Below, in pieces: positions 1 through 64,000 of a DNA stretch of 64,000 bases. The notes under the pieces were generated by a model. The model ran no database searches and was not told where the DNA came from. It saw nothing but the letters and a program-made list of their open reading frames with translations. A program made the translations under genes and the position numbers. How positions within the stretch are numbered: position 1 is the first letter of the stretch; the number at the start of each line of letters is the position of its first letter. The stretch covers positions 1,162 through 65,161 of the forward strand of contig JACPGS010000007.1 in the NCBI GenBank assembly GCA_016189025.1, written 5' to 3'. The stretch is from Candidatus Magasanikiibacteriota bacterium (GTDB lineage: Bacteria; Patescibacteriota; Patescibacteriia; Magasanikbacterales; GWA2-37-8).

Positions 1-1152
1 CGACCGATTCAGGATGGTCTGCGAATGGCGCAGCGACCCGACCGAGCGGTAGCGCACGCCGCGGTACGCGGGATGCTTAAGGATATTGCCGGAAAACAGC
101 GGCCGGGTCTGAATGCGATGATCTTCCAGATAGCGCACCAGGGTATTGCGGTCAAACGGCGCCTCTGATTTAATCGTTACCGGAAACGCCAGCCAGTTAA
201 CCCGCGTGCTTGGGAGCGTTTCCGGCAGATAAAACCATTCGGGATACTGCGCTAAGAAATTATAAATCCGCTTAAAAGCGCGGCGACGTAAGGCCAAGAA
301 TCCGGACAAGCGATCCAGTTGCGCCAGGCCAAAAGCCGCCTGCATCTCGGTGGGGCGGAAATTATAGCCCAGGCCGACAAAAACAAAAGCGCTGTCGTAG
401 GGCCGGCCGTCTAACTTAAAGGTAGCGAGCCGCGAGCGGATTTTTTGATCGTGGCGGGAAATGCCGCGGCCCCAGTCGCGCAACACCCGGGCGCGCTCGC
501 AGAGCGCCTGGTCATTAGTCATCAGCATGCCGCCGGCGCCGCCGGCAGTAATCACGTGCGAAGCGTAAAAGCTGGTGGTAACAATATCGCTCCAGCGTCC
601 CGAGGGCGCCCCGTTAATGGTGCCGCCGATGGTGTCGCAGCTGTCTTCAATCAAAAGCAGCCGGCGCCGGCGGCAGAGGGCGCGCAATCGCGGCAAGTCC
701 GCAAAATTGCCAATTAAATGCGGCACCATTAAGGCCGCAGTAGTTTTGGTAATCGCCCGCTCCACCGCCGCCACATCAATTACGTAAGAAGGAGTTACGT
801 CCACAAATACCGGCGTAAACCCCAGCTGGACAATAGGGCTCGCCGTAGTATTAAAAGTACAGGCCGGGGTAATCACTTCAGCGCCGCGCGGCAGATTACT
901 CGCCGCGAGCGCCAATAAATTGGCCGAGGAGCCGGAATTAACGAACAAGCCATAGCGCTTGCCGAAGAGCCGGGCGACTTTAGTTTCAAACGCCGCTGTA
1001 ATCTTGCCGGTGGTCAGCCAGCGCTGCCGGAGCGCTTGCTCTACCGCCCGCCCCTCGTGCTCGCCAAACGCATCGCCGCCGTTCGGCGCATACCACAGCC
1101 AGTCTTGGCCGGGCACAAAACGTTTGCGGGCGATGAGCGAGGGCAGGGGCAT
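1..1152 (-). CDS. DegT/DnrJ/EryC1/StrS-family PLP-dependent sugar aminotransferase/3-dehydrase (RfbH/DdhC-like); C-terminus runs off the left edge
   Basis: Manual reverse-strand translation from ATG at 1152..1150 gives MPLPSLIARKRFVPGQDWLWYAPNGGDAFGEHEGRAVEQALRQRWLTTGKITAAFETKVARLFGKRYGLFVNSGSSANLLALAASNLPRGAEVITPACTFNTT..., typical of the DegT/RfbH family. It is not in the ORF track because the stop lies outside the window. Confidence 0.75.
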   Translation of the reverse strand, partial: MPLPSLIARKRFVPGQDWLWYAPNGGDAFGEHEGRAVEQALRQRWLTTGKITAAFETKVARLFGKRYGLFVNSGSSANLLALAASNLPRGAEVITPACTFNTTASPIVQLGFTPVFVDVTPSYVIDVAAVERAITKTTAALMVPHLIGNFADLPRLRALCRRRRLLLIEDSCDTIGGTINGAPSGRWSDIVTTSFYASHVITAGGAGGMLMTNDQALCERARVLRDWGRGISRHDQKIRSRLATFKLDGRPYDSAFVFVGLGYNFRPTEMQAAFGLAQLDRLSGFLALRRRAFKRIYNFLAQYPEWFYLPETLPSTRVNWLAFPVTIKSEAPFDRNTLVRYLEDHRIQTRPLFSGNILKHPAYRGVRYRSVGSLRHSQTILNRS

Positions 1153-1155
1153 AAG

Positions 1156-2214
1156 TCAATGCAGTTCAATCTTCCCGCCCTCGGTTTCAATCGGCACTAC
1201 TCGCATCCACAGTTTGCTGCGCCACCAGTCTTCGTTTGCCCGATACCAGTCAATGGTCTGGCGGAGCCCCTCGCGAAAACTCACCTCGGGTTGCCAGCCC
1301 AGCACCCGCTGGATTTTGCCGGTGTCGGCAGTATGGCGGAACACCTGTCCAGGCCGATCGCCGACGTTTAACGCGTATGAAGTAAAATTAATCTCCGATG
1401 CCGCCCCGCCCGCCATCTCCTGCAGAATCAGCTCGGCAATTTGGCGGATGGCAATGCCGGCGCCGGCGCCGACATTAAACACTTCGCCCACCACCAAACC
1501 GGCGGGCGCCAGTGCCGCTAGTTCAATCGCCCGCGCCAAATCCGACACATAACTGAAGTCGCGCTGGCTCTCCCCCGTGCCATGCACCGTCAACGGCTCG
1601 CCCAAAATGCAGCTGGTGATAAAGCGCGGAATCACTTTCTCCAGGTGCTGACGCGGCCCGAACATATTAAAGGGCCGGATAATCACCGCCGGAATTTTAT
1701 AGGTAAGATAGTAAGCCATCACCAGCCGGTCGGCGCCGGCCTTGGCCGCGGCATAAGGACTCTGGGGAATTAAGGGATGGTCCTCGTTCATCAAAGGCTG
1801 CAGCGCCGTGCCGTATACCTCGGAAGTGGAAATGTGAATAAAACGCTCCACGGTGTCGCGGTGCGCCGCCACCGCATTGGCCACCCGCTGGGTGCCAATC
1901 ACGTCGGACTCAAAAAACGGACTGTCGTCGTGAATGGAGCGCGTGACATGCGTTTCCGCGGCAAAATGAATAACGATGTGCGATTGCGCCACTAATTGCT
2001 CTACCACCTTGGCATTGCGCACGTCGCCGTAAATAAAACGAAAGTTAGGCGCGCTGGCAATACGGCTGGGGATATTGCGAAAATCACCGGCATAAGTCAA
2101 AGCATCCAGCACTAAGTAGCGCCACTCGGGATGGCGGGTAAAAAAATAATCCAAAACATAGCTGCCGATAAATCCGGCGGCGCCGGTCATCAAAACGGTT
2201 TTAGTCGGCTCCAT
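1156..2214 (-). CDS. NAD-dependent nucleotide-sugar 4,6-dehydratase/epimerase (RfbB / dTDP-glucose 4,6-dehydratase-like)
   Basis: 352 aa. It has a GAAGFIGS Rossmann motif, LDALTYAG, HFAAETHV and the HISTSEVYG catalytic region of extended SDR sugar dehydratases. Confidence 0.75.
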   Translation of the reverse strand: MEPTKTVLMTGAAGFIGSYVLDYFFTRHPEWRYLVLDALTYAGDFRNIPSRIASAPNFRFIYGDVRNAKVVEQLVAQSHIVIHFAAETHVTRSIHDDSPFFESDVIGTQRVANAVAAHRDTVERFIHISTSEVYGTALQPLMNEDHPLIPQSPYAAAKAGADRLVMAYYLTYKIPAVIIRPFNMFGPRQHLEKVIPRFITSCILGEPLTVHGTGESQRDFSYVSDLARAIELAALAPAGLVVGEVFNVGAGAGIAIRQIAELILQEMAGGAASEINFTSYALNVGDRPGQVFRHTADTGKIQRVLGWQPEVSFREGLRQTIDWYRANEDWWRSKLWMRVVPIETEGGKIELH

Positions 2215-2218
2215 AAAA

Positions 2219-4030
2219 TTATTGGGGAAGATAATTTACGCTATAAATAGCATAAAAATCATCGGCATATTCCGGCCGCAAGCCGGTCTGATTATACCGC
2301 TCCCCGCCCGCTGGGTCAAGCTCTTTATTGTGGACGACATAGGTAACATTATAGCGGCGCAACGATTCGGCCGGGCGCACTTTTACTTCGGCAACATAGC
2401 GCTTAAATAAATCAATAAAATACTGCTCTCCGCGCCAGGAAACGGCCGTCGCCAATTCGCCGCACGGCCGCCCCAGGCGCGGCAGCTGCAGCAGCCAGCA
2501 AATTTTAACGGCGCGGTTATGCGTGCGATACTGATGCACGGCATTACCGACGCCGGCGTAAGTCTGAAAATCCCGCTCCAGATATTCCGGCGTCAATTCT
2601 TTAAATAGACTAGCGACCAAATAGCGGTCCTCTGCCTCGCGCGACGACAACAGATGCAAAATGCCTCCATTGGCAAAGAGCACGTAATGTTTGGTGAGCG
2701 CCGGAATATAGCTGGAGAGAGGATCGGCAGGGCCGGTCAACACTACCTGGGGTTTGGGCGCGGCCTGCTCCAGCCATTGGAGGGCTGGCAAGGAGTGGCG
2801 AAACCGCTCGTAGAGCGCTGCGGTATCATTGCGGGAGCGGAAAAACGACCAGTAGTGGCGGGCCAGGTAGCCCAGGCCAAGAATACTAAACACGAATAAT
2901 GCCAGCAGCAAATAACGCCGGGCACGATTTAAAACCCGCCAACCATCCCGATCTTTTATCGCTAATGCCAGGTAAGCCACCAATGCTAACGGCTGCCAGA
3001 CGGTCATAAAGCGGGAAATGTGCCCGGGCAATTCCAGGTCTTTGCCGGTAATGATGTTGCTGAAAGTTACTCCGATTAAAGCCAACCCGCTGCCAAGAAA
3101 AGTATAGAACGCGGTTCGCGCTAGCGAATTATCTCGCCAGTGATTGAAGAAGCGGTAGGTCAGCCACCATAGCCCTACCAGCGCCGCCACGCCAAAACTG
3201 GTATAAACCGCCTCGGCCATCGGCAGGCGGGTCTGCACCAAACCAATGCGCTCCATAGTTTCCCAGTAATAAGGATGCTGCAGTTGTCGGACGGTATAAA
3301 TAATCATCGGCAACGACAAAACAATCACTCCGGCTGCCATTAGCAACAGGCGCCGGAGGAGCAGCGTGCGCTGCCGCCGCGTGAACAAAAAAATTAAACC
3401 GGCCAGCACTAACCAGGCCAGCGCTACCTGGGCCAGGTAGGTATAAACGTAAAAAGTACCGGCGGCGGACAAAACAAAAAATACCTGCCGCGCCCGCGCG
3501 GTTGGTTGCTTAAACCACACAATAAACGACAGCAGTAGTAGTAGCCAAAAGGGAAATACGGTCTGCATGGAAACCGGCGTAATGATAATAAAGTATCCTT
3601 GGGCAAAGGTTAGCAACGCCCCGAGAGCGCTTCCCCATTTAGACACCCCCAACTGCGACAAAATCAAATAGGAGAAACAGATAAATACGGCAGACCAAAT
3701 CGCAACGTTGAGGAGGATAGTCGCGGCGAGCGGCAGCCCGGCAAACAAAGGCAGGGCGGCCAGCCAGTCGGCCACAAAAAACGCCGGCGCCGGATCGCGG
3801 TTATGCTCCTTAAAATACGGATTGCCGATAAAAGGAAACCCGTCCTTAATTTCGCGCAGCCGCGCGTTATAATAAGTGGAGCCGTAAGTGTGATGCGCCA
3901 GCAAGGCTAAAATTTCGCCGCGCGACCACTGGCGCACCTGGTAGGCCGCCACTATTCCCGGCAGGGCGGCCAGCAGGATAGCGACTGCCGATAAGCCGAT
4001 TAAAAATTTAAGGTGTGATTTCATAATCAT
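2219..4030 (-). CDS. polytopic membrane protein with a large C-terminal soluble domain (putative glycan polymerase/transferase; function unknown)
   Basis: 603 aa with about 10 hydrophobic segments followed by a soluble ~250-aa tail. It sits at the 3' end of the glycan locus. No confident family match from sequence alone. Confidence 0.4.
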   Translation of the reverse strand: MIMKSHLKFLIGLSAVAILLAALPGIVAAYQVRQWSRGEILALLAHHTYGSTYYNARLREIKDGFPFIGNPYFKEHNRDPAPAFFVADWLAALPLFAGLPLAATILLNVAIWSAVFICFSYLILSQLGVSKWGSALGALLTFAQGYFIIITPVSMQTVFPFWLLLLLSFIVWFKQPTARARQVFFVLSAAGTFYVYTYLAQVALAWLVLAGLIFLFTRRQRTLLLRRLLLMAAGVIVLSLPMIIYTVRQLQHPYYWETMERIGLVQTRLPMAEAVYTSFGVAALVGLWWLTYRFFNHWRDNSLARTAFYTFLGSGLALIGVTFSNIITGKDLELPGHISRFMTVWQPLALVAYLALAIKDRDGWRVLNRARRYLLLALFVFSILGLGYLARHYWSFFRSRNDTAALYERFRHSLPALQWLEQAAPKPQVVLTGPADPLSSYIPALTKHYVLFANGGILHLLSSREAEDRYLVASLFKELTPEYLERDFQTYAGVGNAVHQYRTHNRAVKICWLLQLPRLGRPCGELATAVSWRGEQYFIDLFKRYVAEVKVRPAESLRRYNVTYVVHNKELDPAGGERYNQTGLRPEYADDFYAIYSVNYLPQ

Positions 4031-4217
4031 GAGACTGCAGAAGAATAGAAATGACTAGTTAGCATCAGGGCGCGACAGACGAGTGTCTTTGGGCGCGCAC
4101 CCCGATTAAATCGGGGGAGCACCCAAAGAGTGTCTGCCGCGACCAACCAAGTAAATTTTAGCAATAGCGACAGCGACCAGGCGGAAAATGACATAGTTGA
4201 CATTCTTCTACAGTCTT
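4031..4217 (+). mobile_element. MITE-like intergenic repeat, family 1, copy A (forward)
   Basis: Left end GAGACTGCAGAAGAAT, right end ATTCTTCTACAGTCTT. Core hairpin GGCGCGACAGACGAGTGTCTTTGGGCGCGC - CCCGATTAAATCGGGG - GAGCACCCAAAGAGTGTCTGCCGCGACC, plus the TTAGCAATAGCGACAGCGACCAGGCGG box. Confidence 0.85.
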
Positions 4218-4227
4218 AATAAAAACT

Positions 4228-5115
4228 CTATTTCTTGCGCGCCAGCAAAAAAAAGTTATCGCGCAGATTAAGCGAGAGCGAACGCCGGCCCCAGGCTGAC
4301 TGCTGGGCCCGGCGCGCCAGCGACGGCCAGGGCCAGTATGGTTGCCAGCGGGCGATCGTTGCCAATAGATAAGCAACCGTAAATCGCTTACCGATTTTTT
4401 CTGCCGGCAATACGGCAAATCCTAAAGCAGATAACAGCGCCGACAGATTCCGCGGATTAAAATAAACCAGGTGTTCCGGCGGCACTAACTGGTGCCAGAA
4501 ACGCCCGAGGAGCAACGCATACCAGCTGCCGGCGTCCGGAGTATTGATCGCCAGAATTCCTCCTGGCTTCAGCAAAACTAAAACCCGCTCCAGAGCAGCC
4601 TGGGGGTTAGGCAGATGCTCAATCACATCCCACAGGGTAATAACATCAAAATAATTTTCGGCCCCGGTCACCGTATCCAGGGTGCCGGTTTGGACGTCTA
4701 ACCCCTGCGCCCGCCCCCGCCCGGCGGCATAATCCGAAGGTTCCACACCACTCCCCTGCCAGCCGCGCTCGCCGGCTAATTTAACAAAATATCCGGTCGC
4801 GGCGCCCACATCCAACAGCCGCCCCCGCGCCGGCAGCAGGCGCTCTAAGCGATCCAAATATTGTAAAAAGGTACCCCGCATCGCCGCTTTGTCGGCATCG
4901 TAATCAGAATAGCCAAAACCATGGCGGCCGCCGGCAAAATACTGCTCGCCATAGAGCCCGGACCAATCGGGCTCCGGCCAGGGAAAGACAAAACGAGCGG
5001 CACAGTCCTGGCAGCGGTAAATCCGGCAGTTATTTTTAACAACAAAAAATTTACTACGGCCACTGCCGCAGACCGGACAAGGGGAAATTATTGGTTGCTC
5101 CAAATCATCTGCCAT
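4228..5115 (-). CDS. class I SAM-dependent methyltransferase with N-terminal Cys4 zinc-ribbon
   Basis: Likely start is MADDLEQPIISPCPVCGS...CQDC at 5115. It carries LLDVGAATGYF (motif I) and LKPGGIL. The track ORF extends upstream into the neighbouring gene. Confidence 0.7.
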   Translation of the reverse strand: MADDLEQPIISPCPVCGSGRSKFFVVKNNCRIYRCQDCAARFVFPWPEPDWSGLYGEQYFAGGRHGFGYSDYDADKAAMRGTFLQYLDRLERLLPARGRLLDVGAATGYFVKLAGERGWQGSGVEPSDYAAGRGRAQGLDVQTGTLDTVTGAENYFDVITLWDVIEHLPNPQAALERVLVLLKPGGILAINTPDAGSWYALLLGRFWHQLVPPEHLVYFNPRNLSALLSALGFAVLPAEKIGKRFTVAYLLATIARWQPYWPWPSLARRAQQSAWGRRSLSLNLRDNFFLLARKK

Positions 5116-5795
5116 GGCGCTAAAATGGCTTCGCGAATAATATGGCCGGAAATTTTGGATTCGCCGGTGCGGCGATTGCGGAAAGTAATCGGCAGTTCGG
5201 CAAACCGCGCCGCCGCCCGCCACAGGCGGTATTTGAGCTCAATCTGAAAAGCATAACCCGAGGCGCTGAATTGCCTTAAGTCAAGCTGGCGCAAGAGCCT
5301 GGTGGCAAGGGCATTAAACCCGCCGGTGCAGTCCGCCACCGGCAGCCGGGTAATGGAACGCGCATACCAATTGCCGCCGCGGCTTAAGAGGCGCCGCCAG
5401 CTTTCCCAGCCGATTAATTTGCCACCCGGCACGTAGCGCGAACCAACGACCACATCAGCGTTCGCGCGCGCCGCGATTAAACCGGGCAGCGCCGCCGGAT
5501 CGTGCGACAAATCCGCATCCATCATTACTATCGTCTCTACTTCTGGATCGCGCAAAACTTCAGCGAAAGCATGGCGATAAGCCGGTCCCAGGCCCTCCTT
5601 GCGCTCGCGCCGCAATACGGAAAGACGCGGAAATTGGGAACGCAAGGAGAGCGCCAGCCCGGCGGTGCCGTCCGGCGAATTATCGTCTACTATCAGTACG
5701 CGCGCTTCCGGGAGAGAACTAAAAATTCCGCTAAGCAGCGGCGGCAAATTCTCGCGTTCGTTATAGGTGGGAACGACAACGGTAACTGGCGACAC
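5088..5795 (-). CDS. GT2 polyprenyl-phosphate sugar synthase (Dpm1-like dolichol/undecaprenyl-phosphate mannosyl/glucosyl-transferase)
   Basis: VVVPTYNERENL, IVDDNSPDGT, MDADLSHDP and a VVGSRY motif are typical of the Dpm1/GtrB family. Confidence 0.8.
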   Translation of the reverse strand: MSPVTVVVPTYNERENLPPLLSGIFSSLPEARVLIVDDNSPDGTAGLALSLRSQFPRLSVLRRERKEGLGPAYRHAFAEVLRDPEVETIVMMDADLSHDPAALPGLIAARANADVVVGSRYVPGGKLIGWESWRRLLSRGGNWYARSITRLPVADCTGGFNALATRLLRQLDLRQFSASGYAFQIELKYRLWRAAARFAELPITFRNRRTGESKISGHIIREAILAPWQMIWSNQ

Positions 5796-5798
5796 AAA

Positions 5799-6944
5799 TT
5801 ATTTATTCACCGCGGCTAAAATGATGGCGGCCCGCGCCTGCCAGCTAAACTGCCGGCTCAACCGGCGCGAATTTTCCGCCAGTATAGCACAACGCGCCCG
5901 GTCTGCCAACAAATTGGCAAGGCTTCTAGCTAGGCTGGCCGGGTCATCGGGCCTAAACCACGCCGTGGTTTCTTCTGAGAGCACCTCGCGCAGCGCCGGG
6001 ACGTCCGCGGCAATAATCGGCCGCCCGGCGGCCAGATATTCAAACAGTTTAAGCGGCGAGGTATAGCGCGCGCCAATGTCAGTGTGCGCGCTGTTCGGCA
6101 GCACTAATACATCGGCGGCTGCTAGCCACCGCGGGATACGCTCCGGGCTCTGCCAGGGCACAATAGTCAGCTGGGGATTACTGTAGCGCTGCTGAAAAAC
6201 AGCTGCTTCAGCCGCGCTCCCGCCCACTAAATAAATCTGTGCCTTGCTGGCAACCGGTAAATGAGTGGCCGCAGCAGCCAAAGTATCTGCCCCTTTCCAA
6301 GAATAAAGATGGCCGGTGTAAACAACAATCGGCTGGTCCAGGGGCAAACCCAGTTCCCGGCGACATTCGGCCTGGCTGGGCAATCCCGCAAACATTTCTA
6401 AATCAACCGCGTCGCGGGCAATGGTGATTTTGCCAGCGGGGATTCCTATCTTCACTAGCGCTTCTTTCAGGCCGGCGCTAATCACAATAATTCCCTGGCA
6501 GCGCTCCCAGGTGCGCCGGTGGAACCCGGTTATCCGCTGCGGCAGGGTGTGGAGCTCCAGATATACCGGCTGGAGGCGGCGCGCCAGGAACCAGGCAATG
6601 ATGCTATCGCGAGTATAATAAATGCCAGGCGGGGCTGTCGCCAAATACCGTCGCGCCGCGCGGTAAAAAGTATAGCTCAAAATGAAAAAGCCTACCCTCC
6701 CCCACCCCCCGCTCGTTACCAAATCAAGCGCCGGCAGGCGGACAAGGGGAAACCTGGGCGCCGCCTGAAAAAATTCAAACGGATCAACGGCGGAATCAAC
6801 GCGCCGATCAGGCACCAGCATAGTCAACGGCGCCCCGGCCGCGGTCAGCGCCGCCGCGGTCTTGATAATCTGCCACCCATGCGCCCGGTCGCTGGGCAGG
6901 CGGATGGTGGCGAGGTAGTAAAAGGGCCGGGGCATAGGAGGCAA
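5799..6944 (-). CDS. GT4 glycosyltransferase (Glycos_transf_1)
   Basis: 381 aa. The C-terminal half has VVYTGHLYSWKG, LVGGS and LVLPNSAHTDIGARYTSPLKLFEYLAAGRPIIAADVP, typical of GT4. Confidence 0.7.
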   Translation of the reverse strand: MPPMPRPFYYLATIRLPSDRAHGWQIIKTAAALTAAGAPLTMLVPDRRVDSAVDPFEFFQAAPRFPLVRLPALDLVTSGGWGRVGFFILSYTFYRAARRYLATAPPGIYYTRDSIIAWFLARRLQPVYLELHTLPQRITGFHRRTWERCQGIIVISAGLKEALVKIGIPAGKITIARDAVDLEMFAGLPSQAECRRELGLPLDQPIVVYTGHLYSWKGADTLAAAATHLPVASKAQIYLVGGSAAEAAVFQQRYSNPQLTIVPWQSPERIPRWLAAADVLVLPNSAHTDIGARYTSPLKLFEYLAAGRPIIAADVPALREVLSEETTAWFRPDDPASLARSLANLLADRARCAILAENSRRLSRQFSWQARAAIILAAVNK

Positions 6945-7139
6945 GATCTCAAAATTAATAAATAAAATATATGGCTGTGGATAATTTTTTGGCTAACTTG
7001 TGCTATTTATCGTTTATGGAATCAAAATGCAATTGACAAACCTCCTATTTTCTGATAATGTAGAAATACATAAACCTGTATTCCGAACTGTCACCGGACG
7101 GTGGCGTGGCTGGGACATCCAGCATAGGAACGTGGTTGA

Positions 7140-7166
7140 AAAGAGCCCTTCGGGGCTGTTTTTTGT
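7140..7166 (-). terminator. hairpin AGCCC-TTCG-GGGCT with flanking T/A runs, immediately after the DUF3800 gene stop
   Basis: The sequence aaaagagcccttcggggctgttttttg is a tetraloop hairpin with U-tracts on both strands. Confidence 0.5.
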
Positions 7167-7792
7167 TATTTAAACTTCCATTCGTCCTGGATATGATTTT
7201 TAATTATTTTCTTATACACTACAGCGTCGGTCTTGAAATCCTCATACGAACGATGAATACTACCAGCAATCATATCGGCCATTTGAATGAGCACATTCTC
7301 CCTTGAATCCACTAACTTGCAATGCTGCACAATACGTCGCTCATCACTATTTAATTGTGAACGTAGATAACTCACAAAGCTTCTCCGAAAAACACGATCC
7401 CCGCTGCCGTCTACCTTTATCTTCGCATCCAGAATTTTTCCATCACTATATTGCAACACCAACTTAATGGCATAACTATAAAACGACCTCTTATTTGTTC
7501 GCAGCTCCTCACTTCGAATAATAGACTTATCAATAACTAAACTCCGCACCGCAAATGAGAAAGGTAAAATTGTTCTCAAGAATTGTTCGCGGACAGTCTT
7601 GCGTGATTTCGCGAATTTAAACTCTACCGTATCGGGGAAACCCAGTCGGCGCCGCAGTTCCTTGATGGCCACGGCCGCCTTTTCTGCTTCTAGTGGATCG
7701 CGAAAAATAATCAAGGAAATGATAAAGTACCGGCTCGAACCCCGGTCTAGCTTAAATCCCGGATCACCAGAATCATCTATGAATACGAGCAT
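7166..7792 (-). CDS. DUF3800-family protein
   Basis: 208 aa with N-terminal MLVFIDDSGDPGF and later IQMADMIAGSI, resembling DUF3800 signature motifs. Local GC is about 38-40%, versus about 60% in the flanks. Confidence 0.5.
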   Translation of the reverse strand: MLVFIDDSGDPGFKLDRGSSRYFIISLIIFRDPLEAEKAAVAIKELRRRLGFPDTVEFKFAKSRKTVREQFLRTILPFSFAVRSLVIDKSIIRSEELRTNKRSFYSYAIKLVLQYSDGKILDAKIKVDGSGDRVFRRSFVSYLRSQLNSDERRIVQHCKLVDSRENVLIQMADMIAGSIHRSYEDFKTDAVVYKKIIKNHIQDEWKFK

Positions 7793-7817
7793 AAATTTTC
7801 CTCTTTAGCAACTAACT

Positions 7818-8075
7818 CTACTTTTTTCTCCCCCACCACCGCCGCACTATCGGCAAAGACAGCGTGGAGAGCAAATAACCGGCAGCAGGAACAAGCGCCT
7901 TAAGGAAAGAATTGGGGTCGTGGATCATCAGGAGCCAAATGGCGGCGACAATATACGTCAGCGCGGCAAGGAACAGCCGGCGGGTCCAGCTGGTTTCCCA
8001 GGCTTTATCCAGCTCCACCCGCGCGTTGCGCGCTTTGATGTCAGCGATGTCTTGAAATAATTCTTCTATATTCAT
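7818..8075 (-). CDS. small membrane protein (2 TM), hypothetical
   Basis: 85 aa. The hydrophobic segments are LFLAALTYIVAAIWLLMI and LVPAAGYLLSTLSLPIV. Confidence 0.4.
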   Translation of the reverse strand: MNIEELFQDIADIKARNARVELDKAWETSWTRRLFLAALTYIVAAIWLLMIHDPNSFLKALVPAAGYLLSTLSLPIVRRWWGRKK

Positions 8076-8080
8076 ACCAA

Positions 8081-8731
8081 TTACTCCTTCACTTGGTAGA
8101 GCGCCAAATGGAATAAATCCAGGGGCGCCGGGAGGGGAAGTTTTTTCAGCTTTAATAGTTCAAACCTGGAAGCGCGGATAATACGCTCTACGCCGCGGGC
8201 ATTGTGATAATGCACGCCGGCGCCAGGGCCGTGCTCCATCGAATAAGTTCCCTTGAGCACAAAGCGCAGGGTTTTGTACCAGGCCGACTCCACCGGCTCG
8301 CTGGTAATCAGGTAGCCGCCGGGCTTAAGAACGCGCCGGAATTCGGCGAGAGGCGGCAGCAAGTCGGCGATGTGCTCCAGCGTATCCAAAGTAACAATAG
8401 CGTCAAAGGAATGGCTGGGGAATTGCAGGGCATTCAGGTCCTGCACGGCAAAGTGCGCCGGCGCGAGCTTTTGCTTAAGTTCCCCGACTGACGGGTTCAG
8501 ATCAATCCCCCAAATCTCGCCGCCGGTCCAGCCCGATTTCAGTACTAGCTCAATAAATGCTCCCTGGCCGCAGCCGACGTCTAAAAAATTCCTCGCTTCA
8601 GTTTGCCGCAGAAAATCACGGGCAATCGTCAGGCGCCGATGGAATAACCAGCGCACCAGCGGATTGGCCGATTGATACTCGGGCACGATTTCGTGGAGTC
8701 CGATGTCAAATTTTTGGCGCGTGTCCAGCAT
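8081..8731 (-). CDS. class I SAM-dependent methyltransferase
   Basis: FLDVGCGQGAF (motif I), LKPGGYL and an IVTLDTLEHI-type post-I motif. Confidence 0.7.
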   Translation of the reverse strand: MLDTRQKFDIGLHEIVPEYQSANPLVRWLFHRRLTIARDFLRQTEARNFLDVGCGQGAFIELVLKSGWTGGEIWGIDLNPSVGELKQKLAPAHFAVQDLNALQFPSHSFDAIVTLDTLEHIADLLPPLAEFRRVLKPGGYLITSEPVESAWYKTLRFVLKGTYSMEHGPGAGVHYHNARGVERIIRASRFELLKLKKLPLPAPLDLFHLALYQVKE

Positions 8732-8734
8732 ATT

Positions 8735-8924
8735 GAGACTGTAGAAGAATTGAAAAATCAGTTAGCATCGGGGCGTGGCAGACGAGTGTCTTTGGGCGCG
8801 CATCCCCCGCGTCGGCGGGGGGAGCACCCAAAGAGTGTCTGCCACGCCCGACCAGGTTAAACTTAGCAATAGCGATAGCGACCAGTTAAATAGCAGTATT
8901 TCCGGCATTCTTCTACAGTCTCAA
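8735..8924 (+). mobile_element. MITE-like repeat, family 1, copy B (forward)
   Basis: Perfect 16-bp TIR GAGACTGTAGAAGAAT / ATTCTTCTACAGTCTC. The core has apical loop TCCCCCGCGTCGGCGGGGGG. Confidence 0.85.
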
Positions 8925-8940
8925 TATTGAAAAGGTTGGC

Positions 8941-10179
8941 TTATTTTGTAATATTTTGAAAATGACGGGTGATAATGCCGGAGCGTTGCAGATAATCAGT
9001 AAAAAATTTGACTAATTCCTGCGCTACTAACTGGTGGCCGCGGACGTTCAGGTGGCCGTTAAAATACTGGCCGCGCCAGTTATAGAGCGGGGTGGTGGAA
9101 GCCTGTCGGTAGTGGCCGGCAAAGGCCGGCGTCAAATCTACCAACGGCCACTGGCCCTCTTTAGCCTGCTCGGCTAACCAACTATTAGGTAATCGCAAAT
9201 CCCAGCCTGGCTCCCGCAAAGCCGGAAGTTCTTGCTGGAGTGCTGACCATAACCCGTGATCTACCTGCTCGGCTTGCGGCAGGTATGCTACTACAAAAGC
9301 ACTCCCATCAGCAACCGCCCGCTCCGCTGCCTGCTGCAGCAACTGGCGGGTAAATTTATACACCGTGCGGTGCGCCTCGGGCAGCGGATTATGAAAAATA
9401 AAAAAAGTGGGATGCACCCCGTTTTGGCTGGCTCCCATCACCCCGCGATCGTGCAAACCCGCCCGCACCGCTAAATCCGCAAGCCAGGGCACCTCGCGCA
9501 CCCGCCGATCTACTACCTGCGCCAAACGCGAGGTTTGCAGCAAGCGGAATTTAAGATCGCGGCGCCCGGCGTTGAGATTCGCCTGCGCTTCGGGAATATC
9601 CTGCCAGTCGGCGGGATTAGAGGAGAGAAAACGATCGCGGTATTTCAGGTAATACTGGTTATTCTCAAAATCATTGGGAAAGAAAAAGTATACTACCACG
9701 TCGGGACGATATTTGCGCACATACTGCTGATAGCGCAATAATTCTTCCCCCGTGCCCTGGCTGCCCACGGCAAAATTCATTACTTCAAAATTAATTTGCG
9801 GAGAGCGGGCATTAAGGTCGCGCTCCAGGAGAGCGGCAAAAGTGGAGGTAACGTCCACCTGCAGCGCCTCGGTAAAGGAATCGCCGAGGAAGGCCAGGCG
9901 CAAGGTAGAGGTCGGATGATCAATAGTATAATCGCGGCCGACAAATCCTTCGCGGTTAGTCTGTACCAATACCGGCGTGTTGGTTTCCGGCTCGGGAATC
10001 ATGGCATTAAGATTGCGGCGATGGATAGTATAGCCGCGCTCGTCCGCGGTATAGTAAGCATCAAGCGGCGTGCGCCGGGGCGGGACTAATAATCGAGCTG
10101 CTACTTCCAATAAAAGTAAAGAAGAAACGATGCCGAACAGAGCCAATAATAATTTTCCCAGGAAAGCGCGGGGCTTCAT
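8941..10179 (-). CDS. SGNH/GDSL-family hydrolase with N-terminal signal anchor (putative polysaccharide esterase/acyl-transfer accessory)
   Basis: Probable start MKPRAFLGKLLLALFGIVSSLLLLEVAA at 10179. It contains the FLGDSFTE (GDS) block. Confidence 0.55.
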   Translation of the reverse strand: MKPRAFLGKLLLALFGIVSSLLLLEVAARLLVPPRRTPLDAYYTADERGYTIHRRNLNAMIPEPETNTPVLVQTNREGFVGRDYTIDHPTSTLRLAFLGDSFTEALQVDVTSTFAALLERDLNARSPQINFEVMNFAVGSQGTGEELLRYQQYVRKYRPDVVVYFFFPNDFENNQYYLKYRDRFLSSNPADWQDIPEAQANLNAGRRDLKFRLLQTSRLAQVVDRRVREVPWLADLAVRAGLHDRGVMGASQNGVHPTFFIFHNPLPEAHRTVYKFTRQLLQQAAERAVADGSAFVVAYLPQAEQVDHGLWSALQQELPALREPGWDLRLPNSWLAEQAKEGQWPLVDLTPAFAGHYRQASTTPLYNWRGQYFNGHLNVRGHQLVAQELVKFFTDYLQRSGIITRHFQNITK

Positions 10180-10184
10180 AATTT

Positions 10185-11888
10185 CTACTTTGATGACAGT
10201 TGATAAACCAAAACCGTAGGGCCGAGCTGGGGCAGTCGCCATAACAGCGGCGGGAGCCACTGGCGCACGGTGTGCGCTTCGCCGCCGATAAATAGAGCGC
10301 CCCGGCCATCGGGACTATCGCTGCCGGCCAAATCATCGCTTCCCTTAAATTCTTTTACTAAAGTAGCGCGCGCGGGGAGACCGGCGAGGTCGGGGGGCAA
10401 GGAGGCCCAGGAGTCAACTACCAAGTATGGCGCCCGCCCTGATTGCGTCAGTCCGGTAATGAGCTGGGAGCGCTGCTCGCTGTTATTAACATAAAATAAA
10501 TTATGGGTATAAAGGAGCGGCCAGGGAGCTGCTACGCCGGGAGAAGCAAGCGCCCGCTCGGCAGAGCGCAAAGACTGGGGCGCCACCTGCTGTTGAATTT
10601 GCAGAGCCCGAAGGCTAGGCGACAAACGCAGCCGTTCGGAATATATCAGCACCCCGGCGTTTTCCGGCAAATGCTGTACCAGCCATTGCACGGCTGCCAC
10701 TCGCGTATCATTGCGCCAAATTAAGCGATGATAAGGAATAAACAGCCAGGCGCTGTAAACCGCTAAAAAAATCGGAATTGCCAGCGCGCTTCCCCTTTGC
10801 CACCGCCTACTCCCCTCTCCTAAAACCCCTACGCCATAGCCCGCAAGGAGCGCGAAGAGTGGCAAGAGAGGCAGCAGATAGCGCGGGATATTCCAAAAGA
10901 ACGCATACATAATGACCGCAATACTGCCGATGACCAGCAGGGCGCCTAATCCCCAGCGCCAGGAACGCCGCCCCAGCATCAATAATCCGACTAGGGAAAA
11001 AATAACGAGCGGCAGTTCGTAGCGCCCCAGGGTGCTGGCGTAATAAGTTAAGAAACGGCTGATTTCCTTCGGCTCCCCCGGAGCGCTATAGGTATGGGCA
11101 AGCACCTGTTCCACAAACGGCTGGGGATGGACCGCGATAAAAGCCAGGGCGACGGCTAAAAATCCGCCGCCAAAATACAACAGGGCAATACGACGGGCGC
11201 CGGGGAGGCGCGGCGTACTCCACCACACCGTAAGCAAAACCAGGGGGAAATAAAACACCAAATAACCGGCGCCAAAGGAAAGGCCTAATAATACTCCGGG
11301 TAAGGCCATCCGCCACCGCTTGATTCCCTCGGGCAACCAAGCCGCGACCCAGGCCAGGAGACTTAAAAAAATTGCCGGCACCCAATGGCGCGCCGTGGGG
11401 GCAAGAGTTACATCCAGGAAGCTGGTTGCCAAAAAAAGCGCGGCAGCGGCGGCCGCCAAATAATTCTTAAAAATCTGCCGCCCCAAACGATAAACCAGAT
11501 AAACCCCGGCCACGCTCAAAACTACATTCAGGGAGCGCGCCGTGAGCCAGAGCGCAGACGGATCGGCGGCGATCATCGCCTTAAATTGAACTAGCGCCGG
11601 CAATCCGGCAGCTAAAAATTTTACTCCCAGCGCCACCACAAAAATCAGCAGGTAAAGATAGCTCAAGAGCGGGGGGTAATAGAGCAAATCATTAAAGGCC
11701 GCCCAATGGAACACCGGCAGGAGGGTGGGGATTTCTAACATCTTCAGCGCGCCGTAAATGTGCGCTTCTTCGTCGCCCAAAAGGTGAAAGGGCAATCCGT
11801 AACCAATGCCGGGCAGCCGCAGCAGAAAAGCAACCGCCAGTATGATTACCAGCCACCACTGTTTTTTTAAGCTATTAAACCAGGACAT
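10185..11888 (-). CDS. GT-C fold membrane glycosyltransferase (GT39/GT83, PMT/ArnT-like)
   Basis: 567 aa with about 12 TM segments. The first extracytoplasmic loop has GDEEAHIYGALKM (DE motif). Confidence 0.55.
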   Translation of the reverse strand: MSWFNSLKKQWWLVIILAVAFLLRLPGIGYGLPFHLLGDEEAHIYGALKMLEIPTLLPVFHWAAFNDLLYYPPLLSYLYLLIFVVALGVKFLAAGLPALVQFKAMIAADPSALWLTARSLNVVLSVAGVYLVYRLGRQIFKNYLAAAAAALFLATSFLDVTLAPTARHWVPAIFLSLLAWVAAWLPEGIKRWRMALPGVLLGLSFGAGYLVFYFPLVLLTVWWSTPRLPGARRIALLYFGGGFLAVALAFIAVHPQPFVEQVLAHTYSAPGEPKEISRFLTYYASTLGRYELPLVIFSLVGLLMLGRRSWRWGLGALLVIGSIAVIMYAFFWNIPRYLLPLLPLFALLAGYGVGVLGEGSRRWQRGSALAIPIFLAVYSAWLFIPYHRLIWRNDTRVAAVQWLVQHLPENAGVLIYSERLRLSPSLRALQIQQQVAPQSLRSAERALASPGVAAPWPLLYTHNLFYVNNSEQRSQLITGLTQSGRAPYLVVDSWASLPPDLAGLPARATLVKEFKGSDDLAGSDSPDGRGALFIGGEAHTVRQWLPPLLWRLPQLGPTVLVYQLSSK

Positions 11889-12077
11889 ACCAAAATATTA
11901 AAGACTAAGGCCGATACCGTCCGCATTTTCGCAGCGACAGCTTGTTTGAGCCAGCGCTCGGCTCGTTGCCATGGCTGCGGTCTGCAGAGCCGAGCGCGTG
12001 CCCCGAGCGATGCAGCGAGGGGCGGCGAGTTCTGGCGCCAGAAAATGCGGATGGTGAGGCCGATATACTTGGTATTC

Positions 12078-12767
12078 TTAATAAAAACGATACTTAAATA
12101 AGGTCCAAATGGCAATTAAGCCGTCGCGCCAGTTGATTTTTTTGCCTTGAGCTTTGGTGCGGGGGGTATAACTGATGGGAACCTCAACAATTTTTTTTCC
12201 CGCCCGCGCCAGTTGCGCCGTCACTTCTGGGCAGAACGCAAAATCATCGGCCCGCAACGGGAGGCTCAATAATACCTCGCGCCGGAAGCATTTGTAGCCG
12301 GTCGGCTCGTCGGTGAGCGTTGTCTGGTATAATAAATTAGTGAGCGCAGTTAAAAATAATCCCCCGAAAAAGAAAAGCCAGCCGCTCTTTTTTGCTTCGC
12401 GCCAGCGCCGCCCCAATAAGCGCGAGCCGTAAACCGCCTCGGCGCCGGTAACGCGCGCCGCCGCCATAATGGCAACATAATCCGCCGGATCGTACTCCAG
12501 GTCCGCATCCTGGATAATTACCCACTCGCCGGTGGCGCGGGAAAGACCCGAGCGCACCGCCGCCCCTTTGCCGCGATTGCGCGGATGCCTGATGACCAAA
12601 CAATCATGGGCTCCGGCAAGGACAGCGGCGGTTCCGTCGGTAGAGCCGTCGTCAACCACAATCACCTCTTTGACAACATCAGGGATTTCAACCGCCCCCA
12701 CGCGCCGCAGCACCTCGGCAATCGTCGCCTGCTCATTGTAGACTGGAATAATGATTGACAGTTTCAT
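12078..12767 (-). CDS. GT2 polyprenyl-phosphate sugar synthase (Dpm1/GtrB-like) with C-terminal TM
   Basis: MKLSIIIPVYNE, VVDDGSTDGT, IQDADLEYDP, GSR. Confidence 0.8.
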   Translation of the reverse strand: MKLSIIIPVYNEQATIAEVLRRVGAVEIPDVVKEVIVVDDGSTDGTAAVLAGAHDCLVIRHPRNRGKGAAVRSGLSRATGEWVIIQDADLEYDPADYVAIMAAARVTGAEAVYGSRLLGRRWREAKKSGWLFFFGGLFLTALTNLLYQTTLTDEPTGYKCFRREVLLSLPLRADDFAFCPEVTAQLARAGKKIVEVPISYTPRTKAQGKKINWRDGLIAIWTLFKYRFY

Positions 12768-12774
12768 AATTTTT

Positions 12775-12848
12775 GAGACTGTAGAAAATACCGGCAATAC
12801 CCACTGTTTAACTGGTCGCTATCGCTATTGCTAAAACTCACTTGGTTG
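12775..12848 (-). repeat. MITE family 1, truncated copy C (right arm only, reverse orientation)
   Basis: GAGACTGTAGAAAAT...CTGGTCGCTATCGCTATTGCTAAAACTCACTTGGTTG matches the reverse complement of the TTAGCAATAGCGACAGCGACCAGG...ATTCTTCTACAGTCTC arm. The hairpin core is absent. Confidence 0.7.
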
Positions 12849-12851
12849 TTA

Positions 12852-14717
12852 CTACAATTTCTTAATAAACTTCTCATACCACAACTGCCACATTACCACT
12901 GACCAAATGGTATTAAGATGGTAGCCGCCGGCTAAATGCTCGCGCCAAATCTGGCGGACCGCGTCGCCGTTAAACCATTCAGCGGCCAGGCGATCCGGAG
13001 AGAGAATGCTGTTCACGGTACTCCGGAGCGACTCCTGGCGCAGCCATTTGGCGGTGGGGGTAAACCAGCCGCGCTTGGGCTGGCGTTTAACTGCCGGCGG
13101 CAGATATGAATCTATTGCCTGGCGCCACAAGTGTTTGCCGACAAACGAACCCGGGATCGTACGGCCTACTTTAATCTGCCACCGGCTGGGAATTTTTGCC
13201 GCCAGCTCCACCAAGCGAATATCCAAAATCGGCACCCGCGGCTCCAGCCCCGAAGACATTGTCAGCTTATTGCTGCGCAAGAGCGATTCGTCGGGCAGCC
13301 AGCTGCCCCGATCCAACTGCTGAAACCAGCGGACAAAATCTTGCTTAATATAGGGAGGCAAAGGAAACTGCGCTGCCAATAAACTGCTAGCGGCGCCGGA
13401 ATGATACTGCTCGCGATTAAGCAGCGGCGCCAGCGCCTGCTCTTTTTGGCACAAAAAAGCCACCGCGCGCGCCATGGTCGGCGGTAATCCCAATTTATCG
13501 GCTGTTTTCTGATAACCGCAAGCCGAGAACAAGCGCCGGACTATCGTTTGCGCCCCGCCCGGCAGTTTCTGGAAACGCTCAATCAGCGCGCTGTAGTAAT
13601 AGCGCGGATAGCCGCCGAATAATTCATCGCCGCCGTCGCCGCCCAGTACCACCGCGACCGATTGTTTGGCCAAGCGCGCCAGCAAAAAAATCGCGGCGGC
13701 GGTGGCGTTGGCGTTAGGTTCATCCAAATGCCAGACAATCGCCGGCAGTTCCCGCGCCAGATCATCCGGCCCTACTAATAATTCGTGATGATCGGCGCCG
13801 TACCAGCGCGCAGTCTGCCGCGCCAGGCGAAAATCCGTATTAAATTTTTCCTCATCGCGGCTGGCGCGGAAACCCACGGAATAAGTTTTAATTTTGCCTC
13901 CTCCGCGCTCGGCCACCGCTCCCAACACGGCCGTGGAATCAAGGCCGCCGCTTAAAAATATCCCTACCGGCCGATCGGAAACCAGCTGGTCGCGGACAGC
14001 GTTACGGAACAGATCGCGCAAGCGGCCAACGGTTTCGGCCGGATCGGTAAGCGTTGACCAATCGGTAATTTGCCAATAACGCTCCACTTTAATCCCCTCC
14101 CCTTCCTGCCAGCGCAAATAATGCGCGGGCGGCAATTTTTTGATGCCAAGGAACATGGTGTGGGGCGCCGGCACGTAGAGAAGTTCAAAAAATAAACTAA
14201 AGGCCTCTCGGTCCACGGCACGGGGGATATCGTGCGCCAAAATCGCCTTAATTTCCGAAGAAAAAATCAGCCGCTGGCCGTCCCAAAAATAATACAGGGG
14301 ATTGACTCCGCCCGGATCGCGCGCTAACCACAGCTCGCGCGACCGGGCATCCCAGATGGCAAAAGCAAAAATGCCGTTGAATTTAGCCAGGCAGTCGCGG
14401 CCGTATTCGCGGTAGGCATAGAGCGCTACTTCGGTATCGGAAGCGGAACGAAATTGATATTTGGGCTCCAGGGCGCGGCGCAATTCCTGAAAGTTATACA
14501 GCTCGCCGTTGTAGACAATACAAATTTCGCCGGCCGCGTCCCACATCGGTTGAGCCCCGCGCTCCGACAAATCAATAATGGCGAGCCGGTTATGGCCGAG
14601 GCTAATCCCCTCCCCCACCCAGCAATTAGTCTGATCCGGGCCGCGGTGGCGCGTCCGCCGGTTCATCTCCTCAATTTTCTGCCGATCGGCGAAAGTAAAA
14701 CCGTTAATGGCGCACAT
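12852..14717 (-). CDS. asnB: asparagine synthetase (glutamine-hydrolysing) / AsnB-family amidotransferase
   Basis: Begins MCAINGF (Cys2 nucleophile). Has the LSGGLDSTAV PP-loop, 621 aa. Confidence 0.85.
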   Translation of the reverse strand: MCAINGFTFADRQKIEEMNRRTRHRGPDQTNCWVGEGISLGHNRLAIIDLSERGAQPMWDAAGEICIVYNGELYNFQELRRALEPKYQFRSASDTEVALYAYREYGRDCLAKFNGIFAFAIWDARSRELWLARDPGGVNPLYYFWDGQRLIFSSEIKAILAHDIPRAVDREAFSLFFELLYVPAPHTMFLGIKKLPPAHYLRWQEGEGIKVERYWQITDWSTLTDPAETVGRLRDLFRNAVRDQLVSDRPVGIFLSGGLDSTAVLGAVAERGGGKIKTYSVGFRASRDEEKFNTDFRLARQTARWYGADHHELLVGPDDLARELPAIVWHLDEPNANATAAAIFLLARLAKQSVAVVLGGDGGDELFGGYPRYYYSALIERFQKLPGGAQTIVRRLFSACGYQKTADKLGLPPTMARAVAFLCQKEQALAPLLNREQYHSGAASSLLAAQFPLPPYIKQDFVRWFQQLDRGSWLPDESLLRSNKLTMSSGLEPRVPILDIRLVELAAKIPSRWQIKVGRTIPGSFVGKHLWRQAIDSYLPPAVKRQPKRGWFTPTAKWLRQESLRSTVNSILSPDRLAAEWFNGDAVRQIWREHLAGGYHLNTIWSVVMWQLWYEKFIKKL

Positions 14718-14721
14718 AACA

Positions 14722-15726
14722 TTAGACCATCGGCAATTTCACCCCTAGCCTGGCGCAGTCGGCCTCTACCATCAGGCGCACCAGCGCTCGAAACGAAGTG
14801 CGCGGCTGCCAGCCCAGTTTTTCCCGGGCTTTGCCGGGGTCGCCCACCAGGCGGCGGGTATCGGTAGGGCGGAAAAACTGGGAATCAATCACCACATAAT
14901 CAGACGCCTGGAGACCCGCCAGGCGAAACGCTTCGTCCACAAACTCCTGCACTGCATGCGACTCGCCGGTGGCGATGACATAATCGTCCGGCTTGTCCTG
15001 CTGCAGCGAGAGCCACATCGCTTCCACAAAATCCTGCGCATAGCCCCAGTCTTTTTCCGCGGCGAGGTTCCCCAGCCGCAATTCGCGGCGGGTGCCGGCC
15101 AGAATCTCCGCCACCCCCCGGGCAATTTTGCGGGTAACAAAATTTTCGGCGCGCCGGGGCGATTCGTGATTAAACATAATGCCGGTGCAAGCGAACAACT
15201 GATAGTTCTCGCGATAATTGATGGTCATAAAATGAGCAAAAGTTTTGGCGCAGGCATAGGGACTAGTAGGAAACACCGGCGTGGTTTCCCGCTGCGGCAC
15301 TTCCGCCGGCGCGGCGCCGAACATTTCGGCGCTGGAGGCCTGAAAAAAACGCATCGGCTTTTTGCTGGCGCGCATCCACTCCAGCAAGCGCACCGTCCCC
15401 AGGCCCACGATATTAGCGGTATATTCGGGAATCTCAAAGCTGATTGCCACGTGGCTTTGCGCTCCCAAATTGTAAAGTTCATCCGGATCAGCCAGCGTCA
15501 GAATGCGAAACAAGCTGCTGCTGTCGGTCAGGTCGCCGTAATGCAGTTGGAGTTGGCCGGAAGTTTCCGCCGCTGCCAGGTGAGCCAGGCGCTCGCGCGG
15601 ATTATGGCTGGAGCGGGCAATCAGCCCGTGCACTTGATAGCCTTTGCCTAATAATAATTCTGCCAGGTAACTGCCGTCCTGGCCGGCAATGCCGGTAATG
15701 AAGGCGCGCTTGGGCATATTTAGCAA
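14722..15726 (-). CDS. gmd: GDP-mannose 4,6-dehydratase
   Basis: KRAFITGIAGQDGSYLAELLLGKGYQVHGLIARSS, LHYGDLTDSSSL and NLGAQSHV are hallmark Gmd blocks. The true start is probably MPKRAF at 15717. Confidence 0.85.
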   Translation of the reverse strand: MLNMPKRAFITGIAGQDGSYLAELLLGKGYQVHGLIARSSHNPRERLAHLAAAETSGQLQLHYGDLTDSSSLFRILTLADPDELYNLGAQSHVAISFEIPEYTANIVGLGTVRLLEWMRASKKPMRFFQASSAEMFGAAPAEVPQRETTPVFPTSPYACAKTFAHFMTINYRENYQLFACTGIMFNHESPRRAENFVTRKIARGVAEILAGTRRELRLGNLAAEKDWGYAQDFVEAMWLSLQQDKPDDYVIATGESHAVQEFVDEAFRLAGLQASDYVVIDSQFFRPTDTRRLVGDPGKAREKLGWQPRTSFRALVRLMVEADCARLGVKLPMV

Positions 15727-15743
15727 TCAGCTAATCAGCAGAT

Positions 15744-16989
15744 TCAGCGATCAGCTGATAGTAATAATTGTTCTAATTCGGTACGCACTATGTTATCCAG
15801 CACTTCCTGGCTGAATAATTTAGTAGCCAGGGCAACCGCGGCCTGCGACAGTTGCTGCCGCAGGGAAAAAGACTGCAAACGCTCCAAAGATGCCACAAAC
15901 TCTTCCGGAGTTACGCCGGTTAAAACTGATTCATTAGGACGGAACGGATAGCCGGCCAGCCCCCGGCCGTGGGTAATGGTGGGGAACCCCCCGGCCGTGG
16001 GTAATGGTGGGGAACCCGCGCGCCAGCGGCTCAAAAATTTTCTGCTGCATGCCGGCGCCGGAAAGCGAGGGAATCATCGCAATATCCATCGGCTGCAGGG
16101 CGGCATTAAGGTCATCCACATATCCCTCATAATGCACGTTATCGCGAATAAATGATTGCAAATCCGCCGGGAATTTCATGCCGAAGATGTGGAACTGAAA
16201 AGCATCGCCAAATTTCTTAAACACCCGCGGCGCCACCTGGCGCACCACAAACTCCAGCGCCTGCCGGTTATGCGATACGTGGTAGGTGGAACCCATAAAA
16301 AATACTTTCAACGGCTGGCGATTCCCCGGCGGCGTATGGGTACCGATAGTATGAGAAAATCCGCGCAAGGGCAAATTCACGGCATGCCGCGCCCCCCAGC
16401 GCTGGTACTGCTGCTCTTCATCCGGCGTAATGGAAAACAGCACGCCCGCCCGCCGGCCGCTGATATACTCGGTATAAAATTTAGGCAAAGAGCGCAAATA
16501 ATTAAACAGCGTGCGGCCGTCTTCCTCCAAAAAATGGCGCGCTTCAAAATTAATGGAGCGCACCACGATCGGGGTGGCGCGGGGAATCAGCCGGAACAGC
16601 GGCCAAAGATAAGTATAATCGCACCAGACAATATCTGGCTGAAAGCGCTTGACTGCTTCGCGCACCGTATCTCGCATCCGCGGCTCCACATACTCCAAGG
16701 TGGCCGGGTCCAGGCGCCCGGGATGCGGCAGAGTATAGCGCAGCCGCTCTAACTGTTCGCGCCAACCACCGCCGATATAGCGGTAAGGCACCAGGGTCAA
16801 GGGCACCCCGCTGGCTTTCCATTTAGCGCGAATTTCCTCCGGGTCCTGCCAGGTATAGAGCTTACCGATTACTTCAATCTCATATCCTAAGCGGGGCAAT
16901 TGGCGCAGATTCTCGGCCCGATCCTGCTCGCAGGCGCCGCTCGCCGGCTCGGGAAAACGGGGAGTGATGACGAGGATGCGTTTGGACAC
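15744..16989 (-). pseudogene. GT4-like glycosyltransferase split into two frames by a 28-bp tandem duplication (frameshift)
   Basis: ORFs 15934..16989 and 15744..16034 both encode GFPTITHGRG at their junction. The DNA at 15971..16026 is CCCCGGCCGTGGGTAATGGTGGGGAACC repeated twice (28 bp each). Confidence 0.5.
15971..16026. repeat. perfect 28-bp tandem duplication inside the glycosyltransferase ORF
   Basis: ccccggccgtgggtaatggtggggaacc occurs twice in a row. The length is not a multiple of 3. Confidence 0.9.
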
Positions 16990-17013
16990 AATATTATCGG
17001 AATGACAAAAACC

Positions 17014-17706
17014 CTAAGCAAATAAATTATATTTTACAATTGCCCAAATAGCGCTAAAGCCGTCGCGCACGCCGATTTTTTTACCCTCGGCATAGGTGCG
17101 TCCATAATAAGAAATGCCGACCTCATACACCCGCAGGCGGTGCTTGGCGACCCGCGCCGTAATCTCGGGCTCAATGGTAAACCGGTTGGCCGTCAGCTCT
17201 GGCGCAATGGTAGCGAGCGCGGCGCGGGTAAATGCTTTGTAGCAGGTTTCCATATCGGTGAGGTTGAGATTGGTGCAGAGGTTGGAAAGCCAGGTTAAAA
17301 ACTTGTTGCCGACGTAATGCCAAAACAGCAACACCCGATGCGGGCGGCTCCCCACAAAGCGCGAACCATAAACAACATCGGCCACGCCCTGTACTAAAGG
17401 CGCCAACAGATCGCGATACTCGCGGGGGTCATATTCCAAATCCGCGTCCTGCACAATAATAAAGTCACCGGTGGCCTCGCGAAACCCGCGGCGCAAGGCT
17501 GCTCCCTTGCCGGAATTTTTCTCCTGAAAAAAAATTTTGTGCTGGCCGGCCAGCCGCTGCAGAATCTCCCGCGTGCCGTCGGTGGAGCCATCGTCTACAA
17601 TCACTAGTTCTTTTTCCATGCCAGCATCTACTTCGGCTACTGCTGCAATCACCGGCAGAATAGTAGCGGCTTCGTTGTATACCGGAATCACTACGGAAAG
17701 TTTCAT
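17014..17706 (-). CDS. GT2 polyprenyl-phosphate sugar synthase (Dpm1/GtrB-like)
   Basis: MKLSVVIPVYNE, VDDGSTDGT, VQDADLEYDP. Confidence 0.8.
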   Translation of the reverse strand: MKLSVVIPVYNEAATILPVIAAVAEVDAGMEKELVIVDDGSTDGTREILQRLAGQHKIFFQEKNSGKGAALRRGFREATGDFIIVQDADLEYDPREYRDLLAPLVQGVADVVYGSRFVGSRPHRVLLFWHYVGNKFLTWLSNLCTNLNLTDMETCYKAFTRAALATIAPELTANRFTIEPEITARVAKHRLRVYEVGISYYGRTYAEGKKIGVRDGFSAIWAIVKYNLFA

Positions 17707-17708
17707 AC

Positions 17709-18881
17709 TTACTCCTCAAAATAATCAATAATTTTCCCAATCACCGTATCCAAATTATGATGCGCGCGAACAAAACCAATCGCTGCTTGATTAGGCAACT
17801 TTTCCGGCTTTAGTATACCATTCTGCCACATTTTTTCAATGGTTTGGGCCAGGGCCGCCGCGTCTCCGGCGGGGAAGGTCCACACTACTCCCGCGCGCTC
17901 GGCATCAGCATAGGCAGGGCTAGAAGTGATAACGTAGCGGCCGGCGGCGAGCGCCTCCAACACTACCTTATCCGCGCTGCCGGTGCGGCTGGGGTGGATA
18001 AGAAGATGATAACGATGATAAATACTGGGCATCTCCAGATAATCCTTCCGCTCACTGCGGAAACCTACTGCCCTGCCCCGGCTTGGTCGCTCGGTCGCGG
18101 CAGACACTCTAGGTGCTCGCGGAGCTGCGCGCCTAGAGAACTCGTCTGCGGCTCCCTCGCTCATTCGTAATTCAAAGTTATTAGTCATTTCCTCTAAATA
18201 CTTTTGATAATGCTTATCGGCTGCCGTAATTGGACTGCCGACAATGGTAAAACGTAAATGGGGAAAATCAGGCACCTGCTGGAGTTGGATTAAGGCTTGG
18301 AAGATAATTTCGTAATTCTTCACTGCACTAATCCGGCCGACCGCTAAAAGCCACAATTCATGAGGATCGGCAATCTCTTCCGGTCCCGCCGCGAATAATT
18401 CCACCGGAATCCCGTGCCCCACCACCTCCACCTTGGCGCTCGGCAAGCGAAAACTCTCCGGCGAGGCGGTGAAAATTTTGTCCGCTCGCTTTTCCGCCTG
18501 CTTCAACCACCAGTTAACTGATTTATGCACATACCAAAGGAGAATTTTTTTCTGATGTTTCCGCCACCACCAACCGCCGAGCACCACATATTCCGGATTC
18601 ATGTGAACGAAAACACCATCATAATCATTTTGATACTGCCGGATCAAGCGACGAAAACGGAAATAATAAACCAAACGCCGTAGTAGTTTAGGGAGTCTTA
18701 ACATCTTTTCCTTTCCCAGCGACAATACGGTAACATTATTCGGCAACTCAAATTCACCTTGTTCCAAACAAATCACAATCAAGCGCTCGGTGCGCGCCGA
18801 GAGGCGGCGCAGCCATTCAAGAAAAAACCCCAGCGCCGGATCGGCGCGGTCTACTTTTTGAGTAATCACCAATAAACGCAT
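17709..18881 (-). CDS. GT4 glycosyltransferase carrying an in-frame insertion of a MITE family-1 core
   Basis: GT4 C-terminal motifs are IHPSRTGSADKVVLEALAAGRYVITS. An insert of about 35 aa, AADEFSRRAAPRAPRVSAATERPSRGRAVGFRSER, is encoded by the repeat core. Confidence 0.7.
   Translation of the reverse strand: MRLLVITQKVDRADPALGFFLEWLRRLSARTERLIVICLEQGEFELPNNVTVLSLGKEKMLRLPKLLRRLVYYFRFRRLIRQYQNDYDGVFVHMNPEYVVLGGWWWRKHQKKILLWYVHKSVNWWLKQAEKRADKIFTASPESFRLPSAKVEVVGHGIPVELFAAGPEEIADPHELWLLAVGRISAVKNYEIIFQALIQLQQVPDFPHLRFTIVGSPITAADKHYQKYLEEMTNNFELRMSEGAADEFSRRAAPRAPRVSAATERPSRGRAVGFRSERKDYLEMPSIYHRYHLLIHPSRTGSADKVVLEALAAGRYVITSSPAYADAERAGVVWTFPAGDAAALAQTIEKMWQNGILKPEKLPNQAAIGFVRAHHNLDTVIGKIIDYFEE
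18084..18168 (-). repeat. MITE family-1 hairpin core inserted in-frame within a GT4 CDS (copy K)
   Basis: CTTGGTCGCTCGGTCGCGGCAGACACTCTAGGTGCTCGCGGAGCTGCGCGCCTAGAGAACTCGTCTGCGGCTCCCTCGCTCATT aligns with the intergenic copies, for example 52440..52540. The reading frame is preserved. Confidence 0.75.
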
Positions 18882-18885
18882 AAAT

Positions 18886-20118
18886 CTACCACCAACGCCC
18901 CAGGCGTTCGCTGACAGTGCCAAAATTCAACAGCACATCAGCGGCGGTGAGCGCCAAAAGAGAAACGGCAACGCCCACCGCCGGCGCGCGGCGCCACCAA
19001 CCCGGGGTTTCGCGCGCCCAGACTACCAATAGTCCGGCACCCAAAGCCAACCATGGATAAAGCGGAAAGCGATAACGCGACTGCACAACGGTAAACAATA
19101 ACGGCAAGGGGGCAGTAAGAGCCAAAGCCAGCAGATATTTCAGGAGCGGCTGGGGTGATTGGCGCCAAAATAGTGCCAGCCCGGCACCGCCGCTTAAGAA
19201 TAAAATGGCGATGCTTAACGTCGAAAAGGCAACAAAAATAAGCTGACTTAAACCGTACTGATAAAACCAAAATCCCATCGGCCGGATCAAACTCCCGTAG
19301 CGAATTAGTCGCAGGGCAGTAAGTTTAAGGAAAACTAAAGGATGAGCGGTCAAAAACGACCAAAACTCGCGGCTGGCTTCGGCCGAGAGTCCGCCATAGC
19401 CATACTGCTCGCCGTAAACACGCACCGGATTTAGTCCACCGGAGAGTTGCCCGCCGTCCGCCGCCAAAGTATTGCCGATCCATAGATTAAAAGCGCCGAT
19501 CAGAGTAGTGGGGATAAACTCATGAAACACCAGGTAATTGCGCACGGTCCAGGGGACCAGGGGAATAATCAGGCCAAGAAAAAACGGAATCAACGCCCGA
19601 TAACGGCGGGTGGCAATAAACGCTGCTAAAAATACCGGTACGAACAGCACTACCGTAGGGCGGGTGAGAATCGCCAGGGCGCTGACGACGCCAAGGACAA
19701 GAGCTGAACTAAGCCGCGCCTGACTCCGCCACCACTCTACAAAAAGATACACTACCAGCACGGCCAAGAAAAGAAACAGCGTTTCGGTTAAAAGCATTGC
19801 CGAGATTTCAATTAAATCTGGATGCAGCCCAAACAGAGCGGCGGTGATAATCCCCACCAGTTTCCCCCGCTCGCCCCACACGCGCCGCGCGATTAGATAT
19901 AAGAGGAGAGCGGAAAACGCGTGCAGCAGGGATTGGACTACCCAAACCGGCTGGTAGCGATGGCCAAACAGAGCATAAACTGCAGCCAGCCAAAATTCAT
20001 ACCCCGGCCCGGCGCGGGTAATCGCTAAATCGCGGGTAAACCCCTGGCTGCGATCTTCCCGAAAGCCATCACCGCTGACCAGATTCCAGGCAATAGAATC
20101 ATAAGCTTTGGCGTCCAC
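18886..20118 (-). CDS. GT-C fold membrane glycosyltransferase (ArnT/PMT-like, GT39/83); the N-terminal TM helix is encoded upstream, beyond an in-frame TGA
   Basis: Begins (GTG) DAKAYDSIAWNLVSGDGF, which matches the ArnT DE..Y...SGD motif. The same frame at 20230..20149 encodes MFQSWRRLINNNRLLAIIIAASFLLSLGYSF, then TGA. Confidence 0.55.
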   Translation of the reverse strand: MDAKAYDSIAWNLVSGDGFREDRSQGFTRDLAITRAGPGYEFWLAAVYALFGHRYQPVWVVQSLLHAFSALLLYLIARRVWGERGKLVGIITAALFGLHPDLIEISAMLLTETLFLFLAVLVVYLFVEWWRSQARLSSALVLGVVSALAILTRPTVVLFVPVFLAAFIATRRYRALIPFFLGLIIPLVPWTVRNYLVFHEFIPTTLIGAFNLWIGNTLAADGGQLSGGLNPVRVYGEQYGYGGLSAEASREFWSFLTAHPLVFLKLTALRLIRYGSLIRPMGFWFYQYGLSQLIFVAFSTLSIAILFLSGGAGLALFWRQSPQPLLKYLLALALTAPLPLLFTVVQSRYRFPLYPWLALGAGLLVVWARETPGWWRRAPAVGVAVSLLALTAADVLLNFGTVSERLGRWW

Positions 20119-20234
20119 CGCCGGCGGAATGCGGAATCAAAATGAGTAGCCAAGCGATAACAAAAAAGACGCGGCAATAATTATTGCCAGCAGCCGATTA
20201 TTGTTAATTAAACGCCGCCAAGACTGAAACATAG

Positions 20235-20422
20235 TAGATTGCAGCAGAATAGGAACAACTAATTAGCATCAGGGCGCGGCAGACGAGTATCTTTGGGCGC
20301 GCAGCCCCGCGTAAGCGGGGGGAGCACCCAAAGAGTGTCTGCCGCGACCAACCAGGCAATCCTAGCAATAGCGATAGCGACTAGGCGGATAACGATATAG
20401 TTGGTATCCTTCTCCAGTTTCA
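20235..20422 (+). mobile_element. MITE-like repeat, family 1, copy D (forward; degenerate TIRs)
   Basis: TAGATTGCAGCAGAAT ... core with loop GCCCCGCGTAAGCGGGGGG ... TAGCAATAGCGATAGCGACTAGGCGG ... ATCCTTCTCCAGTTTC. Confidence 0.8.
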
Positions 20423-21415
20423 TTAAATCGCACGTAATGCTTTAACCCACTGCTCTTGATTATTGATCGGCAAAATTTGTACTGATTCCCCGGGCAGCAC
20501 CTCATAATTCGCCACGCCCACGTCATTCATAATCACGCGAGTACCCGCGGCCATCGCCTCCATTACGGCTAGACCATAACCTTCACTTAAACTGGGGAGC
20601 AGCAGGGCGTCAACTGTTTTAAGATAGCTCCACGGGTCAGCGGTCCACCCTTCCAGCTTGACATTATTCTCCAGCCGCAATTTTTTAATCAAACGGCGTA
20701 TCCGCGCTTCCGCGCGCCCGGCCCCGGCCAAAAGCAACAGCGCCCGCGGCCGCTCGCGTACCACGGCGGCGAATGTTTTAACCAGCCAAGGCACGTTCTT
20801 TACCGGATCTAAGCGCCCTAGCCACAAAAAAATAGGGCCAAACCCGGGATATTTTTCGCGCGCGGAAAATCGCGGTGCCCAAGCGCGAATCGCTGCCGTA
20901 TCCACCGCAATCGGCTGCACCGTAATTTTATCTGCCGCCACTCCCAAGGAGAGTACGCCGCGCTTTACCCGCTCCCCCACTGCCCGCACCCAAGTAGCGC
21001 GGCGCAAGACGAACTTGCCCAAGTGCCAGCGCAACTGCTCCCCTAGGCTGCCGTGGCGATAATAAGCCGACAGATAAAAATCGCCATGCGCCTGCACCGT
21101 AAGCGCGGCGCCGGTTTCGTATTTCAAAAACCAACCTATCAGCCCGGTTCCAAACGGATCCTGGGCGGTAATCGCGGGAATCTGCCGCTCCTGAATCAGC
21201 CGCTTGCCGCTGGCAAGAAGCCGAAAAAATTGCTGCGGTTTGTTGCCGCCGGTGGATTGCACGTGCACCGTGGGGCTTAAATCCAAGGCCGCCCGCTCCG
21301 GCGCGGGAATAATAATAAATAATTCATCCGTCTCTCCATATTGCCGCATCCGCCCGGCGGCGCGCGAGTGCGGATCCAAAATAGAGCGATCCAGGCTAAT
21401 CATTAGTTGACGCAT
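20423..21415 (-). CDS. GT4 glycosyltransferase
   Basis: FLWLGRLDPVKN, LLLAGAG and LLLPSLSEGYGLAVMEAMAAGTRVI are typical of GT4. Confidence 0.7.
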   Translation of the reverse strand: MRQLMISLDRSILDPHSRAAGRMRQYGETDELFIIIPAPERAALDLSPTVHVQSTGGNKPQQFFRLLASGKRLIQERQIPAITAQDPFGTGLIGWFLKYETGAALTVQAHGDFYLSAYYRHGSLGEQLRWHLGKFVLRRATWVRAVGERVKRGVLSLGVAADKITVQPIAVDTAAIRAWAPRFSAREKYPGFGPIFLWLGRLDPVKNVPWLVKTFAAVVRERPRALLLLAGAGRAEARIRRLIKKLRLENNVKLEGWTADPWSYLKTVDALLLPSLSEGYGLAVMEAMAAGTRVIMNDVGVANYEVLPGESVQILPINNQEQWVKALRAI

Positions 21416-21482
21416 AGTTTATCCACACAAATACACTTGACAAATTTCTGCTTTCATTTATAATAATAATATTCCTACGAAA

Positions 21483-21527
21483 AAAACCCTTATGCGGTTC
21501 TGTCCGCATCGGGGGTTTTTTCTTTTT
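21483..21527 (-). terminator. bidirectional rho-independent terminator hairpin ATGCGG-N6-CCGCAT flanked by A7 / T6
   Basis: aaaaaaacccttatgcggttctgtccgcatcgggggttttttc. It overlaps the 3' end of the NYN gene. Confidence 0.55.
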
Positions 21528-22017
21528 GGGCCTGTAATACGGTTTTTTGATCGTTAATATAAGCAATGGCTACCCCTGTTCTTTTAAGCAAAATTGAGCA
21601 TCGCCGTGTTTCATAGGGCGAAAGTATAACCTGAATTTTTTGTTTTTCCCCTAAGAAAGCGACCAGGCTGGCATAATCGCCGTCGCTGGAAACCAAAATT
21701 GCCTTATTAAAGGTATTTTCATAGGCATCCCTCATTACTCGCACTACAAGATCCGCGTCGCAATTGCCTTTTATCTTGCCGTTGTCGTCGTAGGTTACTT
21801 CTTTAAAAACTAGGGTAAACCCTATTTCTTGCAGATAGGTATACAAATTTTTATATTTCGGAACCAACCCCAAAAATAAATAGGCCTGTTCTACCCTATA
21901 TTTTTCGCGAAGCCAAATGCGTAATCTGCCGTAGTCTAGCTGCCAACCCAGTTGCTTGGCGCCGTTGTGCAAATTCGCGCCGTCAATGTAGGCAAAATTT
22001 CTATCGGTTAATTTCAT
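21490..22017 (-). CDS. NYN/LabA-like (PIN-fold) domain protein
   Basis: AYIDGANLH, GNCDADLVVRVMRD and LVSSDGDYASLV are NYN-domain acidic motifs. It sits in a block with lower GC. Confidence 0.6.
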   Translation of the reverse strand: MKLTDRNFAYIDGANLHNGAKQLGWQLDYGRLRIWLREKYRVEQAYLFLGLVPKYKNLYTYLQEIGFTLVFKEVTYDDNGKIKGNCDADLVVRVMRDAYENTFNKAILVSSDGDYASLVAFLGEKQKIQVILSPYETRRCSILLKRTGVAIAYINDQKTVLQAQKEKTPDADRTA

Positions 22018-22039
22018 AATTAAAATCAAGCTGGCGTCA

Positions 22040-23224
22040 TCAACTGGCGCAAACCTGCTGCAGGGCCTGCCTAGTCAGGGCAATCATGTTATCACCTGAT
22101 AAACCCTTATTGGGTAATAATTGCTGTCTATTTTTAATAATTATCTCTCTTGTTTTGTTATCAGTAGTAAGCTTTAGTATTCCTGAAATCATTACCTCTT
22201 TTTCGTCCGGCTTAAAAAGCAAGCCGTCAGGGAATTGATAGCGACGTTGTAACAGTTCAACATGCGCGACAATGTTGCTCGCAAACACCGGACAACCCAC
22301 TAACCACGATTCTAATATCACATGCGGTAAACCTTCATAACGACTATTAAGAACCAGCAGACCGGATTTGGCCATTTCGCGCAACGCTTGATCATGCGAC
22401 AAAGGGCCGAGCATCTGTACGGCGGATTCTAATTGTAACTGTTGAATTAAAGATTGAATCCGTCCACGTTCTGGTCCATCTCCAATAATGACCAACTGAT
22501 AACTACTGTCCCGACGAAGTAGTTCTGGCATTATTTCTACCATGGTCATTACTCCTTTCCACGGCATGAGCCGACCAATAATAATTATCCTCTTTAGATT
22601 TTTTGGCGAGGAGGCTAATTCAGTTAGAAGTTCGGTCGGTAAAAATACCTCATTATATATAACCCGCACTCGCTCCGGATTAACCCCCCACCCGATCACC
22701 AATTCTTCCAGATATTCACTTGGTACAATGACCAAACTAGCATGTTTAGTGACCGCTATTTCTTTATTCCGTAAAGATCCAATTTTACCACGATACTGAC
22801 GTTTTTGGAAGTCGTCAATCCCCTCTTTTACTAGCCCCAGCACCTGCCCCTGCTCCCAGGCATAATCGCCCACCACCTTCACTGCCAGCTTTTTCTTTCT
22901 CGGACGTAGCAGGCAAGCCAACCGCGCTGGCCAGCCAGCGTTAACAGGCCCCATTGCATACACAATATCTGTCCGCCAAATGAGTACCCACAAGAGCAAA
23001 AAGTATTCACCATAGCGAAACAGCATATTTTTAAAATGAACCCGATATAGTTTAACTTTCGGATCAAGCACGCCCTTATCTGATTGCTTATTCAAGGATA
23101 CAATTTTTACCTTTATTCCTTGCTTTACCAATTCATTCGCCAGCGTAACGCAGTACGTCGCCGGCCCACCGGATTCGGGCGGAAAAATATCAGCGGCAAT
23201 AAGTAACCTCATATAATAGATCAA
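22040..23224 (-). CDS. GT4 glycosyltransferase
   Basis: IIIGRLMPWKG, LVIIGDGPE and LVLNSRYEGLPHVILESWLVGCPVFASN. Confidence 0.7.
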   Translation of the reverse strand: MIYYMRLLIAADIFPPESGGPATYCVTLANELVKQGIKVKIVSLNKQSDKGVLDPKVKLYRVHFKNMLFRYGEYFLLLWVLIWRTDIVYAMGPVNAGWPARLACLLRPRKKKLAVKVVGDYAWEQGQVLGLVKEGIDDFQKRQYRGKIGSLRNKEIAVTKHASLVIVPSEYLEELVIGWGVNPERVRVIYNEVFLPTELLTELASSPKNLKRIIIIGRLMPWKGVMTMVEIMPELLRRDSSYQLVIIGDGPERGRIQSLIQQLQLESAVQMLGPLSHDQALREMAKSGLLVLNSRYEGLPHVILESWLVGCPVFASNIVAHVELLQRRYQFPDGLLFKPDEKEVMISGILKLTTDNKTREIIIKNRQQLLPNKGLSGDNMIALTRQALQQVCAS

Positions 23225-23922
23225 TCATCTATGCTCTTCCAAAATAGCTTGTCCAGCACCACTCCGGTGTTAGCATCAATATATAACTCTTCGCCGTTAG
23301 CCTCATCGCGAGAATCCGATAAGATATTGGAAACCCCCCAGATATAAGTATTATATCGAACATGCCAATTAAACCACGCCTCCCGCCCTTTAATTCCCCC
23401 GCTCAATCCAGCGGCTTCGGCAATGGCGAGCGCCTGCTGTTTGTCAATGGGAAATTTGCACTCTCTAGGTTCCCTCACACAATCCGGCAAACCAAATACG
23501 TCGCGTTCAACAATCAATTGTCCGCTACTATCGAGCGCAAATTCAATAAGCTGATCTTTGACAAAAGGTCGGTCGGGAATAGTAAAAGAATAAACCATTA
23601 AATAATAGGGCTTTTGTAAAAACTGCAAACAAAAAGAGGGATTTTTGATACAGTGTTCATTCGCCGGATAAAGCCTGCTTTTCTGCGTACTAAAAGTGAC
23701 GTACTGGCGAAAAAATTTTTCATCAATTTTGGAAATAATAAAACGATCGGCTTTCGCTATAATAGCTGCCGGCATTGGTTCATGCTTCTCTTCGCGGAAG
23801 CTCCTAGTACTGAATAATGGTGGGCGTAAAATATCGTACCAATACAAACCGAATACGAACCCAATAACCAAAACAATAAATAGTACCACTGCCCTTAACA
23901 ATAACTTAATGCGCAGAGTCAT
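23221..23922 (-). CDS. hypothetical membrane-anchored protein
   Basis: 233 aa with a single N-terminal TM (LLLRAVVLFIVLVIGFVFGLYW). No recognisable family. Low-GC context. Confidence 0.35.
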   Translation of the reverse strand: MTLRIKLLLRAVVLFIVLVIGFVFGLYWYDILRPPLFSTRSFREEKHEPMPAAIIAKADRFIISKIDEKFFRQYVTFSTQKSRLYPANEHCIKNPSFCLQFLQKPYYLMVYSFTIPDRPFVKDQLIEFALDSSGQLIVERDVFGLPDCVREPRECKFPIDKQQALAIAEAAGLSGGIKGREAWFNWHVRYNTYIWGVSNILSDSRDEANGEELYIDANTGVVLDKLFWKSIDD

Positions 23923-25115
23923 AATTGGGAAAAAATTACTTGCATATCTCTGGCGATGCCTTGCCAGATATACTTCTCGGCGATGAGCTTTCGACTATTC
24001 TCCCGCAACCGCTCGGCTAATAATTTATCGTCGAAAATCTTTTTAATCTTCTCCGCAATGTCTTTAGGGTCGCCGACTTGGCAGAATAAACCGGTCTCTC
24101 CGTCTTGCAAAAAATCCGGAATACCGCCGACTGGCGTCGCCACCACCGGCAGACCAGCGGCCATTGCTTCCAAAAAAGCGCTGCCCAGGCCCTCGGAACG
24201 GCTGGGCCGACAGAATACATCGCTGTCCCACAAATACTTAGGCAATTCATCGTGCGATAAACTTCCTAAAAAATGCACTCGCTCGGCTAAATGCAATTGC
24301 TTGGCCAAACTCTTCAATTTGCCTTCTAGGGGACCGCTGCCAGCGATCAATAAATGAACGGATGGCGGTAAAAACTGCATGGCTTTTATGAGATCGGCTA
24401 CCCCATTCTTTTTTACCAAACGCGAGGCGGTAATTACTAAAGAAACATCATTCCGAGCAAAGGGAGCGCTAGCGACCGTAGTCGAGGAATCTCTTAATTT
24501 AGCGAGAAGGATTCCTCCACTCCCCCGACTTAGTCGGGGTCGGTCGGAATGACAGTTGAACCGCTCAATATCTACACCGTTGGGAACCACCTCCACCGGA
24601 CATTTCGCGCCGAGTTGGCGCGCCCAGGCCGCCAAATAATTGCTAATCGCCTGAATCCGATCGGCCCGCTGAAAAATTTGTTTGAAATACGGCCAGCACC
24701 ACCAGACATGTTTATAAATCTGCCACCGACTATCGCCCTCTTGCAGGGTCAGCAAAAAGGGAACGGCCGGATTTCTTTTTTTATAACGCAAAGCAGCGAA
24801 TCCCCCGTAGCTTGCCATAATCGCCCACACCAAATCAAACCGGCCTAACTTCCTGGCTTCCTGCCAACCAACTTTAACGAGCCGGTACTTATCCCAGTGA
24901 TTGTCCTCTCCGATGCGGTGCACCTCAATATTTCCGATACGTTCAATCTCCGGCAATTTTGCATCTAACCGCGCGGTGAGCATCACAAACTCAAACTCGC
25001 CGCCGAGTCGATCGGTAATTTCTTTTACGGCAAACTCGGCGCCGCCCACCAGTGGCAAATAGGCAGTGGAAAAAATCAGAACCCTTTTAGCGGGCAAAGG
25101 CGACATAGTTACCAC
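23919..25115 (-). CDS. GT4 glycosyltransferase carrying an in-frame family-2 repeat insertion
   Basis: Has PLVGGAEFAV and LLIAGSGPLEGKLKSLAK...FCRPSRSEGLGSAFLEAMAAGLPVVATPVGG. The extra segment HSDRPRLSRGSGGILLAKLRDSSTTVASAP is encoded by the repeat at 24485..24560. Confidence 0.7.
   Translation of the reverse strand: MVTMSPLPAKRVLIFSTAYLPLVGGAEFAVKEITDRLGGEFEFVMLTARLDAKLPEIERIGNIEVHRIGEDNHWDKYRLVKVGWQEARKLGRFDLVWAIMASYGGFAALRYKKRNPAVPFLLTLQEGDSRWQIYKHVWWCWPYFKQIFQRADRIQAISNYLAAWARQLGAKCPVEVVPNGVDIERFNCHSDRPRLSRGSGGILLAKLRDSSTTVASAPFARNDVSLVITASRLVKKNGVADLIKAMQFLPPSVHLLIAGSGPLEGKLKSLAKQLHLAERVHFLGSLSHDELPKYLWDSDVFCRPSRSEGLGSAFLEAMAAGLPVVATPVGGIPDFLQDGETGLFCQVGDPKDIAEKIKKIFDDKLLAERLRENSRKLIAEKYIWQGIARDMQVIFSQL
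24485..24560 (-). repeat. family-2 palindromic repeat (core CCCCGACTAAGTCGGGG) inserted in-frame in a GT4 CDS
   Basis: Its reverse complement, ...CCGACCGACCCCGACTAAGTCGGGGGAG..., matches the intergenic copies at 40678..40785 and 56508..56571. Confidence 0.65.
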
Positions 25116-26800
25116 GCGACCGCGCCGGAAGAATCGGCCGTAACGCGATAAACCTTAAACGCCACCTGGCCGTCGGAGCGGCTGATTAACGCCGGCTGAA
25201 AACCAGCGGCCACCAGACGCTGTTCGGTCTGGTCCGCGGCAGGAGTGCGAAATTTTGGCAAATCCAGCGGCGCGTACTCGGTGGCTTTAATAAAATAAAA
25301 CGCTTCCAGATTAAGCTGCGACAATAACTCTGCTTCATTCAAAGAAAACGCCGGGAAATTATTATAAAATCGCCGGCGCTCAAACAGCCAGACGCGCGAG
25401 AACCAGTTAATGTTCCCGTCAAACAAAATAACACGGCTATGGGCAGCGCGCTCCTGCCGCTCGGCGGCGCTGGCTACCAATAAATAACGCCGGAGACTGT
25501 TCTTTTTGATTTTTAAGCTCTGTTGGGGATCAAAATAGGTTAAACTTCGGTCCATCACAGCAATCTGATCTAAATACCGATCCAACTGCGCTACTCCAAA
25601 GTTAATTGGCTGCTCCGATTCTCGCCACCAACCCGGGGCGCCAAACCCTTTGGGCAATAAGTTAGAATTGGCTACAAATACCATCAAATAGACCGACAAA
25701 ATTGCTACTCCTCCTAACCACCAAGAGCGGCGCCACTTCTTTTGGCAATACTGCCGCCCTAAATCAATTAAAAACACTGCAACTACCGGCGCTAAAAATA
25801 TGCCGTATAAATTGCGTGCGCCAATCAAAGTGTCTTCAATCACCAGCCAAACCACTGCTAAACCGGTCAGCAGCAATCCCGGCCGGCGCCGCGCCAGCGT
25901 AAAACTAGCGGCCAATAAAACCAATAAGGCATAGGGAAACGACAAACCATAAATTGCCGCCCGGCCGTTTACCAATATACCCTCCCACCACTCGGGGGCA
26001 ATACCCCCCAGTTTCCAAGGGCTGGACTGCCCCAACAGACGCACCAACTGTAAGCTGAAATGGCCGGTCGCCTGATACATCATCAAATTGTAAATTATTA
26101 CTGGCGCCAACAACAGCAGCGCTAACCCTGCCGCATAATAAAGCTGGCGCCGACGAAAAAGCTCGCGCCGTCTTAACGCTAAATAAACAAAAAAGGCGGG
26201 AATAATAAAAAGAGCGGTAAACTTAGTTTCCAACATTAATCCGACCGCCAGGCCTAATTTCCACCATTCCCGCGCCGGATTATCCAAAAAACGTAAGAAA
26301 TAATACCAGGCCAGAGAGATAAAAAATAACACACCGGCCTCTAAAAAAGTGGTTCTCCCCTGCCAGATAAAATGGGAATTGAGGGCCAACAATAAAGCGG
26401 CGAGGAGCGCGGTGGGGCGATCAAAACAGCGCTTGACCCAGGCATAAGTAAGGACAATCGTCCCCAGTGACATTAACCCAAAGGGTAATTTGGCGAGCCA
26501 CAAGCTAGGGTGCCAGCGCAAAAAAGCATGCTGAATTAAAAACAAAAGCAGCGGGTGATCGTGCCAGGATAAATTAGCCCACCAGGGGAAGCGACTAAAC
26601 CACTGCAGCGGCGTGGACTGCGACTCGTCGTCGCCGAACATGTGATCAACTAATCCGATAGAGCGCGTGCTGTAAATGGCGTCGTCGCCGATCATATCTA
26701 CGGTCGTAATCCGGAATAACAAAAAAAACGCGGCTAGCGCCAAAATGAGGAGCAACCGCTTGTCGTACCGTTCGATCATTCTGGTTAGGGGGCTAATCAC
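25109..26800 (-). CDS. GT-C fold membrane glycosyltransferase (PMT/ArnT-like, GT39/83)
   Basis: 563 aa and multi-TM. The first loop has GDDAIYSTRSIG (D-D/E motif). Confidence 0.55.
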   Translation of the reverse strand: MISPLTRMIERYDKRLLLILALAAFFLLFRITTVDMIGDDAIYSTRSIGLVDHMFGDDESQSTPLQWFSRFPWWANLSWHDHPLLLFLIQHAFLRWHPSLWLAKLPFGLMSLGTIVLTYAWVKRCFDRPTALLAALLLALNSHFIWQGRTTFLEAGVLFFISLAWYYFLRFLDNPAREWWKLGLAVGLMLETKFTALFIIPAFFVYLALRRRELFRRRQLYYAAGLALLLLAPVIIYNLMMYQATGHFSLQLVRLLGQSSPWKLGGIAPEWWEGILVNGRAAIYGLSFPYALLVLLAASFTLARRRPGLLLTGLAVVWLVIEDTLIGARNLYGIFLAPVVAVFLIDLGRQYCQKKWRRSWWLGGVAILSVYLMVFVANSNLLPKGFGAPGWWRESEQPINFGVAQLDRYLDQIAVMDRSLTYFDPQQSLKIKKNSLRRYLLVASAAERQERAAHSRVILFDGNINWFSRVWLFERRRFYNNFPAFSLNEAELLSQLNLEAFYFIKATEYAPLDLPKFRTPAADQTEQRLVAAGFQPALISRSDGQVAFKVYRVTADSSGAVAW

Positions 26801-26811
26801 AGACTAAAAAA

Positions 26812-27753
26812 TCACTTACCTAAACGTTGACGGAAGTCGGCAATGGTTTTCTGCAAACCCTTCTCTAACCCGACGGTCGGCTGCCAACCGAGCAGGGTTT
26901 TTGCTTTAGTGATGTCGGGGCAGCGGCGGCGGGGGTCGTCCTGGGGTAAGGGCAAGTAAGTAATAATACTAGAGGAACCAGTGAGAGCAATAATTTTTTG
27001 GGCGAGTTCGGTAACGGTTTTCTCTTCCGGGTTACCTACATTAATCGGGCCGGTAATCTCCGGCGGGGAATTCATCATTTTAATTAGTCCCGCCACCATA
27101 TCTTCCACATAACAAAAACTCCGCGTTTGCGAACCGCTGCCGTAAATAGTAATCGGCTTGTCCTGTAAGCCCTGGAAAATAAAATTAGAAATCACCCGGC
27201 CATCATTAAAGGCCATCCGCGGGCCATAAGTATTGAAAATCCGCACGATCTTTATTCCGGTGCCGTGCGTCCGATGATAATCAAAACAAATGCTTTCGGC
27301 ATAACGCTTGCCCTCGTCATAACACGCGCGCGGGCCAAAAGGATTAACATTGCCGTGATATTCCTCGGTTTGCGGATGCACTTCCGGATCGCCATACACT
27401 TCGGAGGTAGAGGCCTGCAAAAAGCGCGCCTGATGCCGGCGGGCGATTCCCAACATATTCATTACCCCGATGGTACTAGTCTTGATAGTATGAACCGGAT
27501 TAAGTTGATAATGAGGGGGAGAGGCGGGACAAGCCAGGTTATAAATCTGGTCTACGGATTTATCAAGATAGAGCGGTTCTACAATATCGTGCTTAATAAA
27601 AATAAACTTCGGGTTGGCCATTAACGAAACGATATTTTGTTCAGCGCCGGTAAACAAATTGTCAACGCAAACAACTTCATCGCCGTGGACGATGAGCTGA
27701 TCGCAAAGATGAGACCCGATAAATCCGGCGCCGCCGGTTACTAAAATCCGCAT
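26812..27753 (-). CDS. uxs: UDP-glucuronate decarboxylase (UDP-xylose synthase)
   Basis: [45 protein letters not shown]. Confidence 0.85.
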
Positions 27754-27814
27754 AGTTGCTTAAAAACAATAGCTATAGTATGCTATACCAAGCCAAAAAT
27801 GTCAACGCCAGATT

Positions 27815-29005
27815 ATGCCTAAGAAAAAAATTTTATACGTCATCACCCAAGGGCAGTGGGGCGGCGCGCAGCGGTATGTATATGATCTGGCCAGTTACCT
27901 CGCGCTGGAATTTGATATTACCGTGGCGGTAGGTGAACCGGACGGCCAAAAAGATTTACCGGCGAAATTGCCGACGGCGAACATTAAACTGGTCCAGCTG
28001 AAACATTTGGTAAGGCGCATTTCGCCGTACCACGACCTGCTGGCAGTAAGGGAGTTGGCACAGCTGTTCCGATTGCTACGGCCTGACATTATCCACCTCA
28101 ACAGCTCCAAAGCCGGCATTATCGGCTCACTGGCTAAATCACTGGCAGGAAGGAGCTTGCCGCGCACTACTCAATTCATCTACACTGTCCACGGCTGGGT
28201 GTTCAACGAACCGCTGGGAAGAGCGCGCCAATGGCTCTACTGGTGGCTGGAAAAATACACTGCCCCGGCCAAGAATCATTTTATTGTGCTCTCTGGCCGG
28301 GAAGCGCAGCAGGCCAAACAGGAATTAAACATTTCCCCGGCAAAAATTTCCGTTATTCCGATCGGGATTGCTGTTCCCGATTCTCCCTTAAGCCGCGCCA
28401 CCGCGCGCCAGGCAATAAATAAACTATGGCGCTTCCCGCTGGAATCCGGTGCGGAGGAGCGGACTTGGCTAATCGCCGTCATCGCCAATCTTTACCCGGC
28501 CAAAGGATTGCGCTATTTGCTGGCAGCGCTGGGTAGGATACAAAACAAAATCCAGCCCTGGCGGCTGGTAATTTTTGGCGAGGGGCCGGAGCGCGTCCCG
28601 CTCTCGGTGCTGGTTCAGCAATATAATCTGACTAACCAGGTGCTGCTCCCCGGGGCTGTTCCCGACGCGGCCCGGCTCCTCCCGGGCGCCGACGTTTTTG
28701 TGCTCCCCTCGCTGAAAGAAGGCCTGCCTTATACTATTTTAGAAGCACAGGCCGCGGGCGTGCCGATTATTAGCTCGGCGGTAGGCGGCATTCCGGAAGT
28801 CATTACTGACCGCCAAACCGGCCTCCTGGTTGCCCCGGGCGACCCCCGTGCGCTCTCTGAGGCTCTCCAGTTTGCTCATGATCATCCAGAGGAAATGCGC
28901 TGCTATGCTGCTGCCACGGCAACGCCCAAAGAACCCTACCGTCTAGAAGCGATGGTAAAAGCTACCGCGGCGCTGTACCGGTTGCCCCGGCCGCCGCGCG
29001 GATGA
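27815..29005 (+). CDS. GT4 glycosyltransferase
   Basis: WGGAQRYV, LVIFGEGPER and FVLPSLKEGLPYTILEAQAAGVPIISSAVGGIPEV. Confidence 0.7.
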   Translation: MPKKKILYVITQGQWGGAQRYVYDLASYLALEFDITVAVGEPDGQKDLPAKLPTANIKLVQLKHLVRRISPYHDLLAVRELAQLFRLLRPDIIHLNSSKAGIIGSLAKSLAGRSLPRTTQFIYTVHGWVFNEPLGRARQWLYWWLEKYTAPAKNHFIVLSGREAQQAKQELNISPAKISVIPIGIAVPDSPLSRATARQAINKLWRFPLESGAEERTWLIAVIANLYPAKGLRYLLAALGRIQNKIQPWRLVIFGEGPERVPLSVLVQQYNLTNQVLLPGAVPDAARLLPGADVFVLPSLKEGLPYTILEAQAAGVPIISSAVGGIPEVITDRQTGLLVAPGDPRALSEALQFAHDHPEEMRCYAAATATPKEPYRLEAMVKATAALYRLPRPPRG

Positions 29006-31034
29006 GATTAGCCACCTGAATTCCCTGGTCGTCAAATGCCAGACCAGCTTCCCTAGCGCGCTCCAACACCGCGAGCGCGTTTTTAGTTTGCCCCAAAAAA
29101 TAATAGAGATAAGCCAGGCGCCAGTAGTTTTCTCCGATCCGCGCATTATCGCTGATGGCGCTTTCCAATAAAGTAACGGCCTCTGGCCCCTTGCCCAGCT
29201 GGGCTTTGATGCCGGAGAGCGCGTAAATAAGCTGCTGGCGCCGCGGCGAAAATTGACGCGCCGTTTCCAAATACTGCTCGGCTTCCAGCCAGTAGCGCGG
29301 ATCGCCGCTCCCTACCGCGGCAAATTGCCCTAGTTGCGCCAGCGTCATGTGATTGCGAATGTCACGCGGGTGCAGGGTAACGTTGGTTTGAAGCTCGCCG
29401 TAAATTAACCGCACCATTTCCAAGGCCCGGTCGCGGCCCAGCGCTTCGGCTTGGCTGCTCCCGAGCAGACTGATGATGGAGCGGGCAATGTCGCTCCGGA
29501 TATCGTCAATATGCGGCGAAGAGAATTGTAGGTCCGTGCGTAAAACGCCAAGGGCCGCCAGCGGATCGCGCGCCAGCATCTCCAAAAGCGCAAGCGTTTT
29601 TTGGTTGGCGCGCGCCGGTTGCAGGTTAAAAATAAAAATAACTACCAAAGCGGCGACGGCCGCTCCCCCTACCCAGGCAACCGGGGCCTGGGCGCCGGAG
29701 GGCGGCGCCGCGGAAAAACGGCGCCGCGGCTCGGCCGGCTCCGGATTAACGGCCGGGGCAACCCCGGCGCCTTCTACCAGCGCCAGCCAGAACATAAAAT
29801 ACAAATAAGAAGTGGGATTTTCAAAAACGGTGATATTCTGAAGCAAATGGGCGATTAAAAACGCCCCGCCGGCGAGCGTTACGGAAATGGTTTCGGTACG
29901 CACCCGGCGGCGCAGTAAAATCAAGAGCGCGGTAATAAAAATGGCCAGATAACTGACAATCCCCACTGCCCCCTGCACGGTAAGAGTATTGAGAATAATG
30001 TTGTGGGCATTGTCAAACCAGGTTTCGCCGGGCCCAAATTCCAGAGAGCGCGGATTATAATGCTGATTAAAAGCGTAAAAATAATTATTCGGCCCCCAGC
30101 CGAACACCGGCCGCTCGCGCCAGGATTCCACGGCAATCTGCCAAGCGATCAGCCGGGTGCTGCCGGTGCCGCTGTAGAGGGAAGAGTTGAGCAGGCGCCC
30201 CAGGGTAGGAATATTGCGGACAAAATCCGTGCGGCGATAATAATAGAAGATGCCGAGAATTACCACGGCCAATACCGCCGCTCCGCCGCAGAGCTGGCGC
30301 AGGCGCGGCCGGCCACTGGCTAAAATCGCTCCCCCCACGGTTAAACTGGCAATGCCGACAATCCAGCCCAAGAGCGAGCCGCGCGTGCCGCTGTAAAACA
30401 TTCCTAAAAAAGCCAATACTCCCAATGCCCCCGCTACCCCCCGCCACACATTATTGCGCTCGCGGAATACCAAGAGCAGTGCCACAAAGAACAAAAACAG
30501 TCCGTAGCCGCCGACGTAAATCGGGTTGCCGAGGGTGCTGGCCGTGCGGTCGCTGCCTTGGTTCAACAGCAGATCCGGGTTGCCTACCTGCAACAGGGCA
30601 ATGATCATGACGATTGATCCGGCCGCCAAAAATCCCCACAGCGCTAAACGCCACTCGCCCCAGGAGCGGAATACCCCCCGGCAGATAAAAAAATACACCA
30701 GATAGTGCAGAATGGTGAATAAACCAAGCATCCGCTCGTGGTTATCCCAAAAACTGTGATAGGCGTCAACCCCCAGGATGGTAGAAACAGTAAAGCTGGC
30801 GCCCCAGGCTAAGAGCGCCCAGCTTAAAGGCGAGAGCCGGGGGCGATAGCGCTCCCAATCGTGAACTAACAGCGCGATATAAAACGCCAGGGCAAAGATA
30901 ATGAGCGTGCGCAGCAGCAGCACTTTGGGGACAATAAAAGGGAAAATAAACGAGGACGGCACGACGACGAGCGGCACGAAAAAAGTGGCATAGATAAACC
31001 CTTTCACGATTCGCTCCAGAGTAGAAGTTGACAT
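28962..31034 (-). CDS. O-antigen ligase/polymerase-like (Wzy_C) polytopic membrane protein with C-terminal TPR domain
   Basis: MFYSGTRGSLLGWIVG (Wzy_C-like motif), more than 10 TM segments, and a C-terminal TPR-like region. Confidence 0.5.
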   Translation of the reverse strand: MSTSTLERIVKGFIYATFFVPLVVVPSSFIFPFIVPKVLLLRTLIIFALAFYIALLVHDWERYRPRLSPLSWALLAWGASFTVSTILGVDAYHSFWDNHERMLGLFTILHYLVYFFICRGVFRSWGEWRLALWGFLAAGSIVMIIALLQVGNPDLLLNQGSDRTASTLGNPIYVGGYGLFLFFVALLLVFRERNNVWRGVAGALGVLAFLGMFYSGTRGSLLGWIVGIASLTVGGAILASGRPRLRQLCGGAAVLAVVILGIFYYYRRTDFVRNIPTLGRLLNSSLYSGTGSTRLIAWQIAVESWRERPVFGWGPNNYFYAFNQHYNPRSLEFGPGETWFDNAHNIILNTLTVQGAVGIVSYLAIFITALLILLRRRVRTETISVTLAGGAFLIAHLLQNITVFENPTSYLYFMFWLALVEGAGVAPAVNPEPAEPRRRFSAAPPSGAQAPVAWVGGAAVAALVVIFIFNLQPARANQKTLALLEMLARDPLAALGVLRTDLQFSSPHIDDIRSDIARSIISLLGSSQAEALGRDRALEMVRLIYGELQTNVTLHPRDIRNHMTLAQLGQFAAVGSGDPRYWLEAEQYLETARQFSPRRQQLIYALSGIKAQLGKGPEAVTLLESAISDNARIGENYWRLAYLYYFLGQTKNALAVLERAREAGLAFDDQGIQVANLIRAAAGATGTAPR

Positions 31035-31052
31035 AATTACCGACTATGCTAA

Positions 31053-31745
31053 TTATTTGCTCTTTAAAATTTCCTCTAATTCTTTAATGATTTGCTGATA
31101 CCCCACATAGCGGGGAAAATTAGCGGTAAGCGTGCGGTAATCGGAGAGCGCCTCGGCGTAGAATCCGCGCCGGCGCAGATATTCGGCCCGGGCGATAATG
31201 AGCGGGGTGGGATTAAGCATTTTATTTAGGCCGGAATTTAATACCGCTACCACCTGTTCTTTGGGGCGATGCAGGCGATAATCTAACATTTCGGCCAGCG
31301 CCAGGTAGCTGCTCTCGTCCGCCGGAGAAATCTCAATCGCTTTGCGGAAATAACGCTCGGCCTTGGAAAAATCTTCCAGGCGTTCCGCCAGTTTGGCGGC
31401 GTTCAGATAAAACAAGATATTTTGTTCGCCGTATTTGACGATCCCTTTTTCGTACACGGCAAGCGAACGGCGGAAATAGGGCAAGGGAGAAGTGGTAGTC
31501 GCCAGCTCGCCGATACTCTTCCAGGCCAGCCCGGCATCAAAATAGCGGCGCACCTTTTCGGGGTCGGCCGCAATCTCGGCCTCGGCAGTCTTGGCTTCGC
31601 TGAATAACTTCAGCAATTCCGCGTTGCCAGTAATTGCCCGTTGCAGGGGCCGATCGCCGCTCTGCCGCCACACGATAGCGCTCGTTATCCCGATGAGGGC
31701 AATGACGCCGCTGATAATAAGTAGAAAACGCGTTTTCATAATCAT
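31053..31745 (-). CDS. TPR-repeat protein with N-terminal membrane anchor
   Basis: 230 aa. After one TM come repeated A..Y..A.....A helical pairs. Confidence 0.45.
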   Translation of the reverse strand: MIMKTRFLLIISGVIALIGITSAIVWRQSGDRPLQRAITGNAELLKLFSEAKTAEAEIAADPEKVRRYFDAGLAWKSIGELATTTSPLPYFRRSLAVYEKGIVKYGEQNILFYLNAAKLAERLEDFSKAERYFRKAIEISPADESSYLALAEMLDYRLHRPKEQVVAVLNSGLNKMLNPTPLIIARAEYLRRRGFYAEALSDYRTLTANFPRYVGYQQIIKELEEILKSK

Positions 31746-31842
31746 TATTGCCTGTTATTTTATTTAGGATGGTAGGAAAGTAGGAGATGTAAAAAACTCT
31801 CTCGTTCGCCTACCATCCCTACGCGCCTACTATCCTACCGGC

Positions 31843-34086
31843 CTAATCTAACTGATACTCCTTAATAAACTTTTCCACCTCGCCATGGAGCGGCGGGAAC
31901 AGTTTCCGGATCGTTTCCGCCAGCTCGCGCGCCTTTATTTTGTCGCCCTGGACCGCGTAAGCAGCCGCCAGGCGCACGTACCACAGGGGATTCTCCGGCT
32001 CGGCGTTCAATAATTTCTGATAGCCTGCTATTACTCTACCATATTCTTTCGCGGTCGCCAATAGATCCAGCCAATGCAGGGTCTGATCGCGATTCAGCAG
32101 GTAGCCGAGGGCCGGCGCGCGATCAATCTCGGCCAGGGCGCGGACGCGATCGCCAGCCGCTTCGTAACCTAATCCTAAAAAGAAGTGGCTGATGCCGATT
32201 GAGGGATCAATATCCACCGCCTCTTGCAAAATCTCAATTCCTTGACGGAAACTCCCCGCCAATAAATAACGGCGCGCTGCTAAAAATAAAATATCCTGCT
32301 TGCGCGGTGAAAGAGCGCGCGCTGCTTCCAGGTACTTTCCCGCCTCTTCCCAGTAGCGCGGGTCAACCTGTTCGCCGAGCACCAGATAAATCTGCCCGGC
32401 CCAGATGGGGTAGCCGGCGGCCCCGGGGTGGCGGCGCGCGGCAAAGCCCAAGGCTTCGGCCAACCGGAGTGCGGTAGCAACCGTAGAGGAACTATTAAGG
32501 CGCACACCGGCCTGATCCAGGCGGACAAACTGCTCGGCGACAAATATCAATCCTTCATCCTGTTTGGGGGTGGTTAAAACCAAGGCGGAGGCCGCGGCTG
32601 AAGTCCACTGATTAGCGTCCGGCGCCGTGGCGGCCCGCTGCATCGCGCGTGCCGCGCGCCAGGGAACCAAATGCCATGCCCCTAACGAGTAAACCAGACC
32701 GGCCAAAAGTATTACGCTAGCCAAACCAACAATCGCGCCGGGCAATTTTCTCCCGTTGGCTAAACTGGCTGCCGGCTGCCGAGCCACGATACCGGATTGA
32801 CTGCCGAGCCAGGCCAAAATAAACCAAAACAACAGCAGCGAATTGCTGGTTTCAAATAAAAATAATAAGGAGACAAAATATCCCGCCAGCGTGACCGATA
32901 AAATAACGATTGCCCCGCGCAAAACCGCCTCCTGCTTTACTTTTCTAATCGCCCGCGCCAGCGCACTGCCATAAAGCGCCAGGTAAGCAAGTAAACCAGC
33001 TGCTCCGCTCCCCACCGCCACCTCCAGGGGAAAATTGTGCGGCTTATCCCAGACCGTTTCGGCAAATCCATACTGCAAAAAACGGGGACGGTAATATTTT
33101 AAAAACACCGGCTCAAAATTCCCCCAGCCCCAGCCCAAAAGAGGCCGCTCGCGCACTCCTTCTAGCGCGCTCCCCCAGGCGAGTAAGCGCGTTTCGCCCG
33201 TACCAGTAGTAAAACTGCGCCAATCAAACAAACGCGGTAAGAGAGAGAAACGCGCCGTGACAGTCGGTACGCCAGCCAGCCAAGCACCGCCTACCAGAAG
33301 CAAGATTATCGCCGCGAGCGCGGCAAGGCACCAACGCCGCGCCATAGGCAAAACCATCGCCCCGGCAATAAGCCCCATGATTAGCGCGATCAAAAAGCCG
33401 AGCAGTGGACCGCGACTGCCGCTGAAAAACAAGGCACTGATAATTAAAAATGCTCCGGCTACCACCAGGCTGCGCTTGGTTACTGACCAATTTCGCCAAT
33501 CGGCTGCCAAAGCTGCCAAGGCAATGCCTAGAGCCAACAACAGATACTCGGCGGCAAACGCCCGATTGCCGATAATACCCCCACCGGCAATACTTTGCCA
33601 GCTGGCAGGCAGGCGCGACTGTCCAAACATCGTTAAGGCTACCAGCGCGGCGACTATGGTCATCAGGACCAAAGCCCGCCCACGTTCCGGCTCGCGCGAG
33701 AGCAGGTATCGCCGCGCCAAGGCGTACCAGGCGCCAAAATGCCACCAGGTGAATACTCCGCTCGCGCGCGACAGATTGCCCCAAAAACTAAAAACCGGGT
33801 CACCCCCTAAAAGAGCGGTGGCCGTAATCACTGTCAAAAATGCCGCCACTGCCCAGTCCAGCCCGGTTAACCGCCTGACTATCCACCAAATGTCATTCCC
33901 GCGCCAGCGGGAATCCAGTCGCAGCCACCGCCAGCAATGCAAAAATAACGCTACCTCTACCACCGCTTGGAATAAAATCGTCTTGCCCAAATGCCAGCCA
34001 AAAAGCAACCCGGGCGTAATCGCCAGAGGGAGTAACAGCGTAAGGTAAAGCAGCCAAACAATAAAGCGGGAAATACGATCAGACAT
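31843..34086 (-). CDS. O-antigen ligase/polymerase-like (Wzy_C) membrane protein with C-terminal TPR domain (paralog of 28962..31034)
   Basis: FFSGSRGPLLGFLIALIMG motif. TPR-like tail (YLLNRDQTLHWLDLLATAKEYGRVIAGYQKLLNAEPENPLWYVRLAAAYAVQGD). Confidence 0.5.
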   Translation of the reverse strand: MSDRISRFIVWLLYLTLLLPLAITPGLLFGWHLGKTILFQAVVEVALFLHCWRWLRLDSRWRGNDIWWIVRRLTGLDWAVAAFLTVITATALLGGDPVFSFWGNLSRASGVFTWWHFGAWYALARRYLLSREPERGRALVLMTIVAALVALTMFGQSRLPASWQSIAGGGIIGNRAFAAEYLLLALGIALAALAADWRNWSVTKRSLVVAGAFLIISALFFSGSRGPLLGFLIALIMGLIAGAMVLPMARRWCLAALAAIILLLVGGAWLAGVPTVTARFSLLPRLFDWRSFTTGTGETRLLAWGSALEGVRERPLLGWGWGNFEPVFLKYYRPRFLQYGFAETVWDKPHNFPLEVAVGSGAAGLLAYLALYGSALARAIRKVKQEAVLRGAIVILSVTLAGYFVSLLFLFETSNSLLLFWFILAWLGSQSGIVARQPAASLANGRKLPGAIVGLASVILLAGLVYSLGAWHLVPWRAARAMQRAATAPDANQWTSAAASALVLTTPKQDEGLIFVAEQFVRLDQAGVRLNSSSTVATALRLAEALGFAARRHPGAAGYPIWAGQIYLVLGEQVDPRYWEEAGKYLEAARALSPRKQDILFLAARRYLLAGSFRQGIEILQEAVDIDPSIGISHFFLGLGYEAAGDRVRALAEIDRAPALGYLLNRDQTLHWLDLLATAKEYGRVIAGYQKLLNAEPENPLWYVRLAAAYAVQGDKIKARELAETIRKLFPPLHGEVEKFIKEYQLD

Positions 34087-34145
34087 AACAGCAGAGTAAG
34101 CCCGGTGTAAGCAATAATGAGCGAGGGAAATGAGCGAGGGAGTGG

Positions 34146-34225
34146 TAGACGGGTTCCCTACGCGCGCACCCCCGCGTAGGCGGGGGGAGCACGGAGGGTG
34201 TCTACCACGACCGAGCGACCAGGTT
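34146..34225 (+). repeat. divergent MITE family-1 core (copy J, core only)
   Basis: GTGGTAGACGGGTTCCCTACGCGCGCACCCCCGCGTAGGCGGGGGGAGCACGGAGGGTGTCTACCACGACCGAGCGACCAGG. The hairpin architecture is retained with a GCGT-type apical loop. Confidence 0.6.
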
Positions 34226-34272
34226 AGGGCATTTGGTATTCAGGGGTGTTACGATTGTACCACCGGCGCGGC

Positions 34273-34318
34273 AAAAAACAACCCCCCGCCAGCGCGCGCT
34301 GGCGGGGGGTGTTTTGCC
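34273..34318 (-). terminator. strong rho-independent terminator downstream of the large surface-protein gene
   Basis: 12-bp GC stem CCCCCCGCCAGCG-CGC-GCTGGCGGGGGG, with a U-run on the minus strand (ttgttttttg). Confidence 0.7.
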
Positions 34319-34478
34319 TGTTTAAGGGCTTTGCTAGTTGGCAAACTTCCTTAAACGGATCCAGTTATCCTTAACCTGGCTTGACTAAAATAGGAGGAGG
34401 ATCCCTTCACTGCGTTCAGGGCAAGCTCTTCGATCGCCCTGCCTTAAGCCGGGACTCCCTCCGGATGACAACCTATAA

Positions 34479-37400
34479 TTAGTAAGTGAGGGTCTTGGAC
34501 TGGAGCGGCAGGTCGGAGCCCATGGCAGTTACGTTCGTAGAGACGCCATCACCCCAGGTAACCTGGCCGCTGCCGATGCGCACCGAGAGACTGGGATTCG
34601 GATTGGTCGTCGTCTTGGTGGCGGCATCGGTGGTGTCCAAGGTGACGTGAATCGCCTTGGAAGCGCCCGAGGAAATCTGAAGATCGGTGAAGTTGGCATC
34701 GGTAATTGAAGAATTGCCATTGGCAGTGGTACCAGTACCAGTGCCTTGAGCAAAGGTCATGGAATATGCATAGTTGGTGGTAGCCAACAGGTTGGCGGTA
34801 GCCACGGAATCTTTGTATACCGTCAGGGCGCGCGTTGCCGCCACTCCCGCCGCCTGCGAGATGGTGGTGCCTAAGTTGAAGTTCATCAGCTGCACCGTGG
34901 CAGTGTGGCCTTCCACGTTCGCCTTGTTGGTAATCGTAAAGATTCCAACGGTCTGCGCGCTGTTCGGCGAGGAAGCGCTGGCGGTGGCGAGGAAGCTGGC
35001 ATCCCAGCCCACGGTGAGCTTGGCGCGGTACAAGGTAGTAGTGGGAGCGTGGGCGCCCAGGCTCAAACCGTATTGATTGGCGTTCGTCAGGAACGAAACG
35101 GTCGGGGAAATCGACACGCCGGATTGCATACCGGTCGCCGTGAACGGCGTAATGCTGCCCACATTGAAGGCCGAAAGAATTACGGGTTCAACGGTCTGGC
35201 CGGTAGTCGCGGCGCCGAGTTCGCCAAAGGTGGTAAAGTCAGCTATCAGCTTAATCTTCTTGGTGGCGCCCTTCGGAATCTCCAGATTAAGACCAGTGAA
35301 GGTGGCGTGCGAATAAGTGGTGGAAGCAGCCGAGGTGCCGGCAACAGAATCGCTGAAAGCAGACACGGTGCCGCCGATCTGGGTGCCGGTAACGTCATCC
35401 ACCAGCTTGACGTTCTTCATGGTGCCGGTGGCGCCGGTGGAGAAGCGCGCGCTTACCACGAATTGGGTAATCTTAATCGGCTCGGTGGTGCTCGCTTGCA
35501 GAGCAAACTTGGCAATGGTCTGATTCAGATCGCCCATCAGGTAGTTGTTGGCTACCGGCGAGTCTGAATCTACCGAGGCCATAAAGCTGCCTGCCGCGGC
35601 AATTTCCACATTCTGGAGCCGGACGGCCTGGCCGGTAAGGCTGGCGCTGGAGCCGGTAGTCTTGCCAGTAGCGGTCACACCGGTGAGGTTCAGGAGAGCC
35701 GTGGCGGAAAGCGTGGAAGACTTCACGTCCGCATACACATCCACCGTGTACTGGGCGCCGTTAGTAATAGTTACTGCCGGCGACACGTTAAAGGTGAAGG
35801 TGTTAACCGTGGAACAGGTGGTGGACGGGTTAGGCAAGGTCTGCCCCAGTTGCGTGCCAGCCGAATTCTTCAGCGTCAGGTTCTGCAGATAGGTGCCGGT
35901 ACAAGTATTGGCAGTGCGGTCGGCCAGGGTTATCTGCGAGACTTCTACATCTTCACCTGCCCCGGCGGTAATGACGAACGAGGCTACTTTGACGCTGCTG
36001 GCATTTACCGTGCCAGTCGGGTTAGCAGAAGATTTATCACCGAACGCTCCATTCATCGCCAGACTTACCGTGCCCGCCCGCACCGTCAGGGTGTTGGCGT
36101 TCTGGTTCACCGTGGTAAGGGAGGTAAGCGAGGTCATGCCCTGGGCATTGTTGCTGGTGCCGACCAGGCCGACCACAAAGGTTTCGCCGGCGACTACGGT
36201 GTCGTTGGTGGTGTCGGCGTCTACCGTTACGGTAACGGTTTTGCCGGCTTTAATCACAAAGCTGCTGCCAAACGATCCCCAGCCGCTGTTGGAGGCGCCG
36301 TTGGCAGTTAAGCTGGAGATGGTGGAGCCCACTTGCGAGCCGTCTATCTTCAGGCGGACATTGGCTAATATGTTGTCTACCGAACCAGCTGAAGTGGAAG
36401 ACACATTCAGGCTGGTGATTTTAACGTTTTCACCATTGGCTTTCCACAGGAATTTAGCCAGGGTAATGGTGGTAGCCGCATCGGCAATGTTGCCGCTCGG
36501 CGAATCGGCGGGCACAGTCTGGGTAAGCGTGCCAACGTTAATGGAGTAATCCACCGCGGTGCTGCCGGTAACGGGCTGAATCACCGTAAAGGTGTCGGTG
36601 CCGTTAGACTTGAGGAAGACGTTATAGCCCTTATCGTAGACCACGAAGTCGCCCGCGTTCTGCAAACTGGCGCGGAAAGTGCGGTTGGTACCGCCAACGA
36701 TGTCCAGCTTGAAGCTTATATTCTTAACCTGGCCCTTAGTTACCAGGTAGGGCGCGGCGCTCAAGTCAAAGGTGATGGATTTGTCCGTCGCCATTTCTGG
36801 TACGGTAGAACCAATCTGCTTGCCGCCTTCCCACAGACTAAAATTGGCGAGGTCGCCGACGCTGACTGAACCGACGATGGTTAAGGTCAGTTTGCGCACT
36901 TCGGTGTCCTGGTCGCCGTTGGTGAGGGAAAACCGCCAGGCCTCAAAGCCCGTGGTACCCGGATCAACTGTGCCGTTCGCCGAAGGAGACTGGGTAGCCA
37001 GCAGCAGGTAACCGAGGTCAGAAACCAGCGCCGTGGTAAAGGTGTTACCCGTTACCGGATAGCTCCCGCCCACCGAGGTGGAATTGGAAACTACCGCCTC
37101 CTTGTTCTCTACCGCAAAGCTAAGGGTCTTGCCGGCAGACGTATTGTTGCGCAGGTCAAGTTTAACCGTTATGCTCTTACTGGAGCCCTTGGCAACGGTA
37201 AAGAGGCCGGCGCTCTTGGTGAAGGTAATATAGCTGTTGGATACGGTCGGGTTGCTGCCGGCCATAATATCTCCGTCGTACAGGTACATATTGCTGATAT
37301 CTGTATCGGCAGAAACGCCACCCCGCTTCAGCTTGACGCTGGTAACTTTCACATCGCCATCGCTGCCGGCGGCAAAGGCCAACTTCATTACCGAAATCAT

Positions 37401-38270
37401 GCCCTGACCACCGGTATTGCCGCTCGTATCCGAGTCGGTAACCACGGTCGCCGCAAACGGAGTGTCCGCCGCGAGCGATACGTTAAGCGCGCCGCCCGGA
37501 GTGGATGTGGCAGTTGTTGGCCCTCCCACGACTACTACCCCACCGCTCTGGGTTTTGTCGGTCCAGGCCTTTACTTCGGCCGAAACCGCTTCACCGGTGG
37601 AAACACCGATAACTGCCGAATCCGGCACGGTGCGGACGTACTTAGAGAGGAAGCCGTTCGCGGTCATGCCGCTCTCGGAAACCTCGCGCAGTTTGCCCTC
37701 GGAATCAACATACCAGGTTTTACCGGCATTCTTGACGAGCATGCCGGGGTGCACCTTGGCCTCGGAAATAGCCGGGCCGCGGTTCACGTAGTTCGGCCAG
37801 TCGCGATCGTCAATAGTGTAAGCCTTGAAGTTGGTGCCGTAGAGCACTTTGGCCGCTTCCATAGTGATGGGCGCTAAGGTGTTACCCGGCTCAAGTACAT
37901 AGAGCTGATCCGAAGCAACGCGCTTCACGACCAAGGTGCCCGGGCGGAAGTTAACTCCCACCGGGAAGCCACTCGGCGCCATCAGGGTGTCAAAACACTC
38001 CTGGGTAACGGTAATATAGCCGCCGTAGTTAAGCCGCCAGGTCTTGAACTGATCGCCGCTCCAGAAATAGAGGTACTTGCCATCATTGTTAATGGCGTAG
38101 ATAGGGGGTTTGCCTTTCACTTTAATCATGTCACCCGCGTTAAGGGTGGGGCAAGCGGCGGCGAGCGCTGCCGAAGGCAGCAAGGCCGAAACGCCTACCG
38201 ACCACATGATGGTGGTGAAAGTTACCCCGATTGAGGTAATTTTCTTAAGCAATTTAAAGATATTGGACAT
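34479..38270 (-). CDS. large Thr/Ser/Gly-rich repeat-domain cell-surface protein (S-layer/adhesin-like; candidate glycoprotein)
   Basis: 1263 aa with an N-terminal signal/TM. Ig-like modules of about 100 aa recur, for example MKLAFAAGSDGDVKVTSVKL, AKFLWKANGENVKITSLNV, VASFVITAGAGEDVEVSQITL and AKFALQASTTEPIKITQFVV. Confidence 0.6.
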   Translation of the reverse strand: MSNIFKLLKKITSIGVTFTTIMWSVGVSALLPSAALAAACPTLNAGDMIKVKGKPPIYAINNDGKYLYFWSGDQFKTWRLNYGGYITVTQECFDTLMAPSGFPVGVNFRPGTLVVKRVASDQLYVLEPGNTLAPITMEAAKVLYGTNFKAYTIDDRDWPNYVNRGPAISEAKVHPGMLVKNAGKTWYVDSEGKLREVSESGMTANGFLSKYVRTVPDSAVIGVSTGEAVSAEVKAWTDKTQSGGVVVVGGPTTATSTPGGALNVSLAADTPFAATVVTDSDTSGNTGGQGMISVMKLAFAAGSDGDVKVTSVKLKRGGVSADTDISNMYLYDGDIMAGSNPTVSNSYITFTKSAGLFTVAKGSSKSITVKLDLRNNTSAGKTLSFAVENKEAVVSNSTSVGGSYPVTGNTFTTALVSDLGYLLLATQSPSANGTVDPGTTGFEAWRFSLTNGDQDTEVRKLTLTIVGSVSVGDLANFSLWEGGKQIGSTVPEMATDKSITFDLSAAPYLVTKGQVKNISFKLDIVGGTNRTFRASLQNAGDFVVYDKGYNVFLKSNGTDTFTVIQPVTGSTAVDYSINVGTLTQTVPADSPSGNIADAATTITLAKFLWKANGENVKITSLNVSSTSAGSVDNILANVRLKIDGSQVGSTISSLTANGASNSGWGSFGSSFVIKAGKTVTVTVDADTTNDTVVAGETFVVGLVGTSNNAQGMTSLTSLTTVNQNANTLTVRAGTVSLAMNGAFGDKSSANPTGTVNASSVKVASFVITAGAGEDVEVSQITLADRTANTCTGTYLQNLTLKNSAGTQLGQTLPNPSTTCSTVNTFTFNVSPAVTITNGAQYTVDVYADVKSSTLSATALLNLTGVTATGKTTGSSASLTGQAVRLQNVEIAAAGSFMASVDSDSPVANNYLMGDLNQTIAKFALQASTTEPIKITQFVVSARFSTGATGTMKNVKLVDDVTGTQIGGTVSAFSDSVAGTSAASTTYSHATFTGLNLEIPKGATKKIKLIADFTTFGELGAATTGQTVEPVILSAFNVGSITPFTATGMQSGVSISPTVSFLTNANQYGLSLGAHAPTTTLYRAKLTVGWDASFLATASASSPNSAQTVGIFTITNKANVEGHTATVQLMNFNLGTTISQAAGVAATRALTVYKDSVATANLLATTNYAYSMTFAQGTGTGTTANGNSSITDANFTDLQISSGASKAIHVTLDTTDAATKTTTNPNPSLSVRIGSGQVTWGDGVSTNVTAMGSDLPLQSKTLTY

Positions 38271-38443
38271 AATTTAATTAAGTAATTATGGTGCCGGGTC
38301 AGCGGAAGGTTTCCGCCTTCTCCGGCGCACAAGTGATCAGGCAAGTCCGATATGGACTCTCGACCTTGCGGCGCTGATCAGATTGACAATTTTTCCCTCT
38401 CCCTGCTGTCCGGAAACATTCCGGACAGCAGGGAATAGAAAAA

Positions 38444-39769
38444 CTAACGGCTGACCGGATGGCGGTTGATAGCGGCGCCCGCCCCGCCCCCGACCGGCAA
38501 AGTAGTGGTGGGCAGAGTACTGGACATAGTGGTAACCGGCGCGACCGGCAAGGGCAGCGTAGTGGAAGCGCTGATCGCTTCTTTAACTACTGCTACTGCC
38601 GGCAATACCTCCTGAATCTTGCTGACCGCGGCGTCGCTGATACGCTCCGCCTGGGTGCCGGCGTCGGAAGCTTGCTTAAGCTTATCCACCGCTTGCGCTA
38701 AATCATCTTGCTTTAACCAGCTGGAGGCTTCGGTTACCTGTTTGGTCACTTCGGCCGTAGCAACCTCGTTCTGCAATACCGCTTTAATGGTTTGGTTGGC
38801 GACATCGGTGATTTTGTCTTTTAATTCGGTGGATTTAGTGGTGTCGCCTCCCGCAGTTTTAGTGCTACTTACCAGCTCTTTCGCCTCGCTTTGCGCGGTC
38901 TGCACCATGGTCTTTGCCCCGTCCACGCTCTGCTGGGTTGCCGCGGCGTCTTGCGCCACAGTCCGCAGGGTGGCAGTTAATTCCTGCTTGACCTCCTCTT
39001 TAGAAACACTCCGATCGCCGCCCAGGTGCTTGGCCACCATCGCTTCCGCCGCCTTTACTGCTACGTCCTTAACCAAATTCTTGGTGGTATTCACTTCCTG
39101 CGACAGAGCCTGATCAGCCGTATCGCGGCTAATCAATAAATTCTCTTTCACTTCTTGCAACACGGCCCTAATCTCTTCGGTATTCTGTTTAACATCTTTC
39201 ACGGCCTGGGCCGGCAGACCGTTAACCGGCCGCTGTTTGACCGCTTCCAGTTTATTTTCCACCGTGGTAATTTCACTGGTTAAATCGGCCATCGCTACCC
39301 GCACCTTGTCAGTTTTGGCGGGCGCCGTTTCCGAACGAACCAATTTTTTAGTTTCCACGGCGCGGCGTTTGGCAAATTCCATATGCAAACGGGTGGCCGC
39401 GTCTTTTTTTCCGATAATCGTCGCCACTGCCACCTGGGTTTTTTCCGCGGCGCGCTTCACCGGATAAAGGGCGTCGCCCGGCAGAGTTTCATAGGCCGCA
39501 TCCACCGCGCCGGCGCCGCTCGCCAGCACTGCCACCACTACTAACAGCACCAAAGCCGGGCGCAACACCTGGTACACCAAACTTTCCGGCAGATAATGGG
39601 ACAGGCGCGACCACAGATTTTCTAAAACATTAACCCGCTCCCGGGGCCTGGCCGGCAGCGTATTTTTAATCTGCGACAATAACAGGGCGCGGTTTTGCTG
39701 CACCCATTCCGCCCGGGGACTAGCTTCCCCCTGGCGCAGACGTTTAAGTTGTTCCACTATCTCGCGCAT
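38444..39769 (-). CDS. single-pass membrane protein with extracytoplasmic coiled-coil/Ala-Thr-Lys-rich domain; putative anti-sigma factor
   Basis: Cytoplasmic N-terminus, one TM (LVLLVVVAVLASGAGAV) and a long helical ectodomain. It lies directly downstream of the ECF sigma gene, separated only by a MITE. Confidence 0.35.
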   Translation of the reverse strand: MREIVEQLKRLRQGEASPRAEWVQQNRALLLSQIKNTLPARPRERVNVLENLWSRLSHYLPESLVYQVLRPALVLLVVVAVLASGAGAVDAAYETLPGDALYPVKRAAEKTQVAVATIIGKKDAATRLHMEFAKRRAVETKKLVRSETAPAKTDKVRVAMADLTSEITTVENKLEAVKQRPVNGLPAQAVKDVKQNTEEIRAVLQEVKENLLISRDTADQALSQEVNTTKNLVKDVAVKAAEAMVAKHLGGDRSVSKEEVKQELTATLRTVAQDAAATQQSVDGAKTMVQTAQSEAKELVSSTKTAGGDTTKSTELKDKITDVANQTIKAVLQNEVATAEVTKQVTEASSWLKQDDLAQAVDKLKQASDAGTQAERISDAAVSKIQEVLPAVAVVKEAISASTTLPLPVAPVTTMSSTLPTTTLPVGGGAGAAINRHPVSR

Positions 39770-39804
39770 AATTCCTTTTGCTTACTCTGATCATTACTAA
39801 ACTG

Positions 39805-39982
39805 AAATTGTTGCAGAAGAATCCAAACTATTTCACCTGATTCGCCTGGTCGCTGTCGCTATTGCTGGGACTGCCTGATTGGTCGCGGCAGACACTCTTT
39901 GGGTGCTCCCCCGATTTAATCGGGGTGCGCGCCCAAAGACACTCGTCTGCCGCTCCCTGATGCTAACTGGTTTCTTCAAATT
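39805..39982 (-). mobile_element. MITE-like repeat, family 1, copy E (reverse)
   Basis: TTGCAGAAGAAT...CCTGGTCGCTGTCGCTATTGCT...GGTCGCGGCAGACACTCTTTGGGTGCTCCCCCGATTTAATCGGGGTGCGCGCCCAAAGACACTCGTCTGCCGC... Confidence 0.85.
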
Positions 39983-39990
39983 ATCTCAAA

Positions 39991-40542
39991 CTAACCTAAT
40001 TTCTGCCGCAACCGTTTCAGCGCCCGGTGAATCATTACTCGCACCGTCAGGCCGCGCTTGCCGGTGATCTCGGCAATTTCCTCAATGCTTAATTCATCAA
40101 TATAGCGCAAGGTTATTACTTCCTGATATTCCTGCTTCAGCTGTTTCAGAGCATTGACGATAACGCCGGCGTCCAACGAAGTATGAAGCTCGGCATACCA
40201 CCGTCCCCCATCGCCCGGTTCAATCGCTTCACGCCGCGCTGCTAATGCTTCAATCTTTTGGCTGCCGGCCCGCTTCCGGTACCAGTCAATAATAGAGTTT
40301 CGCGCAATGCGATAGAGCAGGCCGCTGAAACTTTTGATGGCCTTGCCTTCCTGGAAGTACTGCCAGGCTTTCAAAAATACCTCCGAAGCAATATCTTCGG
40401 CCTCTTCGCGACTGCTCACCTTAAAAAAAACAAAGCGATAAATTTGCTGGATGTATTTATCGTAAAGAGCGGCGTAGGCTTCCGGATCCGCGGCGGTTTT
40501 TACCTGATACAATAGTTCCTGGTCTGAAGGCGTTTTAGACAT
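39991..40542 (-). CDS. ECF-type RNA polymerase sigma factor (sigma-70 regions 2 and 4)
   Basis: YDKYIQQIYRFVFFKV, DIASEVFLKAW, DELSIEEIAEITGKRGLTVRVMIHRALKRLR. Confidence 0.8.
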   Translation of the reverse strand: MSKTPSDQELLYQVKTAADPEAYAALYDKYIQQIYRFVFFKVSSREEAEDIASEVFLKAWQYFQEGKAIKSFSGLLYRIARNSIIDWYRKRAGSQKIEALAARREAIEPGDGGRWYAELHTSLDAGVIVNALKQLKQEYQEVITLRYIDELSIEEIAEITGKRGLTVRVMIHRALKRLRQKLG

Positions 40543-40677
40543 TATAGAAGACGGTTAAAAACAGAAAATGTTACACCCCCTGGTTGCAAAGGATAGCCAC
40601 TATCATAGCAAAATCAGCTGAAAATAGCAACCTTTAAACTACCGACTAGGCTGATTAGCAGGCTTAATAATAGGCCA

Positions 40678-40785
40678 AAATATCAATTTTCTTAAGCGGT
40701 CATCGCGGTCGCCTAAGGCGACCGACCGACCCCGACTAAGTCGGGGGAGGGGGTTTGACCGCGAAAAAATTGATATGTTTTAGCC
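40678..40785 (+). repeat. family-2 repeat, full copy with inverted termini AATATCAATTTT / AAAATTGATATG
   Basis: Nested hairpins GTCGCCTAAGGCGAC and CCCCGACTAAGTCGGGGG. Shares the GACCGC...AATTGATATRTTTTAGCC tail with 56508..56571. Confidence 0.65.
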
Positions 40786-40826
40786 TTATATATAGAGAGC
40801 GTTTTAATTAGCACTATTGATTCACT

Positions 40827-41006
40827 AAAATTTGTATAGACTAGTCTATACAAATTTTATCATTTTTGCCTAAAATTAGCAAAAACTCCTTAAACATTAC
40901 TTTTATATATTTGTATACAACAGTGTATACAAATTATTGATTAAAAATAACCCCTTGACAGCTTAGCCAATTTTTGCTAAAATTTGTATACACTAATGTA
41001 TACAAA
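40827..41006 (+). promoter_or_regulatory. three operator-like palindromes TTTGTATA(C/G)A-N4-T(G/C)TATACAAA plus a consensus sigma-70 promoter (TTGACA 40955..40960, N17, TAAAAT 40978..40983)
   Basis: Palindromes at 40827..40858 (perfect, 32 bp), 40909..40934 and 40981..41006. The last overlaps the -10/+1 region of the downstream HTH gene. Confidence 0.6.
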
Positions 41007-41009
41007 CTT

Positions 41010-41345
41010 ATGGCAATGACGAAAAATACTGAAGAAAAAAAGGAGATTATCCGTGTTTCTATCTCGGAAGCAGCCCGGCTGTTCGGCGTTAACAGCCAAA
41101 CTATCCGGCGCGCCATTAAAAATCAGGAAATTACTTATGTAGTAGTGTCCGGACGGTATAAACTTAATTTTGAAAGCCTGGTGCGCTGGTCGCAAATCCA
41201 TACTACCGTAAAGAACAAACTGGCGCATCGCGGCATTGGCCAGTTTGTGGATAAGTGGAAAATTAAAAATCCGCTGTATTCCCCCAATCCTAAATCAATT
41301 ACTCCAAAGTCTCCCGCCCCGCCAATTACTTCAGGGAACCTTTAA
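41010..41345 (+). CDS. small helix-turn-helix DNA-binding protein (excisionase/MerR-superfamily HTH_17-like)
   Basis: MAMTKNTEEKKEIIRVSISEAARLFGVNSQTIRRAIKN. The start is chosen downstream of the promoter. Context is AT-rich. Confidence 0.5.
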   Translation: MAMTKNTEEKKEIIRVSISEAARLFGVNSQTIRRAIKNQEITYVVVSGRYKLNFESLVRWSQIHTTVKNKLAHRGIGQFVDKWKIKNPLYSPNPKSITPKSPAPPITSGNL

Positions 41346-41400
41346 TCCTCCTCTCACCGGGAGGATTTTAGTTTGACCGCAATACTTAGCCTGCTATAAT

Positions 41401-41590
41401 GAAACTGCAGAAGAATATCAACTATTTCGTTATCTACCTGGTCGCTATCGCTATTGCTGGTAACTGCCTGGTTGGTCGCGGCAGACACTCTTTGGGTGCT
41501 CCTCCCGACTAAAGTCGGGACTGCGCGCCCAAAGATACTCGTCTGCCGCTCCCTAATGCTAACTGGTATTTTTAATTCTTCTACAGCCTC
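41401..41590 (-). mobile_element. MITE-like repeat, family 1, copy F (reverse)
   Basis: AAACTGCAGAAGAAT ... core with apical loop CCCGACTAAAGTCGGGA ... ATTCTTCTACAGCCTC. Confidence 0.85.
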
Positions 41591-41604
41591 ATAATACAAA
41601 AAGT

Positions 41605-43326
41605 ATGCGGGTAGGACTATTTTTACAGCAACATTACCGCCAGCGTTACCGCCCGGTCTTCCGCCATGCCCGGCAATTATTTATTTTTGACCTGGTTTTG
41701 CTGGCGGCGGCTCTTGCTTTAGGCGGGGCAACCCTATATTTTTTAATCTGGAAGCCAAACCCGGCTGATAAAATTCAACTTACCCTGGAATTAGCCGGCG
41801 GACGTATTCGGAGCGGCGATTTAATAAATTTCACGGTTAATTACCAAAATCAAAACCAGACTACTATTCGCGACGCTCGCCTCCGGCTGATGATGCCTGC
41901 CTCGTTCATTGCCGCCGCTACTGCTGACCAGGAAATTAATCTGGGAGATTTAGCGCCCCAGGCAAAGGCAAGCCTGGATTTCTCGGGCCGTCTGTGGGCT
42001 ACCCCCGGACTAACCGAACGCCTGACCGCCATCATCTCCTTTTCCCCTGATAAAAATACGGCGGAGAGAGTACAAAAAACCTCTTCCGTTGAGGTAAAGC
42101 TCCCGGCCAGCGCTTTAACCGCCACCCTGGATATTGCCAGCGCCACTTTCGGCGGGGTAGCGCTTCCCTTCACGGTCACTCTTACCAATAATACTGATGC
42201 TGTTTCGCCGCCGCTCCAATTATTAGTAACGCCGCGCCAGGAAACGCTAATTGCCGCCACCACCTTTGCTCCCTTGCCTCCCGGCCAGCCAAAGACTATC
42301 ACCGGCGCTTACTCTCCCGCCCGCGGCCCGGCCGCTAATATCCCTCTCACTCTTACCACCCAAGTAATAACCAAGGGAACAGCCGTCACCCAAAATATTC
42401 TCTCTCCCTCCCTTAAGCGTTTAGCCCCGGCGGTCTCCTTGACTATCCAGGTAAAAGAACGGCCGCCCCGGGCTGAAGCGGCCGGAGAACTGCCGCTGGA
42501 GGTTAGCTGGAAAAACTTAAGCCCTTATCGCTTACTAAAGAGCCGGCTGCTGCTGGCATTTTCGCCGCCCCTGGTAGATCTTAAAACCACGGCAATCAAT
42601 AACCGTCTGCCCACCGAAAACAACAAGCTCCTCTTCACTGCGGAAGAGAGGACTGTTTTGCAGCAGGTAAAACCAGGGGGAAGCGATCAATTTACTATTC
42701 CGCTTCAACTATTATCTACTTTCTCGGCCTTAAATCTTACTACTGCTACCTTTACTATTACGCCTGTTCTGCAGGCGACCTTGGCCGAGGTGCCCCAGGA
42801 AACTTTTGTCGCGACCGGCACTCCTTTAGCTATCCCGATTCTGACCGAACTGAAATTGTCCCCGGAGGTGCGCTATTATACGGATGAGGGCGACCAGCTG
42901 GGGCGCGGCCCCCTGCCGCCTCGGGTCGGCAAAACTACCAAGTACTGGATAATGGCGCGCCTGGCGAACACCGTTAGCCCGGTGTCAGAAGTAAAATTCC
43001 AGGCTGCGCTTGCTCCCAGCGTCACTTTTACCGGCCGCCAAAGCGTTACTTTGGGCGCCCCGTTTACTTACGATACAGCAACGCGGGTCGTTTCCTGGCA
43101 GCATCCAGAGCTTCCCCCGCAAAGCATAACCGGACTTTATTTTGAAGTAGCGCTTACTCCTACGCCGGAAATGGCAGGGAAAGCGCCAACCTTGGTAGAA
43201 ACTATCCGAATTAGGGGAAGCGACGCGGTGGTAAAACAAGAACTGCAGCAGGAGTTTCCTGCTCTGACTAATGAGCTTCCTCCCGCTGATCGCGGCAGAC
43301 GCGCCTCTCCGCTCGTCAACCTATAG
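41605..43326 (+). CDS. membrane-anchored repeat-domain extracytoplasmic protein (hypothetical)
   Basis: 573 aa with an N-terminal TM (LFIFDLVLLAAALALGGATLYFLIW). Thr/Leu/Pro-rich modules of about 90 aa follow. Confidence 0.4.
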   Translation: MRVGLFLQQHYRQRYRPVFRHARQLFIFDLVLLAAALALGGATLYFLIWKPNPADKIQLTLELAGGRIRSGDLINFTVNYQNQNQTTIRDARLRLMMPASFIAAATADQEINLGDLAPQAKASLDFSGRLWATPGLTERLTAIISFSPDKNTAERVQKTSSVEVKLPASALTATLDIASATFGGVALPFTVTLTNNTDAVSPPLQLLVTPRQETLIAATTFAPLPPGQPKTITGAYSPARGPAANIPLTLTTQVITKGTAVTQNILSPSLKRLAPAVSLTIQVKERPPRAEAAGELPLEVSWKNLSPYRLLKSRLLLAFSPPLVDLKTTAINNRLPTENNKLLFTAEERTVLQQVKPGGSDQFTIPLQLLSTFSALNLTTATFTITPVLQATLAEVPQETFVATGTPLAIPILTELKLSPEVRYYTDEGDQLGRGPLPPRVGKTTKYWIMARLANTVSPVSEVKFQAALAPSVTFTGRQSVTLGAPFTYDTATRVVSWQHPELPPQSITGLYFEVALTPTPEMAGKAPTLVETIRIRGSDAVVKQELQQEFPALTNELPPADRGRRASPLVNL

Positions 43327-43486
43327 TCCTCCACTGGATACGTTAGAAAACAGAAAACCGCCTCTTGACGGCAGAGACGGCCTCGGTGGACCTGACGGGA
43401 TTTGCACCCGTTTACCCGGGATATCAATCCGGGGTGTTAACTACATACACCACAGGCCCGCACAGGTCCAACGATAATTGTACAAC

Positions 43487-43516
43487 CAAAAAGTGCCCCT
43501 GACAAGGGCACTTTTT
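43487..43516. terminator. bidirectional rho-independent terminator between convergent genes
   Basis: aaaaAGTGCCCctgacaaGGGCACTtttt. Confidence 0.7.
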
Positions 43517-43650
43517 GTGATATCCCGGTTTATTGATGCCACCCGTAAGGTACGGATAACACCCCGAATTGCTTCAATTATACTATATTCAGGAATTTAG
43601 TCAACACTTGTTATCCACAGCTGCTCCAGAACATCGCTTAGACTCTAAAA

Positions 43651-44796
43651 CTACACCCTACGCTTCAGCTCATCTGCTTTATCAATTTTCTCCCAGGGGA
43701 ATTCGGCGCGGCCGAAGTGGCCGTACACGGCTGTGGCGCGGTAAAGGGGGCGCAATAAATCAAGAGATTCAATGATTTTGCCCGGCCGGAAATCAAACAC
43801 TTCGCCGACTACCGCCGTTAGCTTAGCGTCGGGAACTTTGCCGGTGCCGAAAGTATTAACGTGCAGGCTGGTGGGTTCGGCCCGGCCGATGACATAGGCC
43901 ACCTGCAGTTCGCAGCGCTCGGCGAGGCCGGCGGCGACGATATTTTTAGCCACATAACGGGCCATATAGGCGCCGGAGCGGTCTACTTTGGAAGGGTCTT
44001 TGCCGGAAAAGCAGCCCCCGCCATGGCGGCCCATGCCGCCGTAAGTATCAACGATAATTTTGCGCCCCGTTAGTCCAGTGTCGCCCTGGGGGCCGCCGAC
44101 TACAAAGCGGCCGGTCATGTTGATAAAAAATTGGGTTTCGTTATCCAGGTACCCGGCGCAAACCGGCTTGATCACTTGTTCGGTAATCTCGCGACGCAGC
44201 TGTTCCAGCTCCACTGTTTCGTGGTGCTGGGCCGCAATAATCACGTTGCGCACTCGTTTGGGCTTGCCGTCAACATACTCCACCGCTACCTGGGTTTTGC
44301 CGTCGGGACGCAAATAGGGCAGAGTGTCATTTTTTCGCACTACTGCCAGTTGTTCGGCTAAACGATGCGCCAGGGTAATCGGGAGCGGCATTAACTCCGG
44401 CGTCTCGGCGGTGGCATAGCCAAACATCAGCCCCTGGTCGCCGGCGCCCTGGCTCATTACCGTGGGACGATTCACTCCCTGGGCAATGTCCGGCGATTGT
44501 TCGTGGATAGAAACTAAAATGCCGGCGTGATCCGCGTCAATTCCGTAATCCGGATTGGTATAGCCAATATCAAACAGCACTCCCCGCGCCAGCTTCTGCA
44601 CGTCCACGTACCCCTTGGTGGTTACTTCGCCGCCGACGATTACCAGGCCGGTGGTGGTAAAACATTCCACGGCCACATGCGACTGGGGATCCTGCTCCAA
44701 AAGATTATCCAGCACCGCATCGGAAATCTGGTCGCAGATTTTATCCGGGTGCCCTTCGGTAACTGATTCGGAGGTAAAAAGATAATTATCAGACAT
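43651..44796 (-). CDS. metK: S-adenosylmethionine synthetase
   Basis: [41 protein letters not shown]. Confidence 0.9.
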
Positions 44797-44869
44797 AAAA
44801 CAGATTCAAAATTCAGATTAGAAATAGTTTAGCAAACTGCTGGTAGATTTACAAGAGGGAATGGACTCC

Positions 44870-46072
44870 TTAGCGCCGAACCAGCGCCAGCAGCCGCCAC
44901 AGGGTAAAACCGCCGAAAATAAGGACTATCGGCACAATGGCGAGCGCTGGGCGACGCAGGGCAAAGGCTCCCGGGGAAACATCGCCGGCGCGGCGGGCGC
45001 GTTGATACACCAAAACCAGAGCCAAGGCTTCCAGGCCGACAAAAATGCCGCCTACTACCTCCAAAATCCCGATAAAGCTCCGGGCGCCTAAAGCATAAGC
45101 CAAGAGCGGCACCCCGCCGACTACCAAAAGCGCCCCGAGCCGGGGCAAACGCCAATCCCAGCGCAGGGAATCAATTACCGCGGTGCCAAGGGCCAAGGCC
45201 GCTCCGGCCATTGAAAGCGCCGGCAGCAAATTAAGCAGGCGGGCGAGTAAAGGCGACAGAACCCCACCCAGCCCGACCGTAGCTACCTCGGGGGTGGCGC
45301 CCCCTAAAACGCGGGCAGTGCTGACGGCAAATAATAAATATAAAACCAGCGGCAACAGGGTACCAAGCACCACGGCCTGGCGCAACCGACCGGGCTCCCC
45401 TGGAATTATCGCTTCAGCTTCGGCAATCGCCGGCGCCGCCCGCAGAGAAAAAACCGCCACGCCGTATAAAAGCAGCAGCGCCGAAAACGGCGCCGGGGAC
45501 GCGGGCAAAGACGGCGCCGCCGGACGGGTAAACAGTAACAGTGATAACCCCAATAACAGCGCCATCACCAGGCTGCTTAAAAATTTTTCCAGTCCCGCTA
45601 CTCGCCGCAGACCGCCGGAAAGACAAAGAACCACCAAAAACCAAAATCCCAGACTCCAAACGTGCGCCTTCCCACCCCAAATTGCCTGCAACACCTCACC
45701 TTCACCCACCAGATAAGCAAGCAATGCCCCCAGCGAGGTAACCAAGAAAGTTAACGAGAGTAGCCGTTTGGCCGCTACGCCGACATACTTGCCGCCTAAG
45801 CCCGGTAGCTGCAATGGTTCCCGGGTGCGCGCCACCACTTCGCCGAGCAACAGATGCAGGCCGAGTACGGCGATTCCCAGAATAATTAACGCCAAAGCGG
45901 CGCGGACCATTCCGAACCGCGCAAAGGCATAGGGAAGGCCGTAAACCCCGGCGCCAATGGCCGTGCCGGTTAACAAAAACACAGCGCGGGATAAGCTGCC
46001 GCGCGGCGCGGGATTACCAGATACAGCAGGGCGGCCGCCCAAGGCGGCCGCCCGAGTAATCGCAGCTGACAT
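44870..46072 (-). CDS. amino acid permease, aromatic/hydroxy amino acid (Trp/Tyr permease, HAAAP) family-like
   Basis: LLTGTAIGAGVYGLPYAF is an N-terminal signature. About 11 TM segments. Confidence 0.5.
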   Translation of the reverse strand: MSAAITRAAALGGRPAVSGNPAPRGSLSRAVFLLTGTAIGAGVYGLPYAFARFGMVRAALALIILGIAVLGLHLLLGEVVARTREPLQLPGLGGKYVGVAAKRLLSLTFLVTSLGALLAYLVGEGEVLQAIWGGKAHVWSLGFWFLVVLCLSGGLRRVAGLEKFLSSLVMALLLGLSLLLFTRPAAPSLPASPAPFSALLLLYGVAVFSLRAAPAIAEAEAIIPGEPGRLRQAVVLGTLLPLVLYLLFAVSTARVLGGATPEVATVGLGGVLSPLLARLLNLLPALSMAGAALALGTAVIDSLRWDWRLPRLGALLVVGGVPLLAYALGARSFIGILEVVGGIFVGLEALALVLVYQRARRAGDVSPGAFALRRPALAIVPIVLIFGGFTLWRLLALVRR

Positions 46073-46100
46073 GAACAGAGTGGAAAATTGATGCCGCCGG

Positions 46101-48902
46101 TTATTCCGCCAGAATGGTCAGAGCGCGGGTGGGGGCCAGACGGAAGAAATTGCCGCGCCGATAAGCGCTGACAATCAGCTTCTCCAGATCATTCACCTTG
46201 AACTGATCAAATTTTTCGCCCCCCGTTTCCAGCACTTTCTTTAACTCCTGCTCAAAGGGGCCGGGAGTTACCAACCCCAGCGCTTCGGCCAATTCATCCA
46301 GTTGTTCGCCCAGCTTCCCCAGTCCTTCTATTAAATCAACATTAACCTCGGCGGTGCGCCGCTTGCCCGCGAGGGTGCGCACTTCTGCCAATTGCTGCTG
46401 CGCTTCGGCGAGCAGGGAACGGACTTCCGATAAATCCTCGCCGGCGCGTTCGCGCGCGGTCAGGCGCCGCGTAAAGCGCGTCAAATCAGCGCTGGCCTTA
46501 TTCAAAAAGCGCTGAACATTGGCAACCGCCCGGATTGCTTCAGCCAGCGACTCGGCCTGACCCAGCTTGTCCAGAACATTCTCTTCCAGATAATCAGCCA
46601 CTTCGCTAACCGGCACGGCGCCGCCCCTTACTTCCCCTAACGCTGCCTTAGCTTCGGCAATTAGGGTAGCCATTTGGCCCAGCTCCTCCACTACTTCCAG
46701 CTTAAAGCGCCGGCTGACTGCCACCGCCTCTTTGCGCGCGGCATCCGCGGTTTGCAGCCGGGCCGACAGCACTTTTACAATCCGCGGCAGGCGCGACAGC
46801 TGCTCCAGCTCGGGCAATAATTCATTTAATTGCGCTGCCACTTCTGGCAACTGTTCGGTGAGGTCTTTTACCTCATCGTAAGTTTTGGCGTTTTTCACCC
46901 GTTTGGCTAAATCCCGCGCCGTGGCAATAACTTCTTTAACCTTGGGGTCCACCGTAATTTTGTCTTTTTCCAATTTTTTAATTTTATTCTCCAGGGTGGT
47001 GAGATAACGCTCAAACTGGCGAATCCCCCGCTGCATATCGCGCAGCGCCCGGCGCTGGAATTCCTGGTCACGGCCGCGTTCATCAATCTCCCCCTCCTTT
47101 TCCAGGGCATCCTGGTAGGCATCGCGCAGCAGCTCTACCTCTTCGCGGAAAACATTCATCGTTTCAAAACTGGTGGAATCTTTAGGAGTGAAGGCACTTA
47201 TTTTATCCTGAAGCGCCGCGATTTTGGCTAACATCGCCTCGTCTTTAACTTTCTTAAAGAATTTCTCCATAGTCTTTAATTCCCGCGCCATCCCCCGCTT
47301 TTCCGAATTAAGCTGGCGCACCTGCTGGCGAGTTAATTCGGTAATAATCGGCTTGGGCTCTGGTTCAGGTTTTGGTTCTGGCTTGGGCTCTGGCGGCGGC
47401 ACTACCTGACTGCAGGTTTGCCCGGGCACGGCGCACCATCCGCTTTTCGCCCCGGTTTTATCGGTGCACCAGGTGCCGCCTTTGTTCAGACAAACGGTAA
47501 TCGGATCTTCGGTCTTGGGACACTGATCAGCGGTTTTAACTACGGTGCCATTGGGGCAGGTATATACGGCCGGGCAATCAGCCGTAGCAGCGACTTTTGA
47601 GCCGTCGGCACAAGTCCTGGTGTCAGGGGTAGCGGACCCTTTCTTGGGACAGCCGGAAAGCCGCGCCGCAAAACTCTTGCCGTCCGGGCAGGTCATTTGC
47701 CCGGAGGGGGGCATGGCCATACAAGGTTCTGCGCTGCACCAGCCAGAGCTAGCAGCAGTAGCCGCGCTGGCGGAAGTACACCAGTTTTTTCCGGCGGCTT
47801 GACAGCTAGACTGCGTGGTAGGCATGGTGGGGCAAGTAGCAGGGGAGGTAACTACTGAATTATCCCAACAGCGCATCTGACCCGATTGGGTGGGGGTATA
47901 GCAAGTTTGGATTCCCATCATGCAGGACCCCCCGTAGCTAGCCCCACCAGTAGCAGCGCACCACTTGCCATAGTATTCCTCGCATTCTGTTTGCGCGCTG
48001 GGCCAGGTATAGGTAGGGGTGGGAGTGGGCGTAGGAGTGGGCGTAGTTGACGGACAGCTTTCCGTTGCCGAGGAGGTGCAATAACCGCTGGAGCCGGACG
48101 CTCCGCCCGAACTGGCGCACCATTTGCGGCTTTTGGCTACGCAGGTGGCTTGGTCATAAATCGGACAAGCTCCCGGCGGCGTGGCGCACCAGCCGCTACT
48201 GCCAGAGCTGCCGCTAGTCGTACCGCCCGAACCGGACGTATAAGCGCACCACTCGCCGCCCTGAGTGGAACAATCTGCCGAGGTATAGGCCGGACAAGGG
48301 CTGCTGCCAGTGGAACAATAACCGGACACGCCATCGGAATTCTTGCACCATTTACCCCCGGAACTGGTACAAGTAGTTTGAGCATCAGAAACCGGACACT
48401 GCTGCCCGGTAGCAGCGCACCAATCCGAGCCGCCGCTGGTGCCGCTGCACCACTGCCGGCCTTTGGCTTCGCAGGTGGCTTTGTCGTTCACTGGGCAGCT
48501 GCTGCCGGAGCCGCTGGCGCACCAGCCGGTGGCGCCGCTCATTCCCGGGCACCACTCTCCCCCCTGGGCGCTGCAGCTCGCCGAATCATAAGCCGGACAA
48601 GAACCGGTGCTGTACGAGCAATAGGAGGACCCGCTGGAGCTGGGGCACCATTTATATCCCTGGCTGGTGCAGGTGGTTTGGGGATCGGTGGTGGTACCAG
48701 TTCCCGAGGTGCCGGTACCGGAAGTGCCACCGGAAGTGCCGGAAGTGCCGGTATAAGTACCGGTGCCGGAAGAGCCAGTGCCGCTGTCAGTAGTTTGGGC
48801 TACGGCATAACCTACTAAAATAGTAGCGCCGGCTAGCATAATCAGCGTGGGGCCGATTAACAATAGCCAGCGCCAATGCCGGGGAGTGGTAGTGGATTGC
48901 AT
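46101..48902 (-). CDS. secreted/membrane-anchored Cys-rich repeat protein with a C-terminal long coiled-coil domain
   Basis: 933 aa. A Gly/Thr/Ser-rich region is followed by at least 7 repeats of W-C-x5-15-G-(W/Y)-C-x4-8-C-P, for example QGGEWCPGMSGATGWCASGSGSSCP. Then come a PEPKPEPKPEPEPKP linker and about 400 aa of helix. Confidence 0.55.
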   Translation of the reverse strand: MQSTTTPRHWRWLLLIGPTLIMLAGATILVGYAVAQTTDSGTGSSGTGTYTGTSGTSGGTSGTGTSGTGTTTDPQTTCTSQGYKWCPSSSGSSYCSYSTGSCPAYDSASCSAQGGEWCPGMSGATGWCASGSGSSCPVNDKATCEAKGRQWCSGTSGGSDWCAATGQQCPVSDAQTTCTSSGGKWCKNSDGVSGYCSTGSSPCPAYTSADCSTQGGEWCAYTSGSGGTTSGSSGSSGWCATPPGACPIYDQATCVAKSRKWCASSGGASGSSGYCTSSATESCPSTTPTPTPTPTPTYTWPSAQTECEEYYGKWCAATGGASYGGSCMMGIQTCYTPTQSGQMRCWDNSVVTSPATCPTMPTTQSSCQAAGKNWCTSASAATAASSGWCSAEPCMAMPPSGQMTCPDGKSFAARLSGCPKKGSATPDTRTCADGSKVAATADCPAVYTCPNGTVVKTADQCPKTEDPITVCLNKGGTWCTDKTGAKSGWCAVPGQTCSQVVPPPEPKPEPKPEPEPKPIITELTRQQVRQLNSEKRGMARELKTMEKFFKKVKDEAMLAKIAALQDKISAFTPKDSTSFETMNVFREEVELLRDAYQDALEKEGEIDERGRDQEFQRRALRDMQRGIRQFERYLTTLENKIKKLEKDKITVDPKVKEVIATARDLAKRVKNAKTYDEVKDLTEQLPEVAAQLNELLPELEQLSRLPRIVKVLSARLQTADAARKEAVAVSRRFKLEVVEELGQMATLIAEAKAALGEVRGGAVPVSEVADYLEENVLDKLGQAESLAEAIRAVANVQRFLNKASADLTRFTRRLTARERAGEDLSEVRSLLAEAQQQLAEVRTLAGKRRTAEVNVDLIEGLGKLGEQLDELAEALGLVTPGPFEQELKKVLETGGEKFDQFKVNDLEKLIVSAYRRGNFFRLAPTRALTILAE

Positions 48903-48962
48903 AGAGCTTCCTCCTAAAAATAAATAAAATTAATACGAATTAAATTTTCGCTTCCGGAGAAT

Positions 48963-48991
48963 ATTATAGCATATCCTAACCCAAGTGATAA
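48963..48991 (-). promoter_or_regulatory. sigma-70-like promoter (TTATCA-N17-TATAAT) with AGGAGG Shine-Dalgarno, for the Cys-rich protein gene
   Basis: On the minus strand the sequence reads ttatcacttgggttaggatatgctataat...ttaggaggaagctctATG. Confidence 0.55.
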
Positions 48992-48996
48992 ATAAA

Positions 48997-49025
48997 AACA
49001 CGCCCCGTCAAGGGGGCGTGTGGAT
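48997..49025 (-). terminator. rho-independent terminator after the DsbA-like gene
   Basis: CACGCCCC-gtcaa-GGGGCGTG, followed on the minus strand by tttttattt. Confidence 0.6.
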
Positions 49026-49045
49026 AACCTGATTTACTGCTTGCT

Positions 49046-49885
49046 TTACCTTAACTTAGCCTCCACCGCTGCTTTAAGCTGCTCATACGAAACCGCGCCG
49101 GAAATCAACTGGGCATTGCCGTTGGCGTCCACCAAAAATGACCCGGGCGTGCCCTGCACCCCCGCCGCGGCCCCGGCATTCAGCTGCTCGCGCACTGGAG
49201 TGGCATATTTGCCAGAATCCAGGCAGGCCTTAAACCTGCTTTCGCTTAACCCTAATTCCCGCGCTAAAGGTGCCAGGGCATCCAGGGCAAAACCAGTGCC
49301 ATTGGCAGTGGTACGTTCAAAAATTTTATCTACATATCGCCAAAAAGCGTCGTTGCCACCCAGTTCGGCCGCGCACTCCGAGGCTTCAGCTTCTTTTTGG
49401 GCATTAGCATGGAACGATAAAGGATAATGCCGATACACCCACTTTACCTTACCGTCGTACTCCTGCAACAAGCGCTGCACCGTGGAGTGGAAACGCTGGC
49501 AGAATGGGCATTCCAGGTCCGAATATTCAATTAAAGTGAGCCGGGCGTTGCGGCTGCCGCGCACATGGTCGCTGGCAGCTAAAGGAGGCACCGGGCCGGT
49601 GGGTAGCTCCGGGGGAGCGGCAACGCCTGCCCCTCCTAGGGCCTGACCCGTGGGAGCATTACCAGCCAAACTATCGGACGCGCCCAGGCTAAACTGAGCA
49701 TTACCGCGCAGCATCAGCCCTAATAAAACAAAAAAACCGATGGTGCAGAGCACCAGAATGCCGCCGACTACGCCAACGAGGAGCGCCTGCTTGGGCGACA
49801 GCGCATTGAAAACCGACTGACCCGCCGGCGGGCGTTCCGGCGCGTCAAAATCCGGATCGTGAGGGAGAGGAGACATAAAGTTCAA
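49046..49885 (-). CDS. DsbA-family thiol:disulfide oxidoreductase (thioredoxin fold, CPFC active site), membrane-anchored
   Basis: YSDLECPFCQRFH, N-terminal TM (LLVGVVGGILVLCTIGFFVLLGL). Confidence 0.7.
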   Translation of the reverse strand: MNFMSPLPHDPDFDAPERPPAGQSVFNALSPKQALLVGVVGGILVLCTIGFFVLLGLMLRGNAQFSLGASDSLAGNAPTGQALGGAGVAAPPELPTGPVPPLAASDHVRGSRNARLTLIEYSDLECPFCQRFHSTVQRLLQEYDGKVKWVYRHYPLSFHANAQKEAEASECAAELGGNDAFWRYVDKIFERTTANGTGFALDALAPLARELGLSESRFKACLDSGKYATPVREQLNAGAAAGVQGTPGSFLVDANGNAQLISGAVSYEQLKAAVEAKLR

Positions 49886-49967
49886 AGGTAAAAAATGAAA
49901 GGTGCCAAGTCAAATCAGTATACTACAGCGCTGCGGCAAAGTCTATATAGACTTCATGTGGATAAAC

Positions 49968-50040
49968 TGAAACTGTAGAAGAATTGAAAAACGACAGCGA
50001 CCAGGCGGAAAATGATATAGTCGGTATTATTCTACAGTCT
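49968..50040 (+). repeat. MITE family 1, internally deleted copy G (TIRs plus right arm, no hairpin core)
   Basis: AAACTGTAGAAGAATTGAAAAA-CGACAGCGACCAGGCGGAAAATGATATAGTCGGTATTATTCTACAGTCT. Confidence 0.75.
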
Positions 50041-50044
50041 AAAG

Positions 50045-52369
50045 CTAACGTTCCGGGGCCAGGCGGCGCAGGCGCAAACTGTTGCCGACCACGCTGACGC
50101 TGGAAAAAGCCATCGCCGCCGCGGCAATCAGCGGATTCAACAAACCAAAAGCGGCGAGCGGCAGAGCCGCGGCATTATAGAAAAAAGCCCAGAATAAATT
50201 CTGCTTAATGATGCGGAAGGTGGCGCGCGACAGGATAATCGCTTCTACTGCTTTCAAGGGACTCCCCTTGACCAAAACAATACTGCCGGCTTCAATGGCA
50301 ATGTCCGTGCCGGTGCCGAGCGCTACCCCAAGATCTGCCTGGGTCAGAGCCGGCGCATCGTTAATGCCGTCGCCGACAAAGGCCACCCGCTGGCCTTTGG
50401 CCTGTAACTGCTGCACTTGCCGGGCTTTATCGGCCGGTAATACCTCGGCGAGGATAGTTTTGAACCCTAGCGCCTCGCCCACGGCGCGCGCCGTGCGCGC
50501 ATTGTCGCCGGTCATTAAAATCGGCTCCACTCCCATTCCCTTGAGTTTGGCTACGGCTTCTCCCGCATCAGACTTAGGAGTATCCGCCACCGCAATCAAA
50601 CCCATGAGCTCGGCCGGCTGGCCGGCAGATTGCTGAATTTGCTGATTGCTTACGGCTAACATCATTACGGTCTTACCTTTAGTTTCCAGAGCCTGAATTT
50701 GCGCTTCCGCCGCGGCGTCTAAAGTAACTCCGCGTTCGGCTAATAATGCCCGCGTGCCAATCAGCACCGCGCGCCTAGCCTCGCCCCCCTGCACTTCGGC
50801 GGTTACCCCTTTACCCGGTACGGCCTGGAAGGTGGCTACCGGCAGTAGTTTAACTTTATCCGCCGTACCGCGCTCCACTATGGCGCGCGCCAAAGGGTGC
50901 TCGGAATGAGCTTCTACGGATGCTGCTAATTGCAACAAAAGCTGGCGGCTGATTGCTGAATCTGCTGATTGCTGAATCTGCTGATTGCTAACAACTACAT
51001 CGGTCACCCGCGGCTTGCCTTCGGTGAGCGTGCCGGTTTTGTCAAACACCACCGCATCAATCCGTTTGGCTTTTTCCAGCGCTTCGCCGTTTTTAATGAG
51101 AATCCCCCGCCGCGCCCCCAGCCCGGTGCCGACCATAATGGCAGTGGGAGTAGCTAACCCCAGGGCGCAGGGGCAGGCAATTACCAGCACCGCTACCGCC
51201 GGAATCAGGCTGGCAGTAACGTCGCCCGTCTTCAGCCCCCAGGCCACCGCGGTAACCGCGGCAATCACCAGCACCACCGGCACAAAAATGCCGGAAATTT
51301 TATCTGCTAATTTTTGAATGGGCGCTTTCTTTTCCTGGGCTTCGGCCACCAGTTTTACAATCTGGGCCAAAACCGTATTCTCTCCTACCTTAGTGGCGGC
51401 AATTACCAGCGACCCATTGGTATTAATAGTAGCGCCGTATACTAAATCGCCTGCTTGCTTATCTGCGGGAATGGACTCGCCGGTCAGCATCGATTCGTCC
51501 AGCGCCGCCGCGCCCCGGATAATTTTGCCGTCGGTGGGAATTTTTTCGCCTGGTTTCACCATCAGCCAATCTCCTACGCTGATTGCTTCAATCGGCACTT
51601 CTTCGGTTTCCCCGGTCTCGTCGGATGCTGCTTTTTCCTTAATCCGCCGCGCAGTTTTGGCTCCTAACGCCAATAATTTAGCAATCGCCGCGCTGGCCGC
51701 GCCGGTACTTCTAGCTTCAAAAAATTTACCGAGCAGAATTAAAGCGGTAATGATAGCGCCGATTTCAAAATAAAGATTGGGGTGTTGGGTTGCCATCGCC
51801 CACACACTATAACCAAGTGCGGCAAGTGTTCCTAACGAAATCAGGGTATCCATCCCCGGCGCCAGATGGCGCACTTCGCGGGTCATGCCGCGGTGAAACT
51901 GCTGCCCGACGTAAAGAATAACAATCGCCGCCAGCGCCGCCGAGAGCCATAAAGAAAGCGGATAACCATAAAGCAATTGCCCAAATTCCCAGCCGGACAT
52001 GCCGATAATGGCAGCGGGAGTGGCTAAAACCAGCGCCACGACGGCCCGGCGTTTGGCAACGCCGACTTCGGCCTGCAGATGAGCGGTGTGATCAACCGGG
52101 GCCGCGCTATCCGGCCCGGCGGCGTGATGACCGGCATGAGCGGGGGCAGCAGTAGGCGCCGGAGCAGCCACCTCGTATCCCTCGCCGCGCACGGCCTGAT
52201 GCAAGGCGTGTTCGTCGGCTTTAGTTTCATCGTAAGTAACCGTCGCGGTCTTGAACGCAAAATTAACACTGGCATCGCTCACCCCCGGCACCTTTTTCAG
52301 GGCTCCTTCGTTGCGCGCCACGCACGAAGCGCAGTGCATGCCCTGAATGCCAAAAGTAATTTTTTTCAT
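50045..52369 (-). CDS. copA: copper-translocating P1B-type ATPase
   Basis: N-terminal HMA (GMHCASC), CPC (ACPCALGLATP), DKTGTLT, GDGINDAP. The probable start is MKKITFGIQGM at 52369. The longer track ORF reads through a MITE. Confidence 0.9.
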   Translation of the reverse strand: MKKITFGIQGMHCASCVARNEGALKKVPGVSDASVNFAFKTATVTYDETKADEHALHQAVRGEGYEVAAPAPTAAPAHAGHHAAGPDSAAPVDHTAHLQAEVGVAKRRAVVALVLATPAAIIGMSGWEFGQLLYGYPLSLWLSAALAAIVILYVGQQFHRGMTREVRHLAPGMDTLISLGTLAALGYSVWAMATQHPNLYFEIGAIITALILLGKFFEARSTGAASAAIAKLLALGAKTARRIKEKAASDETGETEEVPIEAISVGDWLMVKPGEKIPTDGKIIRGAAALDESMLTGESIPADKQAGDLVYGATINTNGSLVIAATKVGENTVLAQIVKLVAEAQEKKAPIQKLADKISGIFVPVVLVIAAVTAVAWGLKTGDVTASLIPAVAVLVIACPCALGLATPTAIMVGTGLGARRGILIKNGEALEKAKRIDAVVFDKTGTLTEGKPRVTDVVVSNQQIQQSADSAISRQLLLQLAASVEAHSEHPLARAIVERGTADKVKLLPVATFQAVPGKGVTAEVQGGEARRAVLIGTRALLAERGVTLDAAAEAQIQALETKGKTVMMLAVSNQQIQQSAGQPAELMGLIAVADTPKSDAGEAVAKLKGMGVEPILMTGDNARTARAVGEALGFKTILAEVLPADKARQVQQLQAKGQRVAFVGDGINDAPALTQADLGVALGTGTDIAIEAGSIVLVKGSPLKAVEAIILSRATFRIIKQNLFWAFFYNAAALPLAAFGLLNPLIAAAAMAFSSVSVVGNSLRLRRLAPER

Positions 52370-52382
52370 ATCCAGATTGAGG

Positions 52383-52556
52383 TTGTTGAAGAATATGACA
52401 TTGTTATCCGCCTGGTCGCTGTCGCTATTGCTAAAATTTACTTGGTTGGTCGCGGCAGACACTCTTTGGGTGCTCCCCCGATTTAATCGGGGTGCGCACC
52501 CAAAGACACTCGTCTGCCGCTCCCTGATGCTAACTGATTATTCCTATTCTTCTAGA
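52383..52556 (-). mobile_element. MITE-like repeat, family 1, copy H (reverse)
   Basis: GTTGAAGAAT ... core with loop CCCGATTTAATCGGGG ... ATTCTTCTAG. Confidence 0.85.
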
Positions 52557-52598
52557 ATATTAATATCGTAAGCGTTCTTCTGAAGACTTCAGATTAAG

Positions 52599-52723
52599 TA
52601 GGACTTACGCGTTTGGCTGCAGTTCAAGGCGGCAGCGAGCACCGGAGCGAGACGTAGCCAAAGCCTACGGCGAGCGAGGAGCGTAGCGACAACGCCGAAA
52701 TGCACCAAACGCGTAAGTCCTAT
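52599..52723. repeat. long inverted repeat: 18-bp perfect arms TAGGACTTACGCGTTTGG / CCAAACGCGTAAGTCCTA around an ~89-bp GC-rich spacer
   Basis: It lies between MITE H and the 3' end of the HMA-permease gene. The spacer has internal repeats (GGCGGCAGCGAGC / GGCGAGCGAGG / CGTAGCC). Confidence 0.5.
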
Positions 52724-52727
52724 TAAG

Positions 52728-54368
52728 CTATGAACTGCTCTTCGGCAGCACCGTAAAACTCCCCTGCACCATGCCCATGCTGCAGCTAAAGGCAATGCGG
52801 CCCTGGCGGGGCGGGGTAAATTCAATCAGATTCGGGCCGCGCGTTAAATAGCGCTGGATATTTAATTCGCGGGAGACCAATACCGAGGTGCAGCCCGCGG
52901 CCCGGGTACCGTCCACTTCCCAGCGCACTGGCGTGCCCTGGCGCACCACAAAATTAGCCGGCGTAAATCCGGTCGGCTCCACGCTCATTTTAATTACCTG
53001 CTTGCCGCTAATAATTTTTCCGCTTAATTCCTGCGCCTCCGCGTTAGCGCTGCCCACCGGCAACAGATGCGCCAGCGGGTAACCGGCGATATTAAAGGCA
53101 TTCTGAAAATTCCACAGGCCTAAAATTACCACCAAAGCGCCGGAAAATTGCACAAACCACCGCCCAGCCCGGCCTTTCAAACCGCTGGAAGCAAACCCCA
53201 AAATCAGCAAAGCCGGCGCCGTGCCCAGGGCAAAGGCCAACAGTACCGTGGCCGCGGCGGTAAAACTGCCGGTAGTTAAGGCATAGAGTTGCAGCGCCTG
53301 GGTAAAGCCGCAGGGAATAAAGAAAGTGGCGGCGCCCAAAGCAAACGGCGTGCCCCAATGATTTTTCCCTTCTACTGCCAATAGCCGATGGGAAATGCTT
53401 TTGGGCATCCGGGGCAACAGTTCGCGGAGCCACACCGGCGCCCAGCCCAGCATTTCTAACCCCATCATAAACATATAGAGCGCGGCGAGCAGGGTGATGA
53501 ACGCGGTAACCAAGGGAGAGGGAACCAGAACGCGCCCGACTACTCCCAAGAGCCCGCCCAGTAAGGCGTAGCTCGCCACCCGCCCGGCGACAAACAACAA
53601 AACCGGAGTAAAGCGCCCCGACCACCCGGCCCCGGCATATCGTTCGTTAAATTTAGCCGCCGCCGAAAGCAGCAGGCCGCCGGTAACCGCAATGCAGGAA
53701 GAGCTGGCCGCGACCAGCCCCACCAAAAATACCGCGCCAAAAGTCATTGTGGAGCCAGTGCCAAAGTTTGACTGCCACAGACCCAGGCGCGACAATAATG
53801 TATACAATAGAAAGATTAAGGCCGTGAGCCCCAGAAATCTGATGAATGATACCCGGTGCGCCGGCTGACTACGGGGCGCCGGAGCAGACGAAACCGAACG
53901 ATTAGCCGCGACGGAACGCACCCGATAATGAGTAGCGCCGAGCGCTTGCGCCAAATTTTGCTGAAGTAAATTAGTGTCGGCCGGAGTGCCGGGCGCCAGC
54001 GTCAGGTGCGCTACCCCGCGCCCCGCATTAACCTCTACTTTAGCCACGCCGGGGAGCTTCCCCCAGGCGCGCTCAATCGTTACTTCGCAGCTGCGGCAGG
54101 TCATGCCGTCGATCGCTACCGTCAGGGCGCGCGGGCTCGCCACCGCCTCGGCTGCTACTGCCGCGGCCTGCCAGCCGGCTTGGCGCAACGCTTCGCTCAC
54201 TGTCGCTGCCGTCAAATTAGCGTGGCCGATTACCCGCACCAAAGATTTAGCGACGTTAACATCTACCTGCCTGACGCCGGCTAAATGAATTAAACGCTCA
54301 CGCAACCGCTCGCCAGCGCCGGATTCCAGCGCCGGCTGCAGAGAAAATTTATAGGCTACTGGTTCCAT
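52728..54368 (-). CDS. HMA-domain membrane protein (two HMA domains + TauE/SafE- or DsbD_2-like permease + C-terminal cupredoxin-like domain); copper homeostasis
   Basis: GMTCRSCEVTIE (HMA), about 7 TM segments with Gly-rich helices, and a C-terminal beta-rich domain ending in SCSMGM. Confidence 0.5.
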   Translation of the reverse strand: MEPVAYKFSLQPALESGAGERLRERLIHLAGVRQVDVNVAKSLVRVIGHANLTAATVSEALRQAGWQAAAVAAEAVASPRALTVAIDGMTCRSCEVTIERAWGKLPGVAKVEVNAGRGVAHLTLAPGTPADTNLLQQNLAQALGATHYRVRSVAANRSVSSAPAPRSQPAHRVSFIRFLGLTALIFLLYTLLSRLGLWQSNFGTGSTMTFGAVFLVGLVAASSSCIAVTGGLLLSAAAKFNERYAGAGWSGRFTPVLLFVAGRVASYALLGGLLGVVGRVLVPSPLVTAFITLLAALYMFMMGLEMLGWAPVWLRELLPRMPKSISHRLLAVEGKNHWGTPFALGAATFFIPCGFTQALQLYALTTGSFTAAATVLLAFALGTAPALLILGFASSGLKGRAGRWFVQFSGALVVILGLWNFQNAFNIAGYPLAHLLPVGSANAEAQELSGKIISGKQVIKMSVEPTGFTPANFVVRQGTPVRWEVDGTRAAGCTSVLVSRELNIQRYLTRGPNLIEFTPPRQGRIAFSCSMGMVQGSFTVLPKSSS

Positions 54369-54398
54369 AGGAAGCCACTATAGCATAAATTTATAATC

Positions 54399-54428
54399 TT
54401 GACAAATAACCGCCCCCGTGTTAGAATC
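54399..54428 (+). promoter_or_regulatory. consensus sigma-70 promoter TTGACA-N17-TAGAAT
   Basis: cttgacaaataaccgcccccgtgttagaatcattatcATG. The ATG is at 54435. Confidence 0.6.
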
Positions 54429-54434
54429 ATTATC

Positions 54435-54887
54435 ATGAACAAACCCTCAAGAAAAAGAGTCTCTGGGCTACTGGCCGGCGGCCTGATTATTTTAGTAGCG
54501 CTGATTTATGTTTGTTCCCCTGGCCTGACCGGAATGAGCGCAATGATAACGGGCAGCCATGCCTCCCCCTGCCAAAATTACTCGGGGGATGCCTCCCTTA
54601 ATAATGCTATGAGCATGGTGAATTGTCTTAATGCTCATCTGCCCGCGGCCGGCGCGATTGCCCAAGACTTTACTACGGCGGCAGCGCTGCTGCTGTTGCT
54701 GGTTTCGGCGGCCATCGGTTATTGGCTGAAACGGGATATTTTATCATCCTGGTTCCGCTCCGCTTTAACGCGCGGCCAATATTGGTACCGTCGCTATCGC
54801 CTGGCCATCAAATCGCTCTGGGAAAGAAAATTATTGCGCTTCCTGAATCTTTTGGGTAATTACACGGCAGTCGCTTTGGCAGTATAG
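54435..54887 (+). CDS. hypothetical membrane protein (2 TM, Cys-containing loop)
   Basis: MNKPSRKRVSGLLAGGLIILVALIYV...HASPCQ...VNCLNAH... Confidence 0.4.
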   Translation: MNKPSRKRVSGLLAGGLIILVALIYVCSPGLTGMSAMITGSHASPCQNYSGDASLNNAMSMVNCLNAHLPAAGAIAQDFTTAAALLLLLVSAAIGYWLKRDILSSWFRSALTRGQYWYRRYRLAIKSLWERKLLRFLNLLGNYTAVALAV

Positions 54888-54989
54888 TTTTCCCCCTCGC
54901 CGTACCGGCGTTTAATTTAAGATGGGGAAACTGATAGTCCAAAGCGATTTTTTGTTGTAAAAATTTTATTTATCCTACCATTAGCACTA

Positions 54990-55964
54990 TTGATATTTAA
55001 TTCTATGTTAGACCCAACAGCAAAAAAGTATCTGCTTTACGGAATCGGATCGGGCGCTGCCGTGGTAGCGATCGCCGTGGTGTTTCTGCTCGGCGTAATC
55101 TACGGACCAGACTTGCGCGGACGTCTTACCAATAAAACAGCCGGCATCGCCAACGTTGCCGCGAGTCCTGGCATAACCGCGCCCCCGGCTGCTACGGAAG
55201 CCGAGGTGGCTCGCCTCGCCGAATCGGTAATCCCTTCGGCCGGTATTGAGCTGCCGGTGAGCTGGGGTGATTTGGGCAGGCAATTGGTGGCAAACGGAGT
55301 AATTGACCGCAATCAATTCCTGGCCCTTTACCAGGGCCGAGGCGGCCTACTGCCGGACGAGCAAAAATTATTGGACGGGAATAACAACGGCCGGCTGAAA
55401 ATCACCCCGGAAAACTCCGGCTTCCTGCTGAATTTGCTCTGGGCCCTGGGGCTAGGCAATAAAAATCCCATTCTGGATACCGGGCCGATGGTGGACAAAC
55501 GCTACGGCGGCGCCGGCAACTTTGCCTCTACCGGCGGCTGGTCGCTGGCTAAAGGCAAGGCGATGGATCATTACAGTAAACATGGATTCATTAAACTTAA
55601 CCCCACGCAACAAGCGCTGGTGGAGCGGGTCTCCCAAGGGATTTATCGACCCTGCTGCAATAATGCCACGTACTTCCCGGACTGCAACCACGGCATGGCG
55701 ATGCTGGGGCTGTTGGAATTGATGGCGGCGAAAGGGGTGAGCGAAGCCGAAATGTATAAAACGGCGCTGCAGGTGAATGCTTACTGGTTCCCCGATACTT
55801 ATCTGACGCTCGCTAAATACGAGGCCACCAACAACACGGCCTGGGAGCAGGTTGACCCAAAAAAATTGTTAAGCGCCGAGTATTCCAGCGCCGGCGGTTT
55901 CCGCGCCATTCAATCGCGGGTGCAGCCGGTGCAGCAGGGCGGCGGCGGCGGGTGCGGGGTGTAA
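54990..55964 (+). CDS. hypothetical membrane-anchored extracytoplasmic protein
   Basis: 324 aa with an N-terminal TM. Has YRPCCNNATYFPDCNHGM and a C-terminal GGGGGCGV. No family assignment. Confidence 0.35.
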   Translation: MIFNSMLDPTAKKYLLYGIGSGAAVVAIAVVFLLGVIYGPDLRGRLTNKTAGIANVAASPGITAPPAATEAEVARLAESVIPSAGIELPVSWGDLGRQLVANGVIDRNQFLALYQGRGGLLPDEQKLLDGNNNGRLKITPENSGFLLNLLWALGLGNKNPILDTGPMVDKRYGGAGNFASTGGWSLAKGKAMDHYSKHGFIKLNPTQQALVERVSQGIYRPCCNNATYFPDCNHGMAMLGLLELMAAKGVSEAEMYKTALQVNAYWFPDTYLTLAKYEATNNTAWEQVDPKKLLSAEYSSAGGFRAIQSRVQPVQQGGGGGCGV

Positions 55965-55977
55965 CCTAACGCTTATT

Positions 55978-56508
55978 ATGGAAAACGAATCACAAATTGA
56001 GTTAAGTAGAAAAGAGCGGAAAGAATTGCGCCGCGAACAACGCCTTGAAGAAAGGCAAAAAAATGCCGGGCAACGCGTTATAAGGCGTGCCGTAAAAATC
56101 GCCCTGATAGCGATTATAACAGCCGGCAGTATCGCGGCTTTTGGTTGGTATATCGCTACTCGCCCGCCTATTCCTAAAGAGGAAATACTTTCCCGCCGCG
56201 GTTTACACTGGCACCCGGCACTGGCAATTTTCGTCAAAGGAGAAAAACAGACAATACCCGCGAACCTTGGCATTGGCGCGGTGCATAATCCTATGCACAC
56301 TCACGATTCAAGCGGTGTGATTCATCTGGAGTTTCCCGGCGTTGTTCGCAAAGATAACCTGAAGCTCGGCCGCTTTTTTGAAGTGTGGGGCAAGGACCTG
56401 ATGGAGTTCGGCTCCGTGGTCAAAATGACAGTCAACGGCGAGGAAAATGCCGAGCTGCAAAGCTACCTGATGAAAGACGGCGATAAAATCGAATTACGAT
56501 ATGAATAG
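55978..56508 (+). CDS. hypothetical membrane-anchored protein
   Basis: 176 aa. A charged N-terminus is followed by TM IALIAIITAGSIAAFGWYIA. Confidence 0.35.
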   Translation: MENESQIELSRKERKELRREQRLEERQKNAGQRVIRRAVKIALIAIITAGSIAAFGWYIATRPPIPKEEILSRRGLHWHPALAIFVKGEKQTIPANLGIGAVHNPMHTHDSSGVIHLEFPGVVRKDNLKLGRFFEVWGKDLMEFGSVVKMTVNGEENAELQSYLMKDGDKIELRYE

Positions 56509-56571
56509 AAATCTATTCGCCCCGACTAAGTCGGAACGCGACGACCGCTAGCCAATTGATATATTTTAGCC
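56508..56571 (+). repeat. family-2 repeat, short copy
   Basis: GCCCCGACTAAGTCGGAACGCGACGACCGCTAGCCAATTGATATATTTTAGCC. Confidence 0.6.
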
Positions 56572-56582
56572 GATTTATCCTT

Positions 56583-57455
56583 ATGGACTTGATCTCTGGA
56601 ACTTCGCTAGTCGCCGCCTTTATTGCCGGCGTGGCGGCGCTGTTTGCGCCCTGCTGCATTACCGTGCTCTTGCCTTCTTACCTGGGTTCTATCTTCCGGG
56701 AGCGCCGTCGCGTGTTGGTGATGACCTTTATCTTCTTTTTGGGAGTGCTTTTGGTATTTTTGCCGCTGGGGCTGGGGTCGGCCGCTTTCGGACAATTGTT
56801 AACCAAATATCACAACACCATCTTTCTCGTCGGCGGCATCTTTCTGTTGGTGCTGGGGCTGACGCTGGTCTTCGGCATCCACTTCTCTTTACCGTGGCGC
56901 GTTAATCCCGCCCTCAAGAGCCATCACCCGGCCTCGGTTTTTGTGTTAGGAATATTCGCCGGCATTGCCACCACCTGCTGCGCGCCGGTGTTGGCCGGCG
57001 TGTTAGCGCTCGCCGCGCTGCCCGGCTCCCTGTTTTGGGGGGTGATGTACACCTTAAGCTATGTGCTGGGGATGGTAGCGCCGCTGTTCTTTTTGTCCGC
57101 GGTGCTGGATAAAACGCAGGCTACCAAAAAATTGATGGCGCTGAAGCGGCCGCTACAATATTCCCTGGGACCGGTTAAAGTAAACCTGACGCTGTCCGAA
57201 GCAATTTCGGGCCTGGTATTTATTGCCATGGGCATTCTCACCATCAGTCTGGCGTTTACCAATCAACTGACAATGCGCTCGGGTTTCCAGGTAAGCGTAA
57301 ACATCTATCTGACTAAGCTCCTGAATGCCCTCCAGGGTGTGGTCACTTTGCTGCCCGAGTACGGCTGGGCCCTGCTCTTTATCGGGCTGCTCGTTGCCTT
57401 ACTGATTAAAATAATTTTTATTCTTAAGAAAGAATCCTATGAGCAAAAACAATAA
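56583..57455 (+). CDS. CcdA/DsbD-family transmembrane thiol-disulfide (electron) transporter
   Basis: FAPCCITVLLPSYLG in TM1, a second Cys pair IATTCCAPVLAG, and 6+ TM segments. Confidence 0.55.
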   Translation: MDLISGTSLVAAFIAGVAALFAPCCITVLLPSYLGSIFRERRRVLVMTFIFFLGVLLVFLPLGLGSAAFGQLLTKYHNTIFLVGGIFLLVLGLTLVFGIHFSLPWRVNPALKSHHPASVFVLGIFAGIATTCCAPVLAGVLALAALPGSLFWGVMYTLSYVLGMVAPLFFLSAVLDKTQATKKLMALKRPLQYSLGPVKVNLTLSEAISGLVFIAMGILTISLAFTNQLTMRSGFQVSVNIYLTKLLNALQGVVTLLPEYGWALLFIGLLVALLIKIIFILKKESYEQKQ

Positions 57456-58125
57456 ACCAGGGGACCAGAAAACTAACGCCATTGTCTTGGGAATTATCGC
57501 CGGGATTACCGTGGTGATTGTAGCGGCGATCGGAATGTTTTCCCGCGGGGGAAACCCCGAAAGCAGCGCCAGGGAGGGGAGCAGCGCCCCGCCGGCCGCC
57601 GCCGATAGTATGGCCGATCATCATGGCGGCGGCGCCCCGCCCCCGCCGGCAGTTCCCCTGGACGCCCTGGTGGGGAAACCCCTGCCGGATTTTACCCTGG
57701 CGGACCGCGACGGCAAAATTTACAATAAAGAAACGCTCCGAGGGAAAACCGCCGTGTTGTTCTTTAACGAGGGGCTGATGTGCTACCCGGCCTGCTGGCA
57801 GCAGATTGCCGGGCTCGCTGCCGACCCCCGGCTGCAGCGCGCCGATGCGGTAATGTTGTCCGTGGTAATTGACCCGCCAGGGGAATGGCAGCGGGCGATA
57901 AATAAAATGCCGGAGTTGGGGAAAGCAAACGTGCTCTTTGATGCTAATTCCACTGTTTCCCGGCAGCTCGGCATGCTCACCGCCCCCTCTTCCATGCACT
58001 ACGGATCTTTCCCCGGCCATACCTACCTGGTGATTGATAAAGAAGGCGTGATAAAACATGTTTATGACGACCCCCGAATGGCGCTGCATAACGATCAACT
58101 GGTAGAGGAGCTGAAAAAGCTGTAA
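57439..58125 (+). CDS. membrane-anchored thioredoxin-fold redoxin (TlpA/SCO-like, C-x3-C)
   Basis: N-terminal TM. GKTAVLFFNEGLMCYPAC lies in a redoxin-like fold. Confidence 0.5.
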   Translation: MSKNNKPGDQKTNAIVLGIIAGITVVIVAAIGMFSRGGNPESSAREGSSAPPAAADSMADHHGGGAPPPPAVPLDALVGKPLPDFTLADRDGKIYNKETLRGKTAVLFFNEGLMCYPACWQQIAGLAADPRLQRADAVMLSVVIDPPGEWQRAINKMPELGKANVLFDANSTVSRQLGMLTAPSSMHYGSFPGHTYLVIDKEGVIKHVYDDPRMALHNDQLVEELKKL

Positions 58126-58134
58126 ACTATTCCC

Positions 58135-58896
58135 ATGATCCCCTATTTCTCGCTGACTGCCATTAACATCGGCCCGGTGCGCCTGCATCTCTGGGGGCTG
58201 ATGGTGGCGCTGGCCTTTGGCGCTGCCCTGGGTGTGGCAGCGCGGCGGGCCAAACGCGCCGGATTGAATACTGCAGTCTTGTTGGATTTAGCGGTCTGGA
58301 TTATAATCGCCGCCTTCCTGGGAGCGCGTTTGGCCCATGTATTTTTGTATAATTGGTCCTATTTTTCCCTCTCTCCCTGGGAGATCATTAAAATCTGGCA
58401 GGGTGGGCTATCATCGTTCGGCGGATTTATCGGCGCGGCAGCCGCAGCGGTAATTTACGCGCGCCGGAACCAGCTGAACTTTTGGCACTATGCTGATGCT
58501 ATTATGTACGGCTTCCCCTTGGGCTTAGGGGTAGGCCGGCTGGGATGCTTTATTACTCATATGCACCCGGGCAGATTGAGCAATTCCCTCCTGGCCGTGG
58601 CTTACCCGGGCGGAGCGCGGCTGGACCTGGGGCTACTGGAATCGCTGTTCGGTTTCCTGCTGTTCGGAGTTTATTTTTTCTGGCTGCGCCAAACGCCCCG
58701 AAAAATATTTCTGCCTCTGACTATGCTGATTTACGGCAGCGTCAGATTTATGCTGGACTTCAACCGCGCTACCGACATAATCGGCGCCGATGCCCGTTAC
58801 GCCGGTTTAACGCCGGCCCAGTACGGATCGCTGTTATTGGTGCTGGGATCCGTTTATTTACTGATTGCCCATCCCTGGGCTAAAGCATCAGACTGA
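58135..58896 (+). CDS. lgt: prolipoprotein diacylglyceryl transferase
   Basis: Lgt blocks LHLWGLMVALAFG, FLGARLAHV, GGLSSFGG and GVGRLGCF. Confidence 0.85.
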   Translation: MIPYFSLTAINIGPVRLHLWGLMVALAFGAALGVAARRAKRAGLNTAVLLDLAVWIIIAAFLGARLAHVFLYNWSYFSLSPWEIIKIWQGGLSSFGGFIGAAAAAVIYARRNQLNFWHYADAIMYGFPLGLGVGRLGCFITHMHPGRLSNSLLAVAYPGGARLDLGLLESLFGFLLFGVYFFWLRQTPRKIFLPLTMLIYGSVRFMLDFNRATDIIGADARYAGLTPAQYGSLLLVLGSVYLLIAHPWAKASD

Positions 58897-58909
58897 AAAT
58901 ACTAACCTT

Positions 58910-59293
58910 ATGCCTTACTGTTACCAAAAATCAGTCCCCTATCAGTACCAAGAAGCGCTCGCCAAAACTAAACAAGCCCTGGCAGCCGAAGGATTTGGCG
59001 TGCTGACGGAAATTGACGTCAAGGCTGCCCTGAAAGCCAAATTGAACGCTGACTTTGACAATTATGCCATTCTCGGCGCCTGCCACCCGGCGCTGGCTTA
59101 TCAGGCCTTAAATACCGAAAAAACTATCGGCGTGCTGATGCCGTGCAATGTTATTGTCTACGAAGATCAGGGCCAGGTACAGGTAGCGGCAATCCGGCCG
59201 ACCATCTCCCTGGAGCGAATCAATAATCCGGCGCTCTTGCCGCTTGCCCAAGCAGCCGAAGCAAAACTGAAACAAGCAATAGATAACATCTAA
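58910..59293 (+). CDS. DUF302-domain protein
   Basis: EGFGVLTEIDVKAALKAKL...YAILGACHP...VLMPCNVIVYE. Confidence 0.55.
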   Translation: MPYCYQKSVPYQYQEALAKTKQALAAEGFGVLTEIDVKAALKAKLNADFDNYAILGACHPALAYQALNTEKTIGVLMPCNVIVYEDQGQVQVAAIRPTISLERINNPALLPLAQAAEAKLKQAIDNI

Positions 59294-59320
59294 CCTGTTA
59301 ATCATTACTTAATAACCTGA

Positions 59321-59508
59321 GGCTGTAGAAAAATTAAAAAACCAGTTAGCATCAGGGCGCGGCAGACGAGTGTCTTTGGGCGCGCAGTCCCGACTTTAGT
59401 CGGGAGGAGCACCCAAAGAGTGTCTGCCGCGACCAACCAAGTGAGTTTTAGCAATAGCGACAGCGACCAGGCGGATAATGATAAAGTGAGTGTGCTTCTA
59501 CAGTTTCA
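59321..59508 (+). mobile_element. MITE-like repeat, family 1, copy I (forward)
   Basis: GGCTGTAGAAAAAT ... core with loop TCCCGACTTTAGTCGGGA ... TTAGCAATAGCGACAGCGACCAGGCGG ... GCTTCTACAGTTTC. Confidence 0.85.
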
Positions 59509-59523
59509 AACCTTGAATTTGAT

Positions 59524-60141
59524 ATGGATGGGGAAAGCGTAAAAAAACTCTATGCCCTGGGCAGCGCCCGCTGGTATGATTGGTTCAAGAAGATTTGGAA
59601 TAAACTGGTGGCAGCGGAAGCGGAAAAAGAGCTGGGGCAATTTCTCCAACAGAATGTTACCGCCGCCGCCAGCATCCTGGAGCTGGGCTGCGGCACGGCC
59701 TTGAATTTAGAAAAAATATCAGCCCTCGGCCTGACTTTTAAAAAATACCTGGGGCTGGATTTTTCGCCCGACATGCTGCGGGTTGCGCAACATAAATTTG
59801 CCGGCCGGCCTAATGTGGAATTCAGGCAGCAAGACATTACGCAGCTGGATGACATCGCCGAAAAATTTGACCTCATCATCTGTACCTGGGTATTGTCGCA
59901 TCTTCCGTCACCGTCCGTTTTGGTAAATCGCGCGGCGGACCGGCTGGCGCCCGGCGGCAGATTCTTCCTGATTTTCTTTGCAACGCCGCGCTGGTACGTG
60001 CGCTGGTGGCTGTCGCCTCTCGCTAGATATGTATTTAGGGCAAAATTTGTTTCCGCCGCGGAAGTAAGAAAAATTAACAAGATAAAAAATGTGCACCGCT
60101 ATTCAGCAGATCTGGCGACCGTAATGGAAATCGCTAACTAA
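59524..60141 (+). CDS. class I SAM-dependent methyltransferase
   Basis: ILELGCGTALN (motif I), LAPGGRF. Confidence 0.7.
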   Translation: MDGESVKKLYALGSARWYDWFKKIWNKLVAAEAEKELGQFLQQNVTAAASILELGCGTALNLEKISALGLTFKKYLGLDFSPDMLRVAQHKFAGRPNVEFRQQDITQLDDIAEKFDLIICTWVLSHLPSPSVLVNRAADRLAPGGRFFLIFFATPRWYVRWWLSPLARYVFRAKFVSAAEVRKINKIKNVHRYSADLATVMEIAN

Positions 60142-60193
60142 AGGTGAAAGGAGGTGGACAATAGACAGCGCCTGGAGCGCGGCGCGGGTGGTG

Positions 60194-60267
60194 TGCACGC
60201 CAAGGGAGTCGAACCCCTGACCTTCTCGGTGTAAACGAGACGCTCTAACCAGCTGAGCTAGGCGTGC
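60194..60267 (-). tRNA. tRNA-Val (anticodon TAC)
   Basis: Folded by hand from the minus strand: GCACGCC-TA-GCTC-AGCTGGTTA-GAGC-G-TCTCG-TTTACAC-CGAGA-AGGTC-AGGGG-TTCGACT-CCCTT-GGCGTGC-A (74 nt). All four stems pair. 3' CCA is not encoded. Confidence 0.8.
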
Positions 60268-60427
60268 GCTGGGTGATGGCGTATTTTAAGCTGTTTTCCC
60301 TACGGTTGTCAATGCTATTCCTTTAGACCCGTTGAAAAACTATTTTTGAGACACAGTTGTTATCCTTGCGAAACCTGTCTTCTGGATTCCCGCGTACGCG
60401 GGAATGACAGGTGAATTTTTCAACGTT

Positions 60428-61438
60428 CTATTCCTTCGGCATTGCTTTAACATCTTCGGCCATTGCCGGTTTCCCCTGCTTCGCCAGCCACTCCCACCAC
60501 TCGGCGCCCCATAAATACGCTCGCGGCACCCCCAAACGCCGAGCATAAACGATATTCTGCCGGAGCCGGTGCAAATTCATTGAGCGCGCCTGCTCGGTGA
60601 GCGGCGTAGCGGTAGTTACCCCGTGCGGAATCCAGGGCTCGGCCTGCAATTCGGTAATAAAAGTGCTGGCGCGGTCGCGCCCGGTTAAACGCAGCTTGGC
60701 GCGGTAAAACGCCGGCGGCAGCCAGTCGTAATTCCAATAACCGATAAGACGATTCCAGACTACGCGATACAGGGTGGTGCCAAAATAATCAGTAGCGCGG
60801 GCGGTGCGGCGCCAGGGGGAAAGTTCGCCGGAGTCCGAGGTAAGAATCGGGTGCGCCGGATCAAGGCGTTTAACCAGCGCCAGCTCGCCAGTAAAATCTT
60901 TCGGCAAAAAAGGCGGACAAATGCCAAAACCTAAAAACGGTTCGTTTTCTACCTGCCACATTTCCAGGGCCGGATGATTGCGATAACGCTTCACGATAAC
61001 TTCCACCGAGCGGTAGAGCGCAGCGATGCGCTCCTGGTGCGATAAATCCTTTGCCCACTCCGGCAGGTGGCACTCGGGCCAGCGGGGAGTTTTTTGCCCA
61101 ACCGCGAGCATAACTTTGGCGCCCGCGCGGGCAGCGCGATTCATCAAATCATCTAAATCCGTCCACTGATACTCGCCGCGGCGCGGCTCAATGCTGGCCC
61201 ACTGGGCCGAGAGGCGGAGACGGCGGAACCGGTATTCATCAAGAAGTTTCTGAAAAACAGTCGCCGGGTCTAGCCCCAACCACCGCGCCTGCTCGGCGCT
61301 GAAACTAACGCCGATCACCATATCCTGCCGCGGCGGGAACCGGTCAAACCATTGGTAATAGGCGTAAATACCGAACAGAACGATGACAACGATCGTACTA
61401 ACAACGAGCAGACGATTAGGCGAAGTCATAAAACTCAC
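60428..61438 (-). CDS. membrane-anchored TIM-barrel glycoside hydrolase (GH5/GH113-like, NEP catalytic motif)
   Basis: N-terminal TM. WQVENEP is a candidate acid/base motif. 336 aa. Confidence 0.4.
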   Translation of the reverse strand: MSFMTSPNRLLVVSTIVVIVLFGIYAYYQWFDRFPPRQDMVIGVSFSAEQARWLGLDPATVFQKLLDEYRFRRLRLSAQWASIEPRRGEYQWTDLDDLMNRAARAGAKVMLAVGQKTPRWPECHLPEWAKDLSHQERIAALYRSVEVIVKRYRNHPALEMWQVENEPFLGFGICPPFLPKDFTGELALVKRLDPAHPILTSDSGELSPWRRTARATDYFGTTLYRVVWNRLIGYWNYDWLPPAFYRAKLRLTGRDRASTFITELQAEPWIPHGVTTATPLTEQARSMNLHRLRQNIVYARRLGVPRAYLWGAEWWEWLAKQGKPAMAEDVKAMPKE

Positions 61439-62355
61439 CTCACCAACATTATAATCCCAGCCGCAATTAAGGCCACCGCCAGCACCTCTTGCCGCAATTC
61501 CCCGCGCGCGTACTGTTCGCGGAACAGGGTCGGGCGGAAACGAGAGATAACGGCCACTAAGATAATCAGCAGCGCTTCGCGCACGCCGCTTAAAGCGCCT
61601 ACCAACCCTACTGACCCAAGCGAAATTGCGTACTGCAGCAGTATCACTGCCCCGACCCCTAAACTCTGATTAACAATCATCAGCGCCAAGTGGCCGGGCT
61701 GGCTTTGACGCCCCGCGCGGGAAGCTGCCGGGCGGGAAAACCAGCCGCGAATTTCGGCGCGCACGGCCGGGTGAAACAACAGCAAAACGCCGAATAGCCC
61801 CATAATCCCACGGCTCCAGACAAAACCAGAGTAAAAACCGATAGCGCCATAAAGATAACGCGAAGCGACGTGAGAGGTGGCATACAGCGCGCCGGCGAGG
61901 ATAATCCACAGCATGCCGCGGTGCCAGCCGTTGTGGCGCCGGCTGCGTTCAGAGGCAATTAAAAGCGAACCGGCGACGAGCAATGCCACGGCCCAGTACT
62001 GCCAGGTGCTAAGTTCTTCGCCGAGGAATAACCGGCCAAACCACACCGCAAATACTGCCACTGATGCCCCAACCAACGGCCCGGCATGGCTCACTTCACT
62101 TTCCTGGTAGCCCCGATACATGGTCCACAGGGCAAAAGTAAAGGCCAGGGCAGAAATGGCTGCCGCCAGTCCTTCTCCCAGAGCAGCCGGAAAGCGCACG
62201 CCGAACGGAACTAGAACTAAAACCAGCAAAACCGGAAAAGTGGAAAACCAGGTAAACAAAGCCGGCGTCACCCGCCGCTTGGAAATTAAAAATTTATCCA
62301 GCACCGCCACGGCGGCGAGAATGGCATAACCAACCAGAGCAAATTGCAGCCACAT
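61435..62355 (-). CDS. EamA/DMT-family transporter
   Basis: 10 TM segments in two halves. The start overlaps the downstream gene by 4 nt. Confidence 0.5.
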   Translation of the reverse strand: MWLQFALVGYAILAAVAVLDKFLISKRRVTPALFTWFSTFPVLLVLVLVPFGVRFPAALGEGLAAAISALAFTFALWTMYRGYQESEVSHAGPLVGASVAVFAVWFGRLFLGEELSTWQYWAVALLVAGSLLIASERSRRHNGWHRGMLWIILAGALYATSHVASRYLYGAIGFYSGFVWSRGIMGLFGVLLLFHPAVRAEIRGWFSRPAASRAGRQSQPGHLALMIVNQSLGVGAVILLQYAISLGSVGLVGALSGVREALLIILVAVISRFRPTLFREQYARGELRQEVLAVALIAAGIIMLVR

Positions 62356-62535
62356 AATTTGTCATCCCCGCGCCAGCGGGTATCCAATTCCTACATTTTA
62401 CCATAAAAAAACAACGGCCGCTATGCCGTTATTAAAGGCGAGTCGGGCGGTCGAGCGTTTTCCTCCCGACCGCCCCTGTTGCTAGCACCCTAGTTGCTAA
62501 CCGCCGAAGCGGCAGGCAACATTGGCTATTATCTA

Positions 62536-63369
62536 CTACTTCTCTAGTCTCCGAAAGTGCGCCCGGAGCTTCTTAAGAGCGCGCTGTTCGACCTGCCGGA
62601 TGCGCTCACGGGTTACTTCTTGCTGGCTGCCGAGTGTCTTTAAAGTAGCCGGTTCCTCAACCAAGTGCCGCCGCCTCACAATCTCCCGCTCCCGCGGATT
62701 GAGTGCCCGCAAACCGATCTGTAGCTGCCGGGCGGCGAATGCGTTCTCCTCGGCCGCTAATAGCAACTCCTCCGGCGAAGCCGCCTCGGACGGCAACACA
62801 TCAGAGAGCGTCCGTTTTGTATCCACCGGAGTAGCGAGCGAGATTTCCGGATGCCCCATCCGCTCTGCCATCTCCTCTACCACGGAAAGCGGCATATCCA
62901 ACCACTCGGCGATTCCCCTGGCATCAGCCAAGAGCCCGTCTTTCTCCAGCTGCCGGCGCGCCCGCGAGATGTGAAAAAACAAGCGGCGCTGCTCGTGGGT
63001 GGTGCCTAGTTTCACCAGCCGGAAATTTCGGATGATGAAACGCAGAATGAAAGCGCGAATCCACCACGCCGCGTAAGTGGAGAGCTGTGTGCCGTGGTTC
63101 GGATCAAACTTTTCCACTGCCCGCAACAGGCCCAGGTTACCCTCGCTTACCAGGTCTTCCCAAGGAAAACCATAGCCCCGATACTGCCCCGCAATCTTGA
63201 TTACCAACCGAAGATTGCTGGTAACCAACCGATTGCGCGCCGGCTGGTTTCCGGCCCTGGCCTGCACGGCAAGCCTGCGCTCTTCTTCTGATGAATTAAG
63301 CAACGGATACTGACTGACCTCGCGAACATAAGCTCCCCACACGGAGGAGCTTTCCCTTGGCTGACGCAT
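62536..63369 (-). CDS. sigma-70 family RNA polymerase sigma factor, RpoH-like (heat-shock sigma-32-like)
   Basis: Region 2 (GNLGLLRAVEKFDP...LSTYAAWWIRAFI), an RpoH-box-like QRRLFFHISR, and region 4 (EREIVRRRHL...TLKTLGSQQEVTRERIRQVEQRALKKLR). Confidence 0.65.
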   Translation of the reverse strand: MRQPRESSSVWGAYVREVSQYPLLNSSEEERRLAVQARAGNQPARNRLVTSNLRLVIKIAGQYRGYGFPWEDLVSEGNLGLLRAVEKFDPNHGTQLSTYAAWWIRAFILRFIIRNFRLVKLGTTHEQRRLFFHISRARRQLEKDGLLADARGIAEWLDMPLSVVEEMAERMGHPEISLATPVDTKRTLSDVLPSEAASPEELLLAAEENAFAARQLQIGLRALNPREREIVRRRHLVEEPATLKTLGSQQEVTRERIRQVEQRALKKLRAHFRRLEK

Positions 63370-63846
63370 GGTTCCCCCCTTTTTCTAGGGTGTGTGAAAA
63401 GAGCGGCGCGGACTATTCCGCGTTTCTCTGTTCTAGTTGCCACTAATCCTAAGTGAAACTAGGCTAGTTGTCAAGCCGAGAACGGCTTACAGCCAGAGCT
63501 AACGCAATGAGTAAATTTTAGGCGATTACTCACTCCGTTAGAAATGACTGTCTATAAAGAACTTCGGAGGGAGGGCGGCCAGCTGCTGCTGGCCGCCCTC
63601 CCGGGACTCCCCCCGAGAGGTGGGGTGGAGGTGGAGAGCCGAATCCCGACGGAAGTCGGGAGGCTCTACTCGAAATGGCGCGACTTCAATTGCCCGGTTC
63701 GGTGGGCGGGGTGGACGGCCGGCGCGCGGGGCGCGAAGGCCGGGGCGTGCCGAGCCCGGTGCTGGGCGCCGGCGGGCAGACGTAGGGCGGCGGACGGGGG
63801 GTGGAGTTAGGCTGGGGCGTGGGTTCGGGCATGGCTCCCTCCTCGC

Positions 63847-64000
63847 CTAGGCCGCCGCCACGCGCGGGGTGAGAACGCGACCCGCCGACAGCGCGAGTAC
63901 GAACTCGCACGCCGACTGCGCTTCCTCCTTGTTGCCAAGGAGCGCAGCGAGGTCGTCGCCTGTGATGCCCTGCTTGGTGAGCGCCCGCTGCAGCCTCTCG
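63847..64000 (-). CDS. 3' end of a gene with very high GC3 (partial, function unknown) in a compositionally distinct segment
   Basis: Reverse-strand translation gives ...ERLQRALTKQGITGDDLAALLGNKEEAQSACEFVLALSAGRVLTPRVAAA*. GC is about 72% from about 63540 to the end. Confidence 0.3.
   Translation of the reverse strand, partial: ERLQRALTKQGITGDDLAALLGNKEEAQSACEFVLALSAGRVLTPRVAAA

Follow-up and report, generated by a model that had tools for sequence, protein, structure and literature searches.

A core-only copy of a MITE-like palindromic repeat lies in frame within a predicted glycosyltransferase gene of a Patescibacteria-like genome

Translated palindromic repeats in bacteria and the present case

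In-frame fusions of intragenic MITEs with host ORFs have been described as 'not unusual', with the palindromic elements of Rickettsia (RPEs) as an unusually frequent case (2024 review, PMC10969869). The QMITEs of Coxiella give rise to in-frame internal insertions as well as to C-terminal extensions of ORFs (PMC5896051), and the RU/ERIC elements of enterobacteria also occur inside genes (PMC2759123). Here, we analyzed a stretch of DNA of 64 kb (the window) that carries a family of palindromic repeats, one copy of which lies within a gene for a predicted GT4-type glycosyltransferase.

RPEs (Ogata et al. 2000, 2002, in PMC10969869) are likewise palindromes of ~100-150 nt with copies in intergenic regions as well as in-frame copies within an enzyme gene. 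The likeness extends to the extra peptide, which sits where the fold tolerates it (here in a predicted product), and to the lack of an associated transposase. It is a likeness of behaviour, with none expected in sequence, and the hosts differ, i.e. Rickettsia on the one hand and a Patescibacteria-like organism on the other. RPEs reside in ORFs in about half of the cases and encode a conserved peptide, whereas in the present family a single intragenic copy was found among the 11 copies of the 64-kb window; here, an internal deletion of 11 nt changes the reading frame within the element, and there is no conserved encoded peptide. Two properties of RPEs are thus shared as far as sequence and model can tell, namely a palindrome in frame within a gene and a predicted surface position compatible with the fold; frequent intragenic copies in unrelated genes and a conserved peptide were not found. 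In its behaviour the present case resembles an RPE, but it does not belong to the RPE family. The initial annotation had called the locus RPE-like with RPEs as the known precedent. This description fits the in-frame palindrome in the glycosyltransferase gene but, with one intragenic copy among the 11 in the window, may not extend to the repeat family as a whole, and the precedent, though valid, is not the only one, since QMITEs and other MITE-ORF fusions are known and the novelty is lower than had been assumed.

QMITE1 and QMITE2 of Coxiella burnetii (PMC5896051) lie mostly between genes, like the present family, and now and then insert in frame into ORFs or extend their C-termini, with a shift in the pI of the product. 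Their effects on genes of known function are found at the gene ends (enhC, pntAA) and their mid-ORF cases in hypothetical proteins, whereas the insert described here is internal, lies between conserved blocks of a recognisable enzyme and is unrelated to QMITE in sequence. The RU/ERIC elements (Delihas 2007, PMC2759123; 2008/2011, PMC2229807, PMC3184786) are likewise small, MITE-like intergenic repeats with open frames whose occasional intragenic copies add peptides, as here, but they differ in sequence, host and hairpin architecture. REP/BIME elements (PMC3733652) are also GC-rich extragenic palindromes kept as hairpins. However, REPs measure 20-40 nt and are accompanied by a RAYT transposase, while the present core is a compound hairpin of 70-100 nt, and the family does not fit the definition of REP/BIME elements (a palindrome of 20-40 nt with a conserved tetranucleotide head and an associated RAYT).

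The repeat family and its in-gene copy

Eleven members of the family are present in the window, i.e. seven full-length copies of ~190 nt, two core-only copies (34129-34231 and the in-gene copy) and two partial copies (Table 1). The core region is held by nine of them and the remaining two consist of arm sequence only; all except the in-gene copy are intergenic. Terminal inverted repeats of 17-18 nt are seen in most full-length copies and are degenerate at one end in 20236-20426, 39803-39990 and 52375-52559. Flanking 4-bp repeats are perfect in two of the seven full-length copies, match at three of four positions in another two and are lacking in the other copies. With respect to transcription, full-length copies are found in either orientation. 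A scan of 45 window ORFs gave no transposase domain, be it of the RAYT/Y1 or of another type, and an insertion sequence that shares the terminal inverted repeats and could be the parent is absent from the window. The ~190-nt family is MITE-like, being small, multicopy, non-autonomous and bounded by terminal inverted repeats.

Table 1. Coordinates of the repeat copies, the insert and its host gene in the window.
Feature	Coordinates	Strand	Remarks
Host gene, predicted GT-B/GT4-type glycosyltransferase	17709..18881	minus	single unbroken ORF, 390 aa
In-frame insert, protein level	18072..18164	minus	93 nt = 31 aa, residues 240-270, MSEGAADEFSRRAAPRAPRVSAATERPSRGR
DNA homologous to repeat core (in-gene copy, core-only variant)	18074..18165	plus	92 nt; pairs as inverted repeat with 34129-34231
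Full-length copy	4032..4222	minus	intergenic; ~190 nt; terminal inverted repeats TGAGACTGTAGAAGAAT / ATTCTTCTACAGTCTCA; nhmmer E = 1.8e-63
Full-length copy	8736..8928	minus	intergenic; perfect 4-bp direct repeat ATAT around terminal inverted repeats
Full-length copy	20236..20426	minus	intergenic; in host-gene operon, between GT4 20423..21415 and PMT_2 18886..20118
Full-length copy	39803..39990	plus	intergenic; degenerate right end
Full-length copy	41396..41589	plus	intergenic; nhmmer and flank alignment
Full-length copy	52375..52559	plus	intergenic; ends 5 nt before likely ATG of P-type ATPase (MKKITFGIQGMHC)
Full-length copy	59320..59512	minus	intergenic; perfect 4-bp direct repeat GGTT around terminal inverted repeats
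Core-only copy	34129..34231	minus	103 nt; intergenic; upstream of Wzy_C/TPR gene 31843..34086; hairpin z = -5.5
Partial copy, left arm only	12770..12848	plus	profile positions 4-82; nhmmer E = 2.7e-12; stops where core would start
Partial copy, left-arm fragment	49991..50043	minus	nhmmer E = 1.3e-09

The core folds into a long compound hairpin of 70-100 nt with z = -5 to -7 versus shuffles for the intergenic copies, and compensatory double changes are observed across the copies at 7 of the 28 core stem pairs. No known RNA family was detected at the repeat copies with Rfam at gathering thresholds. When GTDB genomes and JGI metagenomes were scanned with the gapped pattern GGCAGACACTCTN{15,45}ACTCGTCTGC, neither further family copies nor an empty-site allele were obtained; the 2 + 2 loci returned by these scans are chance matches that lack similarity to the profile. 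An apparent overlap of copy 52375-52559 with the P-type ATPase ORF is an artefact of choosing the longest ORF, the likely start lying past the element.

Homology of the in-gene copy to the intergenic core had been proposed in the initial annotation, and a leave-one-out nhmmer profile from which this copy was excluded matched positions 18075-18181 with E = 5.9e-18. With a profile built from the seven full-length copies only, the in-gene copy was matched at E = 2.1e-12. The string originally quoted for it is indeed present, but starts at 18082 and not at 18084. Profile or repeat methods are needed to detect the homology, because searches of the window with a 60-nt core, exact and with three mismatches, returned the in-gene copy alone. 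Its core is 82-91% identical to those of the other copies and thereby as diverged from them as they are from one another; the nearest relative is copy 20236-20426 in the same operon (90.8%).

The in-gene copy shares a truncated architecture with 34129-34231, including the ends TGCCC..GGTCGCTCGGTCG and CTCCCTCGCTCATT, and ungapped homology between the two extends over the whole segment listed in Table 1. Terminal inverted repeats and both arms are absent from either copy. Since the in-gene copy is a core-only derivative, the term 'MITE core' is a fair description of it and 'MITE' is not. Around 18074-18165, no direct repeat indicative of a target-site duplication was found, the only repetition being the tandem GGGCA GGGCA at one insert junction. 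Because terminal inverted repeats and a target-site duplication are both lacking, the in-gene copy was probably not moved by a transposase acting on full-length elements.

Compared to its relatives, the in-gene copy lacks 11 nt, which correspond to the left half and the loop of the apical hairpin, and carries one G-G mismatch in the long stem, most of which is retained. It also keeps a compensated stem, with CTCTAGG/CCTAGAG instead of CTCTTTGGG/CCCAAAGA. Its predicted fold has z = -1.3, and 23 of 200 shuffles were equally stable, versus z = -5.5 for the core-only copy 34129-34231. The copy could not have been discovered from structure alone, because a sliding-window fold scan left it unflagged (z of about -0.2 to -0.8 versus GC-matched windows). 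The apical deletion and the stem mismatch may be signs that the hairpin has decayed, or has been selected against, since it had to be translated. A terminator and promoter scan revealed no terminator-like or promoter-like site at the in-gene element.

At the protein level, the insert is rich in Arg, Ala, Ser and Pro; it adds seven Arg and raises the calculated pI of the host protein from 9.24 to 9.47. Its GC content is 69% versus 49% in the remainder of the host gene. A search of 1.84 billion representative proteins with the 31-residue peptide returned no match at E <= 0.001. The insert is in frame and stop-free. Three of the six reading frames of the in-gene copy are open, so that the lack of stops by itself says little about selection. 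Owing to the loss of 11 nt, two frames of the element are joined in the insert, whose N-terminal half (MSEGAADEF) resembles frame 1 of the 34129 copy (MSEGVVDGF), and whose C-terminal half (PRVSAATERP) resembles frame 0 of that copy (RRVSTTTERPG followed by a stop). The reading frame is therefore common to the in-gene and 34129-34231 copies over the first ~13 residues only. The detectable DNA homology of 92 nt is not a multiple of three, with junctions uncertain by 1-5 nt; within this uncertainty of a few nucleotides, the deletion may have restored the frame by shortening an element of 103-104 nt to 92-93 nt.

The host enzyme, its homologs and the position of the insert

The host gene belongs to a compact minus-strand operon in which it is preceded by a GT4 gene, a repeat copy and a PMT_2 gene (coordinates in Table 1) and followed by a GT2 gene (17014..17706). 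The PMT_2 stop codon lies 4 nt before the ATG of the host gene, and GT2 starts 2 nt past its stop. The surrounding cell-surface glycosylation cluster measures ~34 kb, and its other genes encode GT4 and GT2 enzymes, PMT_2, Wzy_C/TPR proteins, sugar epimerases/dehydratases, methyltransferases and an asparagine synthase. In Pfam, the N-terminal part of the host protein matches Glyco_transf_4 (score 32.4 versus a cut-off of 28.5) and the C-terminal part Glycos_transf_1/Glyco_trans_1_4 (45.3 versus 26.4 for Glycos_transf_1); Glyco_trans_4_4 is the sole match below its curated cut-off. The AlphaFold2 model computed with a 30-sequence alignment has a mean pLDDT of 89.6 and a pTM of 0.88, and its best Foldseek matches are HepE (4xso), MshA (3c4q), BshA and PimA, with E of ~1e-15 and TM of ~0.7. 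Pfam and Foldseek agree in assigning the predicted product to the GT4-type GT-B enzymes with two Rossmann-like domains.

For comparison, we used 120 homologs with 44-59% identity and a smaller alignment with 29 homologs. Those members of the larger set that bear a name are labelled Patescibacteria or Magasanikbacteria. Nineteen columns are invariant over the 121 family members, the residues of the host protein included. A collection of 5.8 billion proteins contains no entry identical to the host protein; its best match has 56% identity, and no relative with more than 60% identity was found.

The stretch between the near-invariant residues G215 and H296 spans 82 aa in the host protein versus a mode of 51 aa in the homologs (67 of 120) and a maximum of 63 aa, so that the difference to the mode is exactly +31 aa. 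Even without the insert, the length of the loop at this site differs by up to 12 aa between homologs, and the insert segment itself occurs in none of the 120. The top match, P0001 (56% identity), is the positional ortholog: its 7.3-kb contig L001 carries six genes, all collinear with window genes at 47-77% identity. By BLASTP, P0001 lacks the insert (...SSPAVGFRSERTYKEMP versus ...FELR[MSEGAADEFSRRAAPRAPRVSAATERPSRGR]AVGFRSERKDYLEMP in the host protein, insert in brackets). Neither L001 nor the related loci L006, L007 and L008 contain a copy of the repeat family. An ortholog from a repeat-free locus with the same segment at the same place, which would have made the segment ancestral protein sequence, was thus not encountered. 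A candidate second ortholog, the 345-aa glycosyltransferase of L007 (13235..14272), was discarded because of its 33% identity and diverged C-terminal domain.

In the eight codons that follow the insert, the encoded residues are identical to those of P0001 and the only differences are four synonymous third positions; for this reason, the insert boundary is sharp and AVGFRSER is native. The latter is conserved in P0001 and forms a beta-strand in the host model. The initial annotation was right that residues had been added in frame between conserved GT4 C-terminal blocks, as is evident from the intact ORF, but its estimate of about 35 residues included the native AVGFRSER and omitted the element-derived MSEG.

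In the AlphaFold2 model, the insert is located in the C-terminal Rossmann domain between helix 220-235 and strand 273-277 (GFRSE), in agreement with the surface loop between beta-alpha units that had been anticipated. Residues 242-252 and 259-269, both within the insert, are the only segments with pLDDT below 50, while outside the insert the block means range from 83 to 98 and mostly exceed 90. The insert is probably a floppy surface loop, predicted to be disordered and compatible with the fold. In Rossmann folds, the loops leading from helix to strand are generally found on the far side of the domain from the nucleotide-sugar site. By this topology, rather than by a measured distance, the insert loop would point to the side opposite the nucleotide-sugar site and, because of this location at the helix-to-strand edge, would leave the GT-B fold and the conserved residues untouched.

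Competing explanations and wider occurrence

We consider it highly likely that a core-only form of the repeat inserted in frame into the glycosyltransferase gene and is read through as a basic loop of 31 residues with the fold kept. According to this explanation, the palindromic repeat family, which is lineage-specific, would have contributed a core-only form of ~103 nt that entered the gene where the loop connecting helix 220-235 to strand 273-277 at the protein surface is encoded. As the net gain of 93 nt is in frame and free of stops, the ribosome would read through and produce a basic loop predicted to be disordered. The insert would have no function of its own and would be a tolerated passenger in a permissive loop, its hairpin having since decayed, and the enzyme would still be active.

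It is unlikely that the insertion is real but inactivated the enzyme, in which case the ORF would be open by luck, the event recent and the gene a young pseudogene. Read-through comes cheaply with three stop-free frames out of six, and the many GT4 paralogs in the cluster could compensate for a loss. However, all family-invariant residues are kept and the 390-aa ORF carries no other lesion; the helix-to-strand loop that received the insert is one in which homologs already differ in length; with its sequence divergence and the loss of 11 nt, the in-gene copy is not obviously recent; and the gene sits within a translationally coupled operon. Very improbable is an assembly artefact in which a repeat-induced chimeric join placed the copy inside the gene. 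Repeats of this kind, with nine core-containing and two arm-only copies in the window, are well known to cause misassembly in metagenome bins, but the in-gene sequence is unique in the window by its 11-nt deletion and its own substitutions, and the same gene continues on both sides of the junctions in frame and with conserved blocks in the right order. That the segment is ancestral coding sequence, or a GC-rich variable loop that resembles the repeat by coincidence, would agree with the variable loop length in the family, but is effectively refuted by its absence from the 120 homologs including the syntenic ortholog and from the protein representatives searched, by the leave-one-out match, by the rise in GC of 20 points at the insert and by the intergenic position of the other copies, the full-length ones having terminal inverted repeats and in part 4-bp flanking repeats.

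Other glycosyltransferase genes contain translated palindromes as well. The protein encoded by the GT4 gene 23919..25115 has ~26 extra residues in its inter-domain linker (NCHSDRPRLSRGSGGILLAKLRDSSTTVASAPFARNDVS) compared to its L001 ortholog. They are encoded by a different and unrelated palindrome of 103 nt (24449-24551, z = -4.2) with 8-bp terminal inverted repeats (CATTCCGA/TCGGAATG), which is absent from the syntenic ortholog; a hairpin module of this palindrome is seen again between genes at 40722-40752. Among 120 homologs of this protein, the linker measures 20 to 60 aa. The closest of them, P0121 (68% identity), carries a different palindrome of ~125 nt in the same linker (z = -6.35), and at least six of the 120 have linker peptides of the VIPAKAGIQ or SFPRRRES type. 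Both cases that were checked (L007 and L008) have GTCATTCCYGCG...GCRGGAATC hairpins as the coding sequence of these peptides, and such hairpins are also found intergenically in the two loci. Within the window, hairpins of this type are located at 60386 and, encoding LDSRWRGNDI, inside a Wzy_C ORF at 33895.

These sequences, which sample the pattern and do not quantify it, suggest that translation of palindromes recurs across such clusters. More tentatively, and with rather less than even confidence, glycosyltransferase genes in the conserved cell-surface glycosylation cluster of Patescibacteria may repeatedly absorb diverse palindromes in frame in loops and linkers, as an RPE-like behaviour across the phylum.

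The present locus provides an example of a non-coding palindromic repeat that has turned into protein sequence with the predicted enzyme fold kept. We found no paper describing such a case in the literature on repeat-derived peptides and on MITEs in Patescibacteria. Rather than representing new biology, it extends the phenomenon known from RPE, QMITE and ERIC/RU elements to another phylum and another gene family, and its wider value depends on the other translated palindromes in neighbouring and orthologous glycosyltransferase genes. If the pattern generalises, repeat-derived loops would be a recurrent form of surface variation in the glycosylation enzymes of these small-genome bacteria and would systematically give rise to unusual low-complexity segments in the annotation of CPR proteins.

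A second palindromic insert in a GT4 gene

Comparison of the GT4 glycosyltransferase gene 23919..25115, a neighbour of the GT4 gene 17709..18881, with its syntenic ortholog in L001 (a contig with six genes collinear to those of the window) revealed a second in-frame palindromic insert, which lengthens the inter-domain linker by about 26 aa relative to that ortholog. The insert is a 103-nt palindrome bounded by terminal inverted repeats of 8 bp (CATTCCGA/TCGGAATG), and its predicted fold is more stable than that of shuffled sequences (z = -4.2). No relationship to the 18074 family, the palindromic repeat family of the window, was detectable for this palindrome. One of its hairpin modules, GACCGACCCCGACTAAGTCGGGGGAG, occurs a second time at 40722-40752, and part of this module is found at 56520-56534.

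Other translated palindromes are present in the matching GT4 linker of other Patescibacteria. The palindrome in the linker of P0121, the closest homolog, spans ~125 nt (z = -6.35), and the homologs P0175 and P0149 carry hairpins of the form GTCATTCCYGCG..GCRGGAATC, translated as VIPAQAGIQ and VIPAKAGIQ. Peptides of this kind were found in at least 6 of the 120 homologs, among which the linker length spans 20-60 aa.

Palindromes, hairpins and the RNA motif located in the window and in related loci
Feature	Location	Context	Details
Second in-frame palindromic insert	24449-24551	GT4 gene 23919..25115 (-)	103 nt; fold z = -4.2
Linker palindrome, ortholog	L006 2884-3010	ortholog of 23919..25115	
Linker palindrome, ortholog	L007 10525-10556	ortholog of 23919..25115	
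Linker palindrome, ortholog	L008 5545-5575	ortholog of 23919..25115	
Short hairpin	33895-33914	inside ORF 31843..34086 (Wzy_C/TPR)	ATTCCCGC-N4-GCGGGAAT
Short hairpin	60386-60405	intergenic	ATTCCCGC-N4-GCGGGAAT
Three perfect AT-rich palindromes	40825-41009	near HTH_17 gene	TTTGTATAsnnnnsTATACAAA; spacing 73-79 nt
Rfam DUF3800-IX RNA motif	7073-7141 (+)		54.4 bits, E = 5e-9

Hairpins of the same widespread type as those in the P0175 and P0149 linkers occur at two sites in the window. The genic one is translated in frame as LDSRWRGNDI close to the N-terminus of the Wzy_C/TPR protein, where alignment with the one homolog available, at 25% identity, places a 5-aa gap nearby; this stretch may or may not be an insertion.

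Other structured sites in the window

With -77 kcal/mol for 110 nt, a GC of 0.71 and a z-score of -5.4 relative to the GC regression, the region 63521-63680 has the most stable predicted fold of the whole window. Several GC-rich hairpins make up this region, which lies past the sigma-70 gene 62536..63369 and showed no match to the 18074 family. At two intergenic sites, 40700-40790 and 56520-56570, a hairpin is followed by AATTGATATrTTTTAGCC, which may represent a common terminator-plus-promoter module. The AT-rich palindromes, located 5' of the small HTH_17 gene 40974..41345 and extending into its start, look like operator or iteron sites. The DUF3800-IX motif adjoins the DUF3800 protein gene 7166..7792 (-), the expected association for this RNA.

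Full-length repeat copies and gene starts

Four start codons closely follow the ends of full-length, MITE-like copies of the 18074 family, at distances of 0 nt (4030), 3 nt (8731), 5 nt (52369) and 15 nt (41605), and no obvious Shine-Dalgarno sequence was seen between copy and start codon at these sites. Either the full-length repeat prefers sites immediately 5' of start codons, or it serves as a source of 5' UTR.

Follow-up and report, generated by a model that had tools for sequence, protein, structure and literature searches.

The window analyzed here, by which we mean the entire 64-kb stretch of DNA, contains at 23919..25115 on the reverse strand an intact ORF for a glycosyltransferase of the GT4 class, 398 aa in length and recognized by Pfam (Glycos_transf_1, 1e-43; Glyco_transf_4, 1e-16). 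Judging from the MetK sequence, both the source organism and a syntenic relative (GCA_964533715.1) are Magasanikbacteria-like: the MetK of the source organism matches a protein of a Candidatus Magasanikbacteria MAG (P0121) at 100% identity and that of the relative at 82%. The GT4 gene carries a palindromic DNA segment at the position of its inter-domain linker, between the blocks VVPNGVD and SRLVKKNGV. An initial annotation had already placed a repeat at this site inside the coding sequence, and both Pfam and alignment agree with that placement; its proposed extent, 76 nt or ∼25 residues, proved too small. The termini ATCATTCCGAG at 24447 and TCGGAATGAC at 24553 define a segment of 107 to 108 nt or 36 codons, which we refer to as element A (24447..24554, minus strand, the gene-sense strand). 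It encodes GT4 residues C188 to D223, CHSDRPRLSRGSGGILLAKLRDSSTTVASAPFARND, with no stop codon and the frame kept.

Element A is an inverted doublet of two REP-like units that end in GTCAT. The unit itself is an imperfect palindrome, ATTCC...GGAAT, starting with GTCAT, and in element A the GTCAT ends point outward. Inverted termini GTCATTCCGA / TCGGAATGA flank the element, inside which the two units are arranged around an 18-nt spacer. The left unit (24510..24553, minus strand, 44 nt) reads GTCATTCCGAC-(CGACCCCGACTAAGTCGGGG)-GAGTGGAGGAATC, that is, unit frame plus apical hairpin cassette. The spacer (24492..24509, minus strand), CTTCTCGCTAAATTAAGA as read from the sequence, is partly self-complementary. 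The right unit (24447..24491, minus strand, 45 nt) reads GATTCCTCGACT-(ACGGTCGCTAGCGCTCCCTTTG)-CTCGGAATGAT, such that GTCATTCCGAC and CTCGGAATGAT form the inverted pair of termini; its final base is degenerate, T for C, when aligned with GATTCCTCGACTTCGCTCGGAATGAC of sequence L010. In both units, the apical loop holds additional small palindromes as cassettes. One of these is the small GC-hairpin CCCCGACTAAGTCGGGG, whose core (24523..24539, minus strand), CCCCGAC-TAA-GTCGGGG, has a 7-bp stem and a 3-nt loop. As RNA, the segment folds better than shuffled sequences (z of about -2.9 to -3.6).

Three copies of a single repeat family with one shared core had initially been proposed for the window, the other two lying around 40678 and 56508. 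An exact 28-mer, CCGACCGACCCCGACTAAGTCGGGGGAG, does occur at 24520-24547 (minus strand) in element A and at 40722-40749 (plus strand) in the second copy, here called element B, and at no other site (none in 100 shuffles), but the third stretch (56508-56571) has only the 15-nt CCCCGACTAAGTCGG. The single family likewise dissolves on inspection: A is a GTCAT inverted doublet, B is an element of 113 nt bounded by terminal inverted repeats (TIRs), and the third copy, element C, is truncated. By sequence, then, B together with its truncated second copy C makes up a TIR-bounded family separate from A, and what A, B, and C have in common is a hairpin cassette of 15 to 28 nt, without a common element body.

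Element B (40673..40785, plus strand) is predicted to adopt a Y-shaped fold (-58 kcal/mol, z = -6.5) with two apical hairpins, GGTCGCC-TAA-GGCGACC at 40707-40723 and CCCCGAC-TAA-GTCGGGG at 40730-40746. Its own inverted termini, noted before, turn out to be longer than given: they are imperfect, span 18 to 20 nt, and read GGCCAAAATATCAATTTT (40673-40690) and AAAATTGATATGTTTTAGCC (40766-40785). B sits 131 nt upstream of an ECF sigma gene (39991-40542, minus strand), in AT-rich flanks that are ambiguous as to a target-site duplication. At the corresponding intergenic site of the relative, no B-like sequence was found; beyond the 50 nt next to the sigma gene, this region is too diverged for an empty site to be placed to the base. 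Element C (56520..56571, plus strand), located between ORFs 55978-56508 and 56556-57455, corresponds to a B-type element of which only the right half is present. It consists of the degenerate hairpin CCCCGACTAAGTCGG (56520-56534), the arm CGCGACGACCGCT, which is the reverse complement of the left arm of B with one mismatch, and the terminus AATTGATATATTTTAGCC; this arm and the 18-nt right terminus are shared with B only. On its left, C had seemed by eye to end in a degenerate B terminus (about 12/17), but blastn gave no support for this reading, and it was dropped.

The cassette is not restricted to A and B. Searching the 17-nt core with up to two mismatches returned 8 matches against 0.01 expected, and the same or variant cassettes are seen at the apex of B/C and of another repeat, family 1, which is about 190 nt long and present in about ten copies in the window. 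The two family-1 variants, for which no strand is assigned, are TCCCGAC-TAAA-GTCGGGA at 41503..41520 (host repeat about 41397-41595) and TCCCGAC-TTTA-GTCGGGA at 59388..59405 (host repeat about 59318-59510), in keeping with the earlier observation that the hairpin forms the apical loop of some family-1 copies. Family 1 shows cassette-like variation at its apex within otherwise conserved arms. The suggestion that the repeat families recombine or nest is a fair reading of this recurrence at the apices of other repeats, except that it had merged two families into one.

GTCAT units are also found on their own. In addition to the one doublet (A), the window has two singlets of 25 nt: GTCATTCCCGCGCCAGCGGGAATCC (33892..33916, plus strand), which lies inside a Wzy_C-like ORF (31843-34086, minus strand) and is read as LDSRWRGND, and GTCATTCCCGCGTACGCGGGAATCC (60384..60408, minus strand), located 20 nt downstream of the stop codon of ORF 60428-61438 (minus strand). 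In the syntenic relative, an intergenic doublet (L029 3818-3933) has a left-unit frame (3819-3860), TGTCATTCCGAC...GAGTGGAGGAATCC, identical to that of A, with a different loop content of 17 nt. The left unit of A also matches L010 5664-5741 (reverse strand) at 40/44 positions, as counted from the sequences. As a whole, element A aligns with doublets of L029, L010, L013, L018, and L006. L010 alone has four doublets in 6.6 kb, one of which is a 61-nt basic form, and more are found in L003/L006/L020, L013, L018, and L021; spacers of these other doublets measure 7 to 24 nt, and basic units of 25 to 26 nt are present in L010, L013, and L039. All units start with GTCAT, usually TGTCAT, and most copies have a T to their left and an A to their right; a longer direct repeat is not seen, and no target-site duplication is evident around the GTCAT elements. 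The A-type architecture extends to other small-genome metagenome contigs and to phage-like contigs. L037, which is rich in GTCAT units, encodes phage tail proteins and not a transposase. Near-identical units occur across genomes of 33 to 62% GC and phage-like contigs, and doublets that are nearly identical were found at GC contents of 35% and 54%.

Scanning for the 19-mer ACCCCGACTAAGTCGGGGG gave 9 hits in genome contigs and 15 in metagenome contigs, with the source genome in neither set; as these hits were picked by the hairpin itself, their number is not a measure of cassette frequency among GTCAT units. Many other matches to the 19-mer are plain isolated or terminator-like hairpins that are unrelated.

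The architecture of element A is, by sequence comparison, that of the REP doublets (REPINs) that are mobilized by RAYT tyrosine (HUH) transposases (PMC3116915, PMC3733652). Like REPs, the A-type units are short imperfect palindromes of 25 to 26 nt whose 5′ end bears a brief conserved tag that stays unpaired, and they are present in multiple copies (two singlets and the two units of A), some behind genes and others within them; some REP families are nested inside other palindromes (PMC3733652). As with REPINs, there are singlets as well as inverted doublets in which the tags face outward and the spacers are short and variable, as seen in A, L010, L013, L018, L006, and L029, and a doublet can be folded either into a single long hairpin or into two small hairpins. 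Unlike in REPs, however, the tag is GTCA(T), with no GTAG or CGTC tag in any unit; no RAYT/TIRYT gene was found among the window ORFs scanned; the GTCAT units bear exchangeable GC-hairpin cassettes in their loops; and they are near-identical across the wide GC range and the phage-like contigs mentioned above.

Rickettsia palindromic elements (RPEs) offer a second comparison. These elements of ∼100 to 150 bp are found in frame in unrelated protein genes of a reduced genome, and the fold of the host protein is believed to tolerate the added peptide (PMC10969869, PMC3733652). Element A resembles them in being inserted in frame at a structurally tolerant site, the GT4 hinge; further in-frame copies are those in L010, L003, L039, and the Wzy_C-like ORF. 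In contrast to RPEs, A has an unrelated sequence, is composed of two REP-like units, and has no conserved element-encoded peptide, its copies being read in different frames; the hosts also differ by phylum, Patescibacteria versus Alphaproteobacteria. For B and family 1, the closest parallel is to bacterial MITEs such as Nezha, Correia/NEMIS, ERIC, and BOX (PMC10969869). Both are small, non-coding, TIR-bounded, strongly folding, intergenic, and missing from the orthologous site of the relative (for B, in the diverged region described above). TIRs around a non-coding element of <300 bp are thus found in B, and A has GTCATTCCGA / TCGGAATGA. Different from MITEs, no clear target-site duplication and no parent insertion sequence with matching TIRs were found for B or family 1 in the 64-kb window.

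The cassette itself is reminiscent of the small dispersed repeats (SDRs) of Nostoc punctiforme, which Elhai et al. (2008) reportedly described as hairpin modules of ∼20 nt, nested in other repeats and possibly mobile. A cassette of 17 to 21 nt at the apex of three repeat families resembles these modules, but the cyanobacterial sequences are unrelated, and SDR copies run into the hundreds as opposed to a handful of putatively mobile cassettes here. A cyanobacterial origin of the DNA, as well as an identity of the elements with cyanobacterial SDRs or Nezha, was ruled out by the MetK identity given above.

Searches of existing collections returned little of relevance. With Rfam, no meaningful match was obtained around A, B, or family 1 at E values up to 10; at the gathering threshold, the window yields tRNAs and a DUF3800-IX RNA only, all elsewhere. 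When we searched for intrinsic terminators, no T-run followed the hairpin in A, B, or C, and A is inside a CDS. Viral sequences gave no match to the family-1 core or the singlet pattern and, for the B terminus, six chance matches only, all inside one phage gene family. At the protein level, the 36-residue insert retrieved only two spurious tandem-repeat proteins from 1.84 billion representatives, and a word-indexed search using the hairpin translated in four frames found nothing at E values up to 10; both results are uninformative. Full-text literature searches for the unit sequences hit unrelated primers only; they turned up no report of MITEs or REPs from Patescibacteria or Magasanikbacteria, and GTCAT repeats are absent from the supplements of PMC3733652. 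The GTCAT repeat family is apparently undescribed, though of a known, REP/REPIN/MITE-like kind.

Taken together, element A is probably a non-autonomous palindromic repeat, of which the segment flagged initially would be the hairpin-bearing half. No transposase (Pfam/NCBIfam) was detected among the about 50 window ORFs of at least 150 aa that were scanned, so we can only infer its mobilization: A would have arrived by transposition in trans and landed in, or replaced, the hinge that joins the two Rossmann domains of the GT4 protein and tolerates changes in length. The 28-mer common to A and B would then go back to a small hairpin cassette that moved, or was copied, together with a few flanking bases between palindromic repeats. 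Possible routes for such an exchange include nested insertion into single-stranded loop apices, gene conversion, and template switching.

Conversely, the mobile unit might be the GC hairpin of 17 to 21 nt itself, a very small dispersed repeat that enters single-stranded loop apices independently, making A, B, C, and family 1 mere landing pads. We regard this as possible but somewhat improbable. It is suggested by L010 2296-2388, where a 21-nt cassette, ACCCCGACGTAAAGTCGGGGG, stands with clean borders between GAGCG and AATCGAGG in an otherwise standard unit, and by the identical unit frames with different loop contents of A and the L029 doublet. Moreover, the stem CCCGAC/GTCGGG recurs in three repeat families with the loops TAA, TAAA, and GTAAA, and there is precedent for REPs nested within other palindromes (PMC3733652). 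On the other hand, the 28-nt identity of A and B runs past the hairpin into CCGAC and GAG, which are parts of the GTCAT unit frame, and thus fits the copying of a larger piece. Copies of the cassette are also few (3 plus 2 variants in the 64-kb window), unrelated genomes contain its 17- and 19-mers as ordinary isolated hairpins not much more often than chance would predict, and the family-1 picture could equally be obtained by compensatory drift of a selected apical stem.

Alternatively, the similarity of A and B may have come about without transposition, through gene conversion or template switching during replication of hairpin DNA, a process that would exchange apical sequences and also make new perfect mini-palindromes. 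This explanation, too, we can put forward only tentatively. It would account for apical segments that are much more variable than the arms yet always palindromic, for the slippage-prone tandem CGAC repeats in the shared tract (CGAC x2-3, then CCCGAC), and for the absence of target-site duplications, but it leaves unexplained both how A arrived in the GT4 hinge and why near-identical doublets exist in genomes as different in GC content as those cited above. Nor is it mutually exclusive with the preferred reading of A as a mobilized non-autonomous repeat.

Returning to this preferred reading, the GT4 gene itself supports the view, raised by the initial annotation, that repeat DNA was inserted into it in frame and in a lineage-specific manner. 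In the syntenic relative, the gene order epimerase / PMT_2 / GT4 is kept, and the positional ortholog (P0016) has an ordinary linker of 24 residues without the element. The stretch C188 to D223 is missing from this ortholog and from all 14 aligned homologs. Removing A, however, would leave almost no linker in the protein (FN|VSL), and A therefore did not simply enter a normal linker; one has to assume that the ancestral linker was already short or that about 20 native codons were lost. In an AlphaFold2 model of the protein (mean pLDDT, 83.8), values <50 are confined to residues 191 to 221. Since the frame is kept and no stop codon is present, translation of A most likely yields a disordered surface loop of 36 residues, which would leave the enzyme intact.

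We considered whether the segment could instead be a native, selected part of the gene, either a specialized linker peptide or an mRNA structure regulating translation or stability, its likeness to intergenic repeats being secondary. The open frame in an otherwise well-conserved gene, the folding of the RNA above shuffles, and the potential of REPs to act at the RNA level (PMC3733652) would be compatible with such a role. We nevertheless consider it very improbable, given a segment that is missing from the ortholog and all aligned homologs, has termini and unit frames matching intergenic repeats of other genomes, is predicted to be disordered, and matches no Rfam family. That the repeat was wrongly joined into the GT4 gene of this metagenome-assembled genome is hardly credible: assemblies do break at repeats (L027 ends at 20367 within a family-1 copy and L026 starts at 33917 beside a singlet unit), but the reading frame is preserved, and an independent Logan assembly from another sequencing run (L027, SRR12113422, 7432 nt, GT4 product called at 395 aa) spans the gene and is 100% identical across window positions 20367-27798, element A included.

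The same hinge has accommodated other palindromes. One GT4 homolog (L039/P0013) has a GTCAT singlet plus CCTGCCTGCCGGCAGGCAGG at this position, and another (L025/P0001) has a GC-rich multi-hairpin of 115 nt. In three lineages, different palindromes have struck this hinge in separate events, which makes it a natural example of selfish palindromic DNA creating or replacing protein linkers and a parallel to what has been proposed for Rickettsia RPEs. In-frame elements are also seen in other genes, including those of a 729-aa membrane protein in L010 and a Mur-ligase-like protein in L003, in addition to the Wzy_C-like ORF of the window.

Genomes of Patescibacteria (CPR) are roughly 1 Mb in size and usually regarded as streamlined. 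Nonetheless, 64 kb of such a genome contain about ten copies of family 1, a second TIR element, and GTCAT REP-like units, and at least three repeat pieces of the window are inside intact genes. More speculatively, the GTCAT units and their exchangeable cassettes of 17 to 21 nt might constitute an undescribed cross-phylum mobile-DNA system, in which one single-stranded-DNA transposase moves both doublets and mini-hairpins among Patescibacteria, higher-GC bacteria, and their phages. The mini-hairpins would then be the smallest mobile units, targeting the loop apices of other palindromes, and protein linkers of ultra-small genomes would be rebuilt recurrently in frame. We consider this broad reading doubtful as a whole; should the exchange of cassettes prove enzymatic, it would point to a very small class of mobile DNA. 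On a practical note, inserts of this type can mislead the calling of genes in CPR MAGs, the assignment of orthologs, and assembly, as illustrated here by contigs that break at repeats.

Element A is a genuine repeat-derived in-frame insertion in the gene at 23919-25115(-), a GT4, to which it contributes 36 codons (C188-D223), immediately after ...VVPNGVDIERFN and before VSLVITASRLVKKNGV. Its architecture was revealed by scanning public metagenomes and genomes with the 19-mer hairpin, followed by a pattern scan: several contigs hold the hairpin within a larger element ending in GTCAT...ATGAC, the others being unrelated isolated hairpins. The basic GTCAT doublet is ∼61 nt long and consists of two inverted ∼26-nt units (e.g., GTCATTCCGAGCGAAGTCGAGGAATC) flanking a short A/T-rich spacer, each unit being an imperfect palindrome by itself (ATTCC...GGAAT). 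Contig L010, from another small genome, holds four doublets in 6.6 kb, and 3/8 of its units have an additional GC-rich mini-hairpin in their loop. This mini-hairpin recalls the small dispersed repeats reported in Nostoc. An ORF of the same contig (486-1622) starts inside a GTCAT doublet.

Judged by its sequence, A (24447-24553, with a T at 24554) has exactly this doublet structure, reading GTCATTCCGAC-(CGACCCCGACTAAGTCGGGG)-GAGTGGAGGAATC, spacer CTTCTCGCTAAATTAAGA, and GATTCCTCGACT-(ACGGTCGCTAGCGCTCCCTTTG)-CTCGGAATGAT on the gene-sense strand. The doublet termini replace the 76-nt hairpin segment (24485-24560) and ∼25 extra residues of the initial annotation. The left unit is identical to L010 5664-5741 at 40/44 positions (counted manually from the printed sequences), despite the GC contrast between that contig (35%) and the window (54%). 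Singlet units of the form GTCATTCCCGCG-NNN-CGCGGGAATCC lie at 33892-33916 (+), within the Wzy_C-like ORF 31843-34086(-), and at 60384-60408 (-), 20 nt past the stop codon of ORF 60428-61438. The exact 26-nt unit is also present in five IMG/VR contigs (56 to 62% GC), one of which, L037, encodes phage tail proteins.

As to the source lineage, MetK (43651-44796) is 100% identical to a Candidatus Magasanikbacteria MAG protein, and its close homologs are all from Magasanikbacteria or other Patescibacteria. A relative, GCA_964533715.1 (MetK 82% identical, 44% GC), is syntenic across most of the window; 54% versus 44% GC is a large compositional shift among related Magasanikbacteria. Its positional GT4 ortholog, P0016, sits in the same epimerase/PMT_2/GT4 order and has an ordinary 24-residue linker in which A is absent. 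The hinge likewise differs in 14/14 aligned GT4 homologs, none of which contains A's sequence, bearing out the expectation that an ortholog alignment would mark the insertion as lineage-specific. Since the GT4 minus A retains almost no linker, it must either descend from a short-hinged ancestor (the hinge of P0060, for example, is ∼10 residues long) or have lost ∼20 native codons. An AlphaFold2 model (mean pLDDT, 83.8) falls below 50 only at residues 191-221, within the insert. Across the gene, 100% identity is found with L027, an independent Logan assembly of a different run, in which a 395-aa product is called; the insertion is thus no artefact of assembly, and the gene has an intact ORF. 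The protein was not among the protein-database search results (best match, 68%), yet it was called by Logan in L027.

The inter-domain hinge seems to be a repeated landing or tolerance site, since unrelated palindromes occupy it in the closest GT4 homologs. Homolog P0013 (L039, 565-650) has a GTCAT singlet there, GTCATTCCCGCGCAGGCGGGAATCC (peptide SFPRRRESG), together with CCTGCCTGCCGGCAGGCAGG, and the closest homolog at 68%, P0001 (L025, 2885-3005), a 115-nt GC-rich multi-hairpin. In-frame copies are present in further proteins as well. The 729-aa membrane protein of L010 (1624-3813) has two in-frame segments derived from repeats, VIPSDPDVKSGESRDLKRRFLDPPAGGLRNDK and VVIPANPPATQRDKALRAGAGIQ, and the Mur-ligase-like protein of L003 contains a GTCAT element. 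In the window's Wzy_C-like ORF, the singlet at 33892-33916 gives LDSRWRGND, within a loop as long as the relative's.

The core motif CCCCGACTAAGTCGGGG is real and non-random, with 8 matches in the window at ≤2 mismatches versus 0.01 expected. Of the three copies proposed to form one palindromic family around it, A and B carry the 28-mer CCGACCGACCCCGACTAAGTCGGGGGAG exactly, at 24520-24547(-) and 40722-40749(+), its only two sites, and it is absent from every shuffle. The third (56508-56571) lacks the 28-mer, sharing with the hairpin just CCCCGACTAAGTCGG at 56520-56534. Instead, B (40673-40785) and C, a right half at 56520-56571, make up one small TIR-bounded family, because they have in common a right terminus of 18 nt, AATTGATATRTTTTAGCC (2 matches versus 0.09 expected), and an arm, CGCGACGACCGCT in C being the reverse complement of the B left arm AGCGGTCATCGCG with one mismatch. 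The termini of B are imperfect inverted repeats of 18 to 20 nt, and its predicted fold is Y-shaped with two apical hairpins (-58 kcal/mol, z = -6.5). In the relative, a hairpin at L029 3691-3712, GCGGTTGCC-TAC-GGCGACCGC, close to where a 758-aa ORF has its 5′ end, is similar to the first apical hairpin of B (GGTCGCC-TAA-GGCGACC).

The strongest support for the hairpin as an exchangeable cassette in a conserved unit frame comes from the relative's intergenic GTCAT doublet (L029 3818-3933), whose left-unit frame TGTCATTCCGAC...GAGTGGAGGAATCC is identical to A's, with a different 17-nt content in the loop where A has the CCCCGAC hairpin. Ten aligned copies of the ∼190-nt family 1 have highly conserved arms and an apical segment that varies in a cassette-like manner: CCCCGA-TTAAA-TCGGGG in three, CCCCGC-GTAA/GTAG/GTCG-GCGGGG in three, TCCCGAC-TTTA-GTCGGGA in two, and no apical cassette in one. 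The CCCGAC/GTCGGG stem thus recurs at the apex of three repeat types (GTCAT doublet, B/C and family 1), which supports the proposed nesting or recombination of families in modified form, though not as one family with three copies. Candidate routes for movement of the cassette are insertion, gene conversion and template switching. The A/B identity extends into the GTCAT frame by a few bases (CCGAC...GAG) and takes in tandem CGAC repeats, a pattern that fits the copying of a somewhat larger piece at least as well as bare-hairpin insertion.

The closest known architecture is that of REP doublets (REPINs), in which imperfect-palindrome units bear a tag, occur as singlets and as inverted doublets, lie in part inside genes, and can be nested in other palindromes (PMC3116915; PMC3733652). 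One defining feature fails, however, because the tag here is GTCA(T), not GTAG or CGTC. No transposase was found among the scanned window ORFs, the RAYT search covering the window alone. In its effect, an in-frame insertion in a reduced genome, A is like the Rickettsia palindromic elements (PMC10969869), but it is unrelated to them in sequence and lineage. Rfam has no matching family, and the searchable literature mentions neither these sequences nor REP/MITE elements in Patescibacteria. A belongs to a REP/REPIN/MITE-like family of known kind that appears to be undescribed; its mobilization mechanism, copy number in this genome and translation are inferred.

Family 1, with about 10 copies in 64 kb, is very dense for a lineage with ∼1-Mb genomes. 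Copies lie at about 4030-4221, 8734-8926, 20236-20425, 39836-39990, 41397-41595, 49968-50043 (just the two ends retained), 52403-52560 and 59318-59510, with variants at 34129-34231 and at 18074-18165, the latter within the GT4-like ORF 17709-18923, whose Pfam domains leave a ∼120-residue gap (174-294) at that variant. Independent Logan contigs end at repeats, L027 inside a family-1 copy (window 20367) and L026 starting directly beside the GTCAT singlet (window 33917), which suggests that the repeats break assemblies.

Upstream of the ECF sigma gene, the relative has neither B nor a family-1 copy. Three copies of one ∼33-nt operator-like palindrome (TTTGTATAC-N-GTATACAAA), located at 40825-41009 in this upstream region, are, in contrast to the neighbouring repeats, conserved in the relative (L030 13455-13603), where they are adjoined by a small 112-aa ORF. 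A lone variant hairpin, CCCGAC-GGAA-GTCGGG (63645-63660), is enclosed by a longer stem (AGAGCC...GGCTCT), past the start of the sigma-70 gene 62536-63369(-), and has no Rfam match at the gathering threshold. Finally, an Rfam DUF3800-IX RNA at 7073-7141 (+) (54 bits, above gathering) directly adjoins a DUF3800 protein gene, ORF 7166-7792 (-), in the middle of a polysaccharide gene cluster.

Follow-up and report, generated by a model that had tools for sequence, protein, structure and literature searches.

Bacteria of the Candidate Phyla Radiation (CPR) are rarely cultured and, to our knowledge, almost nothing is known about how they regulate their genes. The locus described here encodes an ECF sigma factor next to a small winged-HTH protein whose gene is preceded by several operator-like palindromes, and MITE copies border the region on both sides. 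An earlier note on this DNA had read the arrangement as a compact regulatory or mobile module delimited by these MITEs, with an excisionase-like HTH protein. The question is whether this is a mobile cassette or a stable part of the chromosome, and what its parts may do. Literature searches on ECF sigma factors in Patescibacteria, on transcription factors of Magasanikbacteria, on DUF5667 and on MITEs in CPR bacteria found nothing relevant. We conclude, with a probability of roughly 0.7, that this is not a mobile element but a regulatory hub in the core chromosome of Candidatus Magasanikbacteria, comprising an autoregulated HTH gene and a sigma factor with its partner, into which MITEs inserted late. 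The functional steps in this reading (binding, transcription and protein interaction) are all predicted from sequence conservation.

Results

Conservation of the locus

The features of the locus, which is part of a 64-kb stretch of DNA (the window), are collected in Table 1. The HTH protein is encoded by 283 GTDB species, and the best 80 of these species loci were compared. Nearly all of the 80 keep one order, with the genes for the big surface protein, the DUF5667 protein and the sigma factor transcribed leftward (sigma first) and those for the HTH and the 573-aa protein rightward. The sigma/DUF5667 pair is invariably divergent from the regulator gene, and an orthologue of the 1,263-aa protein is found at the same position in most of the 80 loci. 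Among the best 120 of 1850 database matches the identity of the HTH protein is 68-88%; such identity over many species fits a core gene.

A compact mobile or regulatory cassette, made of sigma, operators and HTH gene and held between two MITEs, would have the HTH protein act as an excisionase or as the repressor of a mobile element. The segment is indeed flanked by MITE copies, and the protein matches the excisionase-type HTH_17/TIGR01764 domain. However, the genes outside both MITEs share one conserved five-gene order with those inside (~80 species), this neighborhood holds neither an integrase nor a transposase in these species, and the MITE is found in 0 of 201 related loci (1.5 Mb). Together with the core-gene-like conservation of the HTH protein this makes a mobile cassette extremely improbable, and we abandon the mobile-module and excisionase readings of the earlier note. 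Because the block is syntenic and the MITE absent from the related loci, the MITEs are best seen as late, lineage-specific insertions into a core region.

Table 1. Features of the sigma/HTH locus (positions in the window).
Feature	Position	Strand	Remark
Putative surface protein, 1,263 aa, N-terminal hydrophobic segment	34479..38270	-	last gene of conserved leftward block
Conserved structured RNA leader	38271..38443	-	between DUF5667 gene and giant protein gene
Single-pass membrane protein, DUF5667 family, 441 aa	38444..39769	-	candidate anti-sigma partner
MITE copy E	39805..39985		decayed ends; fills sigma-to-DUF5667 gap 39770-39990
ECF (group 4) sigma-70 family sigma factor, 183 aa	39991..40542	-	Sigma70_r2 + Sigma70_r4_2
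ECF-type promoter TGTAAC-N16-CGTC	40550..40575	-	7 nt before sigma ATG (40542)
Sigma-70-like promoter TTGCTA-17-TATGAT, TG-extended	40602..40630	-	upstream of ECF promoter
'Family-2' G+C-rich palindromic insertion, 115 nt	40672..40786		64% GC in 25-35% GC spacer
Operator 1 (TTTGTATAGACTAGTCTATACAAA)	40831..40854		perfect palindrome reaching 32 bp
GCCTAAAATTAGC inverted-repeat motif	40868..40880		between operators 1 and 2
Operator 2 (TTTGTATACAACAGTGTATACAAA)	40910..40933		
P_hth promoter TTGACA-17-TAAAAT, TG-extended	40955..40983	+	same promoter beside proximal operator in most relatives
Operator 3 (TTTGTATACACTAATGTATACAAA)	40983..41006		from -10 last base to 3 nt before HTH ATG
Winged-HTH protein gene, 111 aa	41010..41345	+	HTH_17, Xis/MerR/BldC fold; conserved C-terminal helical extension + variable tail
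Terminator-like hairpin + T-run after HTH gene	41344..41367	+	canonical terminator in same place in relatives
Sigma-70-type promoter TTGACC-16-TATAAT for 573-aa gene	41373..41400	+	strict pattern found in 31/64 relatives
Second MITE copy	41401..41590		right after -10 of 573-aa gene promoter, 14 nt before ATG; flanking ATTAT duplication
Membrane-anchored protein, 573 aa, weak DUF11 match	41605..43326	+	conserved right-hand neighbour

The HTH gene and its operators

The HTH gene lies where the earlier note had put it. Its product scores 28.8 bits with HTH_17 (cut-off 27) and stays just below the cut-off of TIGR01764 (28.5 vs 28.8); a PDB sequence search gave no significant match. In the model, residues ~15-60 (the N-terminal 46 residues) superpose on the Xis protein (gp37) of phage Pukovnik at 1.1 Å, and also on BldC (2.3 Å), RacA and GlnR. 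The C-terminus consists of a conserved 40-residue helical extension with the motif NPLYSPNPKS and a disordered tail. With its own promoter and terminator-like hairpin, the gene would form a monocistronic, rightward unit.

The pattern TTTGTATASA-N4-TSTATACAAA is present exactly three times upstream of the gene (none expected by chance), and no other match exists in the window even if 3 mismatches are allowed. The palindromes and their motif had been recognized before; the positions given then (40827, 40909 and 40981) were off by 1-4 nt. The TTGACA-N17-TAAAAT promoter with its -10/+1 region overlapped by the third palindrome was recovered as described, the last base of the -10 element being the first base of the palindrome. 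Intergenic regions of 78 of 79 species carry 1-4 operators each (171 in total) with a median spacing of 82 bp and the consensus TTTGTATA(C/G)ACTAGT(G/C)TATACAAA. Positions that were left free in the search pattern (0, 9-14, 23) are strongly conserved, and the outer 7-mers are perfectly complementary in 126 of the 171 operators. In the relatives a conserved TTGACA-N17-TAnnAT promoter usually stands directly beside the proximal operator, which is 2-20 nt away from the ATG. Operators 1 and 2 have no consistent promoter overlap in relatives and sit 100-250 nt upstream of the sigma promoter. The inverted-repeat motif between them recurs: 13 of 79 species have it, where ~2 would be expected, and in 12 it lies between the two distal operators. 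A leftward promoter under operator 1 (TTGCTA-17-TAAAAT, 40882->40854), mirroring P_hth, was considered as a means of direct sigma control and rejected as a general feature: it is not conserved beside distal operators, and the sigma promoters lie 100-250 nt further on.

This pattern makes it very probable that the palindromes are operators of the HTH gene and overlap its promoter. The HTH protein probably binds the 24-bp palindromes as a dimer. Operator 3 spans -7 to ~+17 of P_hth; occupied by the HTH protein it would block RNA polymerase, which would amount to negative autoregulation of the HTH gene. Further upstream, operators 1 and 2 (spaced ~75-80 bp) would contribute cooperative binding.

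The binder of the operators and its further targets

Recognition-helix residue Q30 is kept in 72 species, where G stands at half-site position 5 in only 13 of 350 cases. Six species have L or A in its place (in at least 3 sequence contexts), and there the G is found in 17 of 34 half-sites (Fisher p=7e-5, Mann-Whitney p=2e-7; statistics that rest on six species and ignore kinship). The loss of Q30 thus tracks the G at operator position 5, which points to the HTH protein as the binder. This covariation, and the fact that 78 of 79 species have the palindromes beside the HTH promoter, support the operators of the earlier description and make autoregulation of the HTH gene probable.

The operator also occurs beyond the locus. 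Of 120 metagenomic stretches in which the operator occurs exactly, 40 represent sigma/HTH loci, 20 have it upstream of dksA-lspA and 13 near rmuC-like genes; in one MAG the HTH gene shares a 628-kb contig with a dksA locus that has two operators. At genome scale the palindrome is therefore not unique to this spot; a palindrome confined to it, and not bound by the HTH protein, was what the earlier note had named as speaking against its proposal. Neither the window nor any of the 80 HTH loci contains a gene resembling dksA, lspA, rmuC or the one for the O-antigen-ligase-like protein. Since the same operator stands at dksA-lspA and near rmuC-like genes, the HTH protein would be a regulator with a small regulon; and since the dksA operators sit upstream of the promoter, not over it, repression may not be the sole mode of action. 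The idea that the loci outside the HTH context, with their spurious-looking ORFs, are rRNA or tRNA promoters was dropped: Rfam found only nearby tRNAs, and the operators are downstream of those.

It is conceivable that a different regulator, encoded elsewhere, binds the palindromes, and that the HTH gene is just one of its targets along with dksA and rmuC. The occurrence of the operator at several unrelated loci would fit this, the role of the HTH protein as binder is itself deduced from sequence, and the palindrome loosely resembles what we take to be an SOS-box-like TGTATA...TATACA. We consider such a regulator unlikely, as the palindromes accompany the HTH promoter almost without exception, variation in the HTH recognition helix goes along with variation in the operator, and autoregulation is the commonest arrangement among small HTH regulators.

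The ECF sigma factor and its membrane-bound partner

The identity and position of the sigma gene hold as first described. The 183-aa protein has only sigma2 and sigma4 domains (Sigma70_r2 50 bits, Sigma70_r4_2 52 bits; TIGR02937 94 bits, cut-off 42.9) and falls within the ~180-200 aa of ECF sigma factors; its closest solved structures are SigW (5wuq, 4e-19) and sigma-BldN (6dxo, 3e-17). Promoters of the ECF class are marked by an AAC in their -35 and a CGT in their -10 element. Such a promoter, TGTAAC-N16-CGTC, has a single match in the window, at the sigma gene, and is matched in 75 of 80 relatives, exactly once in 74 of them (locus L046 has a second match) and always at the sigma start. The arrangement TGTAAC-N16-CGTC-N7-ATG is fixed. 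No surface-protein gene carries this promoter in the window or in the 10-kb flanks of the 80 loci, where it belongs to sigma only. Its fixed distance of 7 nt from the ATG implies a leaderless mRNA; together with its class and place it suggests that sigma is also positively autoregulated, with use of the promoter by sigma itself being predicted. Further upstream, relatives have TTGACC-17-TAnnAT 55-160 nt before the sigma ATG. Sigma would accordingly have two promoters, one of sigma-70 type and its own of ECF type, the latter with a start at or next to the ATG.

The neighboring 441-aa protein is, as noted earlier, a single-pass membrane protein. Its model (pLDDT 78) has helices at 2-12 and 20-35, one hydrophobic, transmembrane (TM) helix at 62-84 and a helical outer domain at 102-402; the cytoplasmic N-terminal region is conserved over ~40 aa. 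The protein itself scores 22.9 bits with DUF5667 (PF18915), below the 27-bit cut-off. We assign it to this family through its orthologues, 27 of 32 of which match (best 4.7e-14), and through an identical database protein (P0241) that is pre-annotated with PF18915.

The proposal that this protein is the anti-sigma factor draws its support from gene context and not from a recognizable domain. The DUF5667 gene lies directly downstream of the ECF sigma gene in at least 69 species. The gap has a median of ~5 nt in 69 relatives, with -35 to ~+30 nt in most, compared with 221 nt here. In the model, the topology is that of class I anti-sigma factors (cytoplasmic N-terminus, one TM, extracytoplasmic C-terminal domain). 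An anti-sigma domain of class I (ASD, zf-HC2 or RskA-type) was found neither by profile nor by fold: no anti-sigma Pfam family matched 32 full-length or 30 N-terminal sequences of orthologues, a PDB profile search with the N-terminus gave 0 matches at E<=10, a PDB sequence search with the full protein returned coiled-coil noise only, and Foldseek with the model found no relative and no anti-sigma chain.

These negative searches leave room for a reading in which the DUF5667 protein is an envelope protein, encoded by the first target gene of the sigma operon, and not an anti-sigma factor. The conserved cytoplasmic part of just ~40 residues would agree with this, as would the large, confidently modelled helical outer domain, which resembles nothing solved. 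We hold an envelope protein to be a serious possibility, though the less probable one: the gene follows the sigma gene immediately, with short gaps in most species, its N-terminal segment is conserved, and known membrane anti-sigma factors likewise have a short cytoplasmic N-terminus, one TM helix and an outer domain. Judged by its gene context, the DUF5667 protein is most likely a membrane-bound partner or anti-sigma factor of sigma.

The gene for the giant putative surface protein follows the DUF5667 gene in the same leftward direction, behind a structured RNA leader; no Pfam family was found in its 1,263-aa product. We observed that this leader is conserved and covarying. It comprises a long hairpin with a CUCUC/GAGAG base (~38395-38440) and a P1-AAGGUCGA-P2-P1' domain (38316-38389) that is followed by UUGUG (UUGUA in most relatives). 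Compensatory changes occur in 5 of 5 pairs of P2, and the flanks of P1 pair at -10.6 kcal/mol with their own partners vs -5.7 kcal/mol with mismatched ones (p=5e-27).

The MITE insertions

Both MITEs reported earlier are present, one exactly between the sigma and the membrane-protein gene and one at 41401 bounding the other side. In the window, the family (~190 nt, non-coding) is represented by 7 full copies, one further copy with an internal deletion and 2 fragments, which makes roughly one copy per 8 kb. Its 16-nt terminal inverted repeats, GAGACTGTAGAAGAAT at both ends, have 14 matches in the window vs 0.14 expected. Three of the 7 full copies are flanked by 5-bp duplications, read by eye from the alignment: ATATT (8734), AACCT (59309) and ATTAT (41397); the flanks of the other four are ambiguous. 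The target gaps are empty in relatives. The repeats are hence short, non-coding, multicopy and present or absent between related genomes, as is the case for MITEs. No autonomous transposon or transposase with these ends was found in the window, and Rfam gave no match to MITE, palindromes or leader (window at the gathering threshold; 38150-41700 at E<=5).

On the mRNA strand, the copy E RNA would form a long hairpin (-72.9 kcal/mol, z -4.6). The earlier note had suggested that this MITE may decouple co-transcription of sigma and anti-sigma; the hairpin is not followed by a U-tract, and no terminator-like site was called in the sigma/DUF5667 gap. The only effect of copy E that follows directly from the sequence would be a loss of translational coupling. 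The two ~190-nt MITEs would have inserted in this genome only, into the sigma/DUF5667 junction and into the 5' UTR of the 573-aa gene, and both would now add a long hairpin to the respective mRNAs.

Alternatively, the repeats might be functional structured elements (REP-like, or hairpins for RNA stability or attenuation) that spread by recombination, with copy E selected to uncouple sigma and partner. The long hairpin is conserved, its apical stem varies between copies by compensated changes, and all copies are in short intergenic gaps, sparing coding sequences and promoters. However, the terminal inverted repeats, and the flanking duplications at three copies, point to a different origin, the copies are oriented both with and against transcription, internally deleted and decayed copies exist, the hairpin has no U-tract and none of the relatives examined carries the repeat. 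A selected function is quite improbable on these grounds, and we keep to insertion of MITEs.

The 'family-2' repeat that had been noted in the AT-rich segment is also there. It has ~22-nt imperfect inverted ends, folds at -58 kcal/mol and has just two partial copies elsewhere in the window.

Discussion

If the reading as a core regulatory hub is taken further, the HTH protein might be a clade-wide master regulator with a 24-bp operator and a regulon of its own gene, dksA-lspA and rmuC. It would stand beside a sigma factor whose DUF5667 partner represents a new structural class of membrane anti-sigma factor, and a previously undescribed RNA leader would control the giant gene. All of this together we consider tentative and rather doubtful. 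Should it be true, HTH, sigma, DUF5667 protein and leader would together give a first tractable circuit of gene regulation in an uncultivated CPR lineage. The locus offers parts that are accessible to work in vitro or in a heterologous host, with no need to grow the organism. They include a transcription factor of high conservation whose operator is precisely defined, sequence evidence on the operator base that a given HTH residue may read, dksA-lspA as at least one further predicted target, an ECF sigma factor whose promoter motif is defined and whose mRNA is probably leaderless, a member of an uncharacterised domain family as candidate anti-sigma factor, and a new covarying RNA leader. The MITE insertions can be seen as a natural experiment, in which a tightly coupled sigma/partner pair tolerates a 180-nt hairpin insertion.

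The arrangement of the operators is reminiscent of lambda CI at OR1-3 and of LexA at its own promoter. There, too, the promoter of the regulator gene itself carries several copies of a palindrome, with one over the -10/+1 region, and the same box recurs at a few other genes. In contrast, the operators described here are ~82 bp apart and not adjacent, and the HTH protein has a different fold and no evident cleavage or sensor domain. By its HTH_17 domain, its small size and the lack of an effector domain the protein belongs with BldC, phage Xis (Pukovnik gp37), RacA and GlnR/TnrA. BldC and Xis bind direct repeats, whereas the sites predicted for the HTH protein are inverted repeats and not the head-to-tail repeats of a BldC-like regulator. 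The C-terminal helical extension with NPLYSPNPKS sets it apart from this group, and unlike phage Xis it shares the DNA-binding domain of an excisionase without an integrase as neighbor in ~80 species. Classical MerR activators have their palindrome inside a spacer of 19-20 bp and a C-terminal effector-binding domain; here the operator is 3' of the -10 element, the spacer has 17 bp and such a domain is lacking.

The sigma factor and its neighbor resemble SigW-RsiW of Bacillus subtilis and sigma-BldN-RsbN of Streptomyces venezuelae, which share the sigma2 and sigma4 domains, an AAC/CGT promoter upstream of the sigma gene and a single-pass membrane protein encoded immediately downstream. Here, however, the partner carries DUF5667 and no recognisable anti-sigma domain, the promoter is fixed at 7 nt from the ATG, the pair is divergent from the HTH gene and, in this genome, split by a MITE. 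The MITEs are comparable to the Correia elements of Neisseria, the pneumococcal RUP and the cyanobacterial Nezha, likewise ~190 nt long and non-coding, with terminal inverted repeats and, at three copies here, short apparent target duplications; they are likewise numerous between genes, form hairpins and would be transcribed together with their neighbors. The MITEs of the window differ from these as a new sequence family in a small Patescibacteria genome, with an apical stem-loop that is swapped between copies and no parent transposon seen in the window.

Gene order and protein identities

The 183-aa ORF (Table) encodes an ECF sigma factor, as the earlier note had called it: the protein has Sigma70_r2 and r4_2 domains, scores 94 bits with TIGR02937 (cut-off 42.9) and has SigW and sigma-BldN as its nearest solved structures. 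The 111-aa protein carries an HTH_17/excisionase-type helix-turn-helix domain (HTH protein). Among its 1850 relatives in the database, the top 120 share 68-88% identity with it, and the named ones among the 120 are labelled Candidatus Magasanikbacteria or Patescibacteria. Many related MAG records (L003-L079, our handles for loci gathered for comparison) bear the title 'uncultured Gammaproteobacteria bacterium'; judged by gene content and protein identities they belong with Magasanikbacteria/Patescibacteria, and they look like mislabelled third-party assemblies.

The HTH protein is encoded in 283 GTDB species, out of which 80 loci were fetched for synteny comparison. Nearly all 80 loci share the arrangement giant protein <- DUF5667 protein <- sigma | HTH -> 573-aa protein. 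The region had been read as a mobile module delimited by two MITEs; because the genes outside both MITEs belong to one conserved block, this reading is rejected, and the sigma/HTH region is best regarded as a conserved chromosomal block and not a cassette. The regulatory part of the earlier reading is largely supported and extended.

Features of the sigma/HTH region; the inventory covers window region 38.3-43.4 kb
Feature	Position	Strand
1,263-aa ORF (giant surface protein, putative)	34479..38270	minus
RNA leader	38271-38443	minus
RNA leader, 5' domain	38316-38389	minus
RNA leader, hairpin	~38395-38440	minus
441-aa ORF (DUF5667 protein)	38444..39769	minus
183-aa ORF (ECF sigma factor)	39991..40542	minus
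TGTAAC-N16-CGTC	40550-40575	minus
'family-2' element	40672-40786	
Operator palindromes	40831, 40910, 40983	
Inverted repeat GCCTAAAATTAGC	40868-40880	
HTH gene promoter	40955-40983	
111-aa ORF (HTH protein)	41010..41345	plus
573-aa gene promoter	41373-41400	
573-aa ORF	41605..43326	plus
tRNA-Ile(GAT)	43385-43459	minus

The tRNA-Ile(GAT) gene lies directly 3' of the 573-aa protein gene, and beyond it is tRNA-Val(TAC) (60193-60267, minus). A DUF3800-IX RNA match at Rfam gathering level (7073-7141, plus; 54.4 bits, cut-off 36.8) is unrelated to the sigma/HTH finding.

The 441-aa membrane protein had been proposed as the anti-sigma factor. Its own DUF5667 match is sub-threshold; the model is matched by 27 of 32 orthologues, solid as a family-level assignment, and an identical database protein was pre-annotated PF18915. 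An anti-sigma role is favoured by the tight linkage to the sigma gene, conserved across relatives, by the conserved N-terminal ~40 residues, and by a structural model in which two short helices at the N-terminus precede a single TM helix and an outer domain that is all-helical and confidently predicted. Against it, we found no anti-sigma Pfam family in the protein or its orthologues, no PDB relative by profile search and no structural neighbour of the model. On balance we lean slightly towards an anti-sigma or partner role.

MITE insertions

The ~190-nt repeats are genuine MITEs. Seven full copies were located in the window by BLAST (4026, 8734, 20236, 39805, 41397, 52388, 59309). Degenerate derivatives are a 73-nt copy (49969-50041) that an internal deletion has reduced to its two ends, and two fragments, one of them one-ended (12775-12848) and the other a 65-nt hairpin akin to the MITE core (18093-18157). 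Aligned, the copies show 16-nt terminal inverted repeats, GAGACTGTAGAAGAAT (14 matches in the window, 0.14 expected), and 5-bp duplications, read by eye, flank three copies. The elements form long hairpins in which the apical stem-loop varies among copies yet stays paired, and they occur in both orientations relative to flanking genes. No copy was found in 1.5 Mb of related loci.

From sigma stop to DUF5667 start the gap is a median of ~5 nt in 69 relatives (mostly -35 to +30 nt) versus 221 nt in the window, where MITE copy E fills it, wedged between the two genes as had been noted. The direct consequence in the sequence is that the near-contiguity typical of relatives is lost. The spacer RNA, read on the mRNA strand, has a folding energy of -72.9 kcal/mol (z -4.6); its hairpin lacks a U-tract, no terminator-like site was called in it and a promoter-like match there is weak. 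An AAGGA Shine-Dalgarno sequence is retained before the DUF5667 gene. The MITE may decouple sigma transcriptionally from its putative partner. In relatives a canonical terminator ends the HTH gene, and the 573-aa gene beyond it has its own TTGAC(A/C/T)-17/18-TATAAT promoter with a short leader of 13-35 nt; in the window the second MITE has landed immediately behind the -10 of this promoter, 14 nt ahead of the ATG.

The 'family-2' element (115 nt, G+C-rich, -58 kcal/mol) is a small palindromic insertion in its own right, with imperfect inverted ends of ~22 nt and partial copies at 24517-24547 and 56520-56571. Its inner hairpin, CCCCGACTAAGTCGGGG, is almost identical to the one at the apex of some MITE copies, a hint of a hairpin module that is shared or can be exchanged.

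A structured RNA leader before the giant-protein gene

The spacer between the DUF5667 and giant-protein genes contains a conserved structured RNA, present in ~65/66 distinct loci and lacking an Rfam match. It consists of a long hairpin closed at its base by CUCUC/GAGAG, an A-run, then P1, an internal loop AAGGUCGA, P2 and P1', followed by UUGUA, which reads UUGUG in the window; a second domain, UUGAC-hairpin-GCGCGCAA, is added in many relatives. All 5 pairs of P2 show compensatory changes, and P1 pairs with its own partner much more stably than with those of other species (p=5e-27).

Promoters of the sigma gene

A strand-specific word count on intergenic regions returned TGTTACA and GAAGACG, which on the sigma strand combine as gTGTAACA-N15-CGTCT(t/a)CTAtaATG, placing TGTAAC-N16-CGTC a constant 7 nt upstream of the ATG. 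Of the 80 loci 75 have this motif, 74 of them in a single copy, and the window has one copy. AAC/CGT promoters are a hallmark of ECF sigma factors, and the motif points to sigma autoregulation. Given the constant spacing, transcription would begin at or next to the ATG, and the sigma mRNA would be translated leaderless. Upstream lies a sigma-70-type promoter, and the HTH operators are another 100-250 nt beyond it, so that control of sigma by the HTH protein is not supported.

Operators and the candidate regulon

The palindrome TTTGTATASA-N4-TSTATACAAA occurs three times before the HTH gene, 1-4 nt from where the earlier note, otherwise correct in its observation, had placed the copies; the 64 kb hold no further match with up to three mismatches (chance expectation none). 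The HTH promoter, TTGACA-17-TAAAAT, is TG-extended, with a -10 that reaches the third palindrome. The 79 sigma-HTH intergenic regions contain 171 operators (none in 1, one in 11, two in 30, three in 36, four in 1) at a median spacing of 82 bp, and almost no others lie in the 10-kb flanks of related loci. Their consensus is aaaA-TTTGTATA(C/G)ACTAGT(G/C)TATACAAA-tttt, and the positions left unconstrained by the search pattern (0, 9-14, 23) are strongly conserved. The proximal operator in relatives usually starts at the -10 end of a conserved TTGACA-N17-TAnnAT promoter with the ATG 2-20 nt on, by its arrangement the classic layout of a putatively self-repressed gene. At locus L074 (~2850-3500) the HTH start codon is ~670 nt from the promoter, and something has been inserted in between. 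An inverted repeat, GCTAA-N2-3-TTAGC, is placed just after the distal operator, between distal operators, in 13/79 species (~2 expected); it also occurs at a dksA locus (L117 3505-3517), between operators and promoter.

A metagenome scan for exact operators returned at least 120 stretches. Among the matches listed, at least 40 are sigma/HTH loci, and in at least 20 a TraR/DksA zinc-finger gene followed by lspA lies 400-700 nt downstream of two operators 113-145 bp apart. Operators stand upstream of an RmuC-like gene at no fewer than 13 listed loci and adjoin a ~765-aa O-antigen-ligase-like membrane protein at 8 or more. Several times both of the latter genes share one operator locus (loci of either kind: L082, L113, L120, L132, L116, L135, L162, L177 and others). 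This recurrence upstream of dksA-lspA and RmuC-like genes marks the operator as a probable regulon signal. The DksA homologues are named Magasanikbacteria by NCBI, and one of their loci shares a 628-kb contig with an HTH locus. Upstream of this DksA gene, a perfect operator at 2493 and one with 2 mismatches at 2380 are followed by a strong promoter and a ~350-nt non-coding stretch; with operators upstream of the promoter, the HTH protein may also activate, or act through looping. In Magasanikbacteria relatives, at L117 (3574-4040) and L201 (2611-2950), two HTH-type operators and then a strong TTGACA-17-TATAAT promoter precede a 350-450-nt non-coding stretch, behind which comes the TraR/DksA gene. 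Conservation of this non-coding DNA between contigs is partial, and it has no Rfam match at these two loci; it may represent a long leader, or else a small RNA that escaped annotation.

As to the binder, Q30 of the HTH protein, which opens the second helix, does not vary in most species and is replaced in six (L in four, A in two; at least 3 sequence contexts). TTGTGTA half-sites make up 17/34 in these six versus 13/350 in 72 Q30-keeping species (by species 6/6 versus 12/72, Fisher p=7e-5; Mann-Whitney p=2e-7). Since the test is uncorrected for shared ancestry, the covariation is suggestive, and not conclusive, of the adjacent HTH protein as operator binder. The AlphaFold model of this protein, confident for residues 11-60, superposes on Pukovnik Xis (1.1 A, 46 columns), BldC, RacA and GlnR.
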